In this document: positions 1 to 61,798 of the stretch, piece after piece
Numbering within the stretch: the first letter of the stretch is position 1
Layout of the letters: each line of letters opens with the position of its first letter
NCBI GenBank assembly: GCA_028279895.1
Contig: JANQMY010000071.1
Location: forward strand, 1 to 61,798
Reading direction: 5' to 3'
Origin: Alphaproteobacteria bacterium
Lineage (GTDB): Bacteria > Pseudomonadota > Alphaproteobacteria > JANQMY01
Length of the DNA stretch: 61,798 bases
The notes under the pieces: model-generated
The model's input: only the letters and a program-made list of their open reading frames with translations
Database searches by the model: none
Told to the model about the DNA's origin: nothing
Program-made: the position numbers and the translations under genes

Positions 1-37
1 AGAGGACCGTGTCGAACCAGGGCCCAACCCCTTCACC

Positions 38-84
38 CCGGAGAAAGTGTAAACCATGTCTCCGGTATCAAATGTAAACCATGT
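38..84. repeat. 12-bp direct repeat TGTAAACCATGT (48-59 and 73-84); the first copy sits in a 7-bp-stem hairpin CCGGAGA/TCTCCGG (38-65)
   Basis: Read directly from the sequence. Confidence 0.6.
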
Positions 85-396
85 GACAAGAATGGACCAT
101 TACAAAATGGCGGTGGGGGCAGGGGAGAGTGAACTGGTCTCCGCCGATTAAAGGGACAGACTGCCTAATGACAAGTGTTTACAGCGAACAACGGTCAAGT
201 TTGCCCAATTCGACTCGCGTATCTTAATCAGAACAGCCGAAATTCTCGATCTCAAAACAAAACTCGTCCGAAAACTCAACAGGGAAAACTCATAATCGAT
301 CAGGTAACTCGGTTCACGAAGACACGCATCTGCCTGCACTACTTGTGAATTTAGGAGATATGAGATACAACTTTAAAGAAATATCTCTTTGATGGC

Positions 397-663
397 TTGC
401 AGGCGGTGCCAATGACCCATGAAGGCGATTTTATCCTTATCATGAACAAACATAGACGCGGCCGCGCCGGAAAGTGGATCGGCACCCACCAGATTACGGC
501 GGATATCAAGGTCTTAAGGGCTTACGAAACGTACAATGACGAAGAGGATTCAATTTCGAAGTCTGGGATCAAATTAGTCAAAACAGAAGCTAAATCGTTG
601 GTTTACGTTCCGAGCGGACGTCGCCATGGCGGCGTTATCTATCGCATAGAGTCTGATGGGTGA
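397..663 (+). CDS. small hypothetical protein (start uncertain; ATG at 412 possible)
   Basis: Open frame ending 10 nt before the next same-strand ORF. No recognisable motif. Confidence 0.3.
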   Translation: MQAVPMTHEGDFILIMNKHRRGRAGKWIGTHQITADIKVLRAYETYNDEEDSISKSGIKLVKTEAKSLVYVPSGRRHGGVIYRIESDG

Positions 664-672
664 GGTTAAGGT

Positions 673-1932
673 ATGCGTACCACCAAATCCCTTATTTTTC
701 TTGCGGGGACAACGATTTTTCTTTCAGCCTGCTTGGGACCAAAATTCACTAAGCGCTACGATACGGTTAGACCAGGGTCAGCAAAAGAGAACATCTTAGA
801 CGTTTCGGCTTTTGTTGCAGGCAGTACGCCAAGTCCGAGCGTCCGGCGTCTATCTGAAATTCCGGAAGACGCATTAGCTGAAGCGATTAAAGCTATGAGT
901 GGGGGTGCAGCTGTAACACCGACTCAGATTGGTGCCTTGATGGCGACACGGATATCACCATCTCCAGCGCAATCCGCGCCTAACTACACGAGATTTTCGC
1001 GCCGGATCGCCGTCACTGTGGATTACGAAACCTCGAGCGTATCCTCAATTGGTGAAGCGGACCGGCTGACGAGATTGAGAACCGATTTTGTATTGAGCGG
1101 CAATGAGTCACCGAAATTCGCCTCTTGGAGCCGCCTTTCGAGTCCCCTTGTAGAAGTTGACTTAGGGGACCTGCAGTTCACTCAGAGCAATACATTCAGC
1201 GCAGCTGCGGAGTTCGACACTTTGGCGCCCGATTTTGCAGGCTTGGATATCGAAGGTGAGCTTGCACGGGAACTTGTCGAGAATGTTCGGTTACGTCAAA
1301 ATATCCTTCCGTTGTACGGTGTACTTAAAGACCATGAGGCTAGGTTGGAACAGAGAGGGTCGCTTGGCAGAGATCTTGTCGGCATTCAAACTATCGACCT
1401 GACCATTACAGTGGCGGCGGATGACGGCTCGCGGATCGTAACAAGTTTTCAAGCACCATCTGCCGCGAGGTCCGGTCCGCGTTTACAAACAGGGATCATC
1501 AGGCCTCCGAAAAGCTGCGAGCCCGTCAAGCTCACGGTAAATGCCGAAGGTGTATTGCGCAGAGTCATCGACGGTGACGATACAAATACCGAGTCCGACG
1601 ACAACGTTACTTTGCAACTTGTGGGTCATAGTGGCGCTGGCGACCAGTTTGATATTGTGAGCCAAGAGCAATTGAAAGTACCGAATTGGTACATCAGACA
1701 GCCTGGTGGTTCGACAATTCAAATGCAGGCATCAGGCATGAGAGGTCCGCAAGACATGTTTTTTGACTCGATCGGTGAGGCTTCAGCGTTCTTCGACTAT
1801 ATGGCCGGTCAAGCAAACCCGCCAAGGCGTATTGGCTCTGCAACCATAACCGTTGCTGGGAACCCAGTCAGTCAGGCGTTTTTCAATACGGCGATCATCG
1901 ATGTGGCTGAACGCAATCAAACATGCCCGTGA
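673..1932 (+). CDS. putative lipoprotein of unknown function
   Basis: N-terminus MRTTKSLIFLAGTTIFLSAC has a hydrophobic signal and an L-S-A-C lipobox. The rest has no family I recognise. Confidence 0.55.
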   Translation: MRTTKSLIFLAGTTIFLSACLGPKFTKRYDTVRPGSAKENILDVSAFVAGSTPSPSVRRLSEIPEDALAEAIKAMSGGAAVTPTQIGALMATRISPSPAQSAPNYTRFSRRIAVTVDYETSSVSSIGEADRLTRLRTDFVLSGNESPKFASWSRLSSPLVEVDLGDLQFTQSNTFSAAAEFDTLAPDFAGLDIEGELARELVENVRLRQNILPLYGVLKDHEARLEQRGSLGRDLVGIQTIDLTITVAADDGSRIVTSFQAPSAARSGPRLQTGIIRPPKSCEPVKLTVNAEGVLRRVIDGDDTNTESDDNVTLQLVGHSGAGDQFDIVSQEQLKVPNWYIRQPGGSTIQMQASGMRGPQDMFFDSIGEASAFFDYMAGQANPPRRIGSATITVAGNPVSQAFFNTAIIDVAERNQTCP

Positions 1933-1947
1933 ATGCCACTGAGAAGA

Positions 1948-2865
1948 TCAGAGCAAGTTTTCAAGCACATTCGCTTCTTCCAGCCTACGTCTCAAGCTTT
2001 CATCCGTGACTTTGGTATAGATCTCTGTTGTTGCGATTGAGGCATGCCCTAATAATCTTTGTACAAACCGAATGTCCACGCCCCCTTCAATGAGAAGCGT
2101 TGCGGCCGTATGGCGTAGCATGTGAGGTGTCACGCGATCACCGATATCGGACCGCACCGCTAAATGTCTCAACCGTCGCCTAAATGTTTGAGGTGTCATC
2201 GGACCACCACGGGAGTTGACGAAAAGCGGGTCATCTAACTTCCCAGTTTCGGCTCGTCGTCGTTTAATCTCTAACAACTGCCCCTTGACCGCGTCATCGG
2301 TAATGTAAACCCGTCTTTCTTTAGCGCCCTTGCCATCGATTCCTATTGAGGCGCCGTCGGAAGCGACATCGCACAGCCGTATAGCACAAAGCTCCGAAAC
2401 TCGAATCCCTGTTAGCGCAATGAGCGCTACGGTAAACTGGGTCGATAGCAAGTGTCCCAATCCCTCAATAGCTTCCGAAGACCCTAGATAGCTCTTATTT
2501 CCAAGTAGTTTCTGTACATCTGAGCGATCGAGAGCGCGCGGTAATCGTTGGGGTCTTTTGATTGAAGGAGACCACTCGCGAAAAGGTCCCTCGACACCTA
2601 GCTCTTCAGCGCAGTATTTGAAAAAAGACTTTAAGCAAGCCACGCGGCGTCGGGCTGTAGCCGCAGACAAATTTCTGTTTTCAATCATGTGAGCGAGGAA
2701 ATGCCGGATATCATCTGCCTTGATATCCAAGATGCTTGCCTTCGTTGATGTTACACGGCCAAACGCTCTTAAGTCAGACTTATAAGCCTGGACTGTATGG
2801 GCCGATAATTTTCGTTCGACAGAACAGAAGAAAAGGAACTTCTCGACCGCATCTGGAAATCTCAT
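1948..2865 (-). CDS. tyrosine recombinase / phage-type integrase (XerC/XerD-like)
   Basis: N-terminal SAM-like core-binding region (FLFFCSVERKLSAHTVQAYKSDL). The C-terminal catalytic box is HMLRHTAATLLIEGGVDIRFVQRLLGHASIATTEIYTKV, giving R..H-x-x-R..H..Y. Confidence 0.85.
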   Translation of the reverse strand: MRFPDAVEKFLFFCSVERKLSAHTVQAYKSDLRAFGRVTSTKASILDIKADDIRHFLAHMIENRNLSAATARRRVACLKSFFKYCAEELGVEGPFREWSPSIKRPQRLPRALDRSDVQKLLGNKSYLGSSEAIEGLGHLLSTQFTVALIALTGIRVSELCAIRLCDVASDGASIGIDGKGAKERRVYITDDAVKGQLLEIKRRRAETGKLDDPLFVNSRGGPMTPQTFRRRLRHLAVRSDIGDRVTPHMLRHTAATLLIEGGVDIRFVQRLLGHASIATTEIYTKVTDESLRRRLEEANVLENLL

Positions 2866-2958
2866 TTAGGTTGTCTCGAAACAAAAAAATCCCCTTATGA
2901 AAGATTATGTTTAACAACCCGTTTCTCGATATTGGACTAAAGTAGACATAGCGCTACC

Positions 2959-5900
2959 ATGCAATCATTTGTGGCATCTTTAGTGGATAAACAGGGGTTA
3001 TGTAACACGATGCTGGAAACGTTCCATACTGGGCGGTCGCGGGTCGTACTGTTCGTCCATGGGTTCAACAGCAATGTCGATACATTTGTCGGTGATGATC
3101 AGCGTCACCTGTTCCAGCACCTTCAAGACAACGCTTCAATTCTTGAGCACTTTGATCGAGCACAGTATTCGTACGGTACGAGCCTGTTTCGCAATTCGTT
3201 TGTGAATCATATGAAGCGAGCTATTCGTCCTGACGCCAAACCGTTAAAAACTGCAGCCTCATTGTCTCACACCGTCGAGAATCTCCAAGATGGCTTTCAG
3301 TCCCTGGCGGAAAAGTATGACGACTTCGTACTCGTTGGACACAGCATGGGCGGAATTGTAGTCAAATCGCTTCTGACGCGGCTTTCGGAATCGTCTCGCG
3401 TTAAAGTCTCACATTTCATTACATTAGGAACCCCACACCTGGGAATACCGTCTATTTCTTTCAATCAATTCGGCAAAATCTTAGGCAATCGGCAATTTGC
3501 AGATTTGTCATCACACAATCCGTTCCTTCAAGAACTCAATCATGCTTGGGATCAAATCCGACTGTCTGTCCCACATACGTTTTTTTATGGACTTCATGAT
3601 ACCATTGTTCCACGGAAGTACGGTGCTCCTCGTAACGATTTGGAGAACTGCCGGGCACTCGATGCGGATCATTTCTCTATTTGTCGGCCATCTGAAACCA
3701 ACCGTGAGTTAGTGGCATCGCTTGAAGCGATTATCCTCAATAGTCTGACTTCAGTTACTTGGGAACGGCTTTCATACGGTACGCTCAAAACGATCTGCTC
3801 TGATTATAAAGAACGAGAACAGCTGAATGACCGGACCTTGGTTTGTTTCTCGAACCGAATACCTGAACTGCAGTTACTGGAACCACATATCGAGAATGCT
3901 GCTTCAGCAGAGGTCGGCCTTTTGGTGGCAACAACTGCTGAGTTGAACGATAGAGATACTGCTGCACTTTCTGTGGCCGCCAAGAAATGGTCAGTGGCTC
4001 TCACTTTCTGGGATCGTCGCGACCTCTCAGCTTTATCAAAGAAGTACCCCCAAGTCGGAATACAGCACGGACTTATTGCAGTATCTCCGGTAAAGATTCC
4101 GCGATCGGCGCCCACCTTATCGATAAACTCTATTCCGGAGAGTCAAATCATAAATCGAACAAGAGAACGAGACTTCATTCGTAGGTTCGAAGAATCTTCG
4201 GCAAATGCCCTTTGGGTGTTTGGTATTGCTGGGGTTGGGAAATCGGTCTTGGTAGCCGCAGCAGTTCGTGAGTTCTTAAAACGATATTCAGCTACAGGTG
4301 TGCTGAGGGTCACACCCAAAACGGATACGACCGAGTTTGCAAAATTTTTGAATGACACATTCGCAAAAGCAGGGGTTCACTCGTTCAAGTCTATCTACGG
4401 CAACTCAAAGGTATCCGAAGAAGATAGGATTGCTACTGCAGTTTCTATTCTGCAACAGAACCGTCTATTGATTGTTATTGATAATTTTGAAGCCGCTCTT
4501 TCCGATCAAGGCGACTGCTTGATTTCTAATGTTCTTCCCATAATCAGGCAATTGGCGGAAGAAGGTGGGAAATCGAAAGTTATCATTACGTCACGCGCCC
4601 CTGTGCCAAAATTACTGAATGCACTGCTCAGAGTCGAAAGCCTCGATATTGAACCTCTAGTTCCTGAACAATGCGAGACCGAATACATCCCATCTTTGCC
4701 AAGGTTATCAATGGCAATTGATGAAAGTGAGGACTGGTCTATAGAACGTGTTCACGCCGTAACTGGCGGAATCCCGCTCGCACTAAACCTGCTCGATCGC
4801 TACCTATCTTTCCACACGCTCGATGAAGCTCATCGGAAGAGCTCCGAAAAGTTTCAAGCTTACCTGATTGAGACAATTGCAGGCAGTGAGACCACGAATG
4901 TTTTTGAAGCGTTACAACTGATAGCAGTTCTAGAAGGTGGCGTATCAGTGTCGCTATTTGAATACTTGGAACTCACGGACGTAGAGGTCAATCAAGTCGC
5001 GCATAGCCAGCTGTTGTCGTTCAATCAATTGGATAACGTATTCCACATGCATACCACGGTACGCGAGGCCATTCTCAAGACCATGGCGTTCGATAAGCTA
5101 CGCCAACTAAACCTGCTTGCCGCTCAGTACTTGGATTTTGAATATCGTGGACTGCACAAAGACAGTAAAGATAGGCACTTTGCAGAGCGAAAAAGACTTG
5201 CCTTCTTGATTAGCGCCTCCGACTACGAAGGCGCGGCACGATTGTTAGGACGTATTTGCACACGATACTTGTCGTTTAATAGTCATGATGAGTTGGACCA
5301 GATCATCGGTAGACTCCGGTCCCGACGCCTCAGCAAAAAAGCTCAAGCCTGGCTTCTAAACGTCGATGCCCATATGGGAGACTTCTTAAGAGCATTTGAT
5401 GAAACTAAGTCTCTGTATCAGAAAATGGTCGAGCTTTCAGTCGATAGTGATGATTACGAGTTAGCCTCGCTCTCGATCAGCAATTTTGCGACCACGAAGC
5501 GTCGGCGCGGTGATTTCAATGGAGCAATCAAAGACTATTGGAGAGCTTATCGGATAGCTCGGAGAGACAATTCCAGAAAGATGGTCGGGTCTTGTCTCAA
5601 CAATATCGCTCAGGCGTACGCTTACCTTTACCAGCATGAGGGTGGAGATGCTGATCGAGTGCAACGCATTTTCGAGAGAGCTATCCAGGTACGGACGATG
5701 GATGGAGACAAATTTCGCATCGCAGCAACTTATTTTCACTACGGGGCATTTTGTATTACTCGCCATCGCAACGAGTCCAACAATGCGAGTAATTGGTTAG
5801 AGCGCGGTCGCTCTCTGCTTCGCCGCAGTTTAGAACTTCAAGTAGATCAGGAGAATTTTTGGCTACTTGATCGAACATACGAACAGTTAGCATTGGCTGC

Positions 5901-6000
5901 AGACTTAATAGGTGATGAGATTAAGGCTGTTGAATTTCGCTCCTTTGCAGAGACGCAAAGGCTAGAACGTGATATTTATGTCAGTCCCCGGTTTCACTGA
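2959..6000 (+). CDS. alpha/beta-hydrolase (serine esterase/lipase-like) - NB-ARC STAND NTPase - TPR-like repeat protein
   Basis: Hydrolase triad candidates are VLVGHSMGG (nucleophile elbow), GLHDTIVP and DADHFS. NB-ARC motifs are Walker A GIAGVGKS, Walker B LLIVIDNFE, VIITSR and GGIPLAL. The C-terminal roughly 300 aa is helical and TPR-like (NIAQAYAYLYQHEG...). Confidence 0.8.
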   Translation: MQSFVASLVDKQGLCNTMLETFHTGRSRVVLFVHGFNSNVDTFVGDDQRHLFQHLQDNASILEHFDRAQYSYGTSLFRNSFVNHMKRAIRPDAKPLKTAASLSHTVENLQDGFQSLAEKYDDFVLVGHSMGGIVVKSLLTRLSESSRVKVSHFITLGTPHLGIPSISFNQFGKILGNRQFADLSSHNPFLQELNHAWDQIRLSVPHTFFYGLHDTIVPRKYGAPRNDLENCRALDADHFSICRPSETNRELVASLEAIILNSLTSVTWERLSYGTLKTICSDYKEREQLNDRTLVCFSNRIPELQLLEPHIENAASAEVGLLVATTAELNDRDTAALSVAAKKWSVALTFWDRRDLSALSKKYPQVGIQHGLIAVSPVKIPRSAPTLSINSIPESQIINRTRERDFIRRFEESSANALWVFGIAGVGKSVLVAAAVREFLKRYSATGVLRVTPKTDTTEFAKFLNDTFAKAGVHSFKSIYGNSKVSEEDRIATAVSILQQNRLLIVIDNFEAALSDQGDCLISNVLPIIRQLAEEGGKSKVIITSRAPVPKLLNALLRVESLDIEPLVPEQCETEYIPSLPRLSMAIDESEDWSIERVHAVTGGIPLALNLLDRYLSFHTLDEAHRKSSEKFQAYLIETIAGSETTNVFEALQLIAVLEGGVSVSLFEYLELTDVEVNQVAHSQLLSFNQLDNVFHMHTTVREAILKTMAFDKLRQLNLLAAQYLDFEYRGLHKDSKDRHFAERKRLAFLISASDYEGAARLLGRICTRYLSFNSHDELDQIIGRLRSRRLSKKAQAWLLNVDAHMGDFLRAFDETKSLYQKMVELSVDSDDYELASLSISNFATTKRRRGDFNGAIKDYWRAYRIARRDNSRKMVGSCLNNIAQAYAYLYQHEGGDADRVQRIFERAIQVRTMDGDKFRIAATYFHYGAFCITRHRNESNNASNWLERGRSLLRRSLELQVDQENFWLLDRTYEQLALAADLIGDEIKAVEFRSFAETQRLERDIYVSPRFH

Positions 6001-6014
6001 AGACACGCTCGATC

Positions 6015-7472
6015 TCAAAGTTTACGTGTGCCGGTTAAAATGAAAAAGTAGTCTTTTGTAAACTCGATCGACCAATCTGCAAGGTACTTGTCTGCCATCG
6101 TCTCCAGCTCGACGCGTGTGAAATAGTGTTTAACCACACGAAATGTTCGTCCGTCTTTCAACGTTCTTAGTTGAATGTCATTTGAATGCGACAGACAATT
6201 TAGCTCGGTTGGATTGTAGTAGGAGTCTAGGATAGTTACTTGTCCGCCCGGCGGGGACAAGGCTTGGTCAATACGTTCGAAAAGTGCCTCAATTTTCCCT
6301 CTCGGAACGTGGCTAATTAGGAACCCGAAAAAACAAGCCGTAAACTTGCCTAGCAAAGCGTCCGGCAGATCTTGATAAATATCGATGATTAGTCCCTTTA
6401 TGCCGGTATTCTTGAAATTCTCGTCGAGCATTTTGGAGGAAGCATCTGTTGGGAGTATTTGGTTTTTACGTGCAAGTAATTTCGTCCATTTCCCTGTTCC
6501 AGCTGCAAATTCAATGATGCTCTGACTCTCGATTTTTTGGAGAACGCTTGCCACATGATCTACGTCCTTGGACCAGCGTTCGTTGAGGGTTTCGCCTTTA
6601 TCGTAAATGCCCTCGCGATCGTACCAGTCTTCGTACTCGGGGGCTCTCTCATTATAATATTCGAGCATTTCATTCGAAATATCACTGAGTGTCGCTGTCC
6701 TACCTACCAGAGTGTCAATGAGGTGGCGAGCAGCACTACGATCAACCGGCGACGTACCTGTTTGAATAAGCTGTCTAGCTACATGACTCGTTTCTACGAT
6801 CGATGCGAACAGCAAGTCATGACCAAATATGAGATGATCTACGCGCAACTCTCGTGCAGCATTAGTCTTCTCTTCGTCCAGGAGTGTCATAATGATTGAG
6901 AAATTTAGGTTGGGGTATTTCTCTATGACGGTCAGCATTAGGTTAGGGTTGTCACCGTGCAAAGCAACATCCGAAACTTCCGGAACATTGTTTAGCAAAT
7001 GGTCAATTTTTTCGCAGACGTGAGTTGCCGGATAGCCTCTGACCAAGCCGTTCGTGCGGGCGATCACTTTTCCAGCGAACCTTTCATCTACAAATGCGAC
7101 GCGCTCAGAAAATTGTTCGGAGGTAAGTAGATCTTGGTCGGACTCGTATAGCGCCGAGACTTTTGGAGTCCGCTCGTCTTCTACGCATACGGCATACGCA
7201 CCCATCTCCGACAATGAAGACAGCAGGTGTGCAAATTCACCTACGTCATTGGAGCCACTATCTATGTCTACGATTGCCGGAATTTGGCTTGACTTCAAGA
7301 TCCGTTCGATGATGAGCAACTTGTCGTCGATCCTTGCAGCATCTTCATCGGGAAGCCCAAAACAAGCCGCGGAAATTGAAAAACCACTGACCCAAATGCC
7401 AGCTCCACCTAATTGTTCAACTAGACTTGCTTCAAGCGGTGAGTGGACGCCTAAAACTATACTACTGGACAT
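6015..7472 (-). CDS. fusion of a PEP-mutase/isocitrate-lyase-superfamily domain and a class I SAM-dependent methyltransferase
   Basis: The N-terminal half is co-linear with PEP mutase family motifs (GIWVSGFSISAA, IPAIVDIDSGSND, AVCVEDERTPKVSAL). The C-terminal half has methyltransferase motif I (IIEFAAGTGKWT) and downstream motifs (FFGFLISHVP). Confidence 0.7.
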   Translation of the reverse strand: MSSSIVLGVHSPLEASLVEQLGGAGIWVSGFSISAACFGLPDEDAARIDDKLLIIERILKSSQIPAIVDIDSGSNDVGEFAHLLSSLSEMGAYAVCVEDERTPKVSALYESDQDLLTSEQFSERVAFVDERFAGKVIARTNGLVRGYPATHVCEKIDHLLNNVPEVSDVALHGDNPNLMLTVIEKYPNLNFSIIMTLLDEEKTNAARELRVDHLIFGHDLLFASIVETSHVARQLIQTGTSPVDRSAARHLIDTLVGRTATLSDISNEMLEYYNERAPEYEDWYDREGIYDKGETLNERWSKDVDHVASVLQKIESQSIIEFAAGTGKWTKLLARKNQILPTDASSKMLDENFKNTGIKGLIIDIYQDLPDALLGKFTACFFGFLISHVPRGKIEALFERIDQALSPPGGQVTILDSYYNPTELNCLSHSNDIQLRTLKDGRTFRVVKHYFTRVELETMADKYLADWSIEFTKDYFFILTGTRKL

Positions 7473-7873
7473 GACCCATAACCCCTGTTTATAGGTACTG
7501 CGACGAAGGTCGAAGTGGGCAACTGCTTTAGGAGCTTCAAGGCCTCATCTGACCACAATCGGCGAAGTCATTTTCGTAGGAGCCCGACATCTAGAATTAG
7601 GCCCGGAAAAGAGATTGCGTGATCGCGGTCTAGACGTTTGCAGATGATGCCAGTTATCGTTGCGCCGGGGGAACCTATTAGGTGGTTGTTTCGTTTCATG
7701 TTGGGGTTCGTTGAACATTCGGTCTGAGTGCTCGTAGTTTGGCCTCACAGTTCAACAGACTCATTTTGTTGTTCATGTTCGGTGATACATAAAGAACAGT
7801 TGACCAAACTCACAAAACCGAACCGGGGCCTGTCTTATCAGAAGGGGCTTCATGGGAGTTTGCGCCCAAGGCG

Positions 7874-8317
7874 TTGGAACAGCTTTTACCTGGCCGACAT
7901 AGGAAGAGCCATAACCACCAGAATATTCCATTCTTAATGATAACTATGGGCTGGGATAGGGCGTTGTCTACGTTTTCACCAGAGCTGTTGGGTCATCGAG
8001 ACGCAAGATACAACGATTTCATAGTTGGCAATACGAATTCCGATCCGATAATTGAAATCCGGCCAGAGATGATTAGCCTCTTTAGCGACGTCGACAGGGA
8101 AACCAACGCCTGCAAGGCAGAACGCGGCTACTTCAATCTTTGCGGAGGCGGCGCCCCAGCTAACAAATACTTTGAGAACGGTGATTTTGATTCGACCAAG
8201 AATTTCTGTCGCTTTACTAAGATGGCTGTCGTTGACATGATCTTAGCGCACGCGGAACGTCGGAAACCAAACAAACACAACGGGAATCTTGAAACACAGA
8301 TTTACGGAAAAGTATGA
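7874..8317 (+). CDS. hypothetical protein (possible real start near 7937)
   Basis: Only an open frame in an otherwise ORF-poor stretch. No motif recognised. Confidence 0.25.
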   Translation: MEQLLPGRHRKSHNHQNIPFLMITMGWDRALSTFSPELLGHRDARYNDFIVGNTNSDPIIEIRPEMISLFSDVDRETNACKAERGYFNLCGGGAPANKYFENGDFDSTKNFCRFTKMAVVDMILAHAERRKPNKHNGNLETQIYGKV

Positions 8318-8584
8318 TGAGTCTTGGCGAGCGCTCACTCCGATTCGCCGTAACTCTTCACAGCTGCTTAAGAATGGGGAGTTGAGGCATTTAAGAATCA
8401 GAGCCTAACGCGAAAACGGAAGCGGCGGGCTTCAATCGCAAGTTAGCCTGACCCAACCAGATTCCGTGTAGGCCAGAGAAGGAACTTTCGGTACACAGAA
8501 AACTTTGGGTAACCCAAGTGTTCTTTCATCTGCTGTCTCAGGTGATGTGGGTCTGTCACTTGTCCCCGTATTTCGGTGAGTGTT

Positions 8585-9463
8585 TTAGGGCAACCCAACG
8601 AGATCATAGATCTCAGGACCTAAACCGACCAGCGTATGGCGAGCCAGTACGCGTCCATCGGAAGACAGTGTCCAAATTGTTGCGTCTGGCCGCCTATCAG
8701 TGAGCTGTTCCCGGCGAGGCCGTTGAGCGCTTTCGGCTACATGTAAAAGACCATCAGCTGCGACTACCAAACCTCGTAGATAGCCATTTAGTCGGGCAAG
8801 GGGCTCGTTGTTGCGCCAGACGACAGAACTTCGGGACTCACAGAAAAAAAATGAGCTGTTGTACGAATAGGGGCTGTGCGGCTGGTCAAGCCCCGTACGG
8901 ATTTGTTGAGAACGCTCTATATCAATCAAGTAGCCAGTCGACTTTACCTCGTGAGCTTGCTGTCCACTGACCCCAAGCGCGCTGAGAATCAACCCGCCAT
9001 CATGTCGGACGAGACCATTAAAATGCTGAGGTTCCACGTCGGTATGCTCGAATACAGTATCTGATACGAAAGCTCCCGACACCGACATTTTGTACCTGAT
9101 AACTTGGTTGGTCCTCGAGGATACCACCCACAAGTGTTGGCCTTCCACGACCAGACCATGAGGATCTGATGCGCCTGGTAGTTCGTACCACCCCGTCTGC
9201 TCGAGTCTATGGTTAAATATGGCCAAGAACGAAACGTCTAAAGATCCCGCAACAACAAATAGACCATTTGAAGACATCGCCAGCCCCATCATGCGTATTG
9301 CCCCATTTGGGCCATCCACCGGGATCGAAGAAACTTCCCAATCGACTCTGCTATCTGCACCGAACGGCCGTCTAGCTTGAAAGAGGCAAGGACAAAAGTT
9401 GCCTCTCCGCCCGGTGTGTGCAGACCCTACGAGCGTGACGGTACTACGTTGCTCACTATTCAT
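8585..9463 (-). CDS. DUF4915 / TIGR03032-like beta-propeller-type protein (start uncertain: 9529, 9463 or 9292)
   Basis: Blade-like repeats and strings resembling the family consensus as I remember it: HFNGLV..DGG, GLDQPHSPYSY and GYLRGLVVAADGLLHVAES. Confidence 0.5.
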   Translation of the reverse strand: MNSEQRSTVTLVGSAHTGRRGNFCPCLFQARRPFGADSRVDWEVSSIPVDGPNGAIRMMGLAMSSNGLFVVAGSLDVSFLAIFNHRLEQTGWYELPGASDPHGLVVEGQHLWVVSSRTNQVIRYKMSVSGAFVSDTVFEHTDVEPQHFNGLVRHDGGLILSALGVSGQQAHEVKSTGYLIDIERSQQIRTGLDQPHSPYSYNSSFFFCESRSSVVWRNNEPLARLNGYLRGLVVAADGLLHVAESAQRPRREQLTDRRPDATIWTLSSDGRVLARHTLVGLGPEIYDLVGLP

Positions 9464-10234
9464 ATGACAGACAATGTTACGTTGCGTATCACTAGCCGCA
9501 CAGATATTATTAAAGTGCTCTCCAAACAACTAGGCGTTAGCTTGTTTTTTTCATTGAGCGGAACCGGTGAATTGACGAGATGCAGCTGCACAATACTAAT
9601 TCTCGGGCACCTTCCTTCGGCCGACAATCTCAACCGCCTCCGGTCTCGAGATATCGACATAGAGCCCATTACTGCCCAGCGTTGGCGCAGTCGTATCGCG
9701 GCGGCGGTCCCGCTGCTGCGATGTTTTGCACGCCTCGTTAGTGTTACATATTGTCCTACGACAATTCGGCATGCGCGTAGTGCAATGTTGCTTACCGAGT
9801 TGCTTGGAATTGAAGGCCCTGTTGCTGATGCTCGTTTGAACAATATTGATTATGGTGTGCACAAAGGCCATCCACTTGAGCTTACTCCCTCAAGAGCCGC
9901 AACACCTTCCATTCCCTATGAAGGCGGTGAGGCGTGGAGCGACGTGGCCACTCGGTGGCGCCAATTTTGCGCTGAAACTCTGCCACGACATGAGGGTGAG
10001 CTAGTACTATTGGCGGGGCAGTCGGGTACAGCCGCTCGAATGCTTCGACATATATGCGAGGGCGTTCCACTCCAAGATGTTCTGAAATCTCAGATACCAA
10101 GTATACCCTTTTTCTCGTCACATTGGGATTTTCCGACCGACGGTCTCTTGTGGCAATACAGTTGGATCGCTGATTGTGAACAGGGTGCGGTACAAAACCA
10201 GAACGGCTCCGGCTCCTCTAATGTAGATGCATGA
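9464..10234 (+). CDS. degenerate histidine-phosphatase (phosphoglycerate-mutase-like) domain protein; start uncertain
   Basis: The C-terminal half follows the family layout (IDYGVHKG, YEGGEAWSDVATRW, ELVLLAGQSGTAARML). The RHG motif and the second catalytic His appear replaced (ILGHL; AGQSG). Confidence 0.3.
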   Translation: MTDNVTLRITSRTDIIKVLSKQLGVSLFFSLSGTGELTRCSCTILILGHLPSADNLNRLRSRDIDIEPITAQRWRSRIAAAVPLLRCFARLVSVTYCPTTIRHARSAMLLTELLGIEGPVADARLNNIDYGVHKGHPLELTPSRAATPSIPYEGGEAWSDVATRWRQFCAETLPRHEGELVLLAGQSGTAARMLRHICEGVPLQDVLKSQIPSIPFFSSHWDFPTDGLLWQYSWIADCEQGAVQNQNGSGSSNVDA

Positions 10235-10367
10235 GCAGACGGAGTGTTAAAGGACCGTTGTTCCTAAATAGATCCTATCTCGGCCCCTTGATTACATCAG
10301 TGCCTAGAAGTATCAATTAATTGTAATCACCACGTTTGCTCTTTTTAGGACACCTAGGGAGGGAAGC

Positions 10368-12188
10368 ATGTGGAAGTTTCCGCCGAGCCAGGTCGAGCTG
10401 AGTCTCGTCGACGCAGTAAGTAAGGGAGAAATATGGAGTCCTTCCCACTACAGGGAATGGATGATTTCACATCGGCTCATGCCAAAAGCATTTAGTAAAT
10501 CTGGTGGTCAAAACAAACGCCGCAGACTGCTTAAAGACGAAGAGCCCGACAATCATGAACACCCGGCTGAGGTAAGTAATGGCGGAGATGCGATTCGTGC
10601 GGAATTCATCCGTGAGCTGATCCTAGGTCGAGTCTCGGAAGAGGATTGTCCCACGTGGCATGATGAGAGTGGCATACGTATTGGTGACGCCGTAATTATT
10701 GGCACGTTCGACTTAACATCAATAGATTACGACAAACCTATTGAAATCATAAACAGCAGTTTTGAATCCATCATTTTCCTGCGCAACGCACGTCTACGGC
10801 AAGTCCGTCTTACTGGGTGCAAGGTACCCAGCATCGAGGCTGAAAATGTGCATATTGATGGTAACTTCGAACTGACGCTAGTTAGAACGGGTGCTATTTC
10901 ACTCCTTAATGCTAAGTTGAAGGGGACGCTTAATCTTAAAGGCGCCGTTCTCAAGCCAGAAAATGGCAATCACATCGGGCCGGTGCTTAACTGCGAAGGA
11001 GCTGAGTTTGGTGCATCGGCCTTGCTTCATCGAGGCTTCATTGCTGAAGGAGAAGTGAGCTTAGTCCTTGTGCAGATTAATGGCCATCTTTCCTGTTCGG
11101 GTGGCACGTTTCGGAATGCAGGTGGGAAGGCGCTCCATTGCAATTCGGCAAGGATAGGAGGTAGCGTTCTCCTCCGTGAGGGGTTTGAATCTGTGGGCGA
11201 GGTAAACTTTGTCCGAAGCAGAATTACGGGCAATTTGCATTGCCATGACGCCTCGTTTGAAGATGTCGAAGGTATCGCCGTTGAATTGCGGTCCTGCCAG
11301 ATCGAAGGGGTCTTTTACTTCTGCGAATTAAGAAAAATCAAAGGCATGTTGAACCTTCGGGATACCAAGACAAAGAGTTTTGCTGATGATGGAACGGGCT
11401 GGCCGGGAAAGAACAAGCTCGTCCTCGACGGCTTCGAGTATGAATCCTTCACAGAATCATATATTGATGGCGCCCAACGGACGGTAATAGACGCTAAGCG
11501 AAGACTCCACTGGATACTATGTCAGCCCAATAACGACTTGCAGGGGGATTTCAAACCTCAGCCGTGGACACATTTATCCAAGGTGTTGCGAGAAATGGGG
11601 CATAGTCAGAACGCTAGGTTCATACTGCGCAAGCGATCCTCATGGCGTTTTCATCATGGCCCGCGCAAATGGTGGAATTGGATCGAGTGGCCGTTCCGAC
11701 TCGTTTTCTGGGGCTGGCTCACTGGTTACGGCTATGCATTACGTCGGCCAATTGTAGTTATCGTTGCCATTTGGTCGATCGGTTGGGTCATGTTCTCTGT
11801 AGCCCAGGACACTGGACTAATGCGTCCGGCCCCTGCAATCGCCGTACTTGATAGTGAATATCTCGAGCGCGCAAGGGCTGCAAACTCAATGTATGAGAGC
11901 TTTGAGCCCTGGCTTTATTCATTGGACGTATTTCTCCCCTTTGCGACTCTTCACCAGGAAAGCAATTGGATTCCACACGACGCGGGTGACATATCCGTAG
12001 ATTTGCGCAAAACCTATCCCGGACTTGTCAAACTGCCCAATTCATTTCAACCTTGGGTGAGTTGGGCGGAACGTGAACTTGAAGCAGGTGCAATAAAGAA
12101 ATGGTTCTGGTTCCAGATAGTCGCGGGCTGGATTCTGATGTCCATCGTCATTGTGGGCTTCTCCGGCCTTCTCAGGCGGGAGGAGTAG
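10368..12188 (+). CDS. membrane protein with N-terminal repetitive (beta-helix-like) domain and C-terminal TM helices
   Basis: A GGGAGGG Shine-Dalgarno lies upstream of the ATG. There are tandem 49-aa repeats at residues 207-304. Hydrophobic helices are LVFWGWLTGYGY..VVIVAIWSIGWVMF and FWFQIVAGWILMSIVIVGFSGLL. Confidence 0.7.
   Translation: MWKFPPSQVELSLVDAVSKGEIWSPSHYREWMISHRLMPKAFSKSGGQNKRRRLLKDEEPDNHEHPAEVSNGGDAIRAEFIRELILGRVSEEDCPTWHDESGIRIGDAVIIGTFDLTSIDYDKPIEIINSSFESIIFLRNARLRQVRLTGCKVPSIEAENVHIDGNFELTLVRTGAISLLNAKLKGTLNLKGAVLKPENGNHIGPVLNCEGAEFGASALLHRGFIAEGEVSLVLVQINGHLSCSGGTFRNAGGKALHCNSARIGGSVLLREGFESVGEVNFVRSRITGNLHCHDASFEDVEGIAVELRSCQIEGVFYFCELRKIKGMLNLRDTKTKSFADDGTGWPGKNKLVLDGFEYESFTESYIDGAQRTVIDAKRRLHWILCQPNNDLQGDFKPQPWTHLSKVLREMGHSQNARFILRKRSSWRFHHGPRKWWNWIEWPFRLVFWGWLTGYGYALRRPIVVIVAIWSIGWVMFSVAQDTGLMRPAPAIAVLDSEYLERARAANSMYESFEPWLYSLDVFLPFATLHQESNWIPHDAGDISVDLRKTYPGLVKLPNSFQPWVSWAERELEAGAIKKWFWFQIVAGWILMSIVIVGFSGLLRREE
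10986..11279 (+). repeat. two tandem 49-codon repeats inside the 10368-12188 CDS
   Basis: LNCEGAEFGASALLHRGFIAEGEVSLVLVQINGHLSCSGGTFRNAGGKA aligns without gaps to LHCNSARIGGSVLLREGFESVGEVNFVRSRITGNLHCHDASFEDVEGIA. Weaker flanking copies are present. Confidence 0.6.
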
Positions 12189-12199
12189 CGCAACTGAAT

Positions 12200-12937
12200 A
12201 TGGAACGTGCCCTCCCGATGCGCCGCGTTACCCCATTCTCGGGGCCACTTGAGACACATTCGACAATATTCGATAGCCCCTTAGTTCTAAGAGCGATGAT
12301 CATGAACGCGGGCGTCGTCAAAGTTCGAGGGTGGTTCGGTACCGAAGAAGAGTTTGTTGAGCTTGGTTGCCGGCTCGGTGCACTAGAGCGAGCCTCGCCT
12401 AAAGATTCGCGTCATTTAGGAAGACTCTTCAGAGTGAAATCGCGTCCGGGCGATTCAGTTGGTGTCGGTCGGTACTGGCATGCTGACGGCTTCGCAGGTA
12501 CAAGCGCACCGGCGCTGATAACCATATATCATGTTGTTAAGGGAACATCTTCTGTAAGCAACACATCTTTTGTCGATGGGTATGCCGCATGGTCAAACCT
12601 TAATAACCCACTTCGTGCTCTTATTTGCGATCGTTGGTGGGCTCACGCGAGTGGCTCCAGGCATCGGTTTGTTGTTGATCATCATAAACATCAATGTCCA
12701 ACTATCTCTGTGAACTTGGGAAAGATCTCGTCGATTCAGGGAATGAATGGCGTCGCTGTCAAGCGAACGGTATCAAGGATAGCGACAGCTTTAGATCTAG
12801 AGCCAAGGTATGTACACAGATGGACTCCAGGTGATGTTCTCCTCGTTGATAATCGTCGCATGTTGCACCGTGGCCCGGACAAAGTTGACCGAGAGCGGAT
12901 TCTATGGCGAACCTCGGTGATCAAGTATTCAATTTAG
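12200..12937 (+). CDS. TauD/TfdA-family Fe(II)/2-oxoglutarate dioxygenase-like protein
   Basis: H-x-D in RYWHADGF about 94 residues after the chosen ATG. Distal motif WTPGDVLLVDNRRMLHRG. The ORF-track start at 12101 overlaps the upstream gene, so I rejected it. Confidence 0.7.
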   Translation: MERALPMRRVTPFSGPLETHSTIFDSPLVLRAMIMNAGVVKVRGWFGTEEEFVELGCRLGALERASPKDSRHLGRLFRVKSRPGDSVGVGRYWHADGFAGTSAPALITIYHVVKGTSSVSNTSFVDGYAAWSNLNNPLRALICDRWWAHASGSRHRFVVDHHKHQCPTISVNLGKISSIQGMNGVAVKRTVSRIATALDLEPRYVHRWTPGDVLLVDNRRMLHRGPDKVDRERILWRTSVIKYSI

Positions 12938-12944
12938 AGGATAA

Positions 12945-13925
12945 TTGACGGCAAATACGATGCTCACAACGTCATCAAATCCAACTCCCCTCCTTGCGCT
13001 GGGAAGAGTGGGGCGACACGCACAAGTTTTTCTTAAAGATGAGTCTGTCCATCCGACGGGCACTTTTAAAGATCGGCTTTCTTCCGCTGCAGTTGGACGG
13101 TCCGATGGTGATGTACTGTTCGGTTCCATCAGCTACGGTAACACCGCTATCAGTTTCGCCCGCGCATGCGCCAAGCTATCGTGGGCGAGGTTTGTGGGCT
13201 TTGTCCCTCCTGACTTTGCAGCTTGGACCTTTGGTCCCTCTAGCACTGGCAGTTTCGCCACAGGGCAAGACTTCATAGATCAAATACGCTCGTATGGTGG
13301 CGCAATCCTTGAGGTAGACCTTTCAGAAGCAATCCTGGCCGACGATGATCTAGCTACTCTGGCCTGTGATGCTGGTCTCTTAAACGATAGTTGCTTTGTG
13401 AACGTAACGGAGGGACTGGAGTATCCTGCATACGGTTCAATTGCTTTGGAAGCACTCGAGCAGCTGGATGCGCCTCCAAATATCTGCGTTGTGCAGTTTG
13501 GAGCGGGGATCCTTGCGAACGAGATTAGAGACGTTTTCGAGCGCTTATCAAGTCAAACAGTCGTTATACCGATTAGCACACCTGATCCTCGTTCTTTAGC
13601 GCGCATGTTGTATGGACCCATTTGGCTCGACGTATTGTCGCTAGAGGCTGCGGGTACTAGCATGAGTAGGCACGCGTCACCGGATCGGACTGGCGTTATT
13701 CGCGATCCTTACGCCGTGTACATGGTTTCTGAAGATCAGATACAACAAGGATTAAGCATCGCGCGTGATTTTGGTATATCTGCAGAACCGTCCGGCTCAG
13801 CTGGTCTAGGATTTCTGGATGCGATCGAAACGATAGTGCCTAACTACGACCCGGAGACCGATCGAGTTCTTGTAATAAATACCGGCAATGGCATTGATCG
13901 GCTTACTGAACTCGAAAAGTCATGA
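12945..13925 (+). CDS. fold-type II PLP-dependent enzyme (cysteine synthase / threonine synthase / Trp-synthase-beta-like)
   Basis: Schiff-base lysine motif HPTGTFKDR. Also SISYGNTAISFA and the glycine loop QFGAGILANE. Confidence 0.75.
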   Translation: MTANTMLTTSSNPTPLLALGRVGRHAQVFLKDESVHPTGTFKDRLSSAAVGRSDGDVLFGSISYGNTAISFARACAKLSWARFVGFVPPDFAAWTFGPSSTGSFATGQDFIDQIRSYGGAILEVDLSEAILADDDLATLACDAGLLNDSCFVNVTEGLEYPAYGSIALEALEQLDAPPNICVVQFGAGILANEIRDVFERLSSQTVVIPISTPDPRSLARMLYGPIWLDVLSLEAAGTSMSRHASPDRTGVIRDPYAVYMVSEDQIQQGLSIARDFGISAEPSGSAGLGFLDAIETIVPNYDPETDRVLVINTGNGIDRLTELEKS

Positions 13926-14995
13926 GATTGATACACATAGATCCAACCGAACACCGAAAGCCACTCCCTCTTGTTGAGCTTGCTAACCTCGAGGCTTTGA
14001 TTCAACCGACCTTAGAGCAAATCGAGCCCGAGAACGGATCGGTCGCAACTTTCAGTGCAAATATCAAAGTCAAATTGTACAGCGACAGCGCTCATCTCCG
14101 TCAATTTTTTGCCCACAACTGGGGGAAAACGCTGACATCCAATGAGACGTCCCTGGGCGACGTGTGTGTTGTCGCACTCCGGTCCGATTTGGTGGACGGA
14201 GCACCAGAAATTCTGCCCGGGCGTCGATATGTTGATCCGGAAAGAAGAATTATTGTCAGCGTTGGTAGTGAATACTACGGGAACGTCAAAGTTTCAGTCA
14301 GAGGGTTGTGTTCGTCATTAGTTCGCCGAAAGAATTGTGGTGGTTTTTTGCACGGTGCATCAATGAATGTTGACGGGGCTGGAATCGTCGTCTGTGGAAC
14401 GTCTGGAGCGGGAAAAACAACGGCAACTCGAGCACTGATGGACTTTTACCCTGATGGGATAAGAATCATTAATGACGACTGGGGATGGGCCGATCACGAG
14501 ACAGCGACAATAGCGTTCACCGGTGAGCCGCGAATTCACATGAAATATCGTAGTGTGCGAGCCATTGCTCCGCATTTGAGGCCGTCACCAGCTTGTTATC
14601 TTTCCGAGAATTTTGAAGGAAATGAGGAAGATCCTCACGCTAGATTGCTAATTCGCCGAGAAGAGGTATTCGAATCGGGTGTTTCCGATTCTTCTTCATT
14701 CGATGGGTTAATCGTGATTTTGCGCGATGAATCAAAGGCGTTCTTTACGCGCCCCATGGAAGTGAGCGATCTGGATCTACTCGAGATCGCGGAATACTCA
14801 GCTTTCTATGATCGGCATGAGCGTTTTATGGATGGATCACTGCTGCTAGTTGATCAGGCTGATCTTGATTCAGAACGGCATCGATTTCGGCTCCTTCTAG
14901 AGAACATTCCTGCTGTTCTCGTAAACAACGTGGCGTCACCAAGACGCATAGCGCAAGAACTGCAGCTTCAGCTTGATCGCCTGGGAGTCCTGTAG
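13922..14995 (+). CDS. HPr-kinase C-terminal-domain-like P-loop kinase
   Basis: LHGASMNVDGAGIVVCGTSGAGKTTATRAL matches the HprK_C pattern (hG..v.v.G.GvLi.G.SG.GKS). Its ATG overlaps the upstream stop as ATGA at 13922-13925. Confidence 0.7.
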   Translation: MRLIHIDPTEHRKPLPLVELANLEALIQPTLEQIEPENGSVATFSANIKVKLYSDSAHLRQFFAHNWGKTLTSNETSLGDVCVVALRSDLVDGAPEILPGRRYVDPERRIIVSVGSEYYGNVKVSVRGLCSSLVRRKNCGGFLHGASMNVDGAGIVVCGTSGAGKTTATRALMDFYPDGIRIINDDWGWADHETATIAFTGEPRIHMKYRSVRAIAPHLRPSPACYLSENFEGNEEDPHARLLIRREEVFESGVSDSSSFDGLIVILRDESKAFFTRPMEVSDLDLLEIAEYSAFYDRHERFMDGSLLLVDQADLDSERHRFRLLLENIPAVLVNNVASPRRIAQELQLQLDRLGVL

Positions 14996-17280
14996 TGAAA
15001 CAGGACGGGCGACGAGTCGCTTTGTTGAAGAGCCGTCGACTCGCCATTGAGCTTGATCAGGCGTACGATGGCGGGTCAGTGCACGTGGTCAAACAGATAA
15101 AGTCTCTTTGTGCGAACGGTTACGAGGTGGACGCGTTTGCGAGAAGTGAGACCGGAAGAAACCAGCCTCCAGTTGAAATATCATCCAAGTTAAGAGTTTG
15201 GCATGTCGCGTTCACGCCCTGCGATTCGAAAGACTTTTTCGTTCGCGACCTTATTGAAGGTCGTAGTTTTGTTCAAAACGTCCTTGCGTCTTCTGGTTTC
15301 GCGGCGGCGCATTTTGATGCGATCCAAATTCATCACTGGACTTCAGGCGTGAACATTCATGAAGCACTTCCTGAGACGATTCCGATAGCATTTACTCCCC
15401 ACCTGCTGCCAACTGAAAAGGCCCTTGCCAACGGCGTGCCTCTTCCGAGTAGCGTGGTGGATGTTGAGCGAGGTTTGTTAGCCCGCGCGGATATCACGGT
15501 TGCTGTGTCTCGGGCAGAAGAACAGTCCTGTCGTCGTTTAGGGGGGCATCGCGTAAAACGAATAGCCAATGGTGTTAGCGACGCATTCTTCCGACTCCCG
15601 GTCTCCAGAAAGCCCACCTCAGGCGAAGCAGTAAGGCTGGGTAGTATTGGCCGTATGTGCGCACAGAAAGGCACAGACGTTTTGCTCGATGCAATGGAAC
15701 TCCTAGTCGCTCGAGGAGTTAATGCTTACCTTGACATTGTCGGTCCGTCTTACGGCGAGGACGAATTCGAGTGCAACATCAGACAGCGTCTTCTCGATCC
15801 CATGCTTTCAGGACGAGTTCGCTTGCTTGGTGCAGTCAGCCACGAATTACTCCCATCAATCGTTGCAGAGTGGCATGTCTACCTTCAGCCTTCTCGCTAT
15901 GAAAGCCAGGGAACCGCATTACTAGAAGCTATGGCGGCCAGCCGCTGCGTTGTAGCTACCTCATTGTCGGCAATAACAGAGTTTTTGAATGATCGCATCG
16001 GATTTCTCGTTCCCGCTCCTCCAGACGGAGAAGCGGTTGCGGAGGCAGTTTTCGATGCTCTCCAATCTTCAACGTGGGAGACTCAGGTTCGAGGTGCGCG
16101 TAACGCTGCAATGCCGTTTCGTTGGAAGCGGTCAACCAGCGAATTGTCCGAATGTCTGTCCGCCTTGATTGAAAGAGCAGATTGGCGCGACCGAAACAAG
16201 ACGGCTAAACTCAGCCACGATTTCCAGGAGCAAGGCCGGAAGATCGCACTAAAGATTGCAAAAGGCGTTCCTATCGCGGGAATTTTCCTCTTAGGCAGCG
16301 CTGCCCGCGGTGAGGTGCGCCCAGGTAGCGACATAGATTTGTTGATGTTGCAGGACGGTGGGCAACGATCTGATCAGGATTGGCGGTTTACACAGTTTGC
16401 GCCAGTCGACATTCGATGGGAAACCACAGAGTATGTCCATCGCTTGTGTGCGATGTCCAATGATGAGCTAGCCGATGCGGTGGCACAGCGACCACTGGTT
16501 GATTATCTATGTGGCGCGCGCGAACTAACATGCATTGGACAAGACTTGGCAGATGTTATAGCGCTGCTGCGGCAGCGACGATCCAGTAGTGAAGTTAAGT
16601 TCCTAGTCGCAAATCGAATGCTGGCACAGGCGAGTACGATTTTCGACAAAGCCGTACAATTAACCCATCAGGGTCTAATTGCTGATGCGCAAATCAAAAT
16701 TAACGCCGGCGCTCAGCTAATTCTACAAGCCTCGTTAGTCCAAAATGGTTGGATGATACAAGGCGCAAAACGTCGCTTGGAAGCTGCTGCGTCGTACGCC
16801 CCATTTTCTGTGTCAGTGCGACACGCCGCTTCGTTCTTGACGGCAGCTGTCGGTATTGATGGCGTTACATACGAGCACGCAAGACGACTGATCACTGCAC
16901 GGACACAAATGCGCGTGGAGCATGTTAAGTGCTTGGAAAAGCTTGGAGTGGATTCAACGGAGATTGCCATTGCTCGCCGTCACGCTCAAGGCGTGACTGA
17001 CTATTACTCCCCAGCGATTTCTGATGGGTACCTGAAGGGTTGCATCAATCACATCAAATCACTCTCGGGAGTTCCTTTGATGACTGCACATTATACAAGG
17101 TTGCTGAATCTTGACCCCAATGCGCCCGCTCAGTCTTTCTTGTCTTGTGCTGATATCTCGACGGAAGTGCAGAACCTCTGGCTGACGGTCGTGGACCCCC
17201 ATGAATTGGAGGCATTGTCCGAATTTGCGGCAATCGGGAGTCGATTCGCTCGAGAGCTTATACCGAGTGTAACCAACTAA
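14995..17280 (+). CDS. GT4-family glycosyltransferase fused to a nucleotidyltransferase (MNT/pol-beta-type) domain and helical C-terminal region
   Basis: GT-B signature YLQPSRYESQGTALLEAMAASRCVVAT. NTase signature LLGSAARGEVRPGSDIDLLML. The GTG start overlaps the upstream TAG as TAGTG at 14993-14997. Confidence 0.8.
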   Translation: MKQDGRRVALLKSRRLAIELDQAYDGGSVHVVKQIKSLCANGYEVDAFARSETGRNQPPVEISSKLRVWHVAFTPCDSKDFFVRDLIEGRSFVQNVLASSGFAAAHFDAIQIHHWTSGVNIHEALPETIPIAFTPHLLPTEKALANGVPLPSSVVDVERGLLARADITVAVSRAEEQSCRRLGGHRVKRIANGVSDAFFRLPVSRKPTSGEAVRLGSIGRMCAQKGTDVLLDAMELLVARGVNAYLDIVGPSYGEDEFECNIRQRLLDPMLSGRVRLLGAVSHELLPSIVAEWHVYLQPSRYESQGTALLEAMAASRCVVATSLSAITEFLNDRIGFLVPAPPDGEAVAEAVFDALQSSTWETQVRGARNAAMPFRWKRSTSELSECLSALIERADWRDRNKTAKLSHDFQEQGRKIALKIAKGVPIAGIFLLGSAARGEVRPGSDIDLLMLQDGGQRSDQDWRFTQFAPVDIRWETTEYVHRLCAMSNDELADAVAQRPLVDYLCGARELTCIGQDLADVIALLRQRRSSSEVKFLVANRMLAQASTIFDKAVQLTHQGLIADAQIKINAGAQLILQASLVQNGWMIQGAKRRLEAAASYAPFSVSVRHAASFLTAAVGIDGVTYEHARRLITARTQMRVEHVKCLEKLGVDSTEIAIARRHAQGVTDYYSPAISDGYLKGCINHIKSLSGVPLMTAHYTRLLNLDPNAPAQSFLSCADISTEVQNLWLTVVDPHELEALSEFAAIGSRFARELIPSVTN

Positions 17281-17411
17281 ATTCGTCACCCCACGCAAGA
17301 CTATCCCTTTCACGAAGGATTTGTGGAATACTTGACAAATGAAGATGGCAACTATGAAACCATCGTAGCTACGTCTAAAAGTCTTCCCCATAGGCGACTG
17401 TAAGAATACTA

Positions 17412-18185
17412 ATGATTTATGATTGGGATGAGATCTCCATACGAATCCTTAAGTGCTGTAACAAAGAGAATAGCACTCAAATTTGGTTAGTTAGACATGG
17501 GCAAACCGATTTCAATGTTTGTCGTGTTTTCTCGGGACAGTCGGAGGCTATGCTAACGCAAAGGGGGCTAACAGAAGCAAATAAACTGAGGAAACAGCTT
17601 CCAGAGGCAATTGACCAAATTTGGTGTAGCCCTCTTCAGCGTGCCCTCGACACTATGACACTCGCTTTCAGTCATGTTCCCCTAGAAAAAGTAGCCACAT
17701 ATGATGACACGGTGAATTTGGCTTTCCAAAAGATGTCGTTAGAAACTCGAATTGGTCATTTGGGTTCTCTTGCCTGGGTTAATGGGTCAAGCTCGGATAG
17801 ATCTTTTGAGGCTGTTCTCTCGAGAGTCCATATTGATTCACGATTCATGGAAATCTCTCTTGGGGATCTTGAGGGCAAACCATTTAGCGTTGTTACGGCC
17901 GGTGGCAACCACAGTTTAGACTACCGTCCTTCTGGCGGGGAAAGTTACAGGGAGTTTGGGCGGCGAGTGATGTCCGCGTTTTGCGAAGTTCTAGAATCGG
18001 CTGACGGAGCTTCATCGCCACACATCGTAATTTTCACCCATGCCGGTGTGATCAGAGTGCTGCAGTCCTTAGCTGGCCTGTATAGAACTTCGCAAGATAT
18101 GCTGTACAGTTCACCGCAAAACGCCAAACCAGTTCGACTTAGTGTTGCAAGTCTATCTATTCCGAGCTACTGGCGAATTGCATAG
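17412..18185 (+). CDS. histidine phosphatase family protein (phosphoglycerate-mutase-like), apparently intact
   Basis: IWLVRHGQTDFN (RHG motif), SPLQRALDT, GGESYREF and IFTHAGVIRV (second His). Confidence 0.8.
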   Translation: MIYDWDEISIRILKCCNKENSTQIWLVRHGQTDFNVCRVFSGQSEAMLTQRGLTEANKLRKQLPEAIDQIWCSPLQRALDTMTLAFSHVPLEKVATYDDTVNLAFQKMSLETRIGHLGSLAWVNGSSSDRSFEAVLSRVHIDSRFMEISLGDLEGKPFSVVTAGGNHSLDYRPSGGESYREFGRRVMSAFCEVLESADGASSPHIVIFTHAGVIRVLQSLAGLYRTSQDMLYSSPQNAKPVRLSVASLSIPSYWRIA

Positions 18186-18304
18186 TGGCCTGCAACCCGA
18201 CAACCATCAAATTTGGGTGCCAAGCTACCTTATGATTGTTGGTAAATAGAGGGCGATTGCGGAGTTTTTCATCCAATGTGCTGGAGCATATTTGCTCCGT
18301 GCCT

Positions 18305-21300
18305 TTAGCTCATCGTTTCGACAAATATACGATCTGGGACTCTTGAGCCAAACAACGTTTTCTCGCGTTTCGCTTTCCAGTGTTTCACGCGTTTCCCTAA
18401 CTCATCCTCAAGCGTTGGACCAAAGCGCTGGCTAAGCTCGCTTCTGCTATCTATGCTTTCTTCCCAAGTTTCATGTCTGCCATCAACGATCTTCAGAAAT
18501 AAGATACTGAAACGCCAGAAATCTTCCGCGGATTGTGCTTCGCACATTTGCCTAAACAAATGCTGAGACCATTGATCCCTGTTAGAGGCAAACTCGGCAG
18601 CCTTAGCTGCTTTTCCAATGAAGCCCTCTGCATCGGAAAATCGCTTGATGATCTGTCCCGCTTGCGGTGTGGTTTCCCCAAATCCATAGATCATCAGTCC
18701 ACGTGCTGCTTCGACCGGCCGTTGGCTACCGACCAGGTCACTTGCGTGCGCCTGCAGAAAAGACGATTTGCCGCTTTTCAGTGCGGCAAGCACTTCCAAG
18801 CCAAGCTGGTGATCCGTGCTGGCGTCGTTCAGCCGGCGAATGCGCAAAGAATCCATGTGCTCGTTGTCGGCACCCTGCCATATGTATAGTGCTTCTAGGG
18901 GAATTTCAGCTGTCCCGTTGATCAGGTTTACGAATGCACTGGCTTTTTCGAGACGCTCAAAGATTCGTTTTGCGAGTGCTGGATTCTTGTCGGATAGGAC
19001 ATACCCGAAACTCAAGCCAATGTTCTTGACCTGAGCAAGCTTGTGAGCGGGCAGCTCCAGAAATAGGTTGGCCAAGTGCGTAAAGTTAGCCGGGTCAGAA
19101 ACAAGCATGGCTTTGACGGCGTTGACACCCACATCCTCTATAACAATGCGCGCTTCGTCCCGCGTAAGCGACTGCTCAAATCGGTCAAATGCCTTGCGTG
19201 CTCTTTCTTGCCTCGCATCGATTTCCTCCGAGTTCTCGAAAATGCGTGAGGCGAATTCTTCGGGTAATAGTGCTTGTTCTGGCTCATCAATCCATTTGTG
19301 CGACGGGAGAGATGTACTCCATTTGCTAAGTGCTTGTTTTGCGGTGATATGAGGCGGACGAATGTCAATATCCAACACGCGCTTGATGGACGTGTCCAGC
19401 CGTTTGGCTACCGCTGCATTTGCCCCCACTCCTAAGTTTTCGACAGCTGCGCTGAAAAATTTTGGTGAAATTCGGTCTACGACATCGTCTGCTTCAAGAG
19501 CACCCGCAAGCCCCGCCTTTATGAGAATTTGTGACCCATACCATACTTCATAGTGATCTTTCTTTGGATCCAATACACTTGCGCGCCAATTGCTTTCCGC
19601 GAGATAGCTGAGCAAATCTCTGTCTTCTATCAACGCAATGACGCCAAAAGCTTTAGCACGCACTTCTGATGAACGACTTTGCGCGAGCTTCTTCAGATGT
19701 TGTTTTCCGTCAGGCAAAAAAAGTGTTTCAGAATGCCTCGCAAAAGTGAGAATTGTGGCCTGCTTGTCAGCATCATTGTCGCTCACTGCTTTAGTCAACA
19801 ATCGATCGAGCTGCTTCGGGTCGGCTGCTTTCAGAAGCGGTAAAGTCTTTATCAGTATCTTGCCGTCGCTCATTTCCGCCAATTGTTTCAACTGCTCATC
19901 ACCTGTCAGATGGGGGAGTGCTACTAGCAGTGAGTACTGGGAGTCGACCCATTGGTATCGGGTATCGTTTGAGTAATCCTGTTTTCTAACATGGAGCTCG
20001 TTGGCTCTATCAAGAAACCCTTTGATTGTTTCGTCATCAAGAATTGCTGTATGCGGCTCCAAATGGGCAACTGCTATACAGGACGTTGCGTCTGGAGGCC
20101 GGTTAAGAATGTCTATTGCCAAACGTCGGTGAACTTCTTTTGCTGTTCCCGCTGAGAAACGGGCGATGCCGGGAAGTGCATGCTGAAGAAACAGGTCCTC
20201 TGATCCTCTTGATCTGGATGATTGAACGGCTGACACATCTATCTGGCTGTATCGGACCGCGGTTTCATCAATTTTGTCTGGTCTGGATGAAAATGGATCG
20301 CATGGGTCGTTCGGGCAGTATTGTTCGACAAGGCGCCAGCTTGTAGGTCTTTCTCTTTCTTTTAACAGCCCTGAAAGCAACTCGTTGGCTTGGTTTCCAT
20401 CTTCAGCTGCGCCGGTTGCGCGTAGGACTGCTACGTAAGCCCACTTAGCGTTTTTTGAAGCTGTCTCTTCTTTTATTATCGCTGATGCGGCGAGCAGCTT
20501 TGTGCGAGCGTTTGCCCAGTCCACGTTATTGAAACGGATCAGTGACTCGAAATTTTCGAATGATGCCCACGGGTTCGCGTTCAAGCTCTGTGAGTAAGCC
20601 ATAGCAACAAAAGCTTCGCTGAAACTTGAGAGCGGCATACCAGCAAGAAGTCTGATTGCCTCGTCAAACAAAGAGCTTGGGTCAATCAGATCATCGCGGA
20701 TCATTTTCTTTTCAAGAAATGTCTGCTCCTTCTTCGGCAGGGATGCCAATGTGGAAGCAAGCTCAAGCTCTTTACTTTTTTTGCACTCCGCTATCTCCTC
20801 TTCGCTCTTGTTGTGGGCGCTCAGTAGGGAGAGTTCAGGCACAAGCGAGTAGTATCGGAGCCATTTGTCAACTCGGCCGTTGATGACTTTTAAGCATTGG
20901 GGAGTGTCACGTGCATCTCTGAGAGCCGATCGGAGCCATTCATAGTTCTCGGCCCTATTGTCTGAAACCGCAAGACTAAATAAAGCCTGCATTGCCGCAT
21001 CGGTGGCTTTGCTCACGGCAAGAGCGAATGCAGGATAGACGGTACCGTCAATGTTCTGCAGATGGACAAATGATTTGAAAAGAGCCATTTTGATTTCATC
21101 TGTACACCCCTTATCGACACAGGCAATCATAAGCGCTGCGAATACCGCGTTAGCAGCTTTGTCCAGAGCACCAATTGGCTCAATAAGTTGATCCAAAGAC
21201 TCGGCGATGTTTTTCTGATTACGCTCAGTAGCTTGCACAGCATTGATAATGGCTAGCCCCAATGCCACGTTCAATCCGTCTTCTGAAAGTGTATACGAGC

Positions 21301-22927
21301 CTGAGATGTCTGGTAGCGCCTGGAAGAAGCGCCCTTCAGACGCTGCTAGCAAATCAGATGACAGACTGAATCCTGAATTGGAGCCGTTCAGGTCTACCTC
21401 AAATATCAGGCTACCTTCGCGCTCCTGAGCGCTGATCCGATTGATGATTTCTGAAGCGTGCCTAGTAAGCCGAGCTACAAAGTCTTTTGGGTGTTCTGCC
21501 CCAGAACCAATTCGGGCCGCGACGCGAATATGCTCAAAGAGCAAGCTCTCAACACTTAGCTCCGAAAAATTCTTAATCTGCTCAGTGTTGAGTAATTCGG
21601 CCGCAATGGAAAGTAGTCGCGGGTTTTTTAGGCTATTATGAACCCGGGGCGTAATACTGTCACCATTGACATCCAGACGCTTGAGTAGCTGATTCAACTG
21701 GGCGTTTGTCCATTCCGGAACTTGTACTGTCTCAATCTCAGTATGAAGATGGGTTTCTATATAGTCGCGGAAGTATCCTTCCCTTGCTGTGACAACAAGT
21801 TGACCGCCAATATCGTTCAGGACAGCACTAGCGCTATCAAGCCATCTTACCCAGTTGATCTTTGGATTCTGGTTTATTCCATCAATCAACAATATCAACC
21901 GTAGCGCGCGACTTTTTCTGTCTACTTTCCACCGTTCGAAACGTCTTCGCCATCTTTCTTTTTTGTATTCCTGGGCGCTATCTGATGTTTGCTCGATCAG
22001 CCGGTCAACTAGGAAGGACTCGAGCTCAACAATGGGCTGTTTGGGAGGAAGGTCGGAGGCTGGAATGACAAGCGTGACGGGGCGGTCTGGTATGCTCATC
22101 CAACCTTGAGCAAACAACCACGATTTCCCACACCCTTCTGGGCCGGTTATTGCAACAGTCTTATCGCTTGCGGTACTGAAGGCTGCGTTCTCCAATCTCG
22201 CAAGTAATTGAGGTCGATCAAGAAGAGGTAATCGCGCATCTGCAAAGGGCGAAAGTGTTTGCTTAAACACCTGTTTTGCGCGGGATTTGTCAGAGAACGC
22301 ACGCTTTAGCCAATCCTGATTCTTCTCAATCGCCATTGGCAAACCGAGTGTCGGGTCTTCCAGAAGCTCTTTTAAACTTCGAGCAGCACGGCCAAAATCT
22401 TCATGCTGCCGGATTAGCTCAAGGGCCGCTAACGTCTTTTGTGTTACGTCAGCACCCTTAGTGTTGTTGGCAATAAATCCAACGCATTCGTGGGCGGCCA
22501 TAGCGCAGGCGCATGCGAGAGGAGGGATGTTTGAAGTGTCCGGCCAATCCAAGACGATGTACGAGACCCCAACTCTTTCAAATGCTGATTTTAGAGTCTG
22601 TGAAAGTTGCGTGTCCAATCCGACTGTCGCACCAAGTATCCAAACATCTGGTATGGATGTGCTGCCGATGAGTGCTGTAGCTTTGCTCTGCACTCTCTCT
22701 TTAGGAATGGGCCCAGTGTATAACTTTGCTTCAAATGAAACGTGGCTCTTCTGGTCATTGGATTCCCCATCTCGGCCATCTTGGAGTCCGGCACTCGCTA
22801 TTCTGAATGGGTGTCCTGTTATTTTCTCGAGAACAGCGGCCAGTAACCCCTCGAAACCGTTTTGTCCTGTTGAACTTAAATTGCATAAGGCTCGTTTGAG
22901 ATCGTTTAGGGCGATTTCAGGTTTCAT
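18305..22927 (-). CDS. 1540-aa protein with an N-terminal Mrr-like PD-(D/E)xK nuclease domain, a P-loop (STAND/NACHT-like) NTPase and a long alpha-helical repeat region
   Basis: N-terminus FEGLLAAVLEKITG...GLQDGRDGE...VSFEAKLY fits the restriction-endonuclease pattern (D...E-x-K). Walker A is VAITGPEGCGKSW and Walker B is LRLILLIDGINQ. More than 1000 aa of helical, HEAT/ARM-like sequence follows. Confidence 0.8.
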   Translation of the reverse strand: MKPEIALNDLKRALCNLSSTGQNGFEGLLAAVLEKITGHPFRIASAGLQDGRDGESNDQKSHVSFEAKLYTGPIPKERVQSKATALIGSTSIPDVWILGATVGLDTQLSQTLKSAFERVGVSYIVLDWPDTSNIPPLACACAMAAHECVGFIANNTKGADVTQKTLAALELIRQHEDFGRAARSLKELLEDPTLGLPMAIEKNQDWLKRAFSDKSRAKQVFKQTLSPFADARLPLLDRPQLLARLENAAFSTASDKTVAITGPEGCGKSWLFAQGWMSIPDRPVTLVIPASDLPPKQPIVELESFLVDRLIEQTSDSAQEYKKERWRRRFERWKVDRKSRALRLILLIDGINQNPKINWVRWLDSASAVLNDIGGQLVVTAREGYFRDYIETHLHTEIETVQVPEWTNAQLNQLLKRLDVNGDSITPRVHNSLKNPRLLSIAAELLNTEQIKNFSELSVESLLFEHIRVAARIGSGAEHPKDFVARLTRHASEIINRISAQEREGSLIFEVDLNGSNSGFSLSSDLLAASEGRFFQALPDISGSYTLSEDGLNVALGLAIINAVQATERNQKNIAESLDQLIEPIGALDKAANAVFAALMIACVDKGCTDEIKMALFKSFVHLQNIDGTVYPAFALAVSKATDAAMQALFSLAVSDNRAENYEWLRSALRDARDTPQCLKVINGRVDKWLRYYSLVPELSLLSAHNKSEEEIAECKKSKELELASTLASLPKKEQTFLEKKMIRDDLIDPSSLFDEAIRLLAGMPLSSFSEAFVAMAYSQSLNANPWASFENFESLIRFNNVDWANARTKLLAASAIIKEETASKNAKWAYVAVLRATGAAEDGNQANELLSGLLKERERPTSWRLVEQYCPNDPCDPFSSRPDKIDETAVRYSQIDVSAVQSSRSRGSEDLFLQHALPGIARFSAGTAKEVHRRLAIDILNRPPDATSCIAVAHLEPHTAILDDETIKGFLDRANELHVRKQDYSNDTRYQWVDSQYSLLVALPHLTGDEQLKQLAEMSDGKILIKTLPLLKAADPKQLDRLLTKAVSDNDADKQATILTFARHSETLFLPDGKQHLKKLAQSRSSEVRAKAFGVIALIEDRDLLSYLAESNWRASVLDPKKDHYEVWYGSQILIKAGLAGALEADDVVDRISPKFFSAAVENLGVGANAAVAKRLDTSIKRVLDIDIRPPHITAKQALSKWSTSLPSHKWIDEPEQALLPEEFASRIFENSEEIDARQERARKAFDRFEQSLTRDEARIVIEDVGVNAVKAMLVSDPANFTHLANLFLELPAHKLAQVKNIGLSFGYVLSDKNPALAKRIFERLEKASAFVNLINGTAEIPLEALYIWQGADNEHMDSLRIRRLNDASTDHQLGLEVLAALKSGKSSFLQAHASDLVGSQRPVEAARGLMIYGFGETTPQAGQIIKRFSDAEGFIGKAAKAAEFASNRDQWSQHLFRQMCEAQSAEDFWRFSILFLKIVDGRHETWEESIDSRSELSQRFGPTLEDELGKRVKHWKAKREKTLFGSRVPDRIFVETMS

Positions 22928-23047
22928 CTCGATAGACTCCCACTGATTACATGTGCCACAAGACCAGATCGGGTCGTAGGGGAATTGTTTCCTTTGAAAC
23001 GGCTAGAAATGCGGGCCTTAAGATAAGTCGATTCTTCAATTTCTTTG

Positions 23048-23530
23048 TTATTGCTTTAGTCGACTAGATAGCCCTCTTTTTGGAACCTCACGGTGGGATT
23101 TCTTCATCGATTTCATGGCGCGCGCCTTATAATGATAAGCTGCAAAGCCTTTTGTTCCAGAGGAGCGGACACCTGAGTGGCGCAGTCCTTCGATGCTAAA
23201 AAGCCTTCTTGCTAGGCGATGCGCCTTGTTCGTCGTTTCTGGCCCACCAGGAGTGGCAAGTCCGCAACCGTGATGGACTCCCACATAGTCATCTTTAAAA
23301 AAAGTGCTCTCGTCGTTGCCGTGCAACATGCTGAAACCAAACTGCACGACATAGCGGACTCTGACGGTATGACTGATCCGTATACACCCGGTATCTGGGG
23401 AAGACGCCCGATTATTGCCGGACGAGTTGGTAATCGAACCCGTTGTTGGGTGGTTAGAGCGAATCTCAAGCTTAGTCCTAAGCTGAGATGCGAGTAGACC
23501 GCAGAGCTTTAAGTTGTTATCGTGATCCGT
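23048..23530 (-). pseudogene. possible 5'-truncated gene remnant of unknown family
   Basis: The frame is open from the stop at 23531-23533 down to 23048. It contains no ATG, GTG or TTG until a GTG at 23345-23347. The product is not recognisable. Confidence 0.3.
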
Positions 23531-23787
23531 TTACAACCTAGTAATCGATTTGCGCTAGCGTCAACGCCTAATTGGCGCGAGGACCGCCAGCGATTTGTTG
23601 TGGCTGGGTGGGCAGCGACCACGCGTTCATCTGTTTTTGTACGTTAACAGACATATAACATCGACGAGCGGCCGCAAGGGATTGCGTCATCGTAGTCCCA
23701 CCAAATCAAGTAGGCCGTCCAAGTCGTCGATATGAGTGAGAATGAATGGGTCTTTTGCAACTCATGTGACGACGGGAAAACGATGTC

Positions 23788-26700
23788 GTGACAACTAATG
23801 CCGCTACAGATGACGAGTTCGAATTAGAAGGTTGGGTCCGCACACGTATAGAGGCCTTACGTCCCAAACTGCTGGACCTGACGCGCAAAAACCCACTCAT
23901 CTCGACCAAATTAACACCCCGTTCAAACTCCTATGTCCGAGTGGTCGACGAACTGCCCGACGTGCTGTCATTTGAGCTTAGTAATCAAAAGAGCATGCGG
24001 TTCGTTGCATTGCCGCCACTCGATCTCGATCCCAAGGACGAGCTTCGGCCCGATTTTCGCGTCGCACTGGCCGAAGCGCGCCGCACCGACGAGATTTACT
24101 TGACAGCGATCAAGGAAATTGAGAGTGGGACCGATGACGCGCAAGAGACAGTGCGGCGTCTTGAACGCGAACTGAAGGATCGCGTTCGAGAGAGTTTGAG
24201 CATGCCTCCACGGCAGACTGGCGCTGATATCTCACTCGCCCAGCATGCAAAGCTGCATGCAATATCGCCGTCATATGATTTGCCAGATCCGATCGATGAA
24301 CACCACGATGGTCGCCATAGAGACAGTGACATCCAGACGCTTCTCTTAGCCGACGACCTCGAAAGGAAGATGACCGGCATAACGACAAAATGCCGGACAT
24401 GGTTACAGGAAACCGGCATCAACGTGCTGCACGCGGCGTTTGGATTTCTCGAATGGCAAGATGAAAACTCTCGTCGCAGTGCTCTTGCACCTCTGGTTCT
24501 GATGCCGGTTGGGATAACAAAAAACAAAACGCCGGAGGGACCCGAATTTTGGGTCAACGGCCTGGGCGATTCCAGTGAATCCAACCTCGTGCTCGCTGAG
24601 ATGATGCGCGCAGATTACGGCATCGAACTCCCGAAATTTTCGGAGGGGTCAATCGAGGACTACCTGGCGGAAGTCGCTGCGATCCAGCCACATAATCTGA
24701 AATGGAAGGTGCGCCGGCAAGTCGCCTTCGGTGTTTTTCCGTCGGCCCGCATGGCGATGTATCATGATCTCGATACCTCGAAGACCTCCCTCCACGCCAA
24801 GGAATTGGTGAAGCAGCTTCTTGGCGGCTCAGAGTCGACCGAGGCCTCGCCGTATGCCGATGAATATGACGTGGATACTCCGGAAATAGAAGCCAAGATT
24901 CCATGCCTGGTGATGGACGCCGATTCATCGCAACTAAGCGTCATTGCGGACATCGCCGATGGGCGCAATCTCGCCGTGGAAGGCCCGCCGGGAACTGGCA
25001 AATCGCAAACGATCGTCAATACCATCGCTGCAGCGGTTGCAGATGGCAAGAAAGTCTTATTCGTTGCAGAGAAAATGGCCGCCCTAGAAGTAGTGAAATC
25101 CAGGTTGGAAGCGGTTGGTCTTGGAGAGTTTGTCCTCCCATTGCAAGCGGAACGCTCCACGCGGGACCAGGTGATTTCATCTGTCAGAGAACGGATGGAC
25201 ATAGAAACACCGCACGCAGAGCCGGCCTATGAGTCGAAACTCGAGCAGTTCAAGGCTGTCCGAAGTGAACTAGCTGCGTATATCGATGTGATTTCCTCCC
25301 CCTACGGTGACACCGGACTTAAAGTCTATGATGTCCTCGGTAAAGCCATGTGGTCGAATGATGTGCTGAAGGGGCGTCCCGACATATTTCTTAGGCCACC
25401 CATCAACTCCCCGGATACTTTTGACAGAACACGCATCGAAACGGTGCGACAGGCGGGCGATCAACTGGATACAGCAAGCATTGAAGCGCATGAGGCATCG
25501 GTGTATTGGCGCGGCCTAGACATAGATAGCGCTGACCGGTTCACACTCGAGCAGATTTCGACACTCGCGGCGGCAGCAATGGAATCATTTGAAGCAGCCG
25601 CCCAAAAGCGGGAAAAGCTTCGAGAGAGGCATATCGATCCTGAACTTTCAAGCGAGGGTATCACCCTTATTGAAAACGCTCTCGAAAGCCTCGAACAAGA
25701 GGTTTCAAAATGTGACTCAGCGCTCATCGTGCGCCTTGTAAGATCCGGCCGCGTCCCGACCGTCGAAGACTTTATTGAGACCTGCAACAAGTACCAGGGT
25801 GTTCTTGGAAAGCTTAAGACGCTGGTTTTAGAACCCTCCGATGATACACTTGCCCAGCAAATACGTAAAATTCACACAATATGCCGTGAGAACGAAATTC
25901 ACGACCTCGACCTGGGCGCGCTTGAGCGCCGGATCGAGTCGGACCGGCGTGAGCTGTTGTCGTTGAAAAAAATCGACAAATGCCTGTCTGACCTGCCACC
26001 AGACTTTCTTGATACGGATAGCCTCACTATCGAAGCTATCCGAACAGCTCACGCACTTGTTTCGAATGCCCCTCAGAGAACACTTGCGTTGCGGACCGCC
26101 ACGAATGCTGATCCTGCGGCTGCCATCGTCATCCAGCAGACGGCCGAGTCCGGCCGGAGATTGTGCGAAGAAAAGGCCAAGCTTGAATCGGAGTTGATTG
26201 TTCCTGCTGATATCACGGCTACGGAGCTCGCCGGACATGCTGCCACGTTGCGTGATGCGGGTCCTTTTTCATTTTTCTCCCCCACCCATAGAACCGCAAA
26301 GCGCCTTCTGCGCACGCTGTCCCGGACAGGCCGCGTAAGAAAGGAAGACGGGATCAGAAGACTTCAAGCCTTGGCTGATTGGAAGGCGTCGGAATCGAAA
26401 TTCTTAGGCGATGAACAGGCGAAGGCGTGTTTTGGCATACATTTCCGAGGCATAGAAACTGACTTCGATGCATTCGAGAAGCTTGGCCGGTTCTATGAGG
26501 AGATCGATCAGCGTCTTAAGGGCACGACCAACCGCAAACTCCGCCATCTTTTGAAAGAAGGTGATTTTGATGAAATCCAATCTCTTCCCGAACTGCCCGA
26601 AAGCCAATGGGCGGGAAAGGTATCCGAGCTCTCTGGCAGGCTCGGCGAACTGGAGGCCCGCATTGATGAACTTGAGGCCGCATGTGAAAAACTCAAGGAG

Positions 26701-28788
26701 TTATCGGGATGTTTTCTGGCACCAGCCCAGATACGCACAGACTCATTAGCAGAGCTTGCTGAGCAAATTGAGGTCAATGCAGAACGTCAGCGGAAACTCG
26801 ATAGTAGCAGCACTGTTGAGGACATCCTTGGCGATCGGTTCAAAGGTGCGAACACCGCGACGGACGACCTTTCCCGTGATCTTGCGGTAGCTCAAACAGT
26901 CCTTTCGCAAACGCCCTATACTGATGAAATTCTCGCGCAGATCGAATTCGAGGCCATTATGCCCTGCCGCGCGGCATTGCGCATCGTGCAAGAACACGAC
27001 CTGCGGGCCGATGAGGCGATCGAACCTCTCTGTCATCACACACACATTCCACAAGCGCATTTCACGGACGGACGAAATCATCAACAGGTGGCCGCTTTTC
27101 TGGAGGCCGCCATTGATGACCACTCCGGTCTGCAGGCACACGCCAAATATGCCCGCGCCCGTCGCCGCGTTGATGAACTGGATTTTGGTTGGGCGACGAA
27201 AGCGCTTCTCGGTCAGGAACACGCCTTAAAGGATTTTGGTCGCGTCATCGAGGCTTCCGTCATCCGGTCAATGGCGCTTCACGTTATGAGCATCTACGGG
27301 GTCGCCCTGGACAAGTATCCGGGGACACAGCTTGATGCGCTTCGCGCGAAACTTGCTAGGCTCGATAAGCAAATCATCCGATTGTCCCGTCAACAGTTAC
27401 GAGCTGTCGTAGCAAGCAAGGCCCAGCCAATACCTGGTGTAGGCTCCGGACCGAAATCGCGTTGGACAGAATTGTCTTTGCTTGAAAACGAGACCAGCAA
27501 GAAAAAGCGCTATATTTCAGTACGTGATTTGACACAACGCGCTGGCCGTTCCTTGCAGGAACTTAAGCCGTGCTGGATGATGTCGCCATTGGCCGTGGCA
27601 CAGTATCTGCCCGCCGGCAAGCTCTCCTTTGACCTGTGTATCATCGACGAAGCGTCCCAAATGCGCCCGGAAGATGCAATCGGCGCCCTTGCCCGTTGTG
27701 GACAAGCGATGGTCGTCGGTGACACCAATCAGCTTCCACCGTCGAACTTTTTCCAGAAGATGCTGGATGATGGCGACGATGAAGACGACGATGCCTTAGT
27801 TGACGAAGAATCGATACTTGAAATAGCGAACGCCCAATTCCGCCCGTCCCGGCGGTTGCGGTGGCACTATCGCTCGCAACACTCTGGCCTCATCCGTTTT
27901 TCCAATGAACTAGTGTATCACAACGATCTCATCATTTTTCCATCTCCATCGGAACAGCAATCGGATATGGGCGTGTCATTGGTTCCGGTGGCCGGACGAT
28001 ACCGGTCCGGTGTGAATCCTGACGAAGCACAAGCTATTGTCTCGGAGGCCATTCGTTTCATGCGAACCTATCCGGATCGTTCTCTGGGAATTGTTACGCT
28101 CAATCAAAAGCAGCGGGATCTGCTGATTGATGAAATGAACTGCGCCCTCGACCAGGATCCGACAGCGGCATCCTATGTGGAAAACTGGATGACGCGTAAT
28201 GACGGGCTCGAATCTTTCTTCATCAAGAATCTAGAAAATGTTCAGGGTGATGAACGAGACGTCGTCTTCATCGGTACTGTATACGGCCCTGAAGAGCTCG
28301 GCGGCCCCGTCATGCAACGCTTCGGACCCATCAATGGTAAAGCGGGGCGGCGAAGACTTAACGTTCTTTTCTCACGTGCCAAAAAACAGATTGTGACGTT
28401 TTCCTCGATGAATCCGTCTGATATCCGGTCAGATGAAAACTCCAACCCAGGAACCTACATGCTCAAGCGATGGCTAGAGTACTCCGCGAGCGGAATTCTC
28501 GAAGCCACCGATCAGGCGTTCTCAAGCACAGATTCGGACTTTGAGGATTACGTCGTCCAACAGTTAAAAGCGATAGGTTGCGAGCCGGTGCCACAGGTTG
28601 GAGCTGCGGGGTACTTCATTGATATCGGCGTGAAACACCCGGAATGGCCGTACGGCTATATCTTGGCGGTAGAATGCGACGGGGCGAGCTACCATTCGTG
28701 CCGTTCCGCACGGGACCGTGATCGCTTACGGCAAGAGGTTCTTGAGCGTCTCGGTTGGAAATTTCACAGAATCTGGTCGACGGACTAG
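23788..28788 (+). CDS. DUF4011-type Upf1/DNA2-like superfamily-1 helicase with C-terminal DUF559/Vsr-like endonuclease domain, ended by an in-frame TAG
   Basis: Helicase motifs are GPPGTGKSQTIVN, IIDEASQM, VVGDTNQLPP, RWHYRSQH, NVQGDERDVV and NVLFSRAKKQ. The C-terminal nuclease-like block is YFIDIGV...AVECDGASYHS...RDRLRQEVLERLGWKFHRIWSTD. Confidence 0.9.
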   Translation: MTTNAATDDEFELEGWVRTRIEALRPKLLDLTRKNPLISTKLTPRSNSYVRVVDELPDVLSFELSNQKSMRFVALPPLDLDPKDELRPDFRVALAEARRTDEIYLTAIKEIESGTDDAQETVRRLERELKDRVRESLSMPPRQTGADISLAQHAKLHAISPSYDLPDPIDEHHDGRHRDSDIQTLLLADDLERKMTGITTKCRTWLQETGINVLHAAFGFLEWQDENSRRSALAPLVLMPVGITKNKTPEGPEFWVNGLGDSSESNLVLAEMMRADYGIELPKFSEGSIEDYLAEVAAIQPHNLKWKVRRQVAFGVFPSARMAMYHDLDTSKTSLHAKELVKQLLGGSESTEASPYADEYDVDTPEIEAKIPCLVMDADSSQLSVIADIADGRNLAVEGPPGTGKSQTIVNTIAAAVADGKKVLFVAEKMAALEVVKSRLEAVGLGEFVLPLQAERSTRDQVISSVRERMDIETPHAEPAYESKLEQFKAVRSELAAYIDVISSPYGDTGLKVYDVLGKAMWSNDVLKGRPDIFLRPPINSPDTFDRTRIETVRQAGDQLDTASIEAHEASVYWRGLDIDSADRFTLEQISTLAAAAMESFEAAAQKREKLRERHIDPELSSEGITLIENALESLEQEVSKCDSALIVRLVRSGRVPTVEDFIETCNKYQGVLGKLKTLVLEPSDDTLAQQIRKIHTICRENEIHDLDLGALERRIESDRRELLSLKKIDKCLSDLPPDFLDTDSLTIEAIRTAHALVSNAPQRTLALRTATNADPAAAIVIQQTAESGRRLCEEKAKLESELIVPADITATELAGHAATLRDAGPFSFFSPTHRTAKRLLRTLSRTGRVRKEDGIRRLQALADWKASESKFLGDEQAKACFGIHFRGIETDFDAFEKLGRFYEEIDQRLKGTTNRKLRHLLKEGDFDEIQSLPELPESQWAGKVSELSGRLGELEARIDELEAACEKLKELSGCFLAPAQIRTDSLAELAEQIEVNAERQRKLDSSSTVEDILGDRFKGANTATDDLSRDLAVAQTVLSQTPYTDEILAQIEFEAIMPCRAALRIVQEHDLRADEAIEPLCHHTHIPQAHFTDGRNHQQVAAFLEAAIDDHSGLQAHAKYARARRRVDELDFGWATKALLGQEHALKDFGRVIEASVIRSMALHVMSIYGVALDKYPGTQLDALRAKLARLDKQIIRLSRQQLRAVVASKAQPIPGVGSGPKSRWTELSLLENETSKKKRYISVRDLTQRAGRSLQELKPCWMMSPLAVAQYLPAGKLSFDLCIIDEASQMRPEDAIGALARCGQAMVVGDTNQLPPSNFFQKMLDDGDDEDDDALVDEESILEIANAQFRPSRRLRWHYRSQHSGLIRFSNELVYHNDLIIFPSPSEQQSDMGVSLVPVAGRYRSGVNPDEAQAIVSEAIRFMRTYPDRSLGIVTLNQKQRDLLIDEMNCALDQDPTAASYVENWMTRNDGLESFFIKNLENVQGDERDVVFIGTVYGPEELGGPVMQRFGPINGKAGRRRLNVLFSRAKKQIVTFSSMNPSDIRSDENSNPGTYMLKRWLEYSASGILEATDQAFSSTDSDFEDYVVQQLKAIGCEPVPQVGAAGYFIDIGVKHPEWPYGYILAVECDGASYHSCRSARDRDRLRQEVLERLGWKFHRIWSTD

Positions 28789-28818
28789 TTTAACGATCCG
28801 CTTCGTGAGGCTGAACGA

Positions 28819-37934: not shown

Positions 37935-38355
37935 TTTTAATTCCTTCCTTAAGTGCGAGAAATTTTTCGTGGTCATCAAGGATCTTGAGCTCTTCTTCGG
38001 TGAGCGAAGCGGTTTCTTTCTCGAGCGCATCGGTCAGATATTCCTTGACGAGATCCAAGATGATAGAAGTGGCTTTGTCGTTTCCCTTTATGGCTCTCGC
38101 GCCGAGCTGTTTAACAATCGCCTCGAGTTTAGTAATTTCCGTAGACAGACCATTTTCCTTAACAACGATCTTGCCGTTGGCTTCTTCCTCAACGATCGTC
38201 TTCAGGGCTTTCGACCCTTTCTTCTTGCCCTTGCTGTTGCCGCTGGTTCCCTTCGGCCATTGGGTGTGCTCGGGCGGTTTGCTGTAGCCAACGTCGTAGG
38301 CGCCTCCCAAGTCGACCTTGTTTTTGGGCTTCGGATTGGGTTTCTTGCTGGGCAT
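37897..38355 (-). CDS. DUF5681-type protein (position and size fit a small-terminase-like gene)
   Basis: GYSKPPEHTQWPKGTSGNSKGKKKG resembles the DUF5681 signature (PP...f.kG.SGNP.G.pkG). Its ATG shares one nucleotide with the upstream TGA. Confidence 0.6.
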   Translation of the reverse strand: MPSKKPNPKPKNKVDLGGAYDVGYSKPPEHTQWPKGTSGNSKGKKKGSKALKTIVEEEANGKIVVKENGLSTEITKLEAIVKQLGARAIKGNDKATSIILDLVKEYLTDALEKETASLTEEELKILDDHEKFLALKEGIKNDYNIEPEDNSE

Positions 38356-40037
38356 CAGAAACTCTCCTGTGTCGCGGGTGAGCGATCAGAATCGGCGTCG
38401 GAAAACAATTCGCCCTGCGTGTCGTCGTCGGGGCGGTCTGGACGATCCTGCGGCGGGTCGGCCTGCGATTCGCCGCCGCTGCGTTCGATCCGCAATTGTT
38501 CGAATGTGAGGCCGGTTTCCTTGTGGATGGCGTCGTGCCCTGTGAAACCCTGCCATCGGCGGATGCTCACATCGACATATTTGGGATCAAGCTCCAGGCC
38601 GTAACAGACGCGCCTAGTCTTCTCAGCCGCAATGAGCGTGGTGCCAGACCCCAGGAAAGGATCGAGAACGATGTCGCCGCGATCCGTGACGTCCAGGATG
38701 GCGTCCTCTACAAGCTCCACAGGTTTTGGGGTGGGGTGGCTCGCGTGCGCCTGTTGCGCTGTCGATCCGCGCGATGTGACGCCTGGATACTGCCACACAT
38801 TGGTCCGGTCTCGTCCGAACTTGCCCAGCTGAACATTGTTGAGGTAAGGCACTTTGCCCTTTTTGAAGAGGCAGACAAGTTCGTGGGCGGATCGGTAGAG
38901 GCTTCCCATGCCGCCATTTGACTTGACCCAGACAATCAGGTTGATGTAATCCAAGCCCGCCTCGCAGCCAGCCTGGATGCTGAGGTCCACATGTCGGCCG
39001 TCGATGAAGTTGTAGATGAGGCCACCGTCCATCACGTGGTCCGATGCACATGTCAGGTAGTTTTGGAGGAAGGCTTTGAATTGATCGCGCGTGAGCTCGC
39101 CTGAACCCTGCTGAAAATCCGCGTGTTTGACCTTGCCCTTACCGCCCACAAATCCGTTGATCCGCACGTTGTAGGGTGGGTCGGTGAAGACGATCCGCGC
39201 GAACAGGTCTTTCGGAAGGTGCTTGTAGGACTTTGGATCGCCGGCGTCGGCGCACATAAGGATGTGATCGCCGAGAGTGAAGAGGTCGCCGATTCGTGAG
39301 ACGACTGGCTGATCGGGTATTTCTGCCGGAAGCGCGTTTGCGGCTTCGTCGAAGACAACTTCGCCTGAATTGATGATGACCTCGAGCTCTTCGGTCTCGA
39401 AGCCAGGGATGTCTAGGATAACCTCTTGGTCAATGAAGGTTTCAAGTTCGGCCTTCAAACCCTCCAGATCCCATTCACCCTGTTCCTGAATGCGATTGAG
39501 CGAAAGTCGGAGCTTTCTGAGTTCATCGTTCGGAAGGTGATCTACGACGATGCACCAAATTTCTGTTAGCCCTAGTCGTTGCGCGGCTTGAAGCCGGATG
39601 TGTCCATCGATGACTTCCCCATCTTCGGAAACTATTGGCGGGACAACACCTCCGAACGTCGCGATGCTGTGCTCCACCGTTTGTAAGTGTGTTTCTTCCG
39701 ATTTGCGGACCGTGTTTCCGATTGCGGTTAATTGGTCGATGAAACGGCGCTCAAGACGAGGCTCCGGCTGGAGGTCGTTGCGTCGCGGTGCATGATCAGC
39801 CTTAAGCCCGCGCTTCCGCGAGCGGCGCTTTTTACCCTGCGTTGCAGCCAACTCTTTGGTAAGGTCGGAATTTGATTTGAATGCAGATCGCTTTTTGTGC
39901 ATCTCGGCCGCCGTTGAAAAGAGCCGGGCGTCAAAGCGTCGATCTGGATTTTTGAGGGAGTCGTTTCTGGCCGGAGAGCCGGTGTCGAAACGTGGTTCCC
40001 TCAAGGAACCCCGATCGACGACCCTAACGCCCTCCAT
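38355..40037 (-). CDS. ParB-like nuclease domain fused to a beta-class N4/N6 DNA methyltransferase
   Basis: ParB/Srx block is LQTVEHSIATFGGVVPPIVSEDGEVIDGHIRLQAAQRLGL. Methylase motif IV is FTDPPYNV, followed later by motif I, VLDPFLGSGTTLIAAE. Confidence 0.85.
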   Translation of the reverse strand: MEGVRVVDRGSLREPRFDTGSPARNDSLKNPDRRFDARLFSTAAEMHKKRSAFKSNSDLTKELAATQGKKRRSRKRGLKADHAPRRNDLQPEPRLERRFIDQLTAIGNTVRKSEETHLQTVEHSIATFGGVVPPIVSEDGEVIDGHIRLQAAQRLGLTEIWCIVVDHLPNDELRKLRLSLNRIQEQGEWDLEGLKAELETFIDQEVILDIPGFETEELEVIINSGEVVFDEAANALPAEIPDQPVVSRIGDLFTLGDHILMCADAGDPKSYKHLPKDLFARIVFTDPPYNVRINGFVGGKGKVKHADFQQGSGELTRDQFKAFLQNYLTCASDHVMDGGLIYNFIDGRHVDLSIQAGCEAGLDYINLIVWVKSNGGMGSLYRSAHELVCLFKKGKVPYLNNVQLGKFGRDRTNVWQYPGVTSRGSTAQQAHASHPTPKPVELVEDAILDVTDRGDIVLDPFLGSGTTLIAAEKTRRVCYGLELDPKYVDVSIRRWQGFTGHDAIHKETGLTFEQLRIERSGGESQADPPQDRPDRPDDDTQGELFSDADSDRSPATQESF

Positions 40038-40198
40038 GGCTCAGTCGTATCGAATCGATTATGTGATTCGCTTATACAAATCTTGGTCGCTATGCGTCAA
40101 GTCCGATGGCGGGCGATTTGATCGAGGCGGGAAACGAACCGCCTGCCCCCCTTCGAGCGACATTCGCATTTAAACGCAGGCTGGTGATGGTTGGGCCC

Positions 40199-41068
40199 TT
40201 AACTCTGCAATATACTGACCATTTCCACAAAGTCGGTTTCGCGGATAATCGTGATCGGTTGGCCAGCTTCAATGAGTTTTTCTGCCTTTCGATGTTTTGA
40301 GCTTTTGGTTTCGCCAGCTAGGCGCGACACGTCCTGATCGCCAACACACAATATCGTTGTCTTCTTGGTGACGCCCGGCGTCATGGTGCAGCCAACTTTT
40401 GCGGCCAAGTTTGCCGCTTTTTGCCGGGGTATGCTAAGCGCGCCAGTAAACACAATGTGTTCCCCAAACATTGGTCCGTCAGCATCGCCTTCGCGTTTCA
40501 CGCTCTGGGTACCGTCGGGCGCATTCCCGTCAATTGGTTGAACAACTCGTCGCAACCAGCCTTCAATATTGAGGCCTGTTTCAGCGGAGGCAGCAAGAAT
40601 AATTTGACCGGCCGCTTTGGCGTCCTCCAAGGCGTTGTGATGTTGGAAGGAATAGCCGATCTTCCTGCAAATGTTGGCGAGGCCGTATCCTGAACGGGAG
40701 AATTCATCCCAAGTTCGGCGCGCCACGCGCGCTGAATCCAACCACTTGCAATCGAATGCTGGATGGCCTGCTTTTGAACAGGCTTGATACATCGCGACCC
40801 GGTCGAAATGAGTATGCGTTACGACCGCCGGTGCTTTTAGACGTTTCGCCAAGTCGCCGACTAGTTCGGAAAATGTGGGAGCGCCCTCAACGTCGCTCTC
40901 TTCGATGCCGTGGATGCTGACATTCATCATGTCGAAATGCGACTGGGGATCAACAAGTGTAACCCACTCGTCGACAATATGACCGTTGGCGAAACGCGCA
41001 ATCCCGACTTGACAGATTGAAGCCAAATCTGCGTTGGCGGTTTCTACGTCGAGGGCGGCGAATTCCAT
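40199..41068 (-). CDS. DnaQ-like (DEDDh) 3'-5' exonuclease with C-terminal BRCT domain
   Basis: Exo I is FAALDVETAN. Exo III is HNALEDAKAAGQI. The C-terminal FTGALSIPRQKAANLAAKVGCTMTPGVTKKTTILCVGDQD is BRCT-like. Confidence 0.8.
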   Translation of the reverse strand: MEFAALDVETANADLASICQVGIARFANGHIVDEWVTLVDPQSHFDMMNVSIHGIEESDVEGAPTFSELVGDLAKRLKAPAVVTHTHFDRVAMYQACSKAGHPAFDCKWLDSARVARRTWDEFSRSGYGLANICRKIGYSFQHHNALEDAKAAGQIILAASAETGLNIEGWLRRVVQPIDGNAPDGTQSVKREGDADGPMFGEHIVFTGALSIPRQKAANLAAKVGCTMTPGVTKKTTILCVGDQDVSRLAGETKSSKHRKAEKLIEAGQPITIIRETDFVEMVSILQS

Positions 41069-41210
41069 ACGATTTCTCCAAGTTCGTATGACTACTTTGT
41101 TATATAAGTTGTTGAAGCCGGTCGATAGGCCGAAAACTAGCTGACTTATTTATGATGTCTGGTAAGATTCGTATTATACAGCTTTCGATTGCAAACAAAA
41201 AACTCTGTGA

Positions 41211-42335
41211 TTGTTTGTGCCGTTTCGTTTCATTCATACTGCCGATTGGCAGCTTGGCCGGCCTTTCGCTCAGTTTGAGCCTGAGCTGGCTGCCCAGCTA
41301 TCAAGTGCAAGGCTTGGCATCATTGAGCGAATTGCGAATGCCGCCCATGCCGAGGACGTCGAGCATGTTCTCGTCGCTGGCGATGTTTGGGACACTGCTT
41401 CGCCTTCTGACAGGCTACTGCGCCAGCCACTAGACCTGATGCGAGACGCCGATACACTCACCTGGTGGCTTCTGCCCGGAAACCATGACCCTTCAGAACC
41501 GTATGGACTTTGGGATCGCCTGAAATTGATGGGGTTGCCCGCGAACGTGCGCCCTCTGATGGATTCAACGCCAATTGAGATAACGGACCATGCAACGCTT
41601 TTGCCCGCGCCATGGACCTCGAAAGCACCCGGCCGAGACCTTACTGCCGGATTTGCTTCCGTCAGCACGCGATCTGATATGCTGAGAATTGGCCTTGCGC
41701 ACGGCGGAACGTGTGGATTCTTCGATCAATCGCCACAGTCAGCAGCAATCGCCGAAAATCGCGCCATAGAAGCGGGCCTCGATTATCTCGCTTTGGGTGA
41801 TTGGCATGGTTTGCAACAGGTCGATCAGTATACATGGTATGCTGGCACACCAGAGCCTGATCGCTTCCCCAGCAACGATCCGGGTTCAGTGCTAGTCGTC
41901 GAACTGAAAGCTGGCGCCGCCCCCGTAGTGAAACCTGTCCGAACCGCAAGCTATACATGGACACGCGACCGACTAGACTGCCGGGATGGTATCGACCTTT
42001 GTGCCGAGGTCACGGAGCTGTTCGATGCGCATGGTCCGAGGCATCGGCACCTAAGCCGGCTTGAACTGTACGGCGCGTTGCGTCTCGACGAGCGGATGCG
42101 GTTCCTGTCTTTCCTGGAGCAGGAACGGCAGAGCCTCGCTCACCTGCGCCTGAAGGCAGACGCTCTTCTCTGCCTTGCTGATGCGGACGCGCTTGATGAG
42201 ATCGACCGTGAGGGCACTCTTCGGGACGCTGCGGCAAATATCCTCGCCAAGATGGAAGACATTTCTCTATCCAAGGACGAACGTGCGACGGCGCGAAGAG
42301 CGCTGGACTACCTCGCAGCCTTTGCGGCCGGGTAA
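41211..42335 (+). CDS. calcineurin-like metallophosphoesterase, SbcD/YhaO-like DNA exonuclease subunit
   Basis: FRFIHTADWQLG, VLVAGDVWD, LPGNHD and LAHGG motifs appear in the canonical order. The start could be TTG at 41211 or GTG at 41217. Confidence 0.75.
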   Translation: MFVPFRFIHTADWQLGRPFAQFEPELAAQLSSARLGIIERIANAAHAEDVEHVLVAGDVWDTASPSDRLLRQPLDLMRDADTLTWWLLPGNHDPSEPYGLWDRLKLMGLPANVRPLMDSTPIEITDHATLLPAPWTSKAPGRDLTAGFASVSTRSDMLRIGLAHGGTCGFFDQSPQSAAIAENRAIEAGLDYLALGDWHGLQQVDQYTWYAGTPEPDRFPSNDPGSVLVVELKAGAAPVVKPVRTASYTWTRDRLDCRDGIDLCAEVTELFDAHGPRHRHLSRLELYGALRLDERMRFLSFLEQERQSLAHLRLKADALLCLADADALDEIDREGTLRDAAANILAKMEDISLSKDERATARRALDYLAAFAAG

Positions 42336-42344
42336 GCATCGGCC

Positions 42345-44933
42345 ATGAAAATTCGCGCGCTTCGTGTTCGGAATGTAGGGCCTTTTGGAGAGCTAGGGTG
42401 CGCACTGGAGGGACTGTCAGATGGTCTCAATGTCATCCGCGAACGTAACGAAGCTGGAAAGTCCACGCTCTTCACAGCGTTGCAGACAGTACTCTTCGAA
42501 AAGCACTCAAGTGCCAAATCGGCATTGAAAGAACTTCGCCATGACCGGGGAGCAGGCGCTCCGTTCATCGAGCTCGATCTCGAAGTCGATGGGCGGGTCT
42601 ACCGAATATCAAAACAATATCTGTCAGCTGCGTCAGTTGTAGTAACCGACGCCCTCACAGGAGAACGCTTGTCGGAAAAGCGCGACGCTGAAGACTGGAT
42701 CACACGGTTGATCGGAAGCGACAACCCCGACGATGGTCCTTCAGGGATGCTCTGGATAAGACAAGGTGCTCCTTTCCTACAGCCCAAACCTGAAGGTAGC
42801 GCGGGCGAAGCCCTCTTTTCCGTACTTGAAGGTGAAGTCGATACGGTCATGGGCGGCCAACGAGCGGCGAGAGTGTTAGATCGCGCAGGGAAGCGACTGG
42901 GTGAAATCGTCAGCACCGCCAGGACGACGCCGAAAGGCGCGTTCAAAGAAGCTATAAGCAGACTGGCAGAGCTTGAACAAGAGCAAACCGATCTTGCAGC
43001 GTCAGTGCGTCAGTCGGAATCGGACCGCGAAAAACTCGTTGGTGTCTGCTCTCAACTGGAGAAACTGACTACCGAGGACGATAGCAAGCTTGCGCGGGAC
43101 CTCGCAGAGGCACGCAAGGAACTGGAGGTTGCGAAAAGTGCTTCGGAAAGAATTCGTGGCTTGAAATCGGAGGCGAGTGCCCTTAAGGCGAATCTAAAAT
43201 CCGCCGAGGGCGAGCTTGCTCGGTTCACCGCGGACTTAGATCGAGCTGTAGCGCTGCGCCGGAGAATATCCGGAATACGATCCCTCTCCGCGCGCACTCA
43301 AGCTGATATTAGGGAATGTGAGCTGTCATTAGCGGCGCTCCGGGAAAAAGCCGACAATGCTACGGCAACGTTAAAGCACGCCAGAAAAGCTCATCAGACG
43401 GCGCTGGCTGCAGAGAAGCGCCGCCAGGGTTTTCAGCAACGAAAGTCGCTCGAAAAGGTCTTGGAGCGCGTAGAGGGTATTGTATCGCAACTAAAGACCG
43501 CTGAAATGACGGCTGCCGCCGAACTGCCAGAATTGTCCCTACTCGAACAGGCCAACGACGACATCTTGGAATTTGAAGCTCAGGCGCGAGCCACTCGTCC
43601 GACATTGACCGTTGAAAAGTCGGGCGCACCGGTCTTGCTGAATGGCGAGACAATAGGTGACAGTAGGCTGGTCAGACTCTCTGGCCATTCGAAGTTGAGC
43701 TATCAGGACCTTGAGCTTTCAATCGAGACACCGGACACTCAGGGTACCGAAGAAAAGCTCGACAAGGCGAAGAAGGCACTCCGCGACCTGCTTGAGCCGT
43801 GCGGCGCCAATAATATCAATGCTGCTCGACAACTCCATGAGGAGCGCAACGTGGCGCGCGACGCGGTCGAAAGACTGACAACCGATCTCAATGAGTTCGC
43901 ACCACAGGGCATCATAGCGCTCGAGAACGAGTTGGCGGCTCTACCTGATGCTGATGAAGAGGAAGTGGTGTCAGAAGACTCCGATACTCTCGAGGGAGCA
44001 GCTGAAATCGCAGAACAGGCACTAGCGCGCATCGAATCTGAACGTGATGCGGCGGCAGAAGGGCTATCCAACCAGCGACAGCAGCTTGTGATTTTTGAGA
44101 CGCAGATCGAAGGTCTCGATCACCAGCTCGAAGAACTGGATGTCGCCTTGGAACAGGATACTGAATGTGAGGATCGTAGAGCTAAGCTAAACGAAGCGAT
44201 CGCCGAAGCTCGGCGTCGCTGGCGGGAAGCTCAGGATAGGGTTGACGAAGCAGAACGTGACCGTCCCTCACTTGAGGGAGCACGGGCGCGTGTGGGACGA
44301 CTAGAGACGGCTTCTCAGAATCGTTCAAGCGATCGGATCCGCTTATCAAAGGAGGAAGGCGAATTGCGCGGGAGGCTAGCTCAGGCAGGTCAGGAGGGAT
44401 CGGCCGAGAAACTCGCTGCCGTCGAAACTGAGATCGTTAGATGGCAGGAAAGCGTTTCTTTATTTGAAGACGAGCGAGACGCACTTCTTCTACTTGTGGA
44501 CGAACTCTCAAAGGCACGCATAAACCGGCGAAGCAAATTCTTCGCGCCGGTACGCCACGCCGTCGACCCCTTACTTTCGCTGGTCCTTGGCAATGCGTCG
44601 CTTGCCTATGACGACAGTCTGGGCCCGGAAGTGCTCGAACGAAACGGAGCACGCGAAAATATAAAGCGCCTTTCCGGCGGCACGCGTGAACAGATCGCCG
44701 TGTTGACGCGGCTTGGTTTCGCCCAGGTTATGGCGGGTAAGGGACGCCACATTCCGATTGTTATTGATGATGCGCTTGTCTATTCGGATGATGAACGTAT
44801 CCAGAAACTGTTTGACGCAATCAATGTCGTCGCTGCCAACGTGCAGATCATTGCATTCTCCTGCCGGCAGAAGGCGTTCGAATCGCTGGGCGGGACAACA
44901 ATCCATCCGATAGACTTTCCGGTGTCGCAATGA
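42345..44933 (+). CDS. SbcC/YhaN-like SMC-type AAA ATPase
   Basis: N-terminal Walker A is ERNEAGKSTLFTAL. A long coiled-coil region follows. The C-terminal ABC signature is LSGGTREQIAVLTRLGF and Walker B/D-loop is IPIVIDDALVYSDDER. Confidence 0.8.
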   Translation: MKIRALRVRNVGPFGELGCALEGLSDGLNVIRERNEAGKSTLFTALQTVLFEKHSSAKSALKELRHDRGAGAPFIELDLEVDGRVYRISKQYLSAASVVVTDALTGERLSEKRDAEDWITRLIGSDNPDDGPSGMLWIRQGAPFLQPKPEGSAGEALFSVLEGEVDTVMGGQRAARVLDRAGKRLGEIVSTARTTPKGAFKEAISRLAELEQEQTDLAASVRQSESDREKLVGVCSQLEKLTTEDDSKLARDLAEARKELEVAKSASERIRGLKSEASALKANLKSAEGELARFTADLDRAVALRRRISGIRSLSARTQADIRECELSLAALREKADNATATLKHARKAHQTALAAEKRRQGFQQRKSLEKVLERVEGIVSQLKTAEMTAAAELPELSLLEQANDDILEFEAQARATRPTLTVEKSGAPVLLNGETIGDSRLVRLSGHSKLSYQDLELSIETPDTQGTEEKLDKAKKALRDLLEPCGANNINAARQLHEERNVARDAVERLTTDLNEFAPQGIIALENELAALPDADEEEVVSEDSDTLEGAAEIAEQALARIESERDAAAEGLSNQRQQLVIFETQIEGLDHQLEELDVALEQDTECEDRRAKLNEAIAEARRRWREAQDRVDEAERDRPSLEGARARVGRLETASQNRSSDRIRLSKEEGELRGRLAQAGQEGSAEKLAAVETEIVRWQESVSLFEDERDALLLLVDELSKARINRRSKFFAPVRHAVDPLLSLVLGNASLAYDDSLGPEVLERNGARENIKRLSGGTREQIAVLTRLGFAQVMAGKGRHIPIVIDDALVYSDDERIQKLFDAINVVAANVQIIAFSCRQKAFESLGGTTIHPIDFPVSQ

Positions 44934-45373
44934 AGTTCTTGACCCTGTTCAGTAGGAAGAAGGATGTGCCAAGCAAGCCTGACGCTTCAGGCTCAGCTAT
45001 TCAATTTGACGTTAGAAAGGATAGCGCTGGGAACAATATGGTGCGCCTGGCAGATATCGAACAATCGATAGGTGGCGTTCGTCAACTCACTCAAGCCGGT
45101 ATAGACGAAATGGTCGCTCGCAAGCATGACCTGGAATTCCAGTATGCGCTCTGTCAGCGGCTCATGGCCGATGGTGACATACTCCCATTTCCTTTCGAAC
45201 GAGCAGTGATCCTGCTTCGGAAGGCGAAGAGATTCGAAGACGAACAAGCGCTTTGCCGATACGTCACTGATTGGTGTCAGCAGGCTGAGAAGAACTGGGA
45301 TGGTCGGTCTGCGAAACACTGGCTCAGCCCGCGTCTTCGGAGGATCGTCACGAGAAATCACCGAGATCGGTGA
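44930..45373 (+). CDS. hypothetical protein translationally coupled to the SbcC-like gene
   Basis: Its ATG overlaps the upstream TGA (ATGA at 44930-44933). No motif recognised. Confidence 0.5.
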   Translation: MKFLTLFSRKKDVPSKPDASGSAIQFDVRKDSAGNNMVRLADIEQSIGGVRQLTQAGIDEMVARKHDLEFQYALCQRLMADGDILPFPFERAVILLRKAKRFEDEQALCRYVTDWCQQAEKNWDGRSAKHWLSPRLRRIVTRNHRDR

Positions 45374-45682
45374 AGTTCGTCTGCTGCGGCTAGTGTCCTC
45401 TTGTGCACCAATACCTACTTAGCCACTTAATTTGCAGAAAGCAGAAAGTTCGGCCTCCGGGGAGAGCGAACTTTTGAGCATGGGCTCCTTTCGGATGTTT
45501 GCATAGATCTTCCTCCCAAAAAGTCGATCGGTTAGAACTGCAATTTTCCACTTATGATGTTCTTTTCAGGTGAGGAGAGTCCCGAGAATATGTCGAAGCT
45601 CATCGAGGCGCAGCTGGCCTTTGTGTAGAAGCAGGTTGAGTAAGCGCATGGATTCAGTGCCTTACTGCCAACCCGCGGCGAC

Positions 45683-46909
45683 TTAGTCGTTTTGACGGTC
45701 GACGTCTACTGCTGGCTGCTGTCGCTTACTGAGAATTGCGCGGACCTCTCCAACCATCTTGTCGTACCAGTACCAAACCCCGGCAATCATTACTCCAAGT
45801 CCAAGGCTTGGGTTCTTTCCGTCTATGCCTTTCCAGGTATCGACAAATCCATTCTTTCCGTAGAGGGAGAAGTCAGTGAAGCCCTCAGATTTCATCTGCT
45901 CTACGATTTGAGTGGCAGTATATTTTGGACGCTCTACCTCTCTAACCGCCATCTCAATAGCAGAGCCTTCTGTAGCGTAAGTGACCGCCTGATCGGCCTT
46001 CCTGGGGTTATTAACTGTTTTGGGGACTATGAACACTCGATAGGAATACCGAGGATCGTTGTATTCTTCCTCCGTCATCTCGCTCTCTATTAGCTGATTG
46101 ACCGCATGGATGACGTCGGGTAGCCCTTTATCCCCGACAACATCTCTGAGATCTCTTAGAGAAATCTCGGCAAACTGAATGGCGAAAGCTAAATCTTCTG
46201 CTATTGAGCAGGCACTACCGAACCATTCACACATCCAGTAGTCGAAGTTTAGAGCACAGGCTTGAAGCTTCGGCTCTAGAAACCGATCGACGTTGTCAGA
46301 AAGGCGATGTTCTATCTCATTCCGCACAGCGATAAGATAATGGAGATTCGTTTTCACAGCCTTAGGCAAAGGACATTCGTGTGCGTTTAGACACTTGGTC
46401 AGTTCCCAGTGTTTTGGCCTACCGTCATCTGTCAGGACAAGTTCTTTGCCTCTCTTGTAGCGGTAATCGATTTCCTTTGTGCGATAGTAAGCGTGCATCA
46501 GGTATGTCCACGCGATAATCGCATTAACTATAAAGATCTCCGACTTCCACTTAATGGTTGGATTATTGAATGTGGCGACGGCACTTTTCATGGCCTCGCC
46601 AGCTTTCTGCACGAGTTGGAAGTGAGCTTCTTGGGGAAGCATGCCGAGTTGTTTTGCAACCCGCTCGAAGCGCCCATAGCGTGCCAGAAAGTTGTCTACG
46701 TCTGTCTTTGTGGCTGTTGGTTTATCAGCATACTTCGGATTGTCAGCGTCTCTGAAGTAACCGATTTCGCGATGATTGATCGTGCGTGAGACATGACTGA
46801 AAACTGCTACGATCATCTGATCGTTGAATTCAGTATGCGCAATTAATCCCTTGATAAGTCCAATCTCGCTGTCAGTGAGGACCAGTTTCTGCTGCAATCG
46901 CTTTGACAC
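45683..46909 (-). CDS. DUF3644-like protein
   Basis: AVATFNNPTIKWKSEIFIVNAIIAWTYLMHAYY resembles the DUF3644 core as I remember it. The rest is not recognised. Confidence 0.55.
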   Translation of the reverse strand: MSKRLQQKLVLTDSEIGLIKGLIAHTEFNDQMIVAVFSHVSRTINHREIGYFRDADNPKYADKPTATKTDVDNFLARYGRFERVAKQLGMLPQEAHFQLVQKAGEAMKSAVATFNNPTIKWKSEIFIVNAIIAWTYLMHAYYRTKEIDYRYKRGKELVLTDDGRPKHWELTKCLNAHECPLPKAVKTNLHYLIAVRNEIEHRLSDNVDRFLEPKLQACALNFDYWMCEWFGSACSIAEDLAFAIQFAEISLRDLRDVVGDKGLPDVIHAVNQLIESEMTEEEYNDPRYSYRVFIVPKTVNNPRKADQAVTYATEGSAIEMAVREVERPKYTATQIVEQMKSEGFTDFSLYGKNGFVDTWKGIDGKNPSLGLGVMIAGVWYWYDKMVGEVRAILSKRQQPAVDVDRQND

Positions 46910-47101
46910 CGCTTGCTCCCGGCATTCTCAAGTATCTAAGTGTTCTTTGGAATCGGTCTCTGATCGACATTAGACAACTTATGGTAACCGCAGTTTTCAG
47001 TTGAAACCAGTCGACATGGCTACTCTACGCATCCGGTAGAAGCTCAGCAGAGCAAGTATGAATACACTGACGGCAGCAAAGAGAACGGACCAGACAAACG
47101 G

Positions 47102-47482
47102 TTGACTTCATCGGAGAACGAAGCGTCACTGAGGGACGCTTGCGAGAAAGCTTGGCGTGAAATCGGACTTAGTGATTTGGCGAATCCCTTAGACGAGTTG
47201 TTTTTTGAGCGGAAATGGTTACTGGCACAGTTGGAGTGCGGGGGAACGGAAGAAGGTTCGTTGGAGCGGGATCTGATAATGCGGAAGCTCAACGAAGTCG
47301 ATTTGCGGATCGCGGCCACGCCGTCTAAGTCATTCGCCGACCTTTCTGGCAAGCTGATACGTTTTAGTGAGATTGAGTATCCAAGCATCGAATCGATCCC
47401 AGAGGACTCGCTTGATACCATCTTGCTGAAGTCTATCTTGCGCGACGTGCAACGCCTAGCCGCTGACGAGTGTGCAACCTAG
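47102..47482 (+). CDS. hypothetical protein (non-ATG start)
   Basis: Open frame only. Confidence 0.3.
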   Translation: MTSSENEASLRDACEKAWREIGLSDLANPLDELFFERKWLLAQLECGGTEEGSLERDLIMRKLNEVDLRIAATPSKSFADLSGKLIRFSEIEYPSIESIPEDSLDTILLKSILRDVQRLAADECAT

Positions 47483-47560
47483 GTAGCTCACCGCGTCTGT
47501 CGTCACCGCAGAATTCAATAACTCTCATCATTGTCTACCTATACTGAACGAGCCCGTTCC

Positions 47561-47576
47561 GTGAAATTAATTTCAC
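47561..47576. repeat. perfect 16-bp palindrome GTGAAATTAATTTCAC
   Basis: Read directly. Lies in the non-coding stretch between the last island ORF and tRNA-Ser. Confidence 0.6.
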
Positions 47577-47751
47577 ATCCGTGCGTGCTTGGAAGGCACC
47601 TGTCGACCGTCTTTTGAAGGCGGTCCCCTCCACATTTCTCTGACTTTTTTTGACGTCGCGATCTCAGATTTGGGCGCTTCTGATTTCGGCCGGCGGACAG
47701 CGCGTCCACGACGCGAATTTACAGGCGCGAAATCCGAAATTTCCCTGCAAA

Positions 47752-47769
47752 TTCCCTGCTAGCAGGGAA
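47752..47769. repeat. perfect 18-bp palindrome TTCCCTGCTAGCAGGGAA, preceded by a direct copy of TTCCCTGC at 47741-47748
   Basis: Read directly. Lies about 195 bp from the tRNA 3' end. Confidence 0.6.
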
Positions 47770-47962
47770 AACAAACGAAGGCGCATACGCGAAACCGAAC
47801 CGAGTTTTGACGCAGCAGAGAGACAGTTTGCAGGTATTGGGGAATTGCGCCCAAATAGGGCGAAAATGGCGTTTGGCTATTCGAGGTTTCTTCGGAAAGC
47901 AGCCTAAGTTTCAATGGCTTGCGCGAGTAGCTAACCCGCAGAGAGAATTTCACAAAGGACGG

Positions 47963-48052
<90 letters not shown>

Positions 48053-48345
48053 TCAGCGGGATCCGGCAGCGCCGGAAGTCGCGCACTATATACGCGCCGC
48101 CCCGTCATTCAATCCCCCACATATGCGCATGCTCCTATTAACCAAAAATGAGCGTGTTGCTGGGATAACACAGTCATGCGCGTCTCGTCTCCCATGGTTT
48201 CGCCGTATGCCGACTTCGCTTGTCGCCCCCTCTCGGAGATATTAACGTTTCACTTAACGGCGGGCGTATTCAGCGCTCGTCGGAGTAAGCGCGGCAGATT
48301 TCTGCCGATTCTTGTAATCAGAAGGGTCTTGGGGGCCTTCGAAAC

Positions 48346-48630
48346 ATGATCATATTCAGAATTGTCAGCCTGTTGCTGATCGCAGCGGCGCTGATGTTTT
48401 TAGGGCATGACGCCATTAACTGGCTGAAAGCCGGGGGAGACTTCACGGCGACCTCGCTTTCCAGCGCTGTCGACTTGTTCCTGGGAGAGGGGACAGGGGC
48501 CGGTTGGGTCTCAAGCGTGCCGGAGTCCGTACAAAATCCGGGCATGCAAACGCTGATGAATGCACCGTCCTGGGCATCGGTCGGGATTGTGGGGCTCATA
48601 CTCGCGGTGCTTTTCCGCCGTCGGGATTAA
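48346..48630 (+). CDS. small membrane protein
   Basis: Two hydrophobic segments (IVSLLLIAAALMFLG; WASVGIVGLILAVLF) and a basic C-terminus, RRRD. Confidence 0.5.
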   Translation: MIIFRIVSLLLIAAALMFLGHDAINWLKAGGDFTATSLSSAVDLFLGEGTGAGWVSSVPESVQNPGMQTLMNAPSWASVGIVGLILAVLFRRRD

Positions 48631-48743
48631 CGCCCGCGTAACCACAATTCGGCTTAATTGTTGACGGAAACTGGCGGGCCATTAAACGGCCCGCCGGTCT
48701 CCGCGCAGTTTTGCGTGGCAACCGGCCAGTTGTGGGGAACGGC

Positions 48744-49040
48744 ATGACAGTGCTCCGCTCGTTAGCGGTTTTGTTTTTTGTTCTGGCAGCCTTGATGTTT
48801 GTCAGCGAAAGCATTGCGTCGTTCGCGGACGGCGCATCCTTTCGCATGCGCTCGTTCGGCGAATGGTGGTACGCCTTCAGTCCGAGTAGCCTGAACGGGG
48901 CCCAGGCATTCGTTCAACGCTATCTGTGGCCCGGCCTTTGGGACCCTGGCGTCATCTGGTTCTTACGCTTGCCGGGCATTCCGGTGGCGGCCGGCCTTGG
49001 GGCTGTTTTGCTGGCGATTTCCGTGGCCCGCCGACGATAG
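48744..49040 (+). CDS. small membrane protein, paralogue-like to 48346-48630
   Basis: Same layout as its neighbour: LAVLFFVLAALMFV..., ...AAGLGAVLLAISVARRR. Confidence 0.5.
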   Translation: MTVLRSLAVLFFVLAALMFVSESIASFADGASFRMRSFGEWWYAFSPSSLNGAQAFVQRYLWPGLWDPGVIWFLRLPGIPVAAGLGAVLLAISVARRR

Positions 49041-49080
49041 CGGCGCGCGCTTAGACCGATTTGGAGGGAGCCGACACGTT

Positions 49081-50886
49081 CTAGTCGTCGTCCATTTTGA
49101 GGGCGGCGATGAAGGCCTGCTGCGGAATTTCCACCTTGCCGAACTGCCGCATCTTCTTTTTCCCCTCTTTCTGCTTTTCCAGCAGCTTGCGCTTCCGCGT
49201 GATGTCGCCGCCATAGCACTTTGCGGTGACGTCTTTGCGCAGGGCCTTGACGTTTTCGCGGGCGATAATGCGGCCTCCGATGGCGGCCTGGATGGGGATT
49301 TGAAACAGGTGCCGCGGGATCAAATCTTTGAGCTTTTCGCACATGGCCCGGCCGCGCGCTTCTGCGCGCTCTTCATGCACAATCACTGACAGGGCATCGA
49401 CCGGTTCGCTGTTGACCAAGATCGACATCTTCACCAGCTTACCGGTTTCATAGCCGTCCAGTTGATAATCGAAACTGGCATATCCGCGGGTCACGGATTT
49501 GATGCGGTCATAGAAGTCGAACACCACTTCATTGAGCGGCAAGCGGTAGGTTGCCATGGCGCGGCTGCCCGCATAGGTCAGGTCAATTTGCGAGCCGCGG
49601 CGGTCTTCGCACAGCTTTAAGACCGCGCCCAGGAACTCATCCGGGACCAGGATGGTGGCCTTGATCCACGGTTCCTCTATCGACGCAATCTTAACCGGGT
49701 CCGGCATGTCGACCGGATTGTGAAGCTCGATTTGTTCGCCATCCGTCAGATGCAACTGGTAAATCACCGACGGGGCGGTGGTGATGATATCGATATTGAA
49801 TTCGCGTTCGATCCGTTCCCGGATGATCTCCAAATGGAGCAGCCCGAGGAAGCCGCAGCGAAACCCGAACCCCAGTGCCGCGCTGGTTTCCATCTCGTAT
49901 TGAAAGCTCGCATCGTTCAGCCGCAGCTTGGCCATGGCCTCGCGCATGGTTTCGAAATCGGCGGCATCCACGGGGAAGAAGCCGCAGAAGACGACCGGCT
50001 GAACCGGCTTAAAGCCGGGCAGGGGGTCGGTGATCGGCGATTTCTCGTCGACAATTGTGTCGCCCACGCGCGTGTCGGCCACCTCTTTAATGCTTGCGGT
50101 AAGAAATCCGATTTCCCCTGGACCCAATGCCGCCACTTCTTCGCGTTTGGGTGTAAAAACGCCGACCCGGTCAACGCCATAGGTGGCGTCAGTGGCCAGC
50201 ATTTTGATCCGTTGTCCTTTCTTGAGCGTGCCGTCGATGACGCGCACCAGCACCACAACGCCCAAATAAACGTCGTACCAACTGTCGACCAACAGGGCTT
50301 TCAGCGGATCGTCGGGATTGCCGCCCGGAGGCGGCGGCAGGCGCTGGACGATGGCTTCCAGCGTTTCCGAGATGCCGACGCCCGTTTTCGCCGAGATCTC
50401 GAGCGCGTCTGTTGCGTCGAGGCCGATGACATCCTCGATTTGCGCTCGAACCCGGTCGGGTTCGGCGGCGGGCAAGTCGATCTTGTTGAGAACCGGGACG
50501 ATCTCATGGTCGTTTTCGATGGATTGGTACACATTGGCCAGGGTCTGAGCTTCGACCCCTTGGCTCGCGTCCACCACCAATAGGGAGCCTTCGCAGGCAG
50601 CCAGGCACCGGCTGACCTCATAGGTGAAGTCTACATGGCCCGGCGTGTCCATCAGGTTCAACACATAGGTCTCGCCATCCTCGGCCTGATAGCTCAGCCG
50701 CACGGTTTGAGCCTTAATGGTAATCCCCCGTTCGCGCTCCAATTCCATGGAATCCAGCACTTGTTCCTTCATTTCGCGGTCGCTGAGGCCACCGCAGGTC
50801 TGGATCAGGCGGTCGGCAAGGGTAGATTTGCCGTGGTCAATATGTGCGACGATCGAGAAATTACGGATGTTCTTTAGTGGTGTCAT
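49081..50886 (-). CDS. lepA: translation elongation factor 4 (LepA)
   Basis: [29 protein letters not shown] and NKIDLP G-motifs, plus the LepA-specific C-terminus ([21 protein letters not shown]). Confidence 0.97.
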
Positions 50887-51061
50887 GGTGCGCGGCTTTT
50901 ATCACCCAGTTGACGGATCGCCAAGTTGAACCTGAATGGCCACGATCGGCCGTTCTCATCAAGGCAGGAGACAGAGCGCCCCTTTTTCCGTACTATGATC
51001 TGAAGGCCAAAGGCCGCCGGCTGTATGACCGGACTTAGTATTGCGTAAGTGGGTGTGAGTC

Positions 51062-52114
51062 ATGCGTATCATGCAATGGGTGGACGCTCATGCATCTCGC
51101 GGGGGGCCGTTCTTGGCGGCAGCCCGCCAACCGAAGGCCAGCTTGGGACGCCCGCCCCATCTTGAGCCCCACGAATCCGCAGACCGACAATCCCCGATCT
51201 CCGTTTTTAGTGCTTTGGGTTATGGATTTCGATTTGTGCTCGTGCAGCCGCTGACCGTTCTTCGGATCGCGTTCCTTCCACTTCTGACATTGCTTGCCTG
51301 CCATTTGGCCTATGCCTGGCATCAAGTTCCCTATTTGCTCGTGGTGCCGGAGCAGTTTTCCCCGGTCGATTGGGCGCGCCATGCCGTGTTGATCGGCGCC
51401 ATGTTGTGGGCCTGGACGTCGTTGTGGGGCGGTTTGTTCCATCGGTATTTCGGGGAAGAGGGCGGTGCGAGCTGGGGGCTTGCCGCCGGTAATATGATGA
51501 AACTGCGATTGATGGCTGCCTTCGTGGTGCTGATTGTCGTACCGTTCCTTTTGTTGGCCGCAGCGCCGTCGGTGCTTGCCGTGGTCACGCCGGCGCTCAT
51601 GGCAAGCAATAGCGTCGAAGTGCCCTTGCCCGTTAATCTGATGACCGCTCTGACACAAATTGGCCAGGGCGTGCAATCCGGCTTTGCCATCAATGCGCCA
51701 TGGGCATGGGCGCTTGCGTTGGTTGCTCTTGGAGCGTTCGGCTATTCACTGATCCGCTTGCTCTTCCTGGTGCCGTATGTGGTGCACCAGCGCCGGCTCA
51801 GCGTGTTCAGCGCCTGGCGGCGAACGCGAGGTATGTTCTGGCAGCTCAGCGGTGCCTTTTGTTTTGCAGTGCCTGTCGTAATGATGTTGCTTGCGGTGCC
51901 AATGACCGCCGGAATTTTTGTCACCTACTATCTGTATCCGGAGCTCTTGACCACGGACATCCGGGTTTCTTTGTGGCTAAACGATGCTCACCAAGTCTTG
52001 ATGTTGTGGCCAACGGTCATTGGATTTTTGGTGGGCCTCAGCCTGAGCAGCGGTTTCTGGACGGGCGTGTTGGGCTCTCTCTACCAAACGCAGTCCGGAC
52101 CCCGCCAACCATAG
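51062..52114 (+). CDS. polytopic membrane protein of unknown function
   Basis: Multiple long hydrophobic segments. Coding-like frame in the core region. Confidence 0.6.
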   Translation: MRIMQWVDAHASRGGPFLAAARQPKASLGRPPHLEPHESADRQSPISVFSALGYGFRFVLVQPLTVLRIAFLPLLTLLACHLAYAWHQVPYLLVVPEQFSPVDWARHAVLIGAMLWAWTSLWGGLFHRYFGEEGGASWGLAAGNMMKLRLMAAFVVLIVVPFLLLAAAPSVLAVVTPALMASNSVEVPLPVNLMTALTQIGQGVQSGFAINAPWAWALALVALGAFGYSLIRLLFLVPYVVHQRRLSVFSAWRRTRGMFWQLSGAFCFAVPVVMMLLAVPMTAGIFVTYYLYPELLTTDIRVSLWLNDAHQVLMLWPTVIGFLVGLSLSSGFWTGVLGSLYQTQSGPRQP

Positions 52115-52165
52115 CACGGGATTGCATGGCCGGTGACGGACCATGCGGCCTTTTGTATTGTCGGC

Positions 52166-52705
52166 TTATTGGGCCTGTTCAATCAAAGAAAGCGGTTTTC
52201 CCGTCGCACGCCAATTCGGTGGCATCACGCCGCTCCACTCCAGCGATGCCGATTGAACGAGAGGTACTTCGTAGTATCGAATGACGGTGGCACCGGCCAG
52301 TTTTTGGCAATCGCGTGCCGACATCTTCAAAGACAGTCCGGCAATGGAGCAGTCCACTTGGGTCGTAGCATCCGCATCGACAGGCTTTAGCGTGAGCCGG
52401 ATTTGAGCGGCATCTCCTGCCCCTTTGGCGGCGCTTTGGAACGCGGCTGCGACCACTTCGGTGCTTAGCGTTTCGAAGCCGGGGGCGGAGCAACTTATGG
52501 CGAGAGGCGCGTCCGCATCTTGCACGCGCACCGTTGTGGAACCCGATAAGCTTGTCGCGACTAGCTTGCCGTTCTGTTCCACATCGCACTGTGCCGTTTC
52601 GGGCGTGGCGTTCAGCTGAACCGACGTATCGCGATTGAACGCCGGCCCGGCGCAAGCCGCCACAGCGCCGGCGCATATAAGCGCCATGAAGCGTAGAGTA
52701 CGCAT
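52166..52705 (-). CDS. putative lipoprotein
   Basis: MRTLRFMALICAGAVAAC provides a signal peptide plus lipobox. Confidence 0.6.
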   Translation of the reverse strand: MRTLRFMALICAGAVAACAGPAFNRDTSVQLNATPETAQCDVEQNGKLVATSLSGSTTVRVQDADAPLAISCSAPGFETLSTEVVAAAFQSAAKGAGDAAQIRLTLKPVDADATTQVDCSIAGLSLKMSARDCQKLAGATVIRYYEVPLVQSASLEWSGVMPPNWRATGKPLSLIEQAQ

Positions 52706-52823
52706 GGTGCCCCTCCATCTGTCTCTGCTACCTAATCAGCAGCATAGGAAGGAGCCGTGAACGGAAAGCTAAAGATTTAATTCGCCTAAAGATTTATCCA
52801 ATTCGGCAGAAGGTGGGGCCGCT

Positions 52824-55235
52824 TCAGCCGCGCAGCTTGCCACCGCTTGCCTTTTCGACGGAAGCCACCACTTTTTGGGCGATAGCCTCGATTTCGTCGT
52901 CGGTGAACGTCTTGTCGATGGGTTGCAAGTGGACCGACAGTGAGATGGATTTTTTACCCTCTCCGATTTTCTCGCCTTCGAAAACGTCAAAGACCGTCAC
53001 GGCGGTGATCGTTTTCTTGTCCGCCCCTTTGGCCGCCCGGACGAGCGATTCCGCCGAAACGTCGGTGTCCACCTCGAACGAGAAGTCGCGTTCCACGGCC
53101 TGCAGGTCCGAGGCATTGAGGGGGCCGCGTCCTTTGCCGCCCTTGGAGCGGGGTTCCGGTACTTCTTCCAGCAAAATTTCGAACCCAACCACAGGGCCCG
53201 ACAGATCCATTTCGCGCACGACGCGCGGGTGAAGTTCGCCGAAATAGGCCAGAGGCTTTTTTGGCCCGAGACAAATGGTGCCCGAGCGGCCCGGGTGGTA
53301 CCAGGCCGGGGCCGACGCCAACACTTGTGCGCTCTCGGCCGGTCCCCCCACCGCTTGCAAAACGGCCAGCGCATCAGCTTTTGCATCAAACGCATCGACC
53401 GGCTGCCGGGTCCCTTGCCAATGTCTAGGGGCCGTATGTCCGCAGCGAATGCCGGTGATCACCGTCGCCTGATCTTCCGGCCGGTCGCCTGCATATTGGG
53501 GGCCGGTCTCGAACAGGGCCGTGTCTGCAAAACCGCGATCTGCATTGTGGCGTGCCGCTTCCATAAGGCCGGGCAGAAGGCTCGGCCGCATCACGTTCAT
53601 TTCCGAAGATATCGGATTGGCAAGCGTTACCTTTTGGTTGCCGCCACCGAAATGGTCTGCCGCGCCATCCGAGATGAATGACCAGGTCACCGCTTCGACC
53701 AATCCGCGTGTCGCCAATGTCCGGCGGCCTATGGCGAGCCGCCTTTGGCGCAACGTCAAAATCGGTTTGGCGACGCCATAAAGCCGCGGCAGCGGCGTCG
53801 ACGGCAAATTGTCGAGCCCATGCACACGTACAACCTCCTCGACCAAGTCGGCGGCGCCGTCGATATCGGGCCGCCAGCCCGGTGCAGAGACCTGCCATGG
53901 CCCGCCGTTAGAGCTATCGTCTGTATGAAAGCCTAGCTTCTCAAGAATTTTTCGGGTGTCGTCGGGGGCGATTTTAAGCCCCGTGAGCCGCTTGATCAGG
54001 CCCGGGTCGAAGGCAACCGGATCGCTTTTGGCGGGGCCGGACCCTGCGATTTCCACCTCGCTCGGCTCGCCGCCGCACAGATCCATGATGAGTTGAGTTG
54101 CCAATTCCAGCCCGGAGTCGACGAAATCGGAATCGACACCGCGTTCGAAGCGATAGCGGGCATCGGATTCGATGCCGAGTCGGCGCCCCGTCGCCGCAAT
54201 GTTGATCGGGTCGAAATAGGCGCTTTCGATGAAAACGTTTGTCGTCGCCTCGGTCACGCCACTCGGCTCGCCACCGATCACACCGCCGATACCCAAGGCG
54301 CCCTTTTCGTCGGCGATGACGCAGACCTGCTGGTCGACCTCGTATTCATTGCCGTCCAACGCCGCTATCTTTTCGCCTTTCCGTCCAAGGCGTGCGCCGA
54401 TATTGCCGGACAGCTTGTCCGCATCATAGACGTGCAGCGGCCGGCCGCGGTCAAAGGTGATCAAATTGGTGATGTCCACCAGCGTCGAAATCGGCCGCAG
54501 ACCGATGGCGCGCAACCGCCGTTGCAGCCAATCGGGACTTGGGCCGTTTTTTACGCCGCGCACCGAGCGTCCCGCGAATTTGGAACAGGGATCCGGGCCG
54601 TCACCGGGGAAATCCAGCCAAATCTTTATGGGGCAGGGGAATGCGCCGGCAGTCGGAGAGAGAGGGTCAGGCTTCAGCGTACCCTGTCCACGGGCCGCCA
54701 GGTCCCGGGCCACGCCACGCACGCCCAGGCAGTCCGGCCGGTTCGGTGTGATCGCAATCTCGATGACCGGATCGTTCAGTCCCATCACCTCCGCCATGGG
54801 TGTGCCGACAACGGCGGAGTCCGGCAACTCAATGATGCCTTCATGCTCGTCGGACAATCCCATTTCCCGTTCCGAGACCAGCATGCCGTTGGAACTGACG
54901 CCGCGAATCTCGGTGGGTTTGAGCAGCAAACCCGTGCCGGGAACGGTCACGCCGCTGGGGGCGAAAACCCCTTTCATGCCGGTGCGGGCGTTGGGCGCCC
55001 CGCAAACGACCTGTACCTTTTCGGTCCCTGTATCGACCTGGCACACGCGCAGTTTGTCCGCATTCGGATGTTTTTCAGCGGAAATCACGTGGGCAACCTT
55101 GAAGGGCGCAAGCGTCTCGGTCAGGTTCTCGATCGATTCCACCTCAAGACCGAGCGCATTCAGGGTATCGCCAATCTCATTCAGCGAAGCATCCGTGTCC
55201 AGATGTTCCTTGAGCCAGGTGAGCGTAAATTTCAT
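52824..55235 (-). CDS. pheT: phenylalanine--tRNA ligase beta subunit
   Basis: [14 protein letters not shown] is a canonical PheT N-terminus. tRNA-binding, B3/4, B5 and FDX-ACB regions are recognisable. The ATG at 55233-55235 overlaps the pheS TGA. Confidence 0.95.
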
Positions 55236-56308
55236 CGGCTGAGCCCTCCCGCAAGGCTGGGAATGTCGAGCGACGGGAAGCCGTAATGTTTGAGCCAGCG
55301 CAGATCGGCTGCGAAGAAGGCGCGCAGATCGGGAATGCCATACTTCAGCATGGCCATACGGTCGATGCCCACGCCAAAGGCGAAGCCCTGAAAGACATCC
55401 GGGTCGAGGCCGACATATTGCAGCACTTTGGGATGCACCATGCCGCACCCGAGAATCTCAAGCCAGTCATCCCCTTCGCCCAATACGATTTGTCCGCCGT
55501 CCCGGCGGCAGCGAATATCCACTTCCATAGAGGGTTCCGTGAAAGGGAAGTGGGACGGGCGAAACCGCATGCTGATCGAATCCAGCTCGAAGAAGGCTTT
55601 GCAGAATTCCTCCAGCACCCATTTGAGGTGCCCCATATGGGTTTCCCGGTCGATCACCAAGCCTTCGACTTGGTGGAACATGGGGGTATGGGTTTGGTCG
55701 GAATCGCACCGGTAGACGCGCCCGGGCGCGATGACCCGATGAGGCGGTTCTTCCGTCAACATGGTGCGGATTTGGACAGGACTTGTATGGGTGCGCAAGA
55801 CGTCCCGCGAGCCGTCTTCCTTCGCTTCCAAATAGAATGTGTCGTGCATCTGCCGGGCGGGATGCTCTGGAGGAATGTTCAGCGCCGAGAAGTTCATTTC
55901 ATCGGTTTCGATGTCAGGGCCTTCGGCAACGGAAAAACCGAGATCTGCAAAGATCGCGCACAGCTCATCGATGGTTTGGCTGATGGGGTGAATGCGGCCG
56001 GTTTGTTGCGCGAGAACCGGCAGGGTAACGTCGATCCGTTCCGTCACCAGGCGCCGGTTCAGCTCCTCTTCTTCGAGTGCGGCCTTGCGGGTGTGGACTG
56101 CTTCGTTCACGCGGTCCTTCAAGCCGTTCAACAAAGGGCCTTGTACTTTGCGTTCCTCGGCGCTCATCCCGCCGAGGGTTTTCATCAATGCGCTGACGCG
56201 GCCCTTCTTACCAAGGGCGTCGACGCGCACCTGTTCCAGCTCGGATTGACTCTCGGCCGCACCGATTTGGGCCAAGAGCTCCTTCTCTAGGGCGTCAATA
56301 TCTGACAT
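55232..56308 (-). CDS. pheS: phenylalanine--tRNA ligase alpha subunit
   Basis: Class II motifs are [27 protein letters not shown] and [14 protein letters not shown]. Confidence 0.97.
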
Positions 56309-56402
56309 GGGTCTTTCTCAAATCCACGGTTCACCGGCTGCTGCCGGTTCCGGAAGCAGGATGGCAAACTTCCTTGGCTTGAGGAAAGCGCCTGAGGACG
56401 GG

Positions 56403-56759
56403 TTATGCCAACGCTTCGGATGCTTTATCCACTAAGGCTTTGAAAGCCTCGGGTTCCCGGACCGCGAGGTCGGCGAGAACTTTACGGTCGATTTCGATAC
56501 CGGCCCGACCAAGGCCGTTGATAAATCGTCCGTAGGTCAGCCCATGCTCGCGGGCGGCGGCATTAATGCGTTGGATCCATAGGGCGCGGAAATTCCGCTT
56601 TTTCGTGCGGCGGTCGCGATAGGCGTATTGCAGTGCTTTTTCTACCGCCGGGCGGGCATTGCGATACGTATTCTTCCGCCGTCCGTAATAGCCTTTGGCG
56701 GCTTTCAGAAACTTATTCCGCCGGGCGCGGGATTGTACGCTTCGAGAGGCGCGGCTCAT
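56403..56759 (-). CDS. rplT: 50S ribosomal protein L20
   Basis: [20 protein letters not shown]...[26 protein letters not shown]. Confidence 0.97.
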
Positions 56760-56804
56760 AATTCGATCTCCTAGCTGTCAGCTTCGGGCCATGCGAGACG
56801 GGGA

Positions 56805-57002
56805 CTACCCGTAGGGCATCCACTTTTTGACCTTTTTGGCGTCCGCATCGCTCAAAATGGCGGTGCCCCGCAGATTGCGGATCTGGTCGTTGGATCTCTT
56901 GATCATGCCGTGGCGTTTGCCGGCTTGAGCGTGCCGGACCTTGCCTTTTGCTGTCAGGCGGAAACGTTTTTTCACGCCGCTCTTGGTTTTCAGTTTGGGC
57001 AT
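56805..57002 (-). CDS. rpmI: 50S ribosomal protein L35
   Basis: [31 protein letters not shown]. Confidence 0.95.
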
Positions 57003-57252
57003 TTTGCGTCTTCCTTACTGGGGGGCGCCAAACCGCGCGCACCGCCCGATCTTGTTTGTGCATTCTGAGCCGCCTCGGCATGCCCTTATCAGGCCGGACC
57101 GCTCGCTAAAGGAGGCGTGTTATACGGAAATAAGGTGAAAAAGCAAGATACGCGGCGCGAAATTTCCACGAGCACGTCACAAAGTGCCGTTTCGGGCCGT
57201 CATAAGCAATGACGCATCGAATTTCGATGCCGCCCAGCTGCGGGAGGACCAT

Positions 57253-57681
57253 ATGGCGATGACAGTGAATGAAGGCATTGGCGGAGGCAACAACCTTACG
57301 GCGAGGGTTATCCTTTCGATTCTAGCGGTGGCCCATGCCGGCAACGGGCTCTTTATGTTTTTTGCCTCTCAGACCTGGTTCTATACGACCCCGGGTGTAT
57401 TGGACACGGGGGCCTATAACGGCCATTTCGTTCAAGACATCGGGGCGGCCTATATCATGACCGCCTTTGCGGCCGCTTGGGCGGCCTGGCGGCCCGTCGA
57501 GGGTTTTCCACTGATGGTGTTGGCCAGCGTTTTTGTTGGCCTTCACGCGGTGATCCATGTTTGGGATATCGCGGCAGGGCGTTGTGGCGACCCGACGGAC
57601 GACGTTTTGGCAGTGATTGTGCCGGCCCTGGTATGGATTGGTGTCACGGTGTGGATTAGGCCTCAACACCGTCGCGCTTAG
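57253..57681 (+). CDS. small integral membrane protein
   Basis: A GGGAGG lies 5 nt upstream of the ATG at 57253. There are four hydrophobic segments. Confidence 0.5.
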   Translation: MAMTVNEGIGGGNNLTARVILSILAVAHAGNGLFMFFASQTWFYTTPGVLDTGAYNGHFVQDIGAAYIMTAFAAAWAAWRPVEGFPLMVLASVFVGLHAVIHVWDIAAGRCGDPTDDVLAVIVPALVWIGVTVWIRPQHRRA

Positions 57682-57843
57682 TTTCATCAAACCTGGGCAC
57701 TTTTGGTTTTCATCGGATCACAAAAGTGCCCTAAGTCTTTGTTCTAACGCGTTTCCGGACTGTGAACCGGTATCCACCCATCGGGTCAAGCCCGAGGGCA
57801 TGATTCACCTGGAAACGCTATAGCGAAAGCCAAAGCATATATT

Positions 57844-58500
57844 TTGTCCTATAGTGGTTCTGTTGAAGGTCCAACGCTTGAGCCTGTGTGGGTCGTGTGT
57901 GTTTGCCGCCCGTGTAGTTCTCTCTTGCAGAAAGGGGCGGCCGCTTTGGTTTCTTTTGTAGGTTTACCGGTTCGCCGGGTGAGTTTAGCCGTCGGCCTCT
58001 TTGGCGGCGCGTTGTGGTTGGGGGTGTGCGCCCAGGCGGCCGAATCCATGCCCGAAAAGCTGCCCAAAATCCCCGTCCCTCCGCCGGACCTGATGCAAGA
58101 AATTACAGAAGGCTTCGTTCTCTTCGATCGGGATAAGGACGGACTGATCACAGTGAAGGAGCTTGGTCAGGTCATGTTCGCCTTCGGCGACGAACCGGAA
58201 GAAGAAGAAGTGCGGAAAATGATCTCTGCCAACGACACGTCCGGCGATGGCGCGATCGACTTCCCGGAATTCGTGCGCATGATGCATCAAGTGCCCTCGC
58301 AGCACGATGTTCGTGCAGCTTTTGTGACATTCGACCGCGACAATGACGAGTTCATCGATCAGGATGAACTATCCATTGCCATGGCCAGTATCGGCGAAAA
58401 CCTCAATGAAGATGAAATACTCGCCATGATCGAAGAGGTGGACGACAACGGTGACCGCCTGGTCGATTACCCGGAGTTCGTCGAAATCATGACGCGCTGA
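57844..58500 (+). CDS. secreted or membrane-anchored calmodulin-like protein with four EF-hands (start uncertain; TTG 57946 or GTG 57979 possible)
   Basis: Four canonical 12-residue loops: DRDKDGLITVKE, DTSGDGAIDFPE, DRDNDEFIDQDE and DDNGDRLVDYPE. They are preceded by a signal-like RRVSLAVGLFGGALWLGVCAQA. Confidence 0.8.
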   Translation: MSYSGSVEGPTLEPVWVVCVCRPCSSLLQKGAAALVSFVGLPVRRVSLAVGLFGGALWLGVCAQAAESMPEKLPKIPVPPPDLMQEITEGFVLFDRDKDGLITVKELGQVMFAFGDEPEEEEVRKMISANDTSGDGAIDFPEFVRMMHQVPSQHDVRAAFVTFDRDNDEFIDQDELSIAMASIGENLNEDEILAMIEEVDDNGDRLVDYPEFVEIMTR

Positions 58501-58685
58501 GAATTATTCGTGCGCGGAGTATTGATCGGCTTTCCCAATTTTTTTCATTTTTGGCCTTAATACCCACTAAATAGCTAGCTGCATCGGAATCTCAATTGTG
58601 CCGCGCGGCTTTTTCCAGTATGTGTTTGGTCTTGGTTGTCGCCATTTTTGTGCCTCAACATCACCTCGGAACCAGGACTACCATC

Positions 58686-58889
58686 ATGCCTACAGGAACA
58701 GTCAAATTTTTCAACACCACCAAAGGATTCGGTTTTATCGTTCCTGACGATGGTACAAAAGATGTGTTCGTACACATTTCGGCCGTGCACAATTCCGGTA
58801 TGGACGGTTTGGCGGAAGGTCAAAAAGTCAGCTTCGACATCGAACCTGACAAGCGCGGTTCTAAGGCCGTCAATCTAAAATCCGAGTAG
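58686..58889 (+). CDS. cspA: cold-shock protein (CspA family)
   Basis: [34 protein letters not shown] carries the RNP1/RNP2 motifs. I rejected the longer ORF-track start at 58596. Confidence 0.95.
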
Positions 58890-58900
58890 TCACGCACTAA

Positions 58901-58928
58901 AAAACGCGGATGGTGCCATCCGCGTTTT
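58901..58928. terminator. bidirectional rho-independent terminator between cspA and infC
   Basis: AAAACGCGGATGG-tg-CCATCCGCGTTTT forms a 12-13 bp perfect stem. A/T runs flank it, giving a U-tract on either strand. Confidence 0.65.
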
Positions 58929-58957
58929 GCGTTCCTGATTGAGAAGGTTCGCCGCTT

Positions 58958-59494
58958 TTAGAGCGGTGCCATGACCATGATCATCTGGCGGCCTTCGAGC
59001 TTCGGGGCCTGCTCAACCTTCGCAATATCTTCGACTTCGTCGCGCACGCGGGACAGGAGCTGCATGCCAAGTTCCTGGTGCGCCATTTCGCGCCCGCGGA
59101 ACCGCAGCGTCACTTTCACCTTGTCGCCATCTTCAAAGAATCGTTTGATCGACCGCATCTTCACATCGTAGTCGTGCGTATCGATGTTCGGACGCATCTT
59201 GATCTCCTTGACCTCGATGGTCTTTTGCTTCTTGCGCGCCTCGTTGGCCTTCTTCTGGGCCTGATACTTGAACTTGCCATAGTCAAGAATCTTGCAGACC
59301 GGCGGAGAGGCATTGGGCGAAATCTCGACCAGGTCAAGCCCCACCTGCTGCGCCATGGTGAGCGCTTGGCTGGTCGGAACAACCCCGTGGTTTTCACCGT
59401 CTTGATCGATCAAGCGCACTTCCGGCTGGTCAATCTCGTCGTTCGCACGCGGTCCCTCGCGGGAGGGCGGTGCCTGTATTGGTCTTCTGGCTAT
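58958..59494 (-). CDS. infC: translation initiation factor IF-3, initiating at ATA
   Basis: The frame is open upstream of the first ATG to an in-frame [36 protein letters not shown] is a typical IF-3 N-terminus. AAGGAG lies 8 nt upstream of the ATA (complement of 59492-59494). Confidence 0.9.

Positions 59495-61798: not shown

Follow-up and report, generated by a model that had tools for sequence, protein, structure and literature searches.

A rare, mobile cassette of a PLP enzyme, a PEPCK-fold kinase, a GT4 glycosyltransferase and a nucleotidyltransferase within an alphaproteobacterial defense island

Gene content of the locus

In the window, i.e., the entire 61,798-nucleotide stretch of alphaproteobacterial DNA analyzed here, nine open reading frames (ORFs) were confirmed across positions 6015–18185. 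Profile searches bore out the domain calls of the original prediction for these ORFs, with the exception of the kinase. The features are as follows:

6015–7472, minus strand: fusion of a PEP_mutase domain (65.8 bits) and a class-I SAM methyltransferase
8585–9529, minus strand: DUF4915/TIGR03032-like protein (DUF4915 46 bits, cut-off 35)
9377–10234, plus strand: degenerate histidine-phosphatase-fold protein (His_Phos_1 28.7 bits)
10368–12188, plus strand: 606-aa protein with a repeat head and C-terminal transmembrane segments (no family)
12200–12937, plus strand: TauD/TfdA-type Fe(II)/2-oxoglutarate dioxygenase (TauD 68.4 bits)
12945–13925, plus strand: fold-type-II PLP enzyme, threonine-synthase-like, core 1 (PALP 92.6 bits)
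13922–14995, plus strand: miniature PEP carboxykinase (PEPCK)-fold P-loop kinase of 357 aa, core 2 (AF2 model, Foldseek)
14995–16179, plus strand: GT4 (GT-B) glycosyltransferase domain of a fusion protein, core 3 (GT4 profiles)
16180–17280, plus strand: Polβ/ANT-type nucleotidyltransferase of the same fusion, core 4 (NTP_transf_2)
17412–18185, plus strand: intact histidine phosphatase, CobC/PGM-like (His_Phos_1 107.8 bits)

The overlapping junctions ATGA (13922–13925) and TAGTG (14993–14997) were both exact, and the dioxygenase, PLP enzyme, kinase and GT4-nucleotidyltransferase fusion (GT4 plus NTP_transf_2, 14995–17280) form one operon, as had been proposed. The true start of the dioxygenase gene is the ATG at 12200, 11 nt past the preceding stop. 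The DUF4915 gene is transcribed divergently; its start is uncertain, with conserved sequence from near residue 28, and an independent gene call on an identical Logan contig (L001, 1123–1857) corresponds to 8585–9319 of the window. Its overlap with the neighboring ORF 9377–10234, whose conserved part begins near residue 62 (about 9560), is confined to unconserved N-terminal extensions. Of the two flanking STAND genes that had been described, the upstream one (2959–6000) indeed encodes an alpha/beta-hydrolase fused to nSTAND1/NB-ARC. The label "nuclease STAND" for 18305–22927 was not upheld, since this protein gave a weak NACHT match alone (E = 9e-4) and no nuclease domain in the profile search.

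A co-inherited four-enzyme core

Our survey covered 25 distinct loci, drawn from metagenomes as well as from Gammaproteobacteria, Alphaproteobacteria and Acidobacteriota; 19 of them had enough flank (at least 2.5 kb downstream of the kinase) for neighborhood comparison. GT4 and a Polβ-type nucleotidyltransferase lay beside the kinase in all 19, sometimes as one fused protein and sometimes as two genes (GT4 is its own gene in L010, L011, L013, L017, L020 and L022). The threonine-synthase-like PLP enzyme was present in 17 of the 19, in three gene orders, and TauD in 8, where its gene precedes the PLP gene or follows the GT4-nucleotidyltransferase gene. Like TauD, histidine phosphatases, dead or live, and DUF4915 were frequent extras. 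Catalytic sites were intact in every core enzyme, and the loci were carried by integrative or conjugative elements. With 54 clusters among 1.84 billion, the family is very rare, and no published description of it was found in the literature searched. PLP enzyme, miniature PEPCK-fold kinase, GT4 and nucleotidyltransferase thus constitute a rare, uncharacterized mobile cassette co-inherited in unrelated bacteria. Chance juxtaposition of the TauD-PLP-kinase-GT4/nucleotidyltransferase quartet was not borne out, as the quartet recurs across genomes outside this one.

In the PLP enzyme, the motifs TFKDRL (with the PLP lysine), SYGNT, FGAGIL, E(P/A)SG and NTGNG were invariant in 13 orthologues, and the best PDB profile match was Bacillus subtilis threonine synthase (6cgq, E = 1.3e-14). 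A true threonine synthase was rejected, all thrC models scoring far under their cut-offs (e.g., 34 versus 421 bits).

The kinase had been described as HprK-like, and this assignment had to be revised. The top 50 Foldseek matches of its AF2 model (pLDDT 90.4) were all PEP carboxykinases, covering both domains (E = 5e-15, TMq 0.66), and its YYGNVK, H144, GTSGAGKTT and NDDWGW aligned with PEPCK YAGEIKK, H, GLSGTGKTT and GDDEHGW. The His, Asp-Asp, P-loop and one Lys of PEPCK are kept; in the KK pair, Val/Ile replaces the second Lys. By profile, PEPCK_ATP scored 22.9 bits (cut-off 26.5) and Hpr_kinase_C 19.7 bits (cut-off 33.3); HprK_rel_A and ScmC models matched weakly. The modeled structure indicates a PEPCK fold and not an HprK fold, and membership in the HPr kinase/phosphorylase family was rejected on fold and on the Hpr_kinase_C score, which lies below the gathering score. 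Several fusions were seen in the rare family described here: a GT4 N-domain is joined to one member and class-I/II aminotransferases to distant relatives, and a 2081-aa KS/KR/ACP polyketide synthase, known from one gene call in another metagenome, carries a distant family member as its C-terminal domain (33% identity over 273 aa).

The GT4 domain (pLDDT 89.8) was matched by Glycos_transf_1, Glyco_trans_1_4 and Glyco_transf_4 at 47.6–83.1 bits (cut-offs 26–30), and its best structural matches were GT4 (GT-B) enzymes, namely, MshA, sucrose-phosphate synthase (SPS) and GlgM (TMt 0.78), which act on Ins-1-P, Fru-6-P or Glc-1-P. The MshA NCBIfam model aligned full-length but at 65 bits against an equivalog cut-off of 462. 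The nucleotidyltransferase scored 29–29.9 bits against PF01909 (cut-off 21), and NTP_transf_2 was matched in 12 of 12 orthologues scanned (E ≤ 0.01). Its G-S-x9-D-x-D motif is invariant, with LLGSAARGEVRPGSDIDL identical in 12 orthologues, which together with the NTP_transf_2 score above the gathering score places it in the Polβ superfamily (MNT/ANT), defined here by G-S-x(9-13)-D-x-D plus such a score. PDB profile matches (HalB, ANT(4'), MNT) were limited to the motif region; the C terminus is a conserved helical domain of ∼270 aa belonging to no known family.

A kinase paired with a nucleotidyltransferase is also known from certain peptide-tailoring systems, in which lasso and LPP peptides are phosphorylated and subsequently hexosylated by an HprK-family kinase and its "NTP transferase" partner (PMC6993621, PMC13381572). 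By this precedent and the weak HprK_rel_A and ScmC matches, the cassette might tailor a RiPP-like peptide, the kinase phosphorylating a Ser and the nucleotidyltransferase/GT4 adding a hexose, as in paeninodin and pseudomycoidin. We consider this very improbable: the kinase matches PEPCK across both domains, not HprK; such pathways offer no role for the obligatory ThrC-like PLP enzyme; and RRE/PqqD, lasso cyclase, leader peptidase and a conserved small ORF were absent from all loci, the small ORFs near cassettes being unrelated to one another. Likewise, Pfam searches of the window and precomputed annotations of 14 related loci revealed no precursor peptide, RRE (PqqD), macrolactam synthetase or signal-peptidase-like protease.

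Accessory, window-specific and flanking genes

Around the core, the dioxygenase was assigned to TauD/TfdA, for which we asked for a domain above the gathering score, the HxD...H facial triad and the 2OG-binding Arg: it scored 68.4 versus a cut-off of 27 bits, and H94-x-D96, H223 and R233/R237 were invariant. DUF4915 orthologues (44–60% identity) occur in L002, L003, L005, L009 and L029, with a remnant in L014; no PDB sequence relative was found. ORF 9377–10234, a group-A accessory, had correctly been called degenerate, having GHL in place of RHG and Gln at the position of the second catalytic His. Without these residues, an active branch-1 histidine phosphatase was rejected; both changes are shared by all four aligned orthologues, which still show 50–65% identity. 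The phosphatase at 17412–18185 is intact as had been stated, with the VRHGQT and THAG of the active branch-1 signature and a ribazole_cobC match under the cut-off (E = 4e-26); L009 alone has an orthologue at the same position. In group-C loci, a HAD phosphatase takes the place of the histidine phosphatase. A phosphatase was hence recruited twice independently, His_Phos in group A and HAD in group C.

The remaining periphery (methyltransferases, ATP-grasp ligases, extra glycosyltransferases and MFS transporters) varied between loci. Non-orthologous methyltransferases were found in six loci (including L003, L011, L027, L028 and L030), RimK-type ATP-grasp ligases in L003 and L021, GT2 plus GT8 in L021, and MFS transporters in L003, L011 and L017, the three loci with exporters. 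RNase J-like beta-CASP nucleases lay near the cassette in three loci, and nucleotide enzymes (MazG-like, SurE, nucleoside deoxyribosyltransferase) recurred near cassettes.

The fusion 6015–7472, the 606-aa membrane protein and both STANDs were found in the window only, among the loci examined. The nine-gene span therefore did not hold as a single unit, two of the nine genes being window-specific. More precisely, 12200–17280, 8585–10234 and 17412–18185 go beyond chance, because these genes recur together elsewhere; 6015–7472, 10368–12188 and both STANDs are not part of the conserved unit, as they lack homologues in any related locus.

The 606-aa protein matched its earlier description as a repeat-headed membrane protein, with a ∼49-aa periodicity well above that of shuffles and two transmembrane regions. 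It had no match in Pfam, NCBIfam, PADLOC or PDB and no homologue in related loci, and represents an insertion within the operon. The original prediction had offered a phospho-glycan surface modification altering phage adsorption. Phosphocholine or ribitol-phosphate decoration employs a kinase, nucleotidyltransferase, transferase and phosphatase, a set that the cassette enzymes resemble, so that a LicABCD/teichoic-acid-like logic (phospho-X to NDP-X to glycan) might be envisaged, and the window operon does include a membrane protein. This protein is unique to the window, however, and no predicted transmembrane segments were found in those proteins tested (kinase, TauD and DUF4915). Moreover, the nucleotidyltransferase is Polβ/ANT-type and not a sugar-phosphate nucleotidylyltransferase, and genes for flippase, polymerase, lipid-carrier transferase and polysaccharide export were absent in all 25 loci, making surface decoration very improbable.

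Phosphono chemistry, another element of the original prediction, fared no better. Within its superfamily, 6015–7472 is nearest to PEP mutase and phosphonopyruvate hydrolase, and phosphinothricin biosynthesis uses histidine-phosphatase and nucleotidyltransferase folds, both of which would suit a phosphonate (C-P) natural-product cluster seeded by this gene. However, the PepM signature EDKxxxxxNS reads EDERTPKVSA, with the K, N and S positions broken, and it is the lack of this motif that leaves C-P chemistry unsupported. Furthermore, the TIGR02320 equivalog score was 73.8 bits against a cut-off of 319.55, the gene had no homologue in any other locus, and the cluster encodes neither phosphonopyruvate decarboxylase nor any other driving enzyme. 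The lack of the decarboxylase had been noted before and was confirmed by the absence of TPP-enzyme or equivalent matches in the nine proteins. A phosphonate cluster is accordingly scarcely credible. Judged by its sequence, 6015–7472 appears to be an ICL/PEP-mutase-superfamily barrel joined to a methyltransferase, not a PEP mutase, and is possibly a tailoring enzyme.

Candidate product and comparison with known systems

Among the options offered by the original prediction, we favor a small-molecule product. We give about even chances that the rare, horizontally transferred cassette of the window makes a small molecule via a phosphorylated intermediate. Such a metabolite would probably serve in conflict, with antimicrobial or antiviral action. 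In a putative pathway, whose order of steps is pure inference, the dioxygenase, where present, would hydroxylate an amino-acid or hydroxy/keto-acid precursor, which the PEPCK-fold kinase would phosphorylate. The phosphate could then serve as leaving group for the ThrC-like enzyme, as in threonine synthase after homoserine kinase; alternatively, this enzyme might supply the amino-acid precursor. The GT4 domain would glycosylate a small phosphorylated acceptor, like MshA, SPS and GlgM, and the fused nucleotidyltransferase would nucleotidylate (activate or cap) the phosphate or a hydroxyl. Finally, a phosphatase would take off the phosphate, compare MshA2 or sucrose-phosphate phosphatase.

Several observations argue for a small molecule: co-inheritance despite changes in gene order and fusion or fission (GT4/nucleotidyltransferase 19/19, PLP enzyme 17/19); the intact catalytic sites; the relationships of the core enzymes (PEPCK for the kinase, threonine synthase for the PLP enzyme, MshA/SPS/GlgM for GT4); a periphery resembling that of biosynthetic gene clusters, with independently recruited tailoring genes, exporters and double phosphatase recruitment; "Rosetta-stone" fusions, among them the one with a PKS module; and cassette proteins that match no known defense system. 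In line with the original prediction, the cluster corresponded to no characterized pathway or known defense system, PADLOC and literature searches both being empty, and no NRPS, PKS, terpene or RiPP core, i.e., no scaffold synthase, was present among the window cluster proteins. On the other side, the proposed set lacks a scaffold-forming enzyme, and exporters occur in three loci only. The model assigns no role to DUF4915, the dead phosphatase or a 520-aa anchored protein. RNase J-like and nucleotide-enzyme neighbors fall outside it and suggest that the substrate could be a nucleic acid or a nucleotide, and the known modification of peptides by pairs of HprK-family kinase and nucleotidyltransferase also speaks against it.

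About half of the well-flanked loci adjoin defense genes (Hhe, RADAR, Ppl, RM, STAND), which intracellular defense would also fit. The placement of the cluster in a defense island, as originally described, was real: the window island comprises Hhe/PDC-S37 (E = 0), PDC-S19, LmuB-like and STAND genes, and different defense genes were found elsewhere, i.e., RADAR-like RdrA plus deaminase (L005), a Ppl-like gene (L007), an Eco57I-type RM system (L029) and nSTAND5 (L002). It is this placement, an association, that makes a defense role conceivable. The cassette might thus act within the cell, either by producing an antiviral antimetabolite or by phosphorylating, glycosylating or nucleotidylating invader protein or nucleic acid, with GT4 and nucleotidyltransferase as effectors. 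Carriage on integrative or conjugative elements, nucleotidyltransferase relatives such as HalB and MNT, and the RNase J-like and nucleotide-handling neighbors would be in keeping with this, as would GT4 matches to PF20706 at or above the cut-off (26.8 versus 26 bits in the window, 31–60 bits in relatives); GT4 domains have been predicted as conflict effectors (PMC8195603). Nevertheless, generic GT4 models always scored higher than PF20706, which matched at profile positions ∼137–385 only, the C-terminal, donor-binding half. PADLOC-DB v2 system models had no match for eight of the nine proteins or for a 522-aa accessory, and the nucleotidyltransferase matched only PDC-S09 through its generic MNT motif (E about 1e-6), such that no system model fits any cassette protein. 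The neighboring defense genes change from each locus to the next, which leaves none as a partner of the cassette, and a specific tie to the two flanking STAND NTPases found no support, these not being conserved neighbors. No sensor or switch component is present, the core enzymes are of small-molecule types, cargo regions of mobile elements concentrate defense genes anyway, and a metabolite better fits the MFS exporters and the PKS fusion. Overall, we regard a defense or conflict system acting within the cell as unlikely, though worth keeping in view.

Known systems offer partial parallels. The GT4 conflict effectors of Kaur, Burroughs and Aravind (PF20706) share with the cassette a GT4 domain (26.8–59.6 bits) in mobile, defense-rich neighborhoods, but the cassette GT4 sits in a metabolic operon and has no STAND, TRADD-N or other sensor fusion. 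Similarly, the paeninodin/pseudomycoidin/LPP pair combines a P-loop kinase of PEPCK/HprK type with an aminoglycoside-nucleotidyltransferase-like enzyme, yielding in pseudomycoidin a phosphate bearing hexoses (PMC6993621) and recurring in LPP clusters (PMC13381572); the cassette differs by lacking precursor, RRE, cyclase and protease and by adding an obligatory PLP enzyme and a canonical GT4. With ATP-dependent PEP carboxykinase the kinase shares the two-domain fold, P-loop and Tyr/Lys/His/Asp-Asp motifs, but at 357 versus ∼530 aa and 14–16% identity, and this fold does not imply a carboxykinase reaction.

The aminoribosyl branch of caprazamycin/liposidomycin biosynthesis involves a TauD-like dioxygenase (LipL), a PLP enzyme, a nucleotidyltransferase (LipM) and a glycosyltransferase (LipN). 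The likeness is one of enzyme classes alone, with a further parallel in the nucleotide-handling neighbors of some cassette loci; the folds differ, i.e., PLP fold type I versus II, sugar-phosphate versus Polβ nucleotidyltransferase, and also the glycosyltransferase. MshA/MshA2 of mycothiol biosynthesis, SPS with its phosphatase and GlgM provide the closest folds to the cassette GT4. Unlike the latter, MshA, SPS and GlgM are not fused to a nucleotidyltransferase, and unlike in MshA pathways, downstream mycothiol or bacillithiol genes are absent at the cassette; a phosphatase gene in or beside many cassettes parallels MshA2 and sucrose-phosphate phosphatase. Finally, ThrB-ThrC is core metabolism with a GHMP kinase, whereas the cassette is accessory and mobile and its kinase has the PEPCK fold. 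Nonetheless, in both a kinase is genetically coupled, here by a stop/start overlap, to a ThrC-like fold-type-II PLP enzyme, and the cassette enzyme shares the SxGNT and TGNG(L/I) motifs with ThrC, its nearest solved relative.

Gene content of the cassette region

The original prediction described nine adjacent genes between two STAND genes. All nine ORFs were confirmed in position, and their domain calls were reproduced almost exactly by Pfam and NCBIfam searches:

6015-7472 (-): PEP_mutase-superfamily barrel plus class-I SAM methyltransferase (Pfam, NCBIfam)
8585-9529 (-): DUF4915/TIGR03032 protein (Pfam, NCBIfam)
9377-10234: degenerate phosphatase, weak His_Phos_1 match
10368-12188: 606-aa membrane protein, no Pfam or NCBIfam family
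from ATG at 12200: TauD dioxygenase, real start 11 nt past the preceding stop
12945-13925: PLP enzyme, PALP match
13922-14995: P-loop kinase, PEPCK_ATP and Hpr_kinase_C matches, both subthreshold
14995-17280: GT4 plus NTP_transf_2
17412-18185: intact phosphatase, strong His_Phos_1 match

The two overlapping stop/start junctions were exact (ATGA, 13922-13925; TAGTG, 14993-14997). As predicted, the histidine phosphatase at 9377-10234 is degenerate, with RHG changed to GHL and the second catalytic His to Gln, and the membrane protein is repeat headed, with C-terminal transmembrane (TM) segments and a ∼49-aa periodicity far exceeding that of shuffled controls. Promoter and terminator scans returned no more than expected from shuffled sequence and were uninformative. 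Taken at full ORF length, the divergent DUF4915 and dead-phosphatase genes share 153 nt (9377-9529); because conserved sequence begins later in both, their real starts are probably internal, leaving a short shared promoter region.

Distribution and gene order of the conserved core

The kinase family proved very rare, with 34 proteins among 5.8 billion clusters. In a set of 1.84 billion, 54 representatives passed E ≤ 1e-30 and 115 passed E ≤ 1e-10. Four kinase loci were found in the 185,579 species genomes searched (a gammaproteobacterial MAG, Allosphingosinicella, an Acidobacteriota MAG, and an unclassified MAG) and on 11 JGI metagenome contigs. No match was present in 50,697 phage records, and 72,556 plasmids gave a single weak partial match, on an archaeal plasmid. 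We recovered 25 distinct loci (designated L002, L003, and so on) and mapped every window protein onto all of them.

Co-occurrence, which the original prediction had named as a check, was counted only in the 19 loci with at least 2.5 kb present downstream of the kinase. The GT4 and nucleotidyltransferase (NTase) modules accompanied the kinase in 19/19 loci and the PLP enzyme did so in 17/19; one of the two loci lacking the latter, L028, is interrupted by an IS element. TauD was present in 8 of the 19 loci and DUF4915 in 6, plus a decayed remnant. Three gene orders were distinguished:

Group A (window, L002, L003, L009, L029): DUF4915 (-) / dead histidine phosphatase, TauD, PLP enzyme, kinase, GT4-NTase
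Group B (L005, L007): PLP enzyme, kinase, GT4-NTase, TauD, then a 515- to 533-aa N-terminally anchored protein
Group C (L010, L011, L017, L020, L022): kinase, GT4, NTase, PLP enzyme

GT4 and NTase form a single protein in groups A and B and separate genes in group C and L013. Of the two group B loci, L005 also has a divergent DUF4915 gene (-) ahead of the cassette, and L007 showed none. The dead phosphatase occurred in all five group A loci and the intact histidine phosphatase only in the window and L009, while group C carries a divergent HAD phosphatase and a small P-loop protein in place of the latter. The core modules retain 30 to 70% identity across phyla. Such rearrangement, together with fusion or fission at this divergence, rules out chance juxtaposition of the four core modules, which are co-inherited.

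The nine genes did not hold together as one unit. The core recurs elsewhere, but the PEP-mutase-like/methyltransferase fusion and the 606-aa protein, like orf147 (7874-8317; no family), had no counterpart in the other loci among the 25 mapped. Neither STAND had a homologue in any related locus, which speaks against a functional link to the flanking STAND genes; the weight that the original prediction gave to the STAND pair is not supported. A role of the cassette in decorating the cell surface with phospho-glycans also fits poorly, since no locus contains export or polymerization genes and the membrane protein is specific to the window.

A conserved 515- to 533-aa protein with one N-terminal TM helix is encoded 3′ of the cassette in both groups A and B (L002:13462-15030, L005:14243-15811, L007:14234-15781; 47 to 50% identity). 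It had no detectable family and is unrelated to the 606-aa membrane protein. The NTase half alone, used as query, retrieved only one protein; the search seems to require near-full-length matches. That match led to a decayed cassette remnant adjoining an integrase (L014:9100-11362 and L015), in which a truncated DUF4915 gene faces the gene for a 453-aa protein that joins a GT4 C-terminal fragment to the NTase module. This remnant has lost its dioxygenase, kinase, and PLP enzyme by deletion.

Folds and active sites of the cassette enzymes

The kinase had been predicted to be HprK-like. In a fold search with its AF2 model (pLDDT 90.4), the best 50 PDB matches were all PEP carboxykinases (PEPCKs; E down to 5e-15; TMq 0.66 over ∼360 to 420 columns), which ruled out HprK. 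Its invariant motifs YYGNVK, H144, GTSGAGKTT, and NDDWGW aligned with YAGEIKK, the metal-binding His, GLSGTGKTT, and GDDEHGW of PEPCK. Judged from these matches and motifs, the modeled protein is a miniature PEPCK-fold enzyme of 357 aa. Outside central metabolism and the HPr or peptide kinases, this fold is hardly known. Members of the family also occur as fusions. In P0077, a metagenomic protein of 2,081 aa, a family member forms the C-terminal domain of a polyketide synthase-type protein that also has a trans-AT-type linker and MaoC, KR, ACP, and KS domains; another member is fused to a GT4 N-domain, and P0116 and P0156 are class-I/II aminotransferases fused to distant kinase relatives.

Pairs of HprK-type kinases and NTP-transferases are known as peptide modifiers that phosphorylate peptides, and pseudomycoidin is also hexosylated (PMC6993621, PMC13381572). 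Tailoring of a RiPP by the kinase and NTase would follow this precedent. Against it, the loci lacked an RRE, a cyclase, a protease, and a conserved peptide, and the kinase resembles PEPCK. Short ORFs close to the cassettes of L002, L003, L006, L007, and L009, considered as precursor peptides, were unrelated to each other.

The remaining core active sites are intact. The PLP enzyme has retained its lysine motif (TFKDRL), SYGNT, FGAGIL, E(P/A)SG, and NTGNG(I/L) at the C terminus, and its profile best matched Bacillus subtilis threonine synthase (E 1.3e-14), above serine/threonine dehydratases. In TauD, whose nearest structures are PlaO1, TfdA, TauD, AtsK, and ScoE, the HxD...H triad and the 2OG-binding Arg are invariant. 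The GT4 half of the fusion (pLDDT 89.8) best matched the structures of MshA, sucrose-phosphate synthase, and GlgM (TMt up to 0.78), enzymes that glycosylate small phosphorylated compounds. Matches of this half to the GT4-conflict model were generic and give no clear case for assigning it to that family. In the NTase half, the G-S-x9-D-x-D motif is invariant and is followed by a ∼270-aa helical region of no known family with invariant GAKRRxE, DYY, and NH motifs. The GT4 half dominated Foldseek matches of the fusion model, and matches of the NTase sequence profile were confined to the NTase motif region, apart from spurious TPR hits.

The "phosphono" label of the original prediction is not supported. 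Although its nearest relatives are PEP mutase and phosphonopyruvate hydrolase, the PEP-mutase-like protein has EDERTPKVSA at the site of the PepM motif EDKxxxxxNS and scores 73.8 bits against a cutoff of 319. Phosphonate biosynthesis was rejected on the broken motif, the low score, and the missing conservation.

Island setting and proposed pathway

The left 48 kb of the window (1-48052) resembles an integrated island that runs up to a tRNA gene, with a GC content of ∼0.47 to 0.54 compared with 0.57 to 0.60 in core genes (lepA, pheT, thrS) past 49 kb. No att repeat was found within the window, so the left end of the island is probably off the contig. Genes flanking the cassette are as follows:

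1948-2865: tyrosine integrase
2959-6000 (+): first STAND, alpha/beta-hydrolase plus nSTAND1/NB-ARC plus TPR
18305-22927 (-): second STAND, 1,540 aa, marginal NACHT match only (E 9e-4)
23788-28788 (+): 1,666-aa DUF4011/SF1 helicase/MTES_1575 restriction endonuclease-like protein, just past the second STAND
29429-30424: DUF4268 protein
31307-32278: protein with T6SS VasI-like C-terminal domain
34806-36491: serine recombinase
38355-40037: N6/N4 DNA methylase
40199-41068: RNase_T-like exonuclease
41211-42335: Metallophos protein
42345-44933: AAA_27/LmuB-like ATPase
45683-46909: DUF3644 protein, PADLOC candidate PDC-S19 (E 2e-93)
47963-48052: tRNA-Ser(GGA)

Other ORFs within 29429-33243 had no family. 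In PADLOC, the 1,666-aa protein matched PDC-S37 (E 0) as well as Hhe (E 5e-227) and thus is a known single-gene defense system. With this gene, PDC-S19, the LmuB-like and Metallophos pair, the DNA methylase, the STANDs, and two recombinases, the window up to tRNA-Ser is a defense island. The N-terminal alpha/beta-hydrolase of the first STAND matched the Lamassu LmuA model (E 3e-14) and is possibly a lipase or esterase effector. The second, predicted to be a nuclease STAND, had no PADLOC match, no recognizable effector, and no nuclease domain.

Elsewhere, defense genes adjoin the cassette in about half of the well-flanked loci, including RADAR-like (L005), Ppl-like (L007), Eco57I-type RM (L029), and nSTAND5 (L002) genes. 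Directly 3′ of the cassette, L005:16420-21044 (also L006 and L012; Allosphingosinicella MAG) encodes an RdrA-like ATPase (PADLOC RdrA, E 2.5e-20) along with a protein that faintly matched adenosine deaminase, a probable RADAR system. These neighbors, and the island around the window copy, would suit a defense or conflict system. However, they change from locus to locus, cargo regions of mobile elements are defense rich in any case, and PADLOC matched nothing specific in the nine proteins or the accessory proteins. We therefore consider this reading unlikely, although it would merge with a biosynthetic one if the product were an antiviral metabolite. Similarly doubtful is a self-contained "chemical immunity" module, new as defense island cargo, in which a hitherto unseen phospho-glyco-nucleotidyl amino acid (or nucleoside) antimetabolite, assembled by the mini-PEPCK, the ThrC-like enzyme, and the GT4-nucleotidyltransferase, would block phage replication or kill competitors; if this is correct, both the natural-product scaffold and such a use of the PEPCK fold would be new. 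Because the cassette has spread across phyla on integrative/conjugative elements and often lies next to Hhe, RADAR, Ppl, RM, or STAND genes, it is a candidate for a function in conflict or against phages that works through a metabolite.

In the best reading, to which we give moderate confidence, the cassette encodes an orphan small-molecule pathway with a phosphorylated intermediate. Its core enzymes are of small-molecule types, and its variable periphery behaves as in a biosynthetic gene cluster, with nonorthologous SAM methyltransferases recruited in six loci, RimK-type ATP-grasp ligases in two, GT2 plus GT8 in one, and MFS transporters in three. The kinase fusions to polyketide synthase-type, GT4, and aminotransferase proteins point the same way. 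Recruitment of phosphatases of two unrelated folds in different groups points to an intermediate that would be phosphorylated and later dephosphorylated. For substrate, step order, and product, we infer a route in which TauD would optionally hydroxylate, the mini-PEPCK phosphorylate, the ThrC-like enzyme carry out a PLP-dependent conversion, GT4 glycosylate, and the NTase nucleotidylate, followed by dephosphorylation.

RNase J-like metallo-beta-lactamase/beta-CASP genes lie within or adjoin the cassette in three independent loci (L008:6819-8510, L013:12105-13727, L028:7321-9000), in L013 between the NTase and GT4 genes. The enzyme may act as a phosphodiesterase for a nucleotidylated product. 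Nucleotide-handling neighbors, a MazG-like gene in L013 and SurE and nucleoside deoxyribosyltransferase genes in L027, may mean that the substrate or product is a nucleoside or nucleotide.

The original prediction was thus largely correct in its observations, and its caution that the genes matched no known pathway was justified: the literature searched contained no mention of DUF4915 or of this enzyme combination, and the kinase, the NTase C-domain, and the cassette all fall outside curated families and defense models. If the proposed pathway is real, it is an undescribed, very rare natural-product route that, having no NRPS, PKS, terpene, or RiPP core, is invisible to the standard core-enzyme classes used by genome-mining tools. 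Its unusual parts would be the 357-aa PEPCK-fold kinase and the GT4-Polβ nucleotidyltransferase fusion with its novel helical domain. The cassette merits attention for its rarity, cross-phylum conservation, enzyme architectures, and defense island setting, and at 5 to 8 kb it is small enough for a direct test by heterologous expression.

Read as an accessory operon for small-molecule biosynthesis carried by mobile elements, the cassette would be of a kind already known. A phosphorylated intermediate that is dephosphorylated afterwards is found in the MshA/MshA2 and sucrose-phosphate synthase/phosphatase pairs. The translational coupling of the ThrC-like enzyme and the kinase resembles ThrB-ThrC, where phosphorylation makes the leaving group for the PLP enzyme.

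Follow-up and report, generated by a model that had tools for sequence, protein, structure and literature searches.

What is the role of a very long protein, encoded by a single gene of an alphaproteobacterium, that a preliminary description read as a restriction-type nuclease joined to a P-loop NTPase and an extensive helical surface? We analyzed this gene within the stretch of DNA that contains it (61,798 nucleotides of contig JANQMY010000071.1; hereafter, the window). Its product is probably an Avs-type (bacterial NLR-like) STAND NTPase that defends against viruses without partner proteins, and it would use a nuclease effector and act by ligand-triggered abortive infection. The reading frame itself is sound: It appears in a mechanical list of ORFs with an ATG start and 1,540 aa, this start is preceded, at a distance of 9 nt, by a Shine-Dalgarno-like GGGAG, and the translation aligns end to end (99 to 100% coverage) with 60+ homologues of 1,500 to 1,600 aa. 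This full-length alignment shows that the gene is intact and that the ORF did not arise by chance. A scan for promoters and terminators around the gene returned no more than in shuffled sequence. The four motifs quoted in the preliminary description are all found as implied—DGRDG at aa 50 to 54, FEAKLY at 65 to 70, GPEGCGKS at 262 to 269, and LILLIDG at 344 to 350. Coordinates of all features are given in Table 1, and conservation counts refer to 66 full-length homologous sequences.

Table 1. Features of the gene and its product, in window coordinates
Feature	Residues (aa)	Positions	Strand	Basis or remark
Whole gene (single-gene system)	1-1540	18305..22927	(-)	1540 codons + stop; ORF list, translation
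Exchangeable N-terminal effector cassette (nuclease core + first linker helices)	1-195	22343..22927	(-)	Swapped relatives
PD-(D/E)xK (Mrr_cat-like) nuclease core	16-130	22538..22882	(-)	AF2 DSSP, conservation
E26, helix alpha-1 (GFEG motif), putative metal-binding acidic residue	26	22850..22852	(-)	66/66 invariant
D53 (DGRDG), "D" of PD-(D/E)xK, start of beta-2	53	22769..22771	(-)	66/66 invariant
E66-A-K68 (FEAKLY), "(D/E)xK" on beta-3	66-68	22724..22732	(-)	E66 and K68 each 66/66 invariant
Helical linker, nuclease to NTPase	131-235	22223..22537	(-)	AF2 helices 136-221
STAND nucleotide-binding domain (NBD)	236-402	21722..22222	(-)	Sub-threshold Pfam; Foldseek Avs4, Avs3, NLRC4, CED-4, Apaf-1
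Walker A, GPEGCGKS	262-269	22121..22144	(-)	G262, G265, G267, K268 invariant
Walker B, LILLIDGINQ	344-353	21869..21898	(-)	N-Q pair where NACHT has acidic residues
Helical domain (HD) + winged-helix domain (WHD)	403-570	21218..21721	(-)	AF2 secondary structure, conservation
HEAT/ARM-type alpha-solenoid, putative sensor	571-1540	18308..21217	(-)	AF2 model
DPCDP, near-invariant	874-878	20294..20308	(-)	Non-helical, lower-confidence solenoid insertion

Is the N-terminal domain a nuclease? In the AF2 model, residues 1 to 130 (pLDDT ~75 to 94) form the alpha-beta-beta-beta-alpha-beta core of the PD-(D/E)xK fold; DSSP assigns, in order, a helix (25 to 37), three strands (41 to 43, 54 to 58, and 61 to 68), a helix (76 to 87), a strand (95 to 100), a helix (106 to 118), and a strand (122 to 126). 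The catalytic D...(D/E)xK residues and the acidic residue of helix alpha-1 are all conserved and lie on the expected structural elements, and the nuclease is the best conserved module of the protein (mean pairwise identity 48%). Mrr_cat (PF04471) is the sole Pfam family matched by more than one member, with hits to 6/26 homologous N-terminal domains (best E 2.2e-4). The window protein's own domain has no Pfam match even at E<=10; thus, the term "Mrr-like" rests on the homologues and on structure. The core fold and the invariant catalytic residues uphold the reading as a PD-(D/E)xK nuclease. A word-indexed search with a profile of this domain brought up no further architectures; all that it retrieved were fragments from within the family. 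The ~240-aa database entries that seem to consist of the N-terminal domain only are pieces of disrupted genes (e.g., P0097, which is followed by ORFs of 541 and 693 aa).

The helical linker leads from the nuclease into a nucleotide-binding domain with both Walker motifs. In Walker B, D349 and G350 are present in 66/66 sequences, N352 in 65/66, and Q353 in 59/66; nearly all of ~150 representatives have the form DG[LIV]N[QE], in contrast to the DGxDE type of NACHT proteins. This conserved DGxNQ suggests that bound ATP serves as a cofactor of assembly, with slow hydrolysis or none. Elsewhere in the module, a sensor-1-like R382 is conserved, NPR at 435 to 437 is invariant, and the WHD region has a conserved histidine, H490, that may be of the MHD type. 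Pfam matches on the NBD (NACHT, AAA_16, and AAA_22) all fall below threshold, NACHT (PF05729) reaching 19.5 bits vs. a gathering cutoff of 26.7, and weak NACHT, NB-ARC, and NPHP3_N matches recur across the family. The AF2 model of residues 1 to 640 (pLDDT 89.7), which comprises the PD-(D/E)xK core, the helical linker, and the STAND NTPase, gave 167 Foldseek matches in the PDB at E<=1e-3, headed by Avs4 and Avs3 and followed by NLRC4, NLRP7, CED-4, Dark, and Apaf-1. These matches, the invariant Walker residues, and the NBD-HD-WHD layout support the P-loop STAND NTPase proposed from the motifs. The N-terminal domain appears to correspond to the Avs4 nuclease, as judged from the Avs4 alignment over the entire query, with a TMq of only 0.41.

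What kind of sensor could follow such an NTPase? A large helical surface had been anticipated, and residues 600 to 1,540 are indeed predicted with confidence to form an alpha-solenoid of about 50 helices (pLDDT 92.5, pTM 0.92). Its length had been put at more than 1,000 residues; the solenoid proper has ~970 aa (571 to 1,540), and the larger figure is reached only when residues 403 to 570, the NTPase's helical and winged-helix subdomains, are added. The best PDB fold matches of the model—karyopherin-beta, importin, and CAND1 (E 1.8e-5 to 1e-3, TM-scores 0.15 to 0.26, ~10% identity)—indicate repeats of the HEAT/ARM type and not TPRs, which explains why the repeats had resisted a fit to the TPR consensus by eye. 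The likeness to karyopherins is generic alpha-solenoid similarity and does not itself indicate homology or a common function. The Avs3 and Avs4 sensors (including 8dgf) are absent from the best 50 PDB fold matches of this C-terminal model. Sequence identity in the sensor is 31 to 38% across three segments, and the 31% of residues 901 to 1,200 is the lowest in the whole protein. The DPCDP motif sits in an insertion modeled as coil (about residues 256 to 309 of the C-terminal model, pLDDT 65 in the block).

The N-terminal effector is exchanged among relatives, while the NTPase and sensor are kept. P0063, P0146, P0185, P0202, P0215, P0218, and P0223 carry other N-termini and rejoin the alignment just upstream of a conserved "ANxxWL...FGQxLAP" helix (aa ~198 to 227); the linker residues N203, W206, A217, Q223, and P227 are retained even in these effector-swapped proteins. 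Judging by motifs read from sequence, P0218 has a trypsin-like H/D/S module, P0202/P0209 have a Rossmann-like one of ~500 aa, and a further alternative is hydrophobic and helical; the N-terminus of P0063 may be Cap4-like. Pfam names none of the alternative modules in P0063, P0146, P0185, P0202, P0215, and P0218. In P0018 and P0213, an HTH is added at the N-terminus.

How widespread is this protein? The family comprises at least 303 clusters at 50% identity (members include WP_071479601.1, WP_353874167.1, WP_142854538.1, WP_393941970.1, and WP_160594033.1). A DNA-pattern search recovered it from 106 of 185,579 species genomes (~0.06%), scattered over many unrelated phyla, and also from plasmids; the closest of the 106 genome loci is 43% identical to the window protein. 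No homologue was found in sequenced phages, a result that speaks neither for nor against an antiviral role. Database entries are labeled "hypothetical," with a few relatives called "NACHT domain-containing." The window protein has no match in NCBIfam, and none among the 5,027 models of PADLOC (2023), including those for Avs1-5 and NLR-like systems, at E<=0.1; membership in Avs1-5 or bNACHT as modeled there, a comparison raised in the preliminary description, is thus not supported by sequence. Searches of PDB sequences with phmmer and with the family profile returned only a weak match to the Apaf-1 P-loop and no Avs chain at E<=10. This is a rare family without a name in current annotation tools (Pfam, NCBIfam, and PADLOC). 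Because it is invisible to these tools, and its sensor is unlike the solved Avs sensors, it would escape standard censuses of defense systems.

Do its neighbors place the gene among defense systems? The gene adjoins Hhe/PDC-S37, and the same window holds a second STAND gene, two recombinases, and a methylase. It lies in a low-GC island, and the low-GC block ends at a tRNA-Ser. Among 12 loci compared, a qualitative sample without a statistical test, defense genes occur within 10 kb in 7 and mobile-element genes in 7. Neighbors of the homologues include a Gabija-like OLD and UvrD pair, type I RM with HipA, MmeI RM with NERD, a GTPase conflict system, VapBC with AAA/RloB, integrases, and transposases, while three of the 12 contexts (L002, L005, and L117) have neither defense nor mobile-element neighbors. 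No flanking ORF is conserved among the 12 loci. We rejected the idea that the protein works as a pair with the Hhe helicase-nuclease encoded beside it, because no neighbor is conserved and a similar helicase lies near a homologue at only one other locus (L001).

How might such a protein act? In bacteria, Avs proteins correspond to the NLR immune receptors. The tripartite anatomy, the Avs4 and Avs3 matches, the effector swapping, and the patchy defense or mobile context support the effector-NTPase-sensor logic first suspected from the motifs. By analogy, the ~970-aa HEAT-like solenoid would hold the resting protein monomeric with its nuclease off, until it meets a ligand that stems from a phage, most likely a conserved protein recognized by shape. 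Binding would open the winged-helix and sensor region and allow the ATP-bound NTPase domains to oligomerize, probably into a tetramer like those of Avs3, Avs4, and Avs7. The Mrr-like PD-(D/E)xK domains, once assembled, would become active as a nuclease; DNA would be degraded without discrimination, and the infection would be aborted. We entertain, as a possible if somewhat doubtful extension, that the HEAT/karyopherin-like sensor and its DPCDP loop read a trigger new to Avs, either some class of phage protein or a cue that is not a protein, and that DGxNQ, a Walker B crippled for hydrolysis, makes the protein an ATP-binding, one-shot switch that does not cycle. If true, this would place both a sensor fold and a trigger that are new on the map of bacterial pattern recognition; to our knowledge, each new Avs sensor type so far has led to a different conserved phage protein as the molecular pattern. 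With a name, an HMM, and an identified trigger, the family would enlarge the catalogue, and environmental Proteobacteria would have supplied a compact single-gene system based on a nuclease. Such an advance would be incremental, as the effector-NTPase-sensor logic is already well established.

Would other functions explain the same features? Modification-dependent restriction enzymes are the classical carriers of Mrr_cat domains. The protein might be a type IV (Mrr-like) restriction enzyme under NTP control that recognizes modified DNA directly, or else a housekeeping or regulatory STAND (a MalT/AfsR-like signaling scaffold); the added N-terminal HTH of some members (P0018 and P0213) and the three homologues surrounded by ordinary metabolic genes might also fit such roles. 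We consider these roles extremely improbable. The preliminary description had itself set a housekeeping scaffold unlinked to mobile or defense loci against the defense reading; the defense or mobile contexts and the very patchy distribution speak against it, and presence in so few species genomes, across unrelated phyla, is incompatible with housekeeping. The output domains of regulatory STANDs bind DNA, whereas here there is an invariant nuclease triad. Pfam detects no DNA-binding or modification-reading domain in the window protein, and swaps to non-nuclease effectors argue against a dedicated restriction role. The main role could instead be competition among mobile elements or stabilization of the island or plasmid that carries the gene, and not protection of the host from phage. 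The family does occur on plasmids and on islands that bear integrases or transposases, often near toxin-antitoxin genes. Such elements are, however, the normal home of defense islands, and addiction modules need a labile antidote, and no partner gene is conserved here; the tripartite design with swapped effectors is a signature of pattern-recognition immunity. This makes a mobile-element role very unlikely.

A closer variant keeps the defense STAND and its nuclease and changes only what is sensed: In place of a structural or replicative phage protein, the solenoid would respond to a nucleic acid, to a small molecule, or to damage to a host protein that it guards. The HEAT/karyopherin-like sensor differs from the TPR-like sensors reported for most Avs (PMC13581612), and the near-invariant DPCDP in its non-helical insertion is a possible ligand or metal site. 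Moreover, Avs22-24 and bNACHT20 had no phage-encoded activator found in Lee et al., and SeAvs7 incorporates host EF-Tu (PMC13581612). We still judge non-phage-protein sensing to be unlikely: In all Avs families of known trigger, an extended surface of helical repeats recognizes a phage protein (PMC13581612, PMC13601566), the solenoid has a size typical of protein recognition, and Pfam shows no sequence likeness to known nucleotide- or small-molecule-binding sensor domains.

How does the family compare with known systems, if it is an Avs-type defense protein as we propose? Lee et al. 2026 describe Avs7-24, 589 clades, and 684 sensor clusters and use a background of ~1.5% for defense genes (PMC13581612), and a 2026 survey counts at least 90 such families. 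In KpAvs2, an Mrr-family endonuclease at the N-terminus is likewise followed by a STAND NTPase and then by a long C-terminal sensor, and the protein aborts infection by DNA degradation (PMC11564622); unlike the window family, which has no conserved neighbor, it forms an operon with two associated genes, and PADLOC gives no Avs2 match for the window protein. SeAvs3 (8DGC) is the second-best structural match to residues 1 to 640 (E 6.7e-7). Both SeAvs3 and SeAvs7 are STANDs with an N-terminal PD-(D/E)xK-type nuclease that is activated by tetramerization (PMC13601566, PMC13581612), although their effector is Cap4-like and their sensor TPR-like, whereas those of the window protein are Mrr-like and HEAT-like. 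The eukaryotic NLRs and AP-ATPases (NLRC4, NLRP7, Apaf-1, CED-4, and Dark) share the NBD-HD-WHD core fold and differ in both flanking modules, with a CARD/PYD effector and an LRR/WD40 sensor.

EcAvs4 is a portal-sensing antiviral STAND with an effector that is reportedly Mrr-like. This effector is an N-terminal nuclease, and tetramerization switches it on, as it does the N-terminal nucleases of SeAvs3 and SeAvs7 (PMC13601566); Avs3 and Avs4 act as phage-activated, non-specific DNases (PMC11564622). There is no detectable sequence similarity between EcAvs4 and the window protein (PADLOC at E<=0.1; PDB searches by phmmer and by family profile at E<=10), and their sensors do not resemble each other. 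Nevertheless, EcAvs4 (8DGF) is the best structural match to residues 1 to 640 (E 1.6e-9, 649 columns for the 640-aa query), and the two proteins, at 1,541 and 1,540 aa, carry an N-terminal nuclease, a STAND NTPase, and a helical sensor of ~1,000 aa in the same order.

Is the giant gene of the window an intact gene? Mechanical ORF listing and translation gave a single uninterrupted reading frame with a Shine-Dalgarno-like GGGAG 9 nt upstream of its ATG, and all four motifs quoted in the preliminary description were found in the translated protein. Over 99-100% of its length it can be aligned with more than 60 proteins from databases (1500-1600 aa long; 26-46% identity). Because of this end-to-end alignment, the giant gene is judged intact and belongs to a real family; it is no chance ORF.

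Two AlphaFold2 models, both built from the family alignment, covered aa 1-640 (pLDDT 89.7, pTM 0.87) and aa 600-1540 (pLDDT 92.5, pTM 0.92). The N-terminal ~130 aa, for which a restriction-endonuclease fold had been proposed, are modeled as helix 25-37, strands 41-43, 54-58, and 61-68, helix 76-87, and strand 95-100—a predicted canonical PD-(D/E)xK core. E26 in the first helix, D53 where the second strand begins, and both residues of E66-x-K68 in the third strand are invariant (66/66 full-length homologues), and the nuclease module is the best-conserved part of the protein (48% mean pairwise identity vs. 31-38% in the sensor). The narrower claim of Mrr-cat likeness stood for the homologues and the structure and not for the window fragment: among 26 N-domain fragments run singly against Pfam (E<=10), 6 matched Mrr_cat (PF04471; best E 2.2e-4), the sole family matching more than one member, and the window protein's own fragment had no Mrr_cat match. 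"Mrr-like" is well supported at the level of family and structure; the window sequence alone cannot demonstrate it.

How closely does this half of the protein resemble known STAND proteins? A Foldseek search of the PDB with the aa 1-640 model ranked 8dgf (EcAvs4 bound to portal) first (E 1.6e-9; an alignment of 649 columns against 640 query residues), followed by 8dgc (Avs3) and then NLRC4, NLRP7, CED-4, Dark, and Apaf-1. G262, G265, G267, and K268 of Walker A are invariant in the family, and further STAND-type features are conserved—the Walker B aspartate D349, R382, an invariant NPR (435-437), and H490 in the winged-helix region—as befits the Walker A/B NTPase of STAND type read earlier from the sequence. 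Within the Walker B motif DGINQ, N352 occurs in 65/66 and Q353 in 59/66 homologues, and DG[LIV]N[QE] is present in nearly all of ~150 family representatives. NACHT-type proteins have an acidic pair at these positions after the Walker B aspartate (DGxDE), whereas this family has N-Q in the same place; because the conserved pair replaces acidic residues, it suggests that the window protein binds ATP and hydrolyzes it poorly or not at all. Degenerate ATPase motifs have been reported for KpAvs8 (PMC13581612).

The large alpha-helical sensor surface envisaged in the preliminary description took shape in the models as ~50 helices in a solenoid arrangement (aa ~571-1540). In the PDB it comes closest to karyopherin-beta, importins, CAND1, and other proteins of HEAT/ARM type (E 1.8e-5 and weaker; TM-scores 0.15-0.26), a resemblance that explains why no TPR consensus could be fitted. 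Because the matches are of this kind, with no Avs3 or Avs4 chain among the top 50 for the sensor model, the sensor is predicted not to be of Avs3 or Avs4 type. The likeness to Avs proteins holds for the structure of aa 1-640, closest to EcAvs4 and Avs3, and not for the sensor fold or the PADLOC models. A near-invariant DPCDP (within YCxTDPCDPxS) lies where the solenoid is interrupted by a ~50-aa insertion that is non-helical and of lower pLDDT.

The window protein escapes standard annotation. Pfam gave only sub-threshold P-loop matches—NACHT at aa 257-360 (19.5 bits vs. a cut-off of 26.7) and, weaker still, AAA_22 and AAA_16—and none in aa 1-235 or aa 400-1540. Neither NCBIfam nor the 5027 defence models of PADLOC, Avs and NLR-like models included, matched it, and searches of all PDB sequences with phmmer and a 67-sequence profile found only a weak Apaf-1 P-loop match. 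Named homologues are all labeled "hypothetical" or, at best, "NACHT domain-containing," and the family is neither named nor characterized in any of the texts searched.

How large and how widespread is the family? With aa 235-1434 as the query of an exhaustive phmmer search, the count of representative clusters (50% identity) was 839 at E<=1e-3, falling to 561 with a cut-off of 1e-10 and to 303 with one of 1e-30. Among the 150 best-matching cluster representatives, nearly all are ~1500-1550 aa long with ~235 aa ahead of the NTPase. Both nuclease motifs occur in 102 of ~125 full-length representatives. In a minority, the same NTPase and sensor follow a different N-terminus: by their sequence motifs, a module with a trypsin-like His/Asp/Ser pattern (P0218), a ~500-aa Rossmann-like module with GxGxxG (P0202, P0209), a helical module with a hydrophobic N-terminus (P0146, P0185, P0215, P0223), and yet another, possibly Cap4-like (P0063). 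Pfam names none of these, and two further proteins (P0018, P0213) have an extra HTH ahead of the nuclease. Because the swap point lies directly before a helix (aa ~198-227) conserved in every variant, aa 1-~195 behaves as an effector cassette that can be exchanged.

A degenerate DNA pattern from the NPR...LLFEH motifs, run on 185,579 species genomes, matched 106 stretches, all confirmed as family members by tblastn (top identity to the window protein 43%). Hosts include Alpha-, Beta-, and Gammaproteobacteria, Acidobacteriota, Desulfobacterota, Binatia, Spirochaetia, Planctomycetota, Actinomycetota, and a Nitrospirota plasmid. Plasmids carry 6 full-length copies, and none was found in sequenced phages. 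Short "N-domain only" proteins from an N-domain profile search are fragments of disrupted full-length genes, as at locus L118, where P0097 (238 aa) precedes two further ORFs, an overlapping one of 541 aa and then one of 693 aa; these are either decayed or frameshifted copies or assembly errors. A 1512-aa "NACHT domain-containing protein" on a Sphingobium yanoikuyae plasmid (WP_228167503.1) matches the window protein only at aa 13-626 (24% identity), its C-terminus being too divergent to align; because only the effector and NTPase region is shared, this suggests a broader superfamily whose sensors have diversified.

Homologues adjoin an integrase, methylases, and, together with a WYL protein, a helicase resembling the Hhe/PDC-S37 protein of the window (L001); an MmeI-type RM enzyme, NERD, and nSTAND (L004); a Gabija-like OLD-TOPRIM and UvrD pair (L114); type I RM, HipA, and an integrase (L115); a GTPase conflict system, HigB, and transposases (L113); VapBC, AAA with RloB, a recombinase, and Tn3 (the Sphingobium plasmid, L116); or transposases or reverse transcriptases (L003, L112). 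Surroundings are ordinary in three loci (L002, L005, L117), and in L005 the homologue stands alone as an insertion, with a deaminase gene on one side and guaA on the other. When ORFs lying up to 4 kb from the gene were compared all-against-all by BLAST across 12 loci, no neighbor proved to be conserved. The giant gene is a single-gene system.

In the window, the giant gene is divergently transcribed from an Hhe/PDC-S37 helicase-nuclease (PADLOC E = 0). GC runs at ~0.47-0.55 over the first ~47 kb and rises to 0.58-0.63 in the last 14 kb, with the step at tRNA-Ser(GGA); window 1-48052 probably belongs to an integrated genomic island that extends past the window at its other end. The same island holds a further effector-NTPase-sensor gene, the second STAND, and an unusual pairing of PEP-mutase-like and methyltransferase domains. 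A co-directional gene string could encode a small-molecule or modification pathway linked to conflict. No other T6SS genes were annotated among the ORFs scanned near the VasI-domain ORF.

Features of the window and of two homologue loci (aa, residues of the giant gene product)
Feature	Position	Strand	Description
Giant gene	18305-22927	-	1540 aa, ATG start
DGRDG	aa 50-54	-	Quoted motif
FEAKLY	aa 65-70	-	Quoted motif
GPEGCGKS	aa 262-269	-	Quoted motif
LILLIDG	aa 344-350	-	Quoted motif
DGINQ	21869-21883 (aa 349-353)	-	Walker B
DPCDP	20294-20308 (aa 874-878)	-	Sensor insertion
Tyrosine recombinase	1948-2865		Low-GC block
Second STAND	2959-6000	+	1013 aa; alpha/beta-hydrolase (PGAP1/DUF676-like), NB-ARC/nSTAND1, C-terminal TPR
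PEP-mutase-like fusion	6015-7472	-	485 aa; fused to SAM methyltransferase
Gene string	10368-18185	+	Unknown 606-aa protein, TauD-like dioxygenase, PLP enzyme, HprK/PEPCK-like P-loop kinase, 761-aa GT4 glycosyltransferase-nucleotidyltransferase fusion (weak PF20706 "GT4 in conflict systems" and PDC-S09 matches), histidine phosphatase
Hhe/PDC-S37	23788-28788	+	1666 aa; DUF4011, AAA_11/AAA_12, C-terminal MTES_1575 REase
GreA/B-like ORF	28819-29268		After Hhe/PDC-S37
DUF4268 ORF	29429-30424	Opposite to Hhe/PDC-S37	
VasI-domain ORF	31307-32278	-	323 aa; type VI secretion domain match
Serine recombinase	34806-36491		Low-GC block
N6/N4 DNA methylase	38355-40037		Low-GC block
tRNA-Ser(GGA)	47963-48052	-	At GC step
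L116 homologue	7950-12488		WP_228167503.1
L118 fragments	7001-11551		Disrupted copy

How might such a protein act? The solenoid would bind a ligand and so release autoinhibition; the ATP-bound NTPase domains would then oligomerize, bringing together the N-terminal nuclease domains, which would degrade DNA and abort infection. This mechanism rests on the anatomy—shown by the present analysis, as are the invariant catalytic residues, modularity, and context of the giant gene—and on analogy with Avs3, Avs4, and Avs7 (PMC13601566, PMC13581612, PMC11564622), by which we infer a protein trigger, the stoichiometry, and DNA as the target. The main alternative keeps the same machine and replaces the trigger with a non-protein ligand or a guarded host component; we regard it as unlikely. 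A role in conflict between mobile elements is less probable again, and one in housekeeping, regulation, or type IV restriction is the most improbable of all; the family's distribution, its effector swapping, and the missing partner gene fit both poorly.

Overall, the preliminary reading of an Avs-type protein with an Mrr-like nuclease, a STAND NTPase, and a helical sensor is supported. A 2026 survey described 589 STAND clades, of which 198 are associated with defence, together with 684 structural clusters of sensors, with seed sequences collected by Mrr-based searches (PMC13581612); because of that breadth and seeding, the family may already be catalogued computationally. By analogy, the window protein would work like Avs4 or Mrr-type Avs2, but it falls outside all PADLOC Avs and NLR-like models by sequence, and its sensor is predicted to belong to a different fold class. 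We rate the effector-NTPase-sensor kind as known and this uncharacterized member as new.
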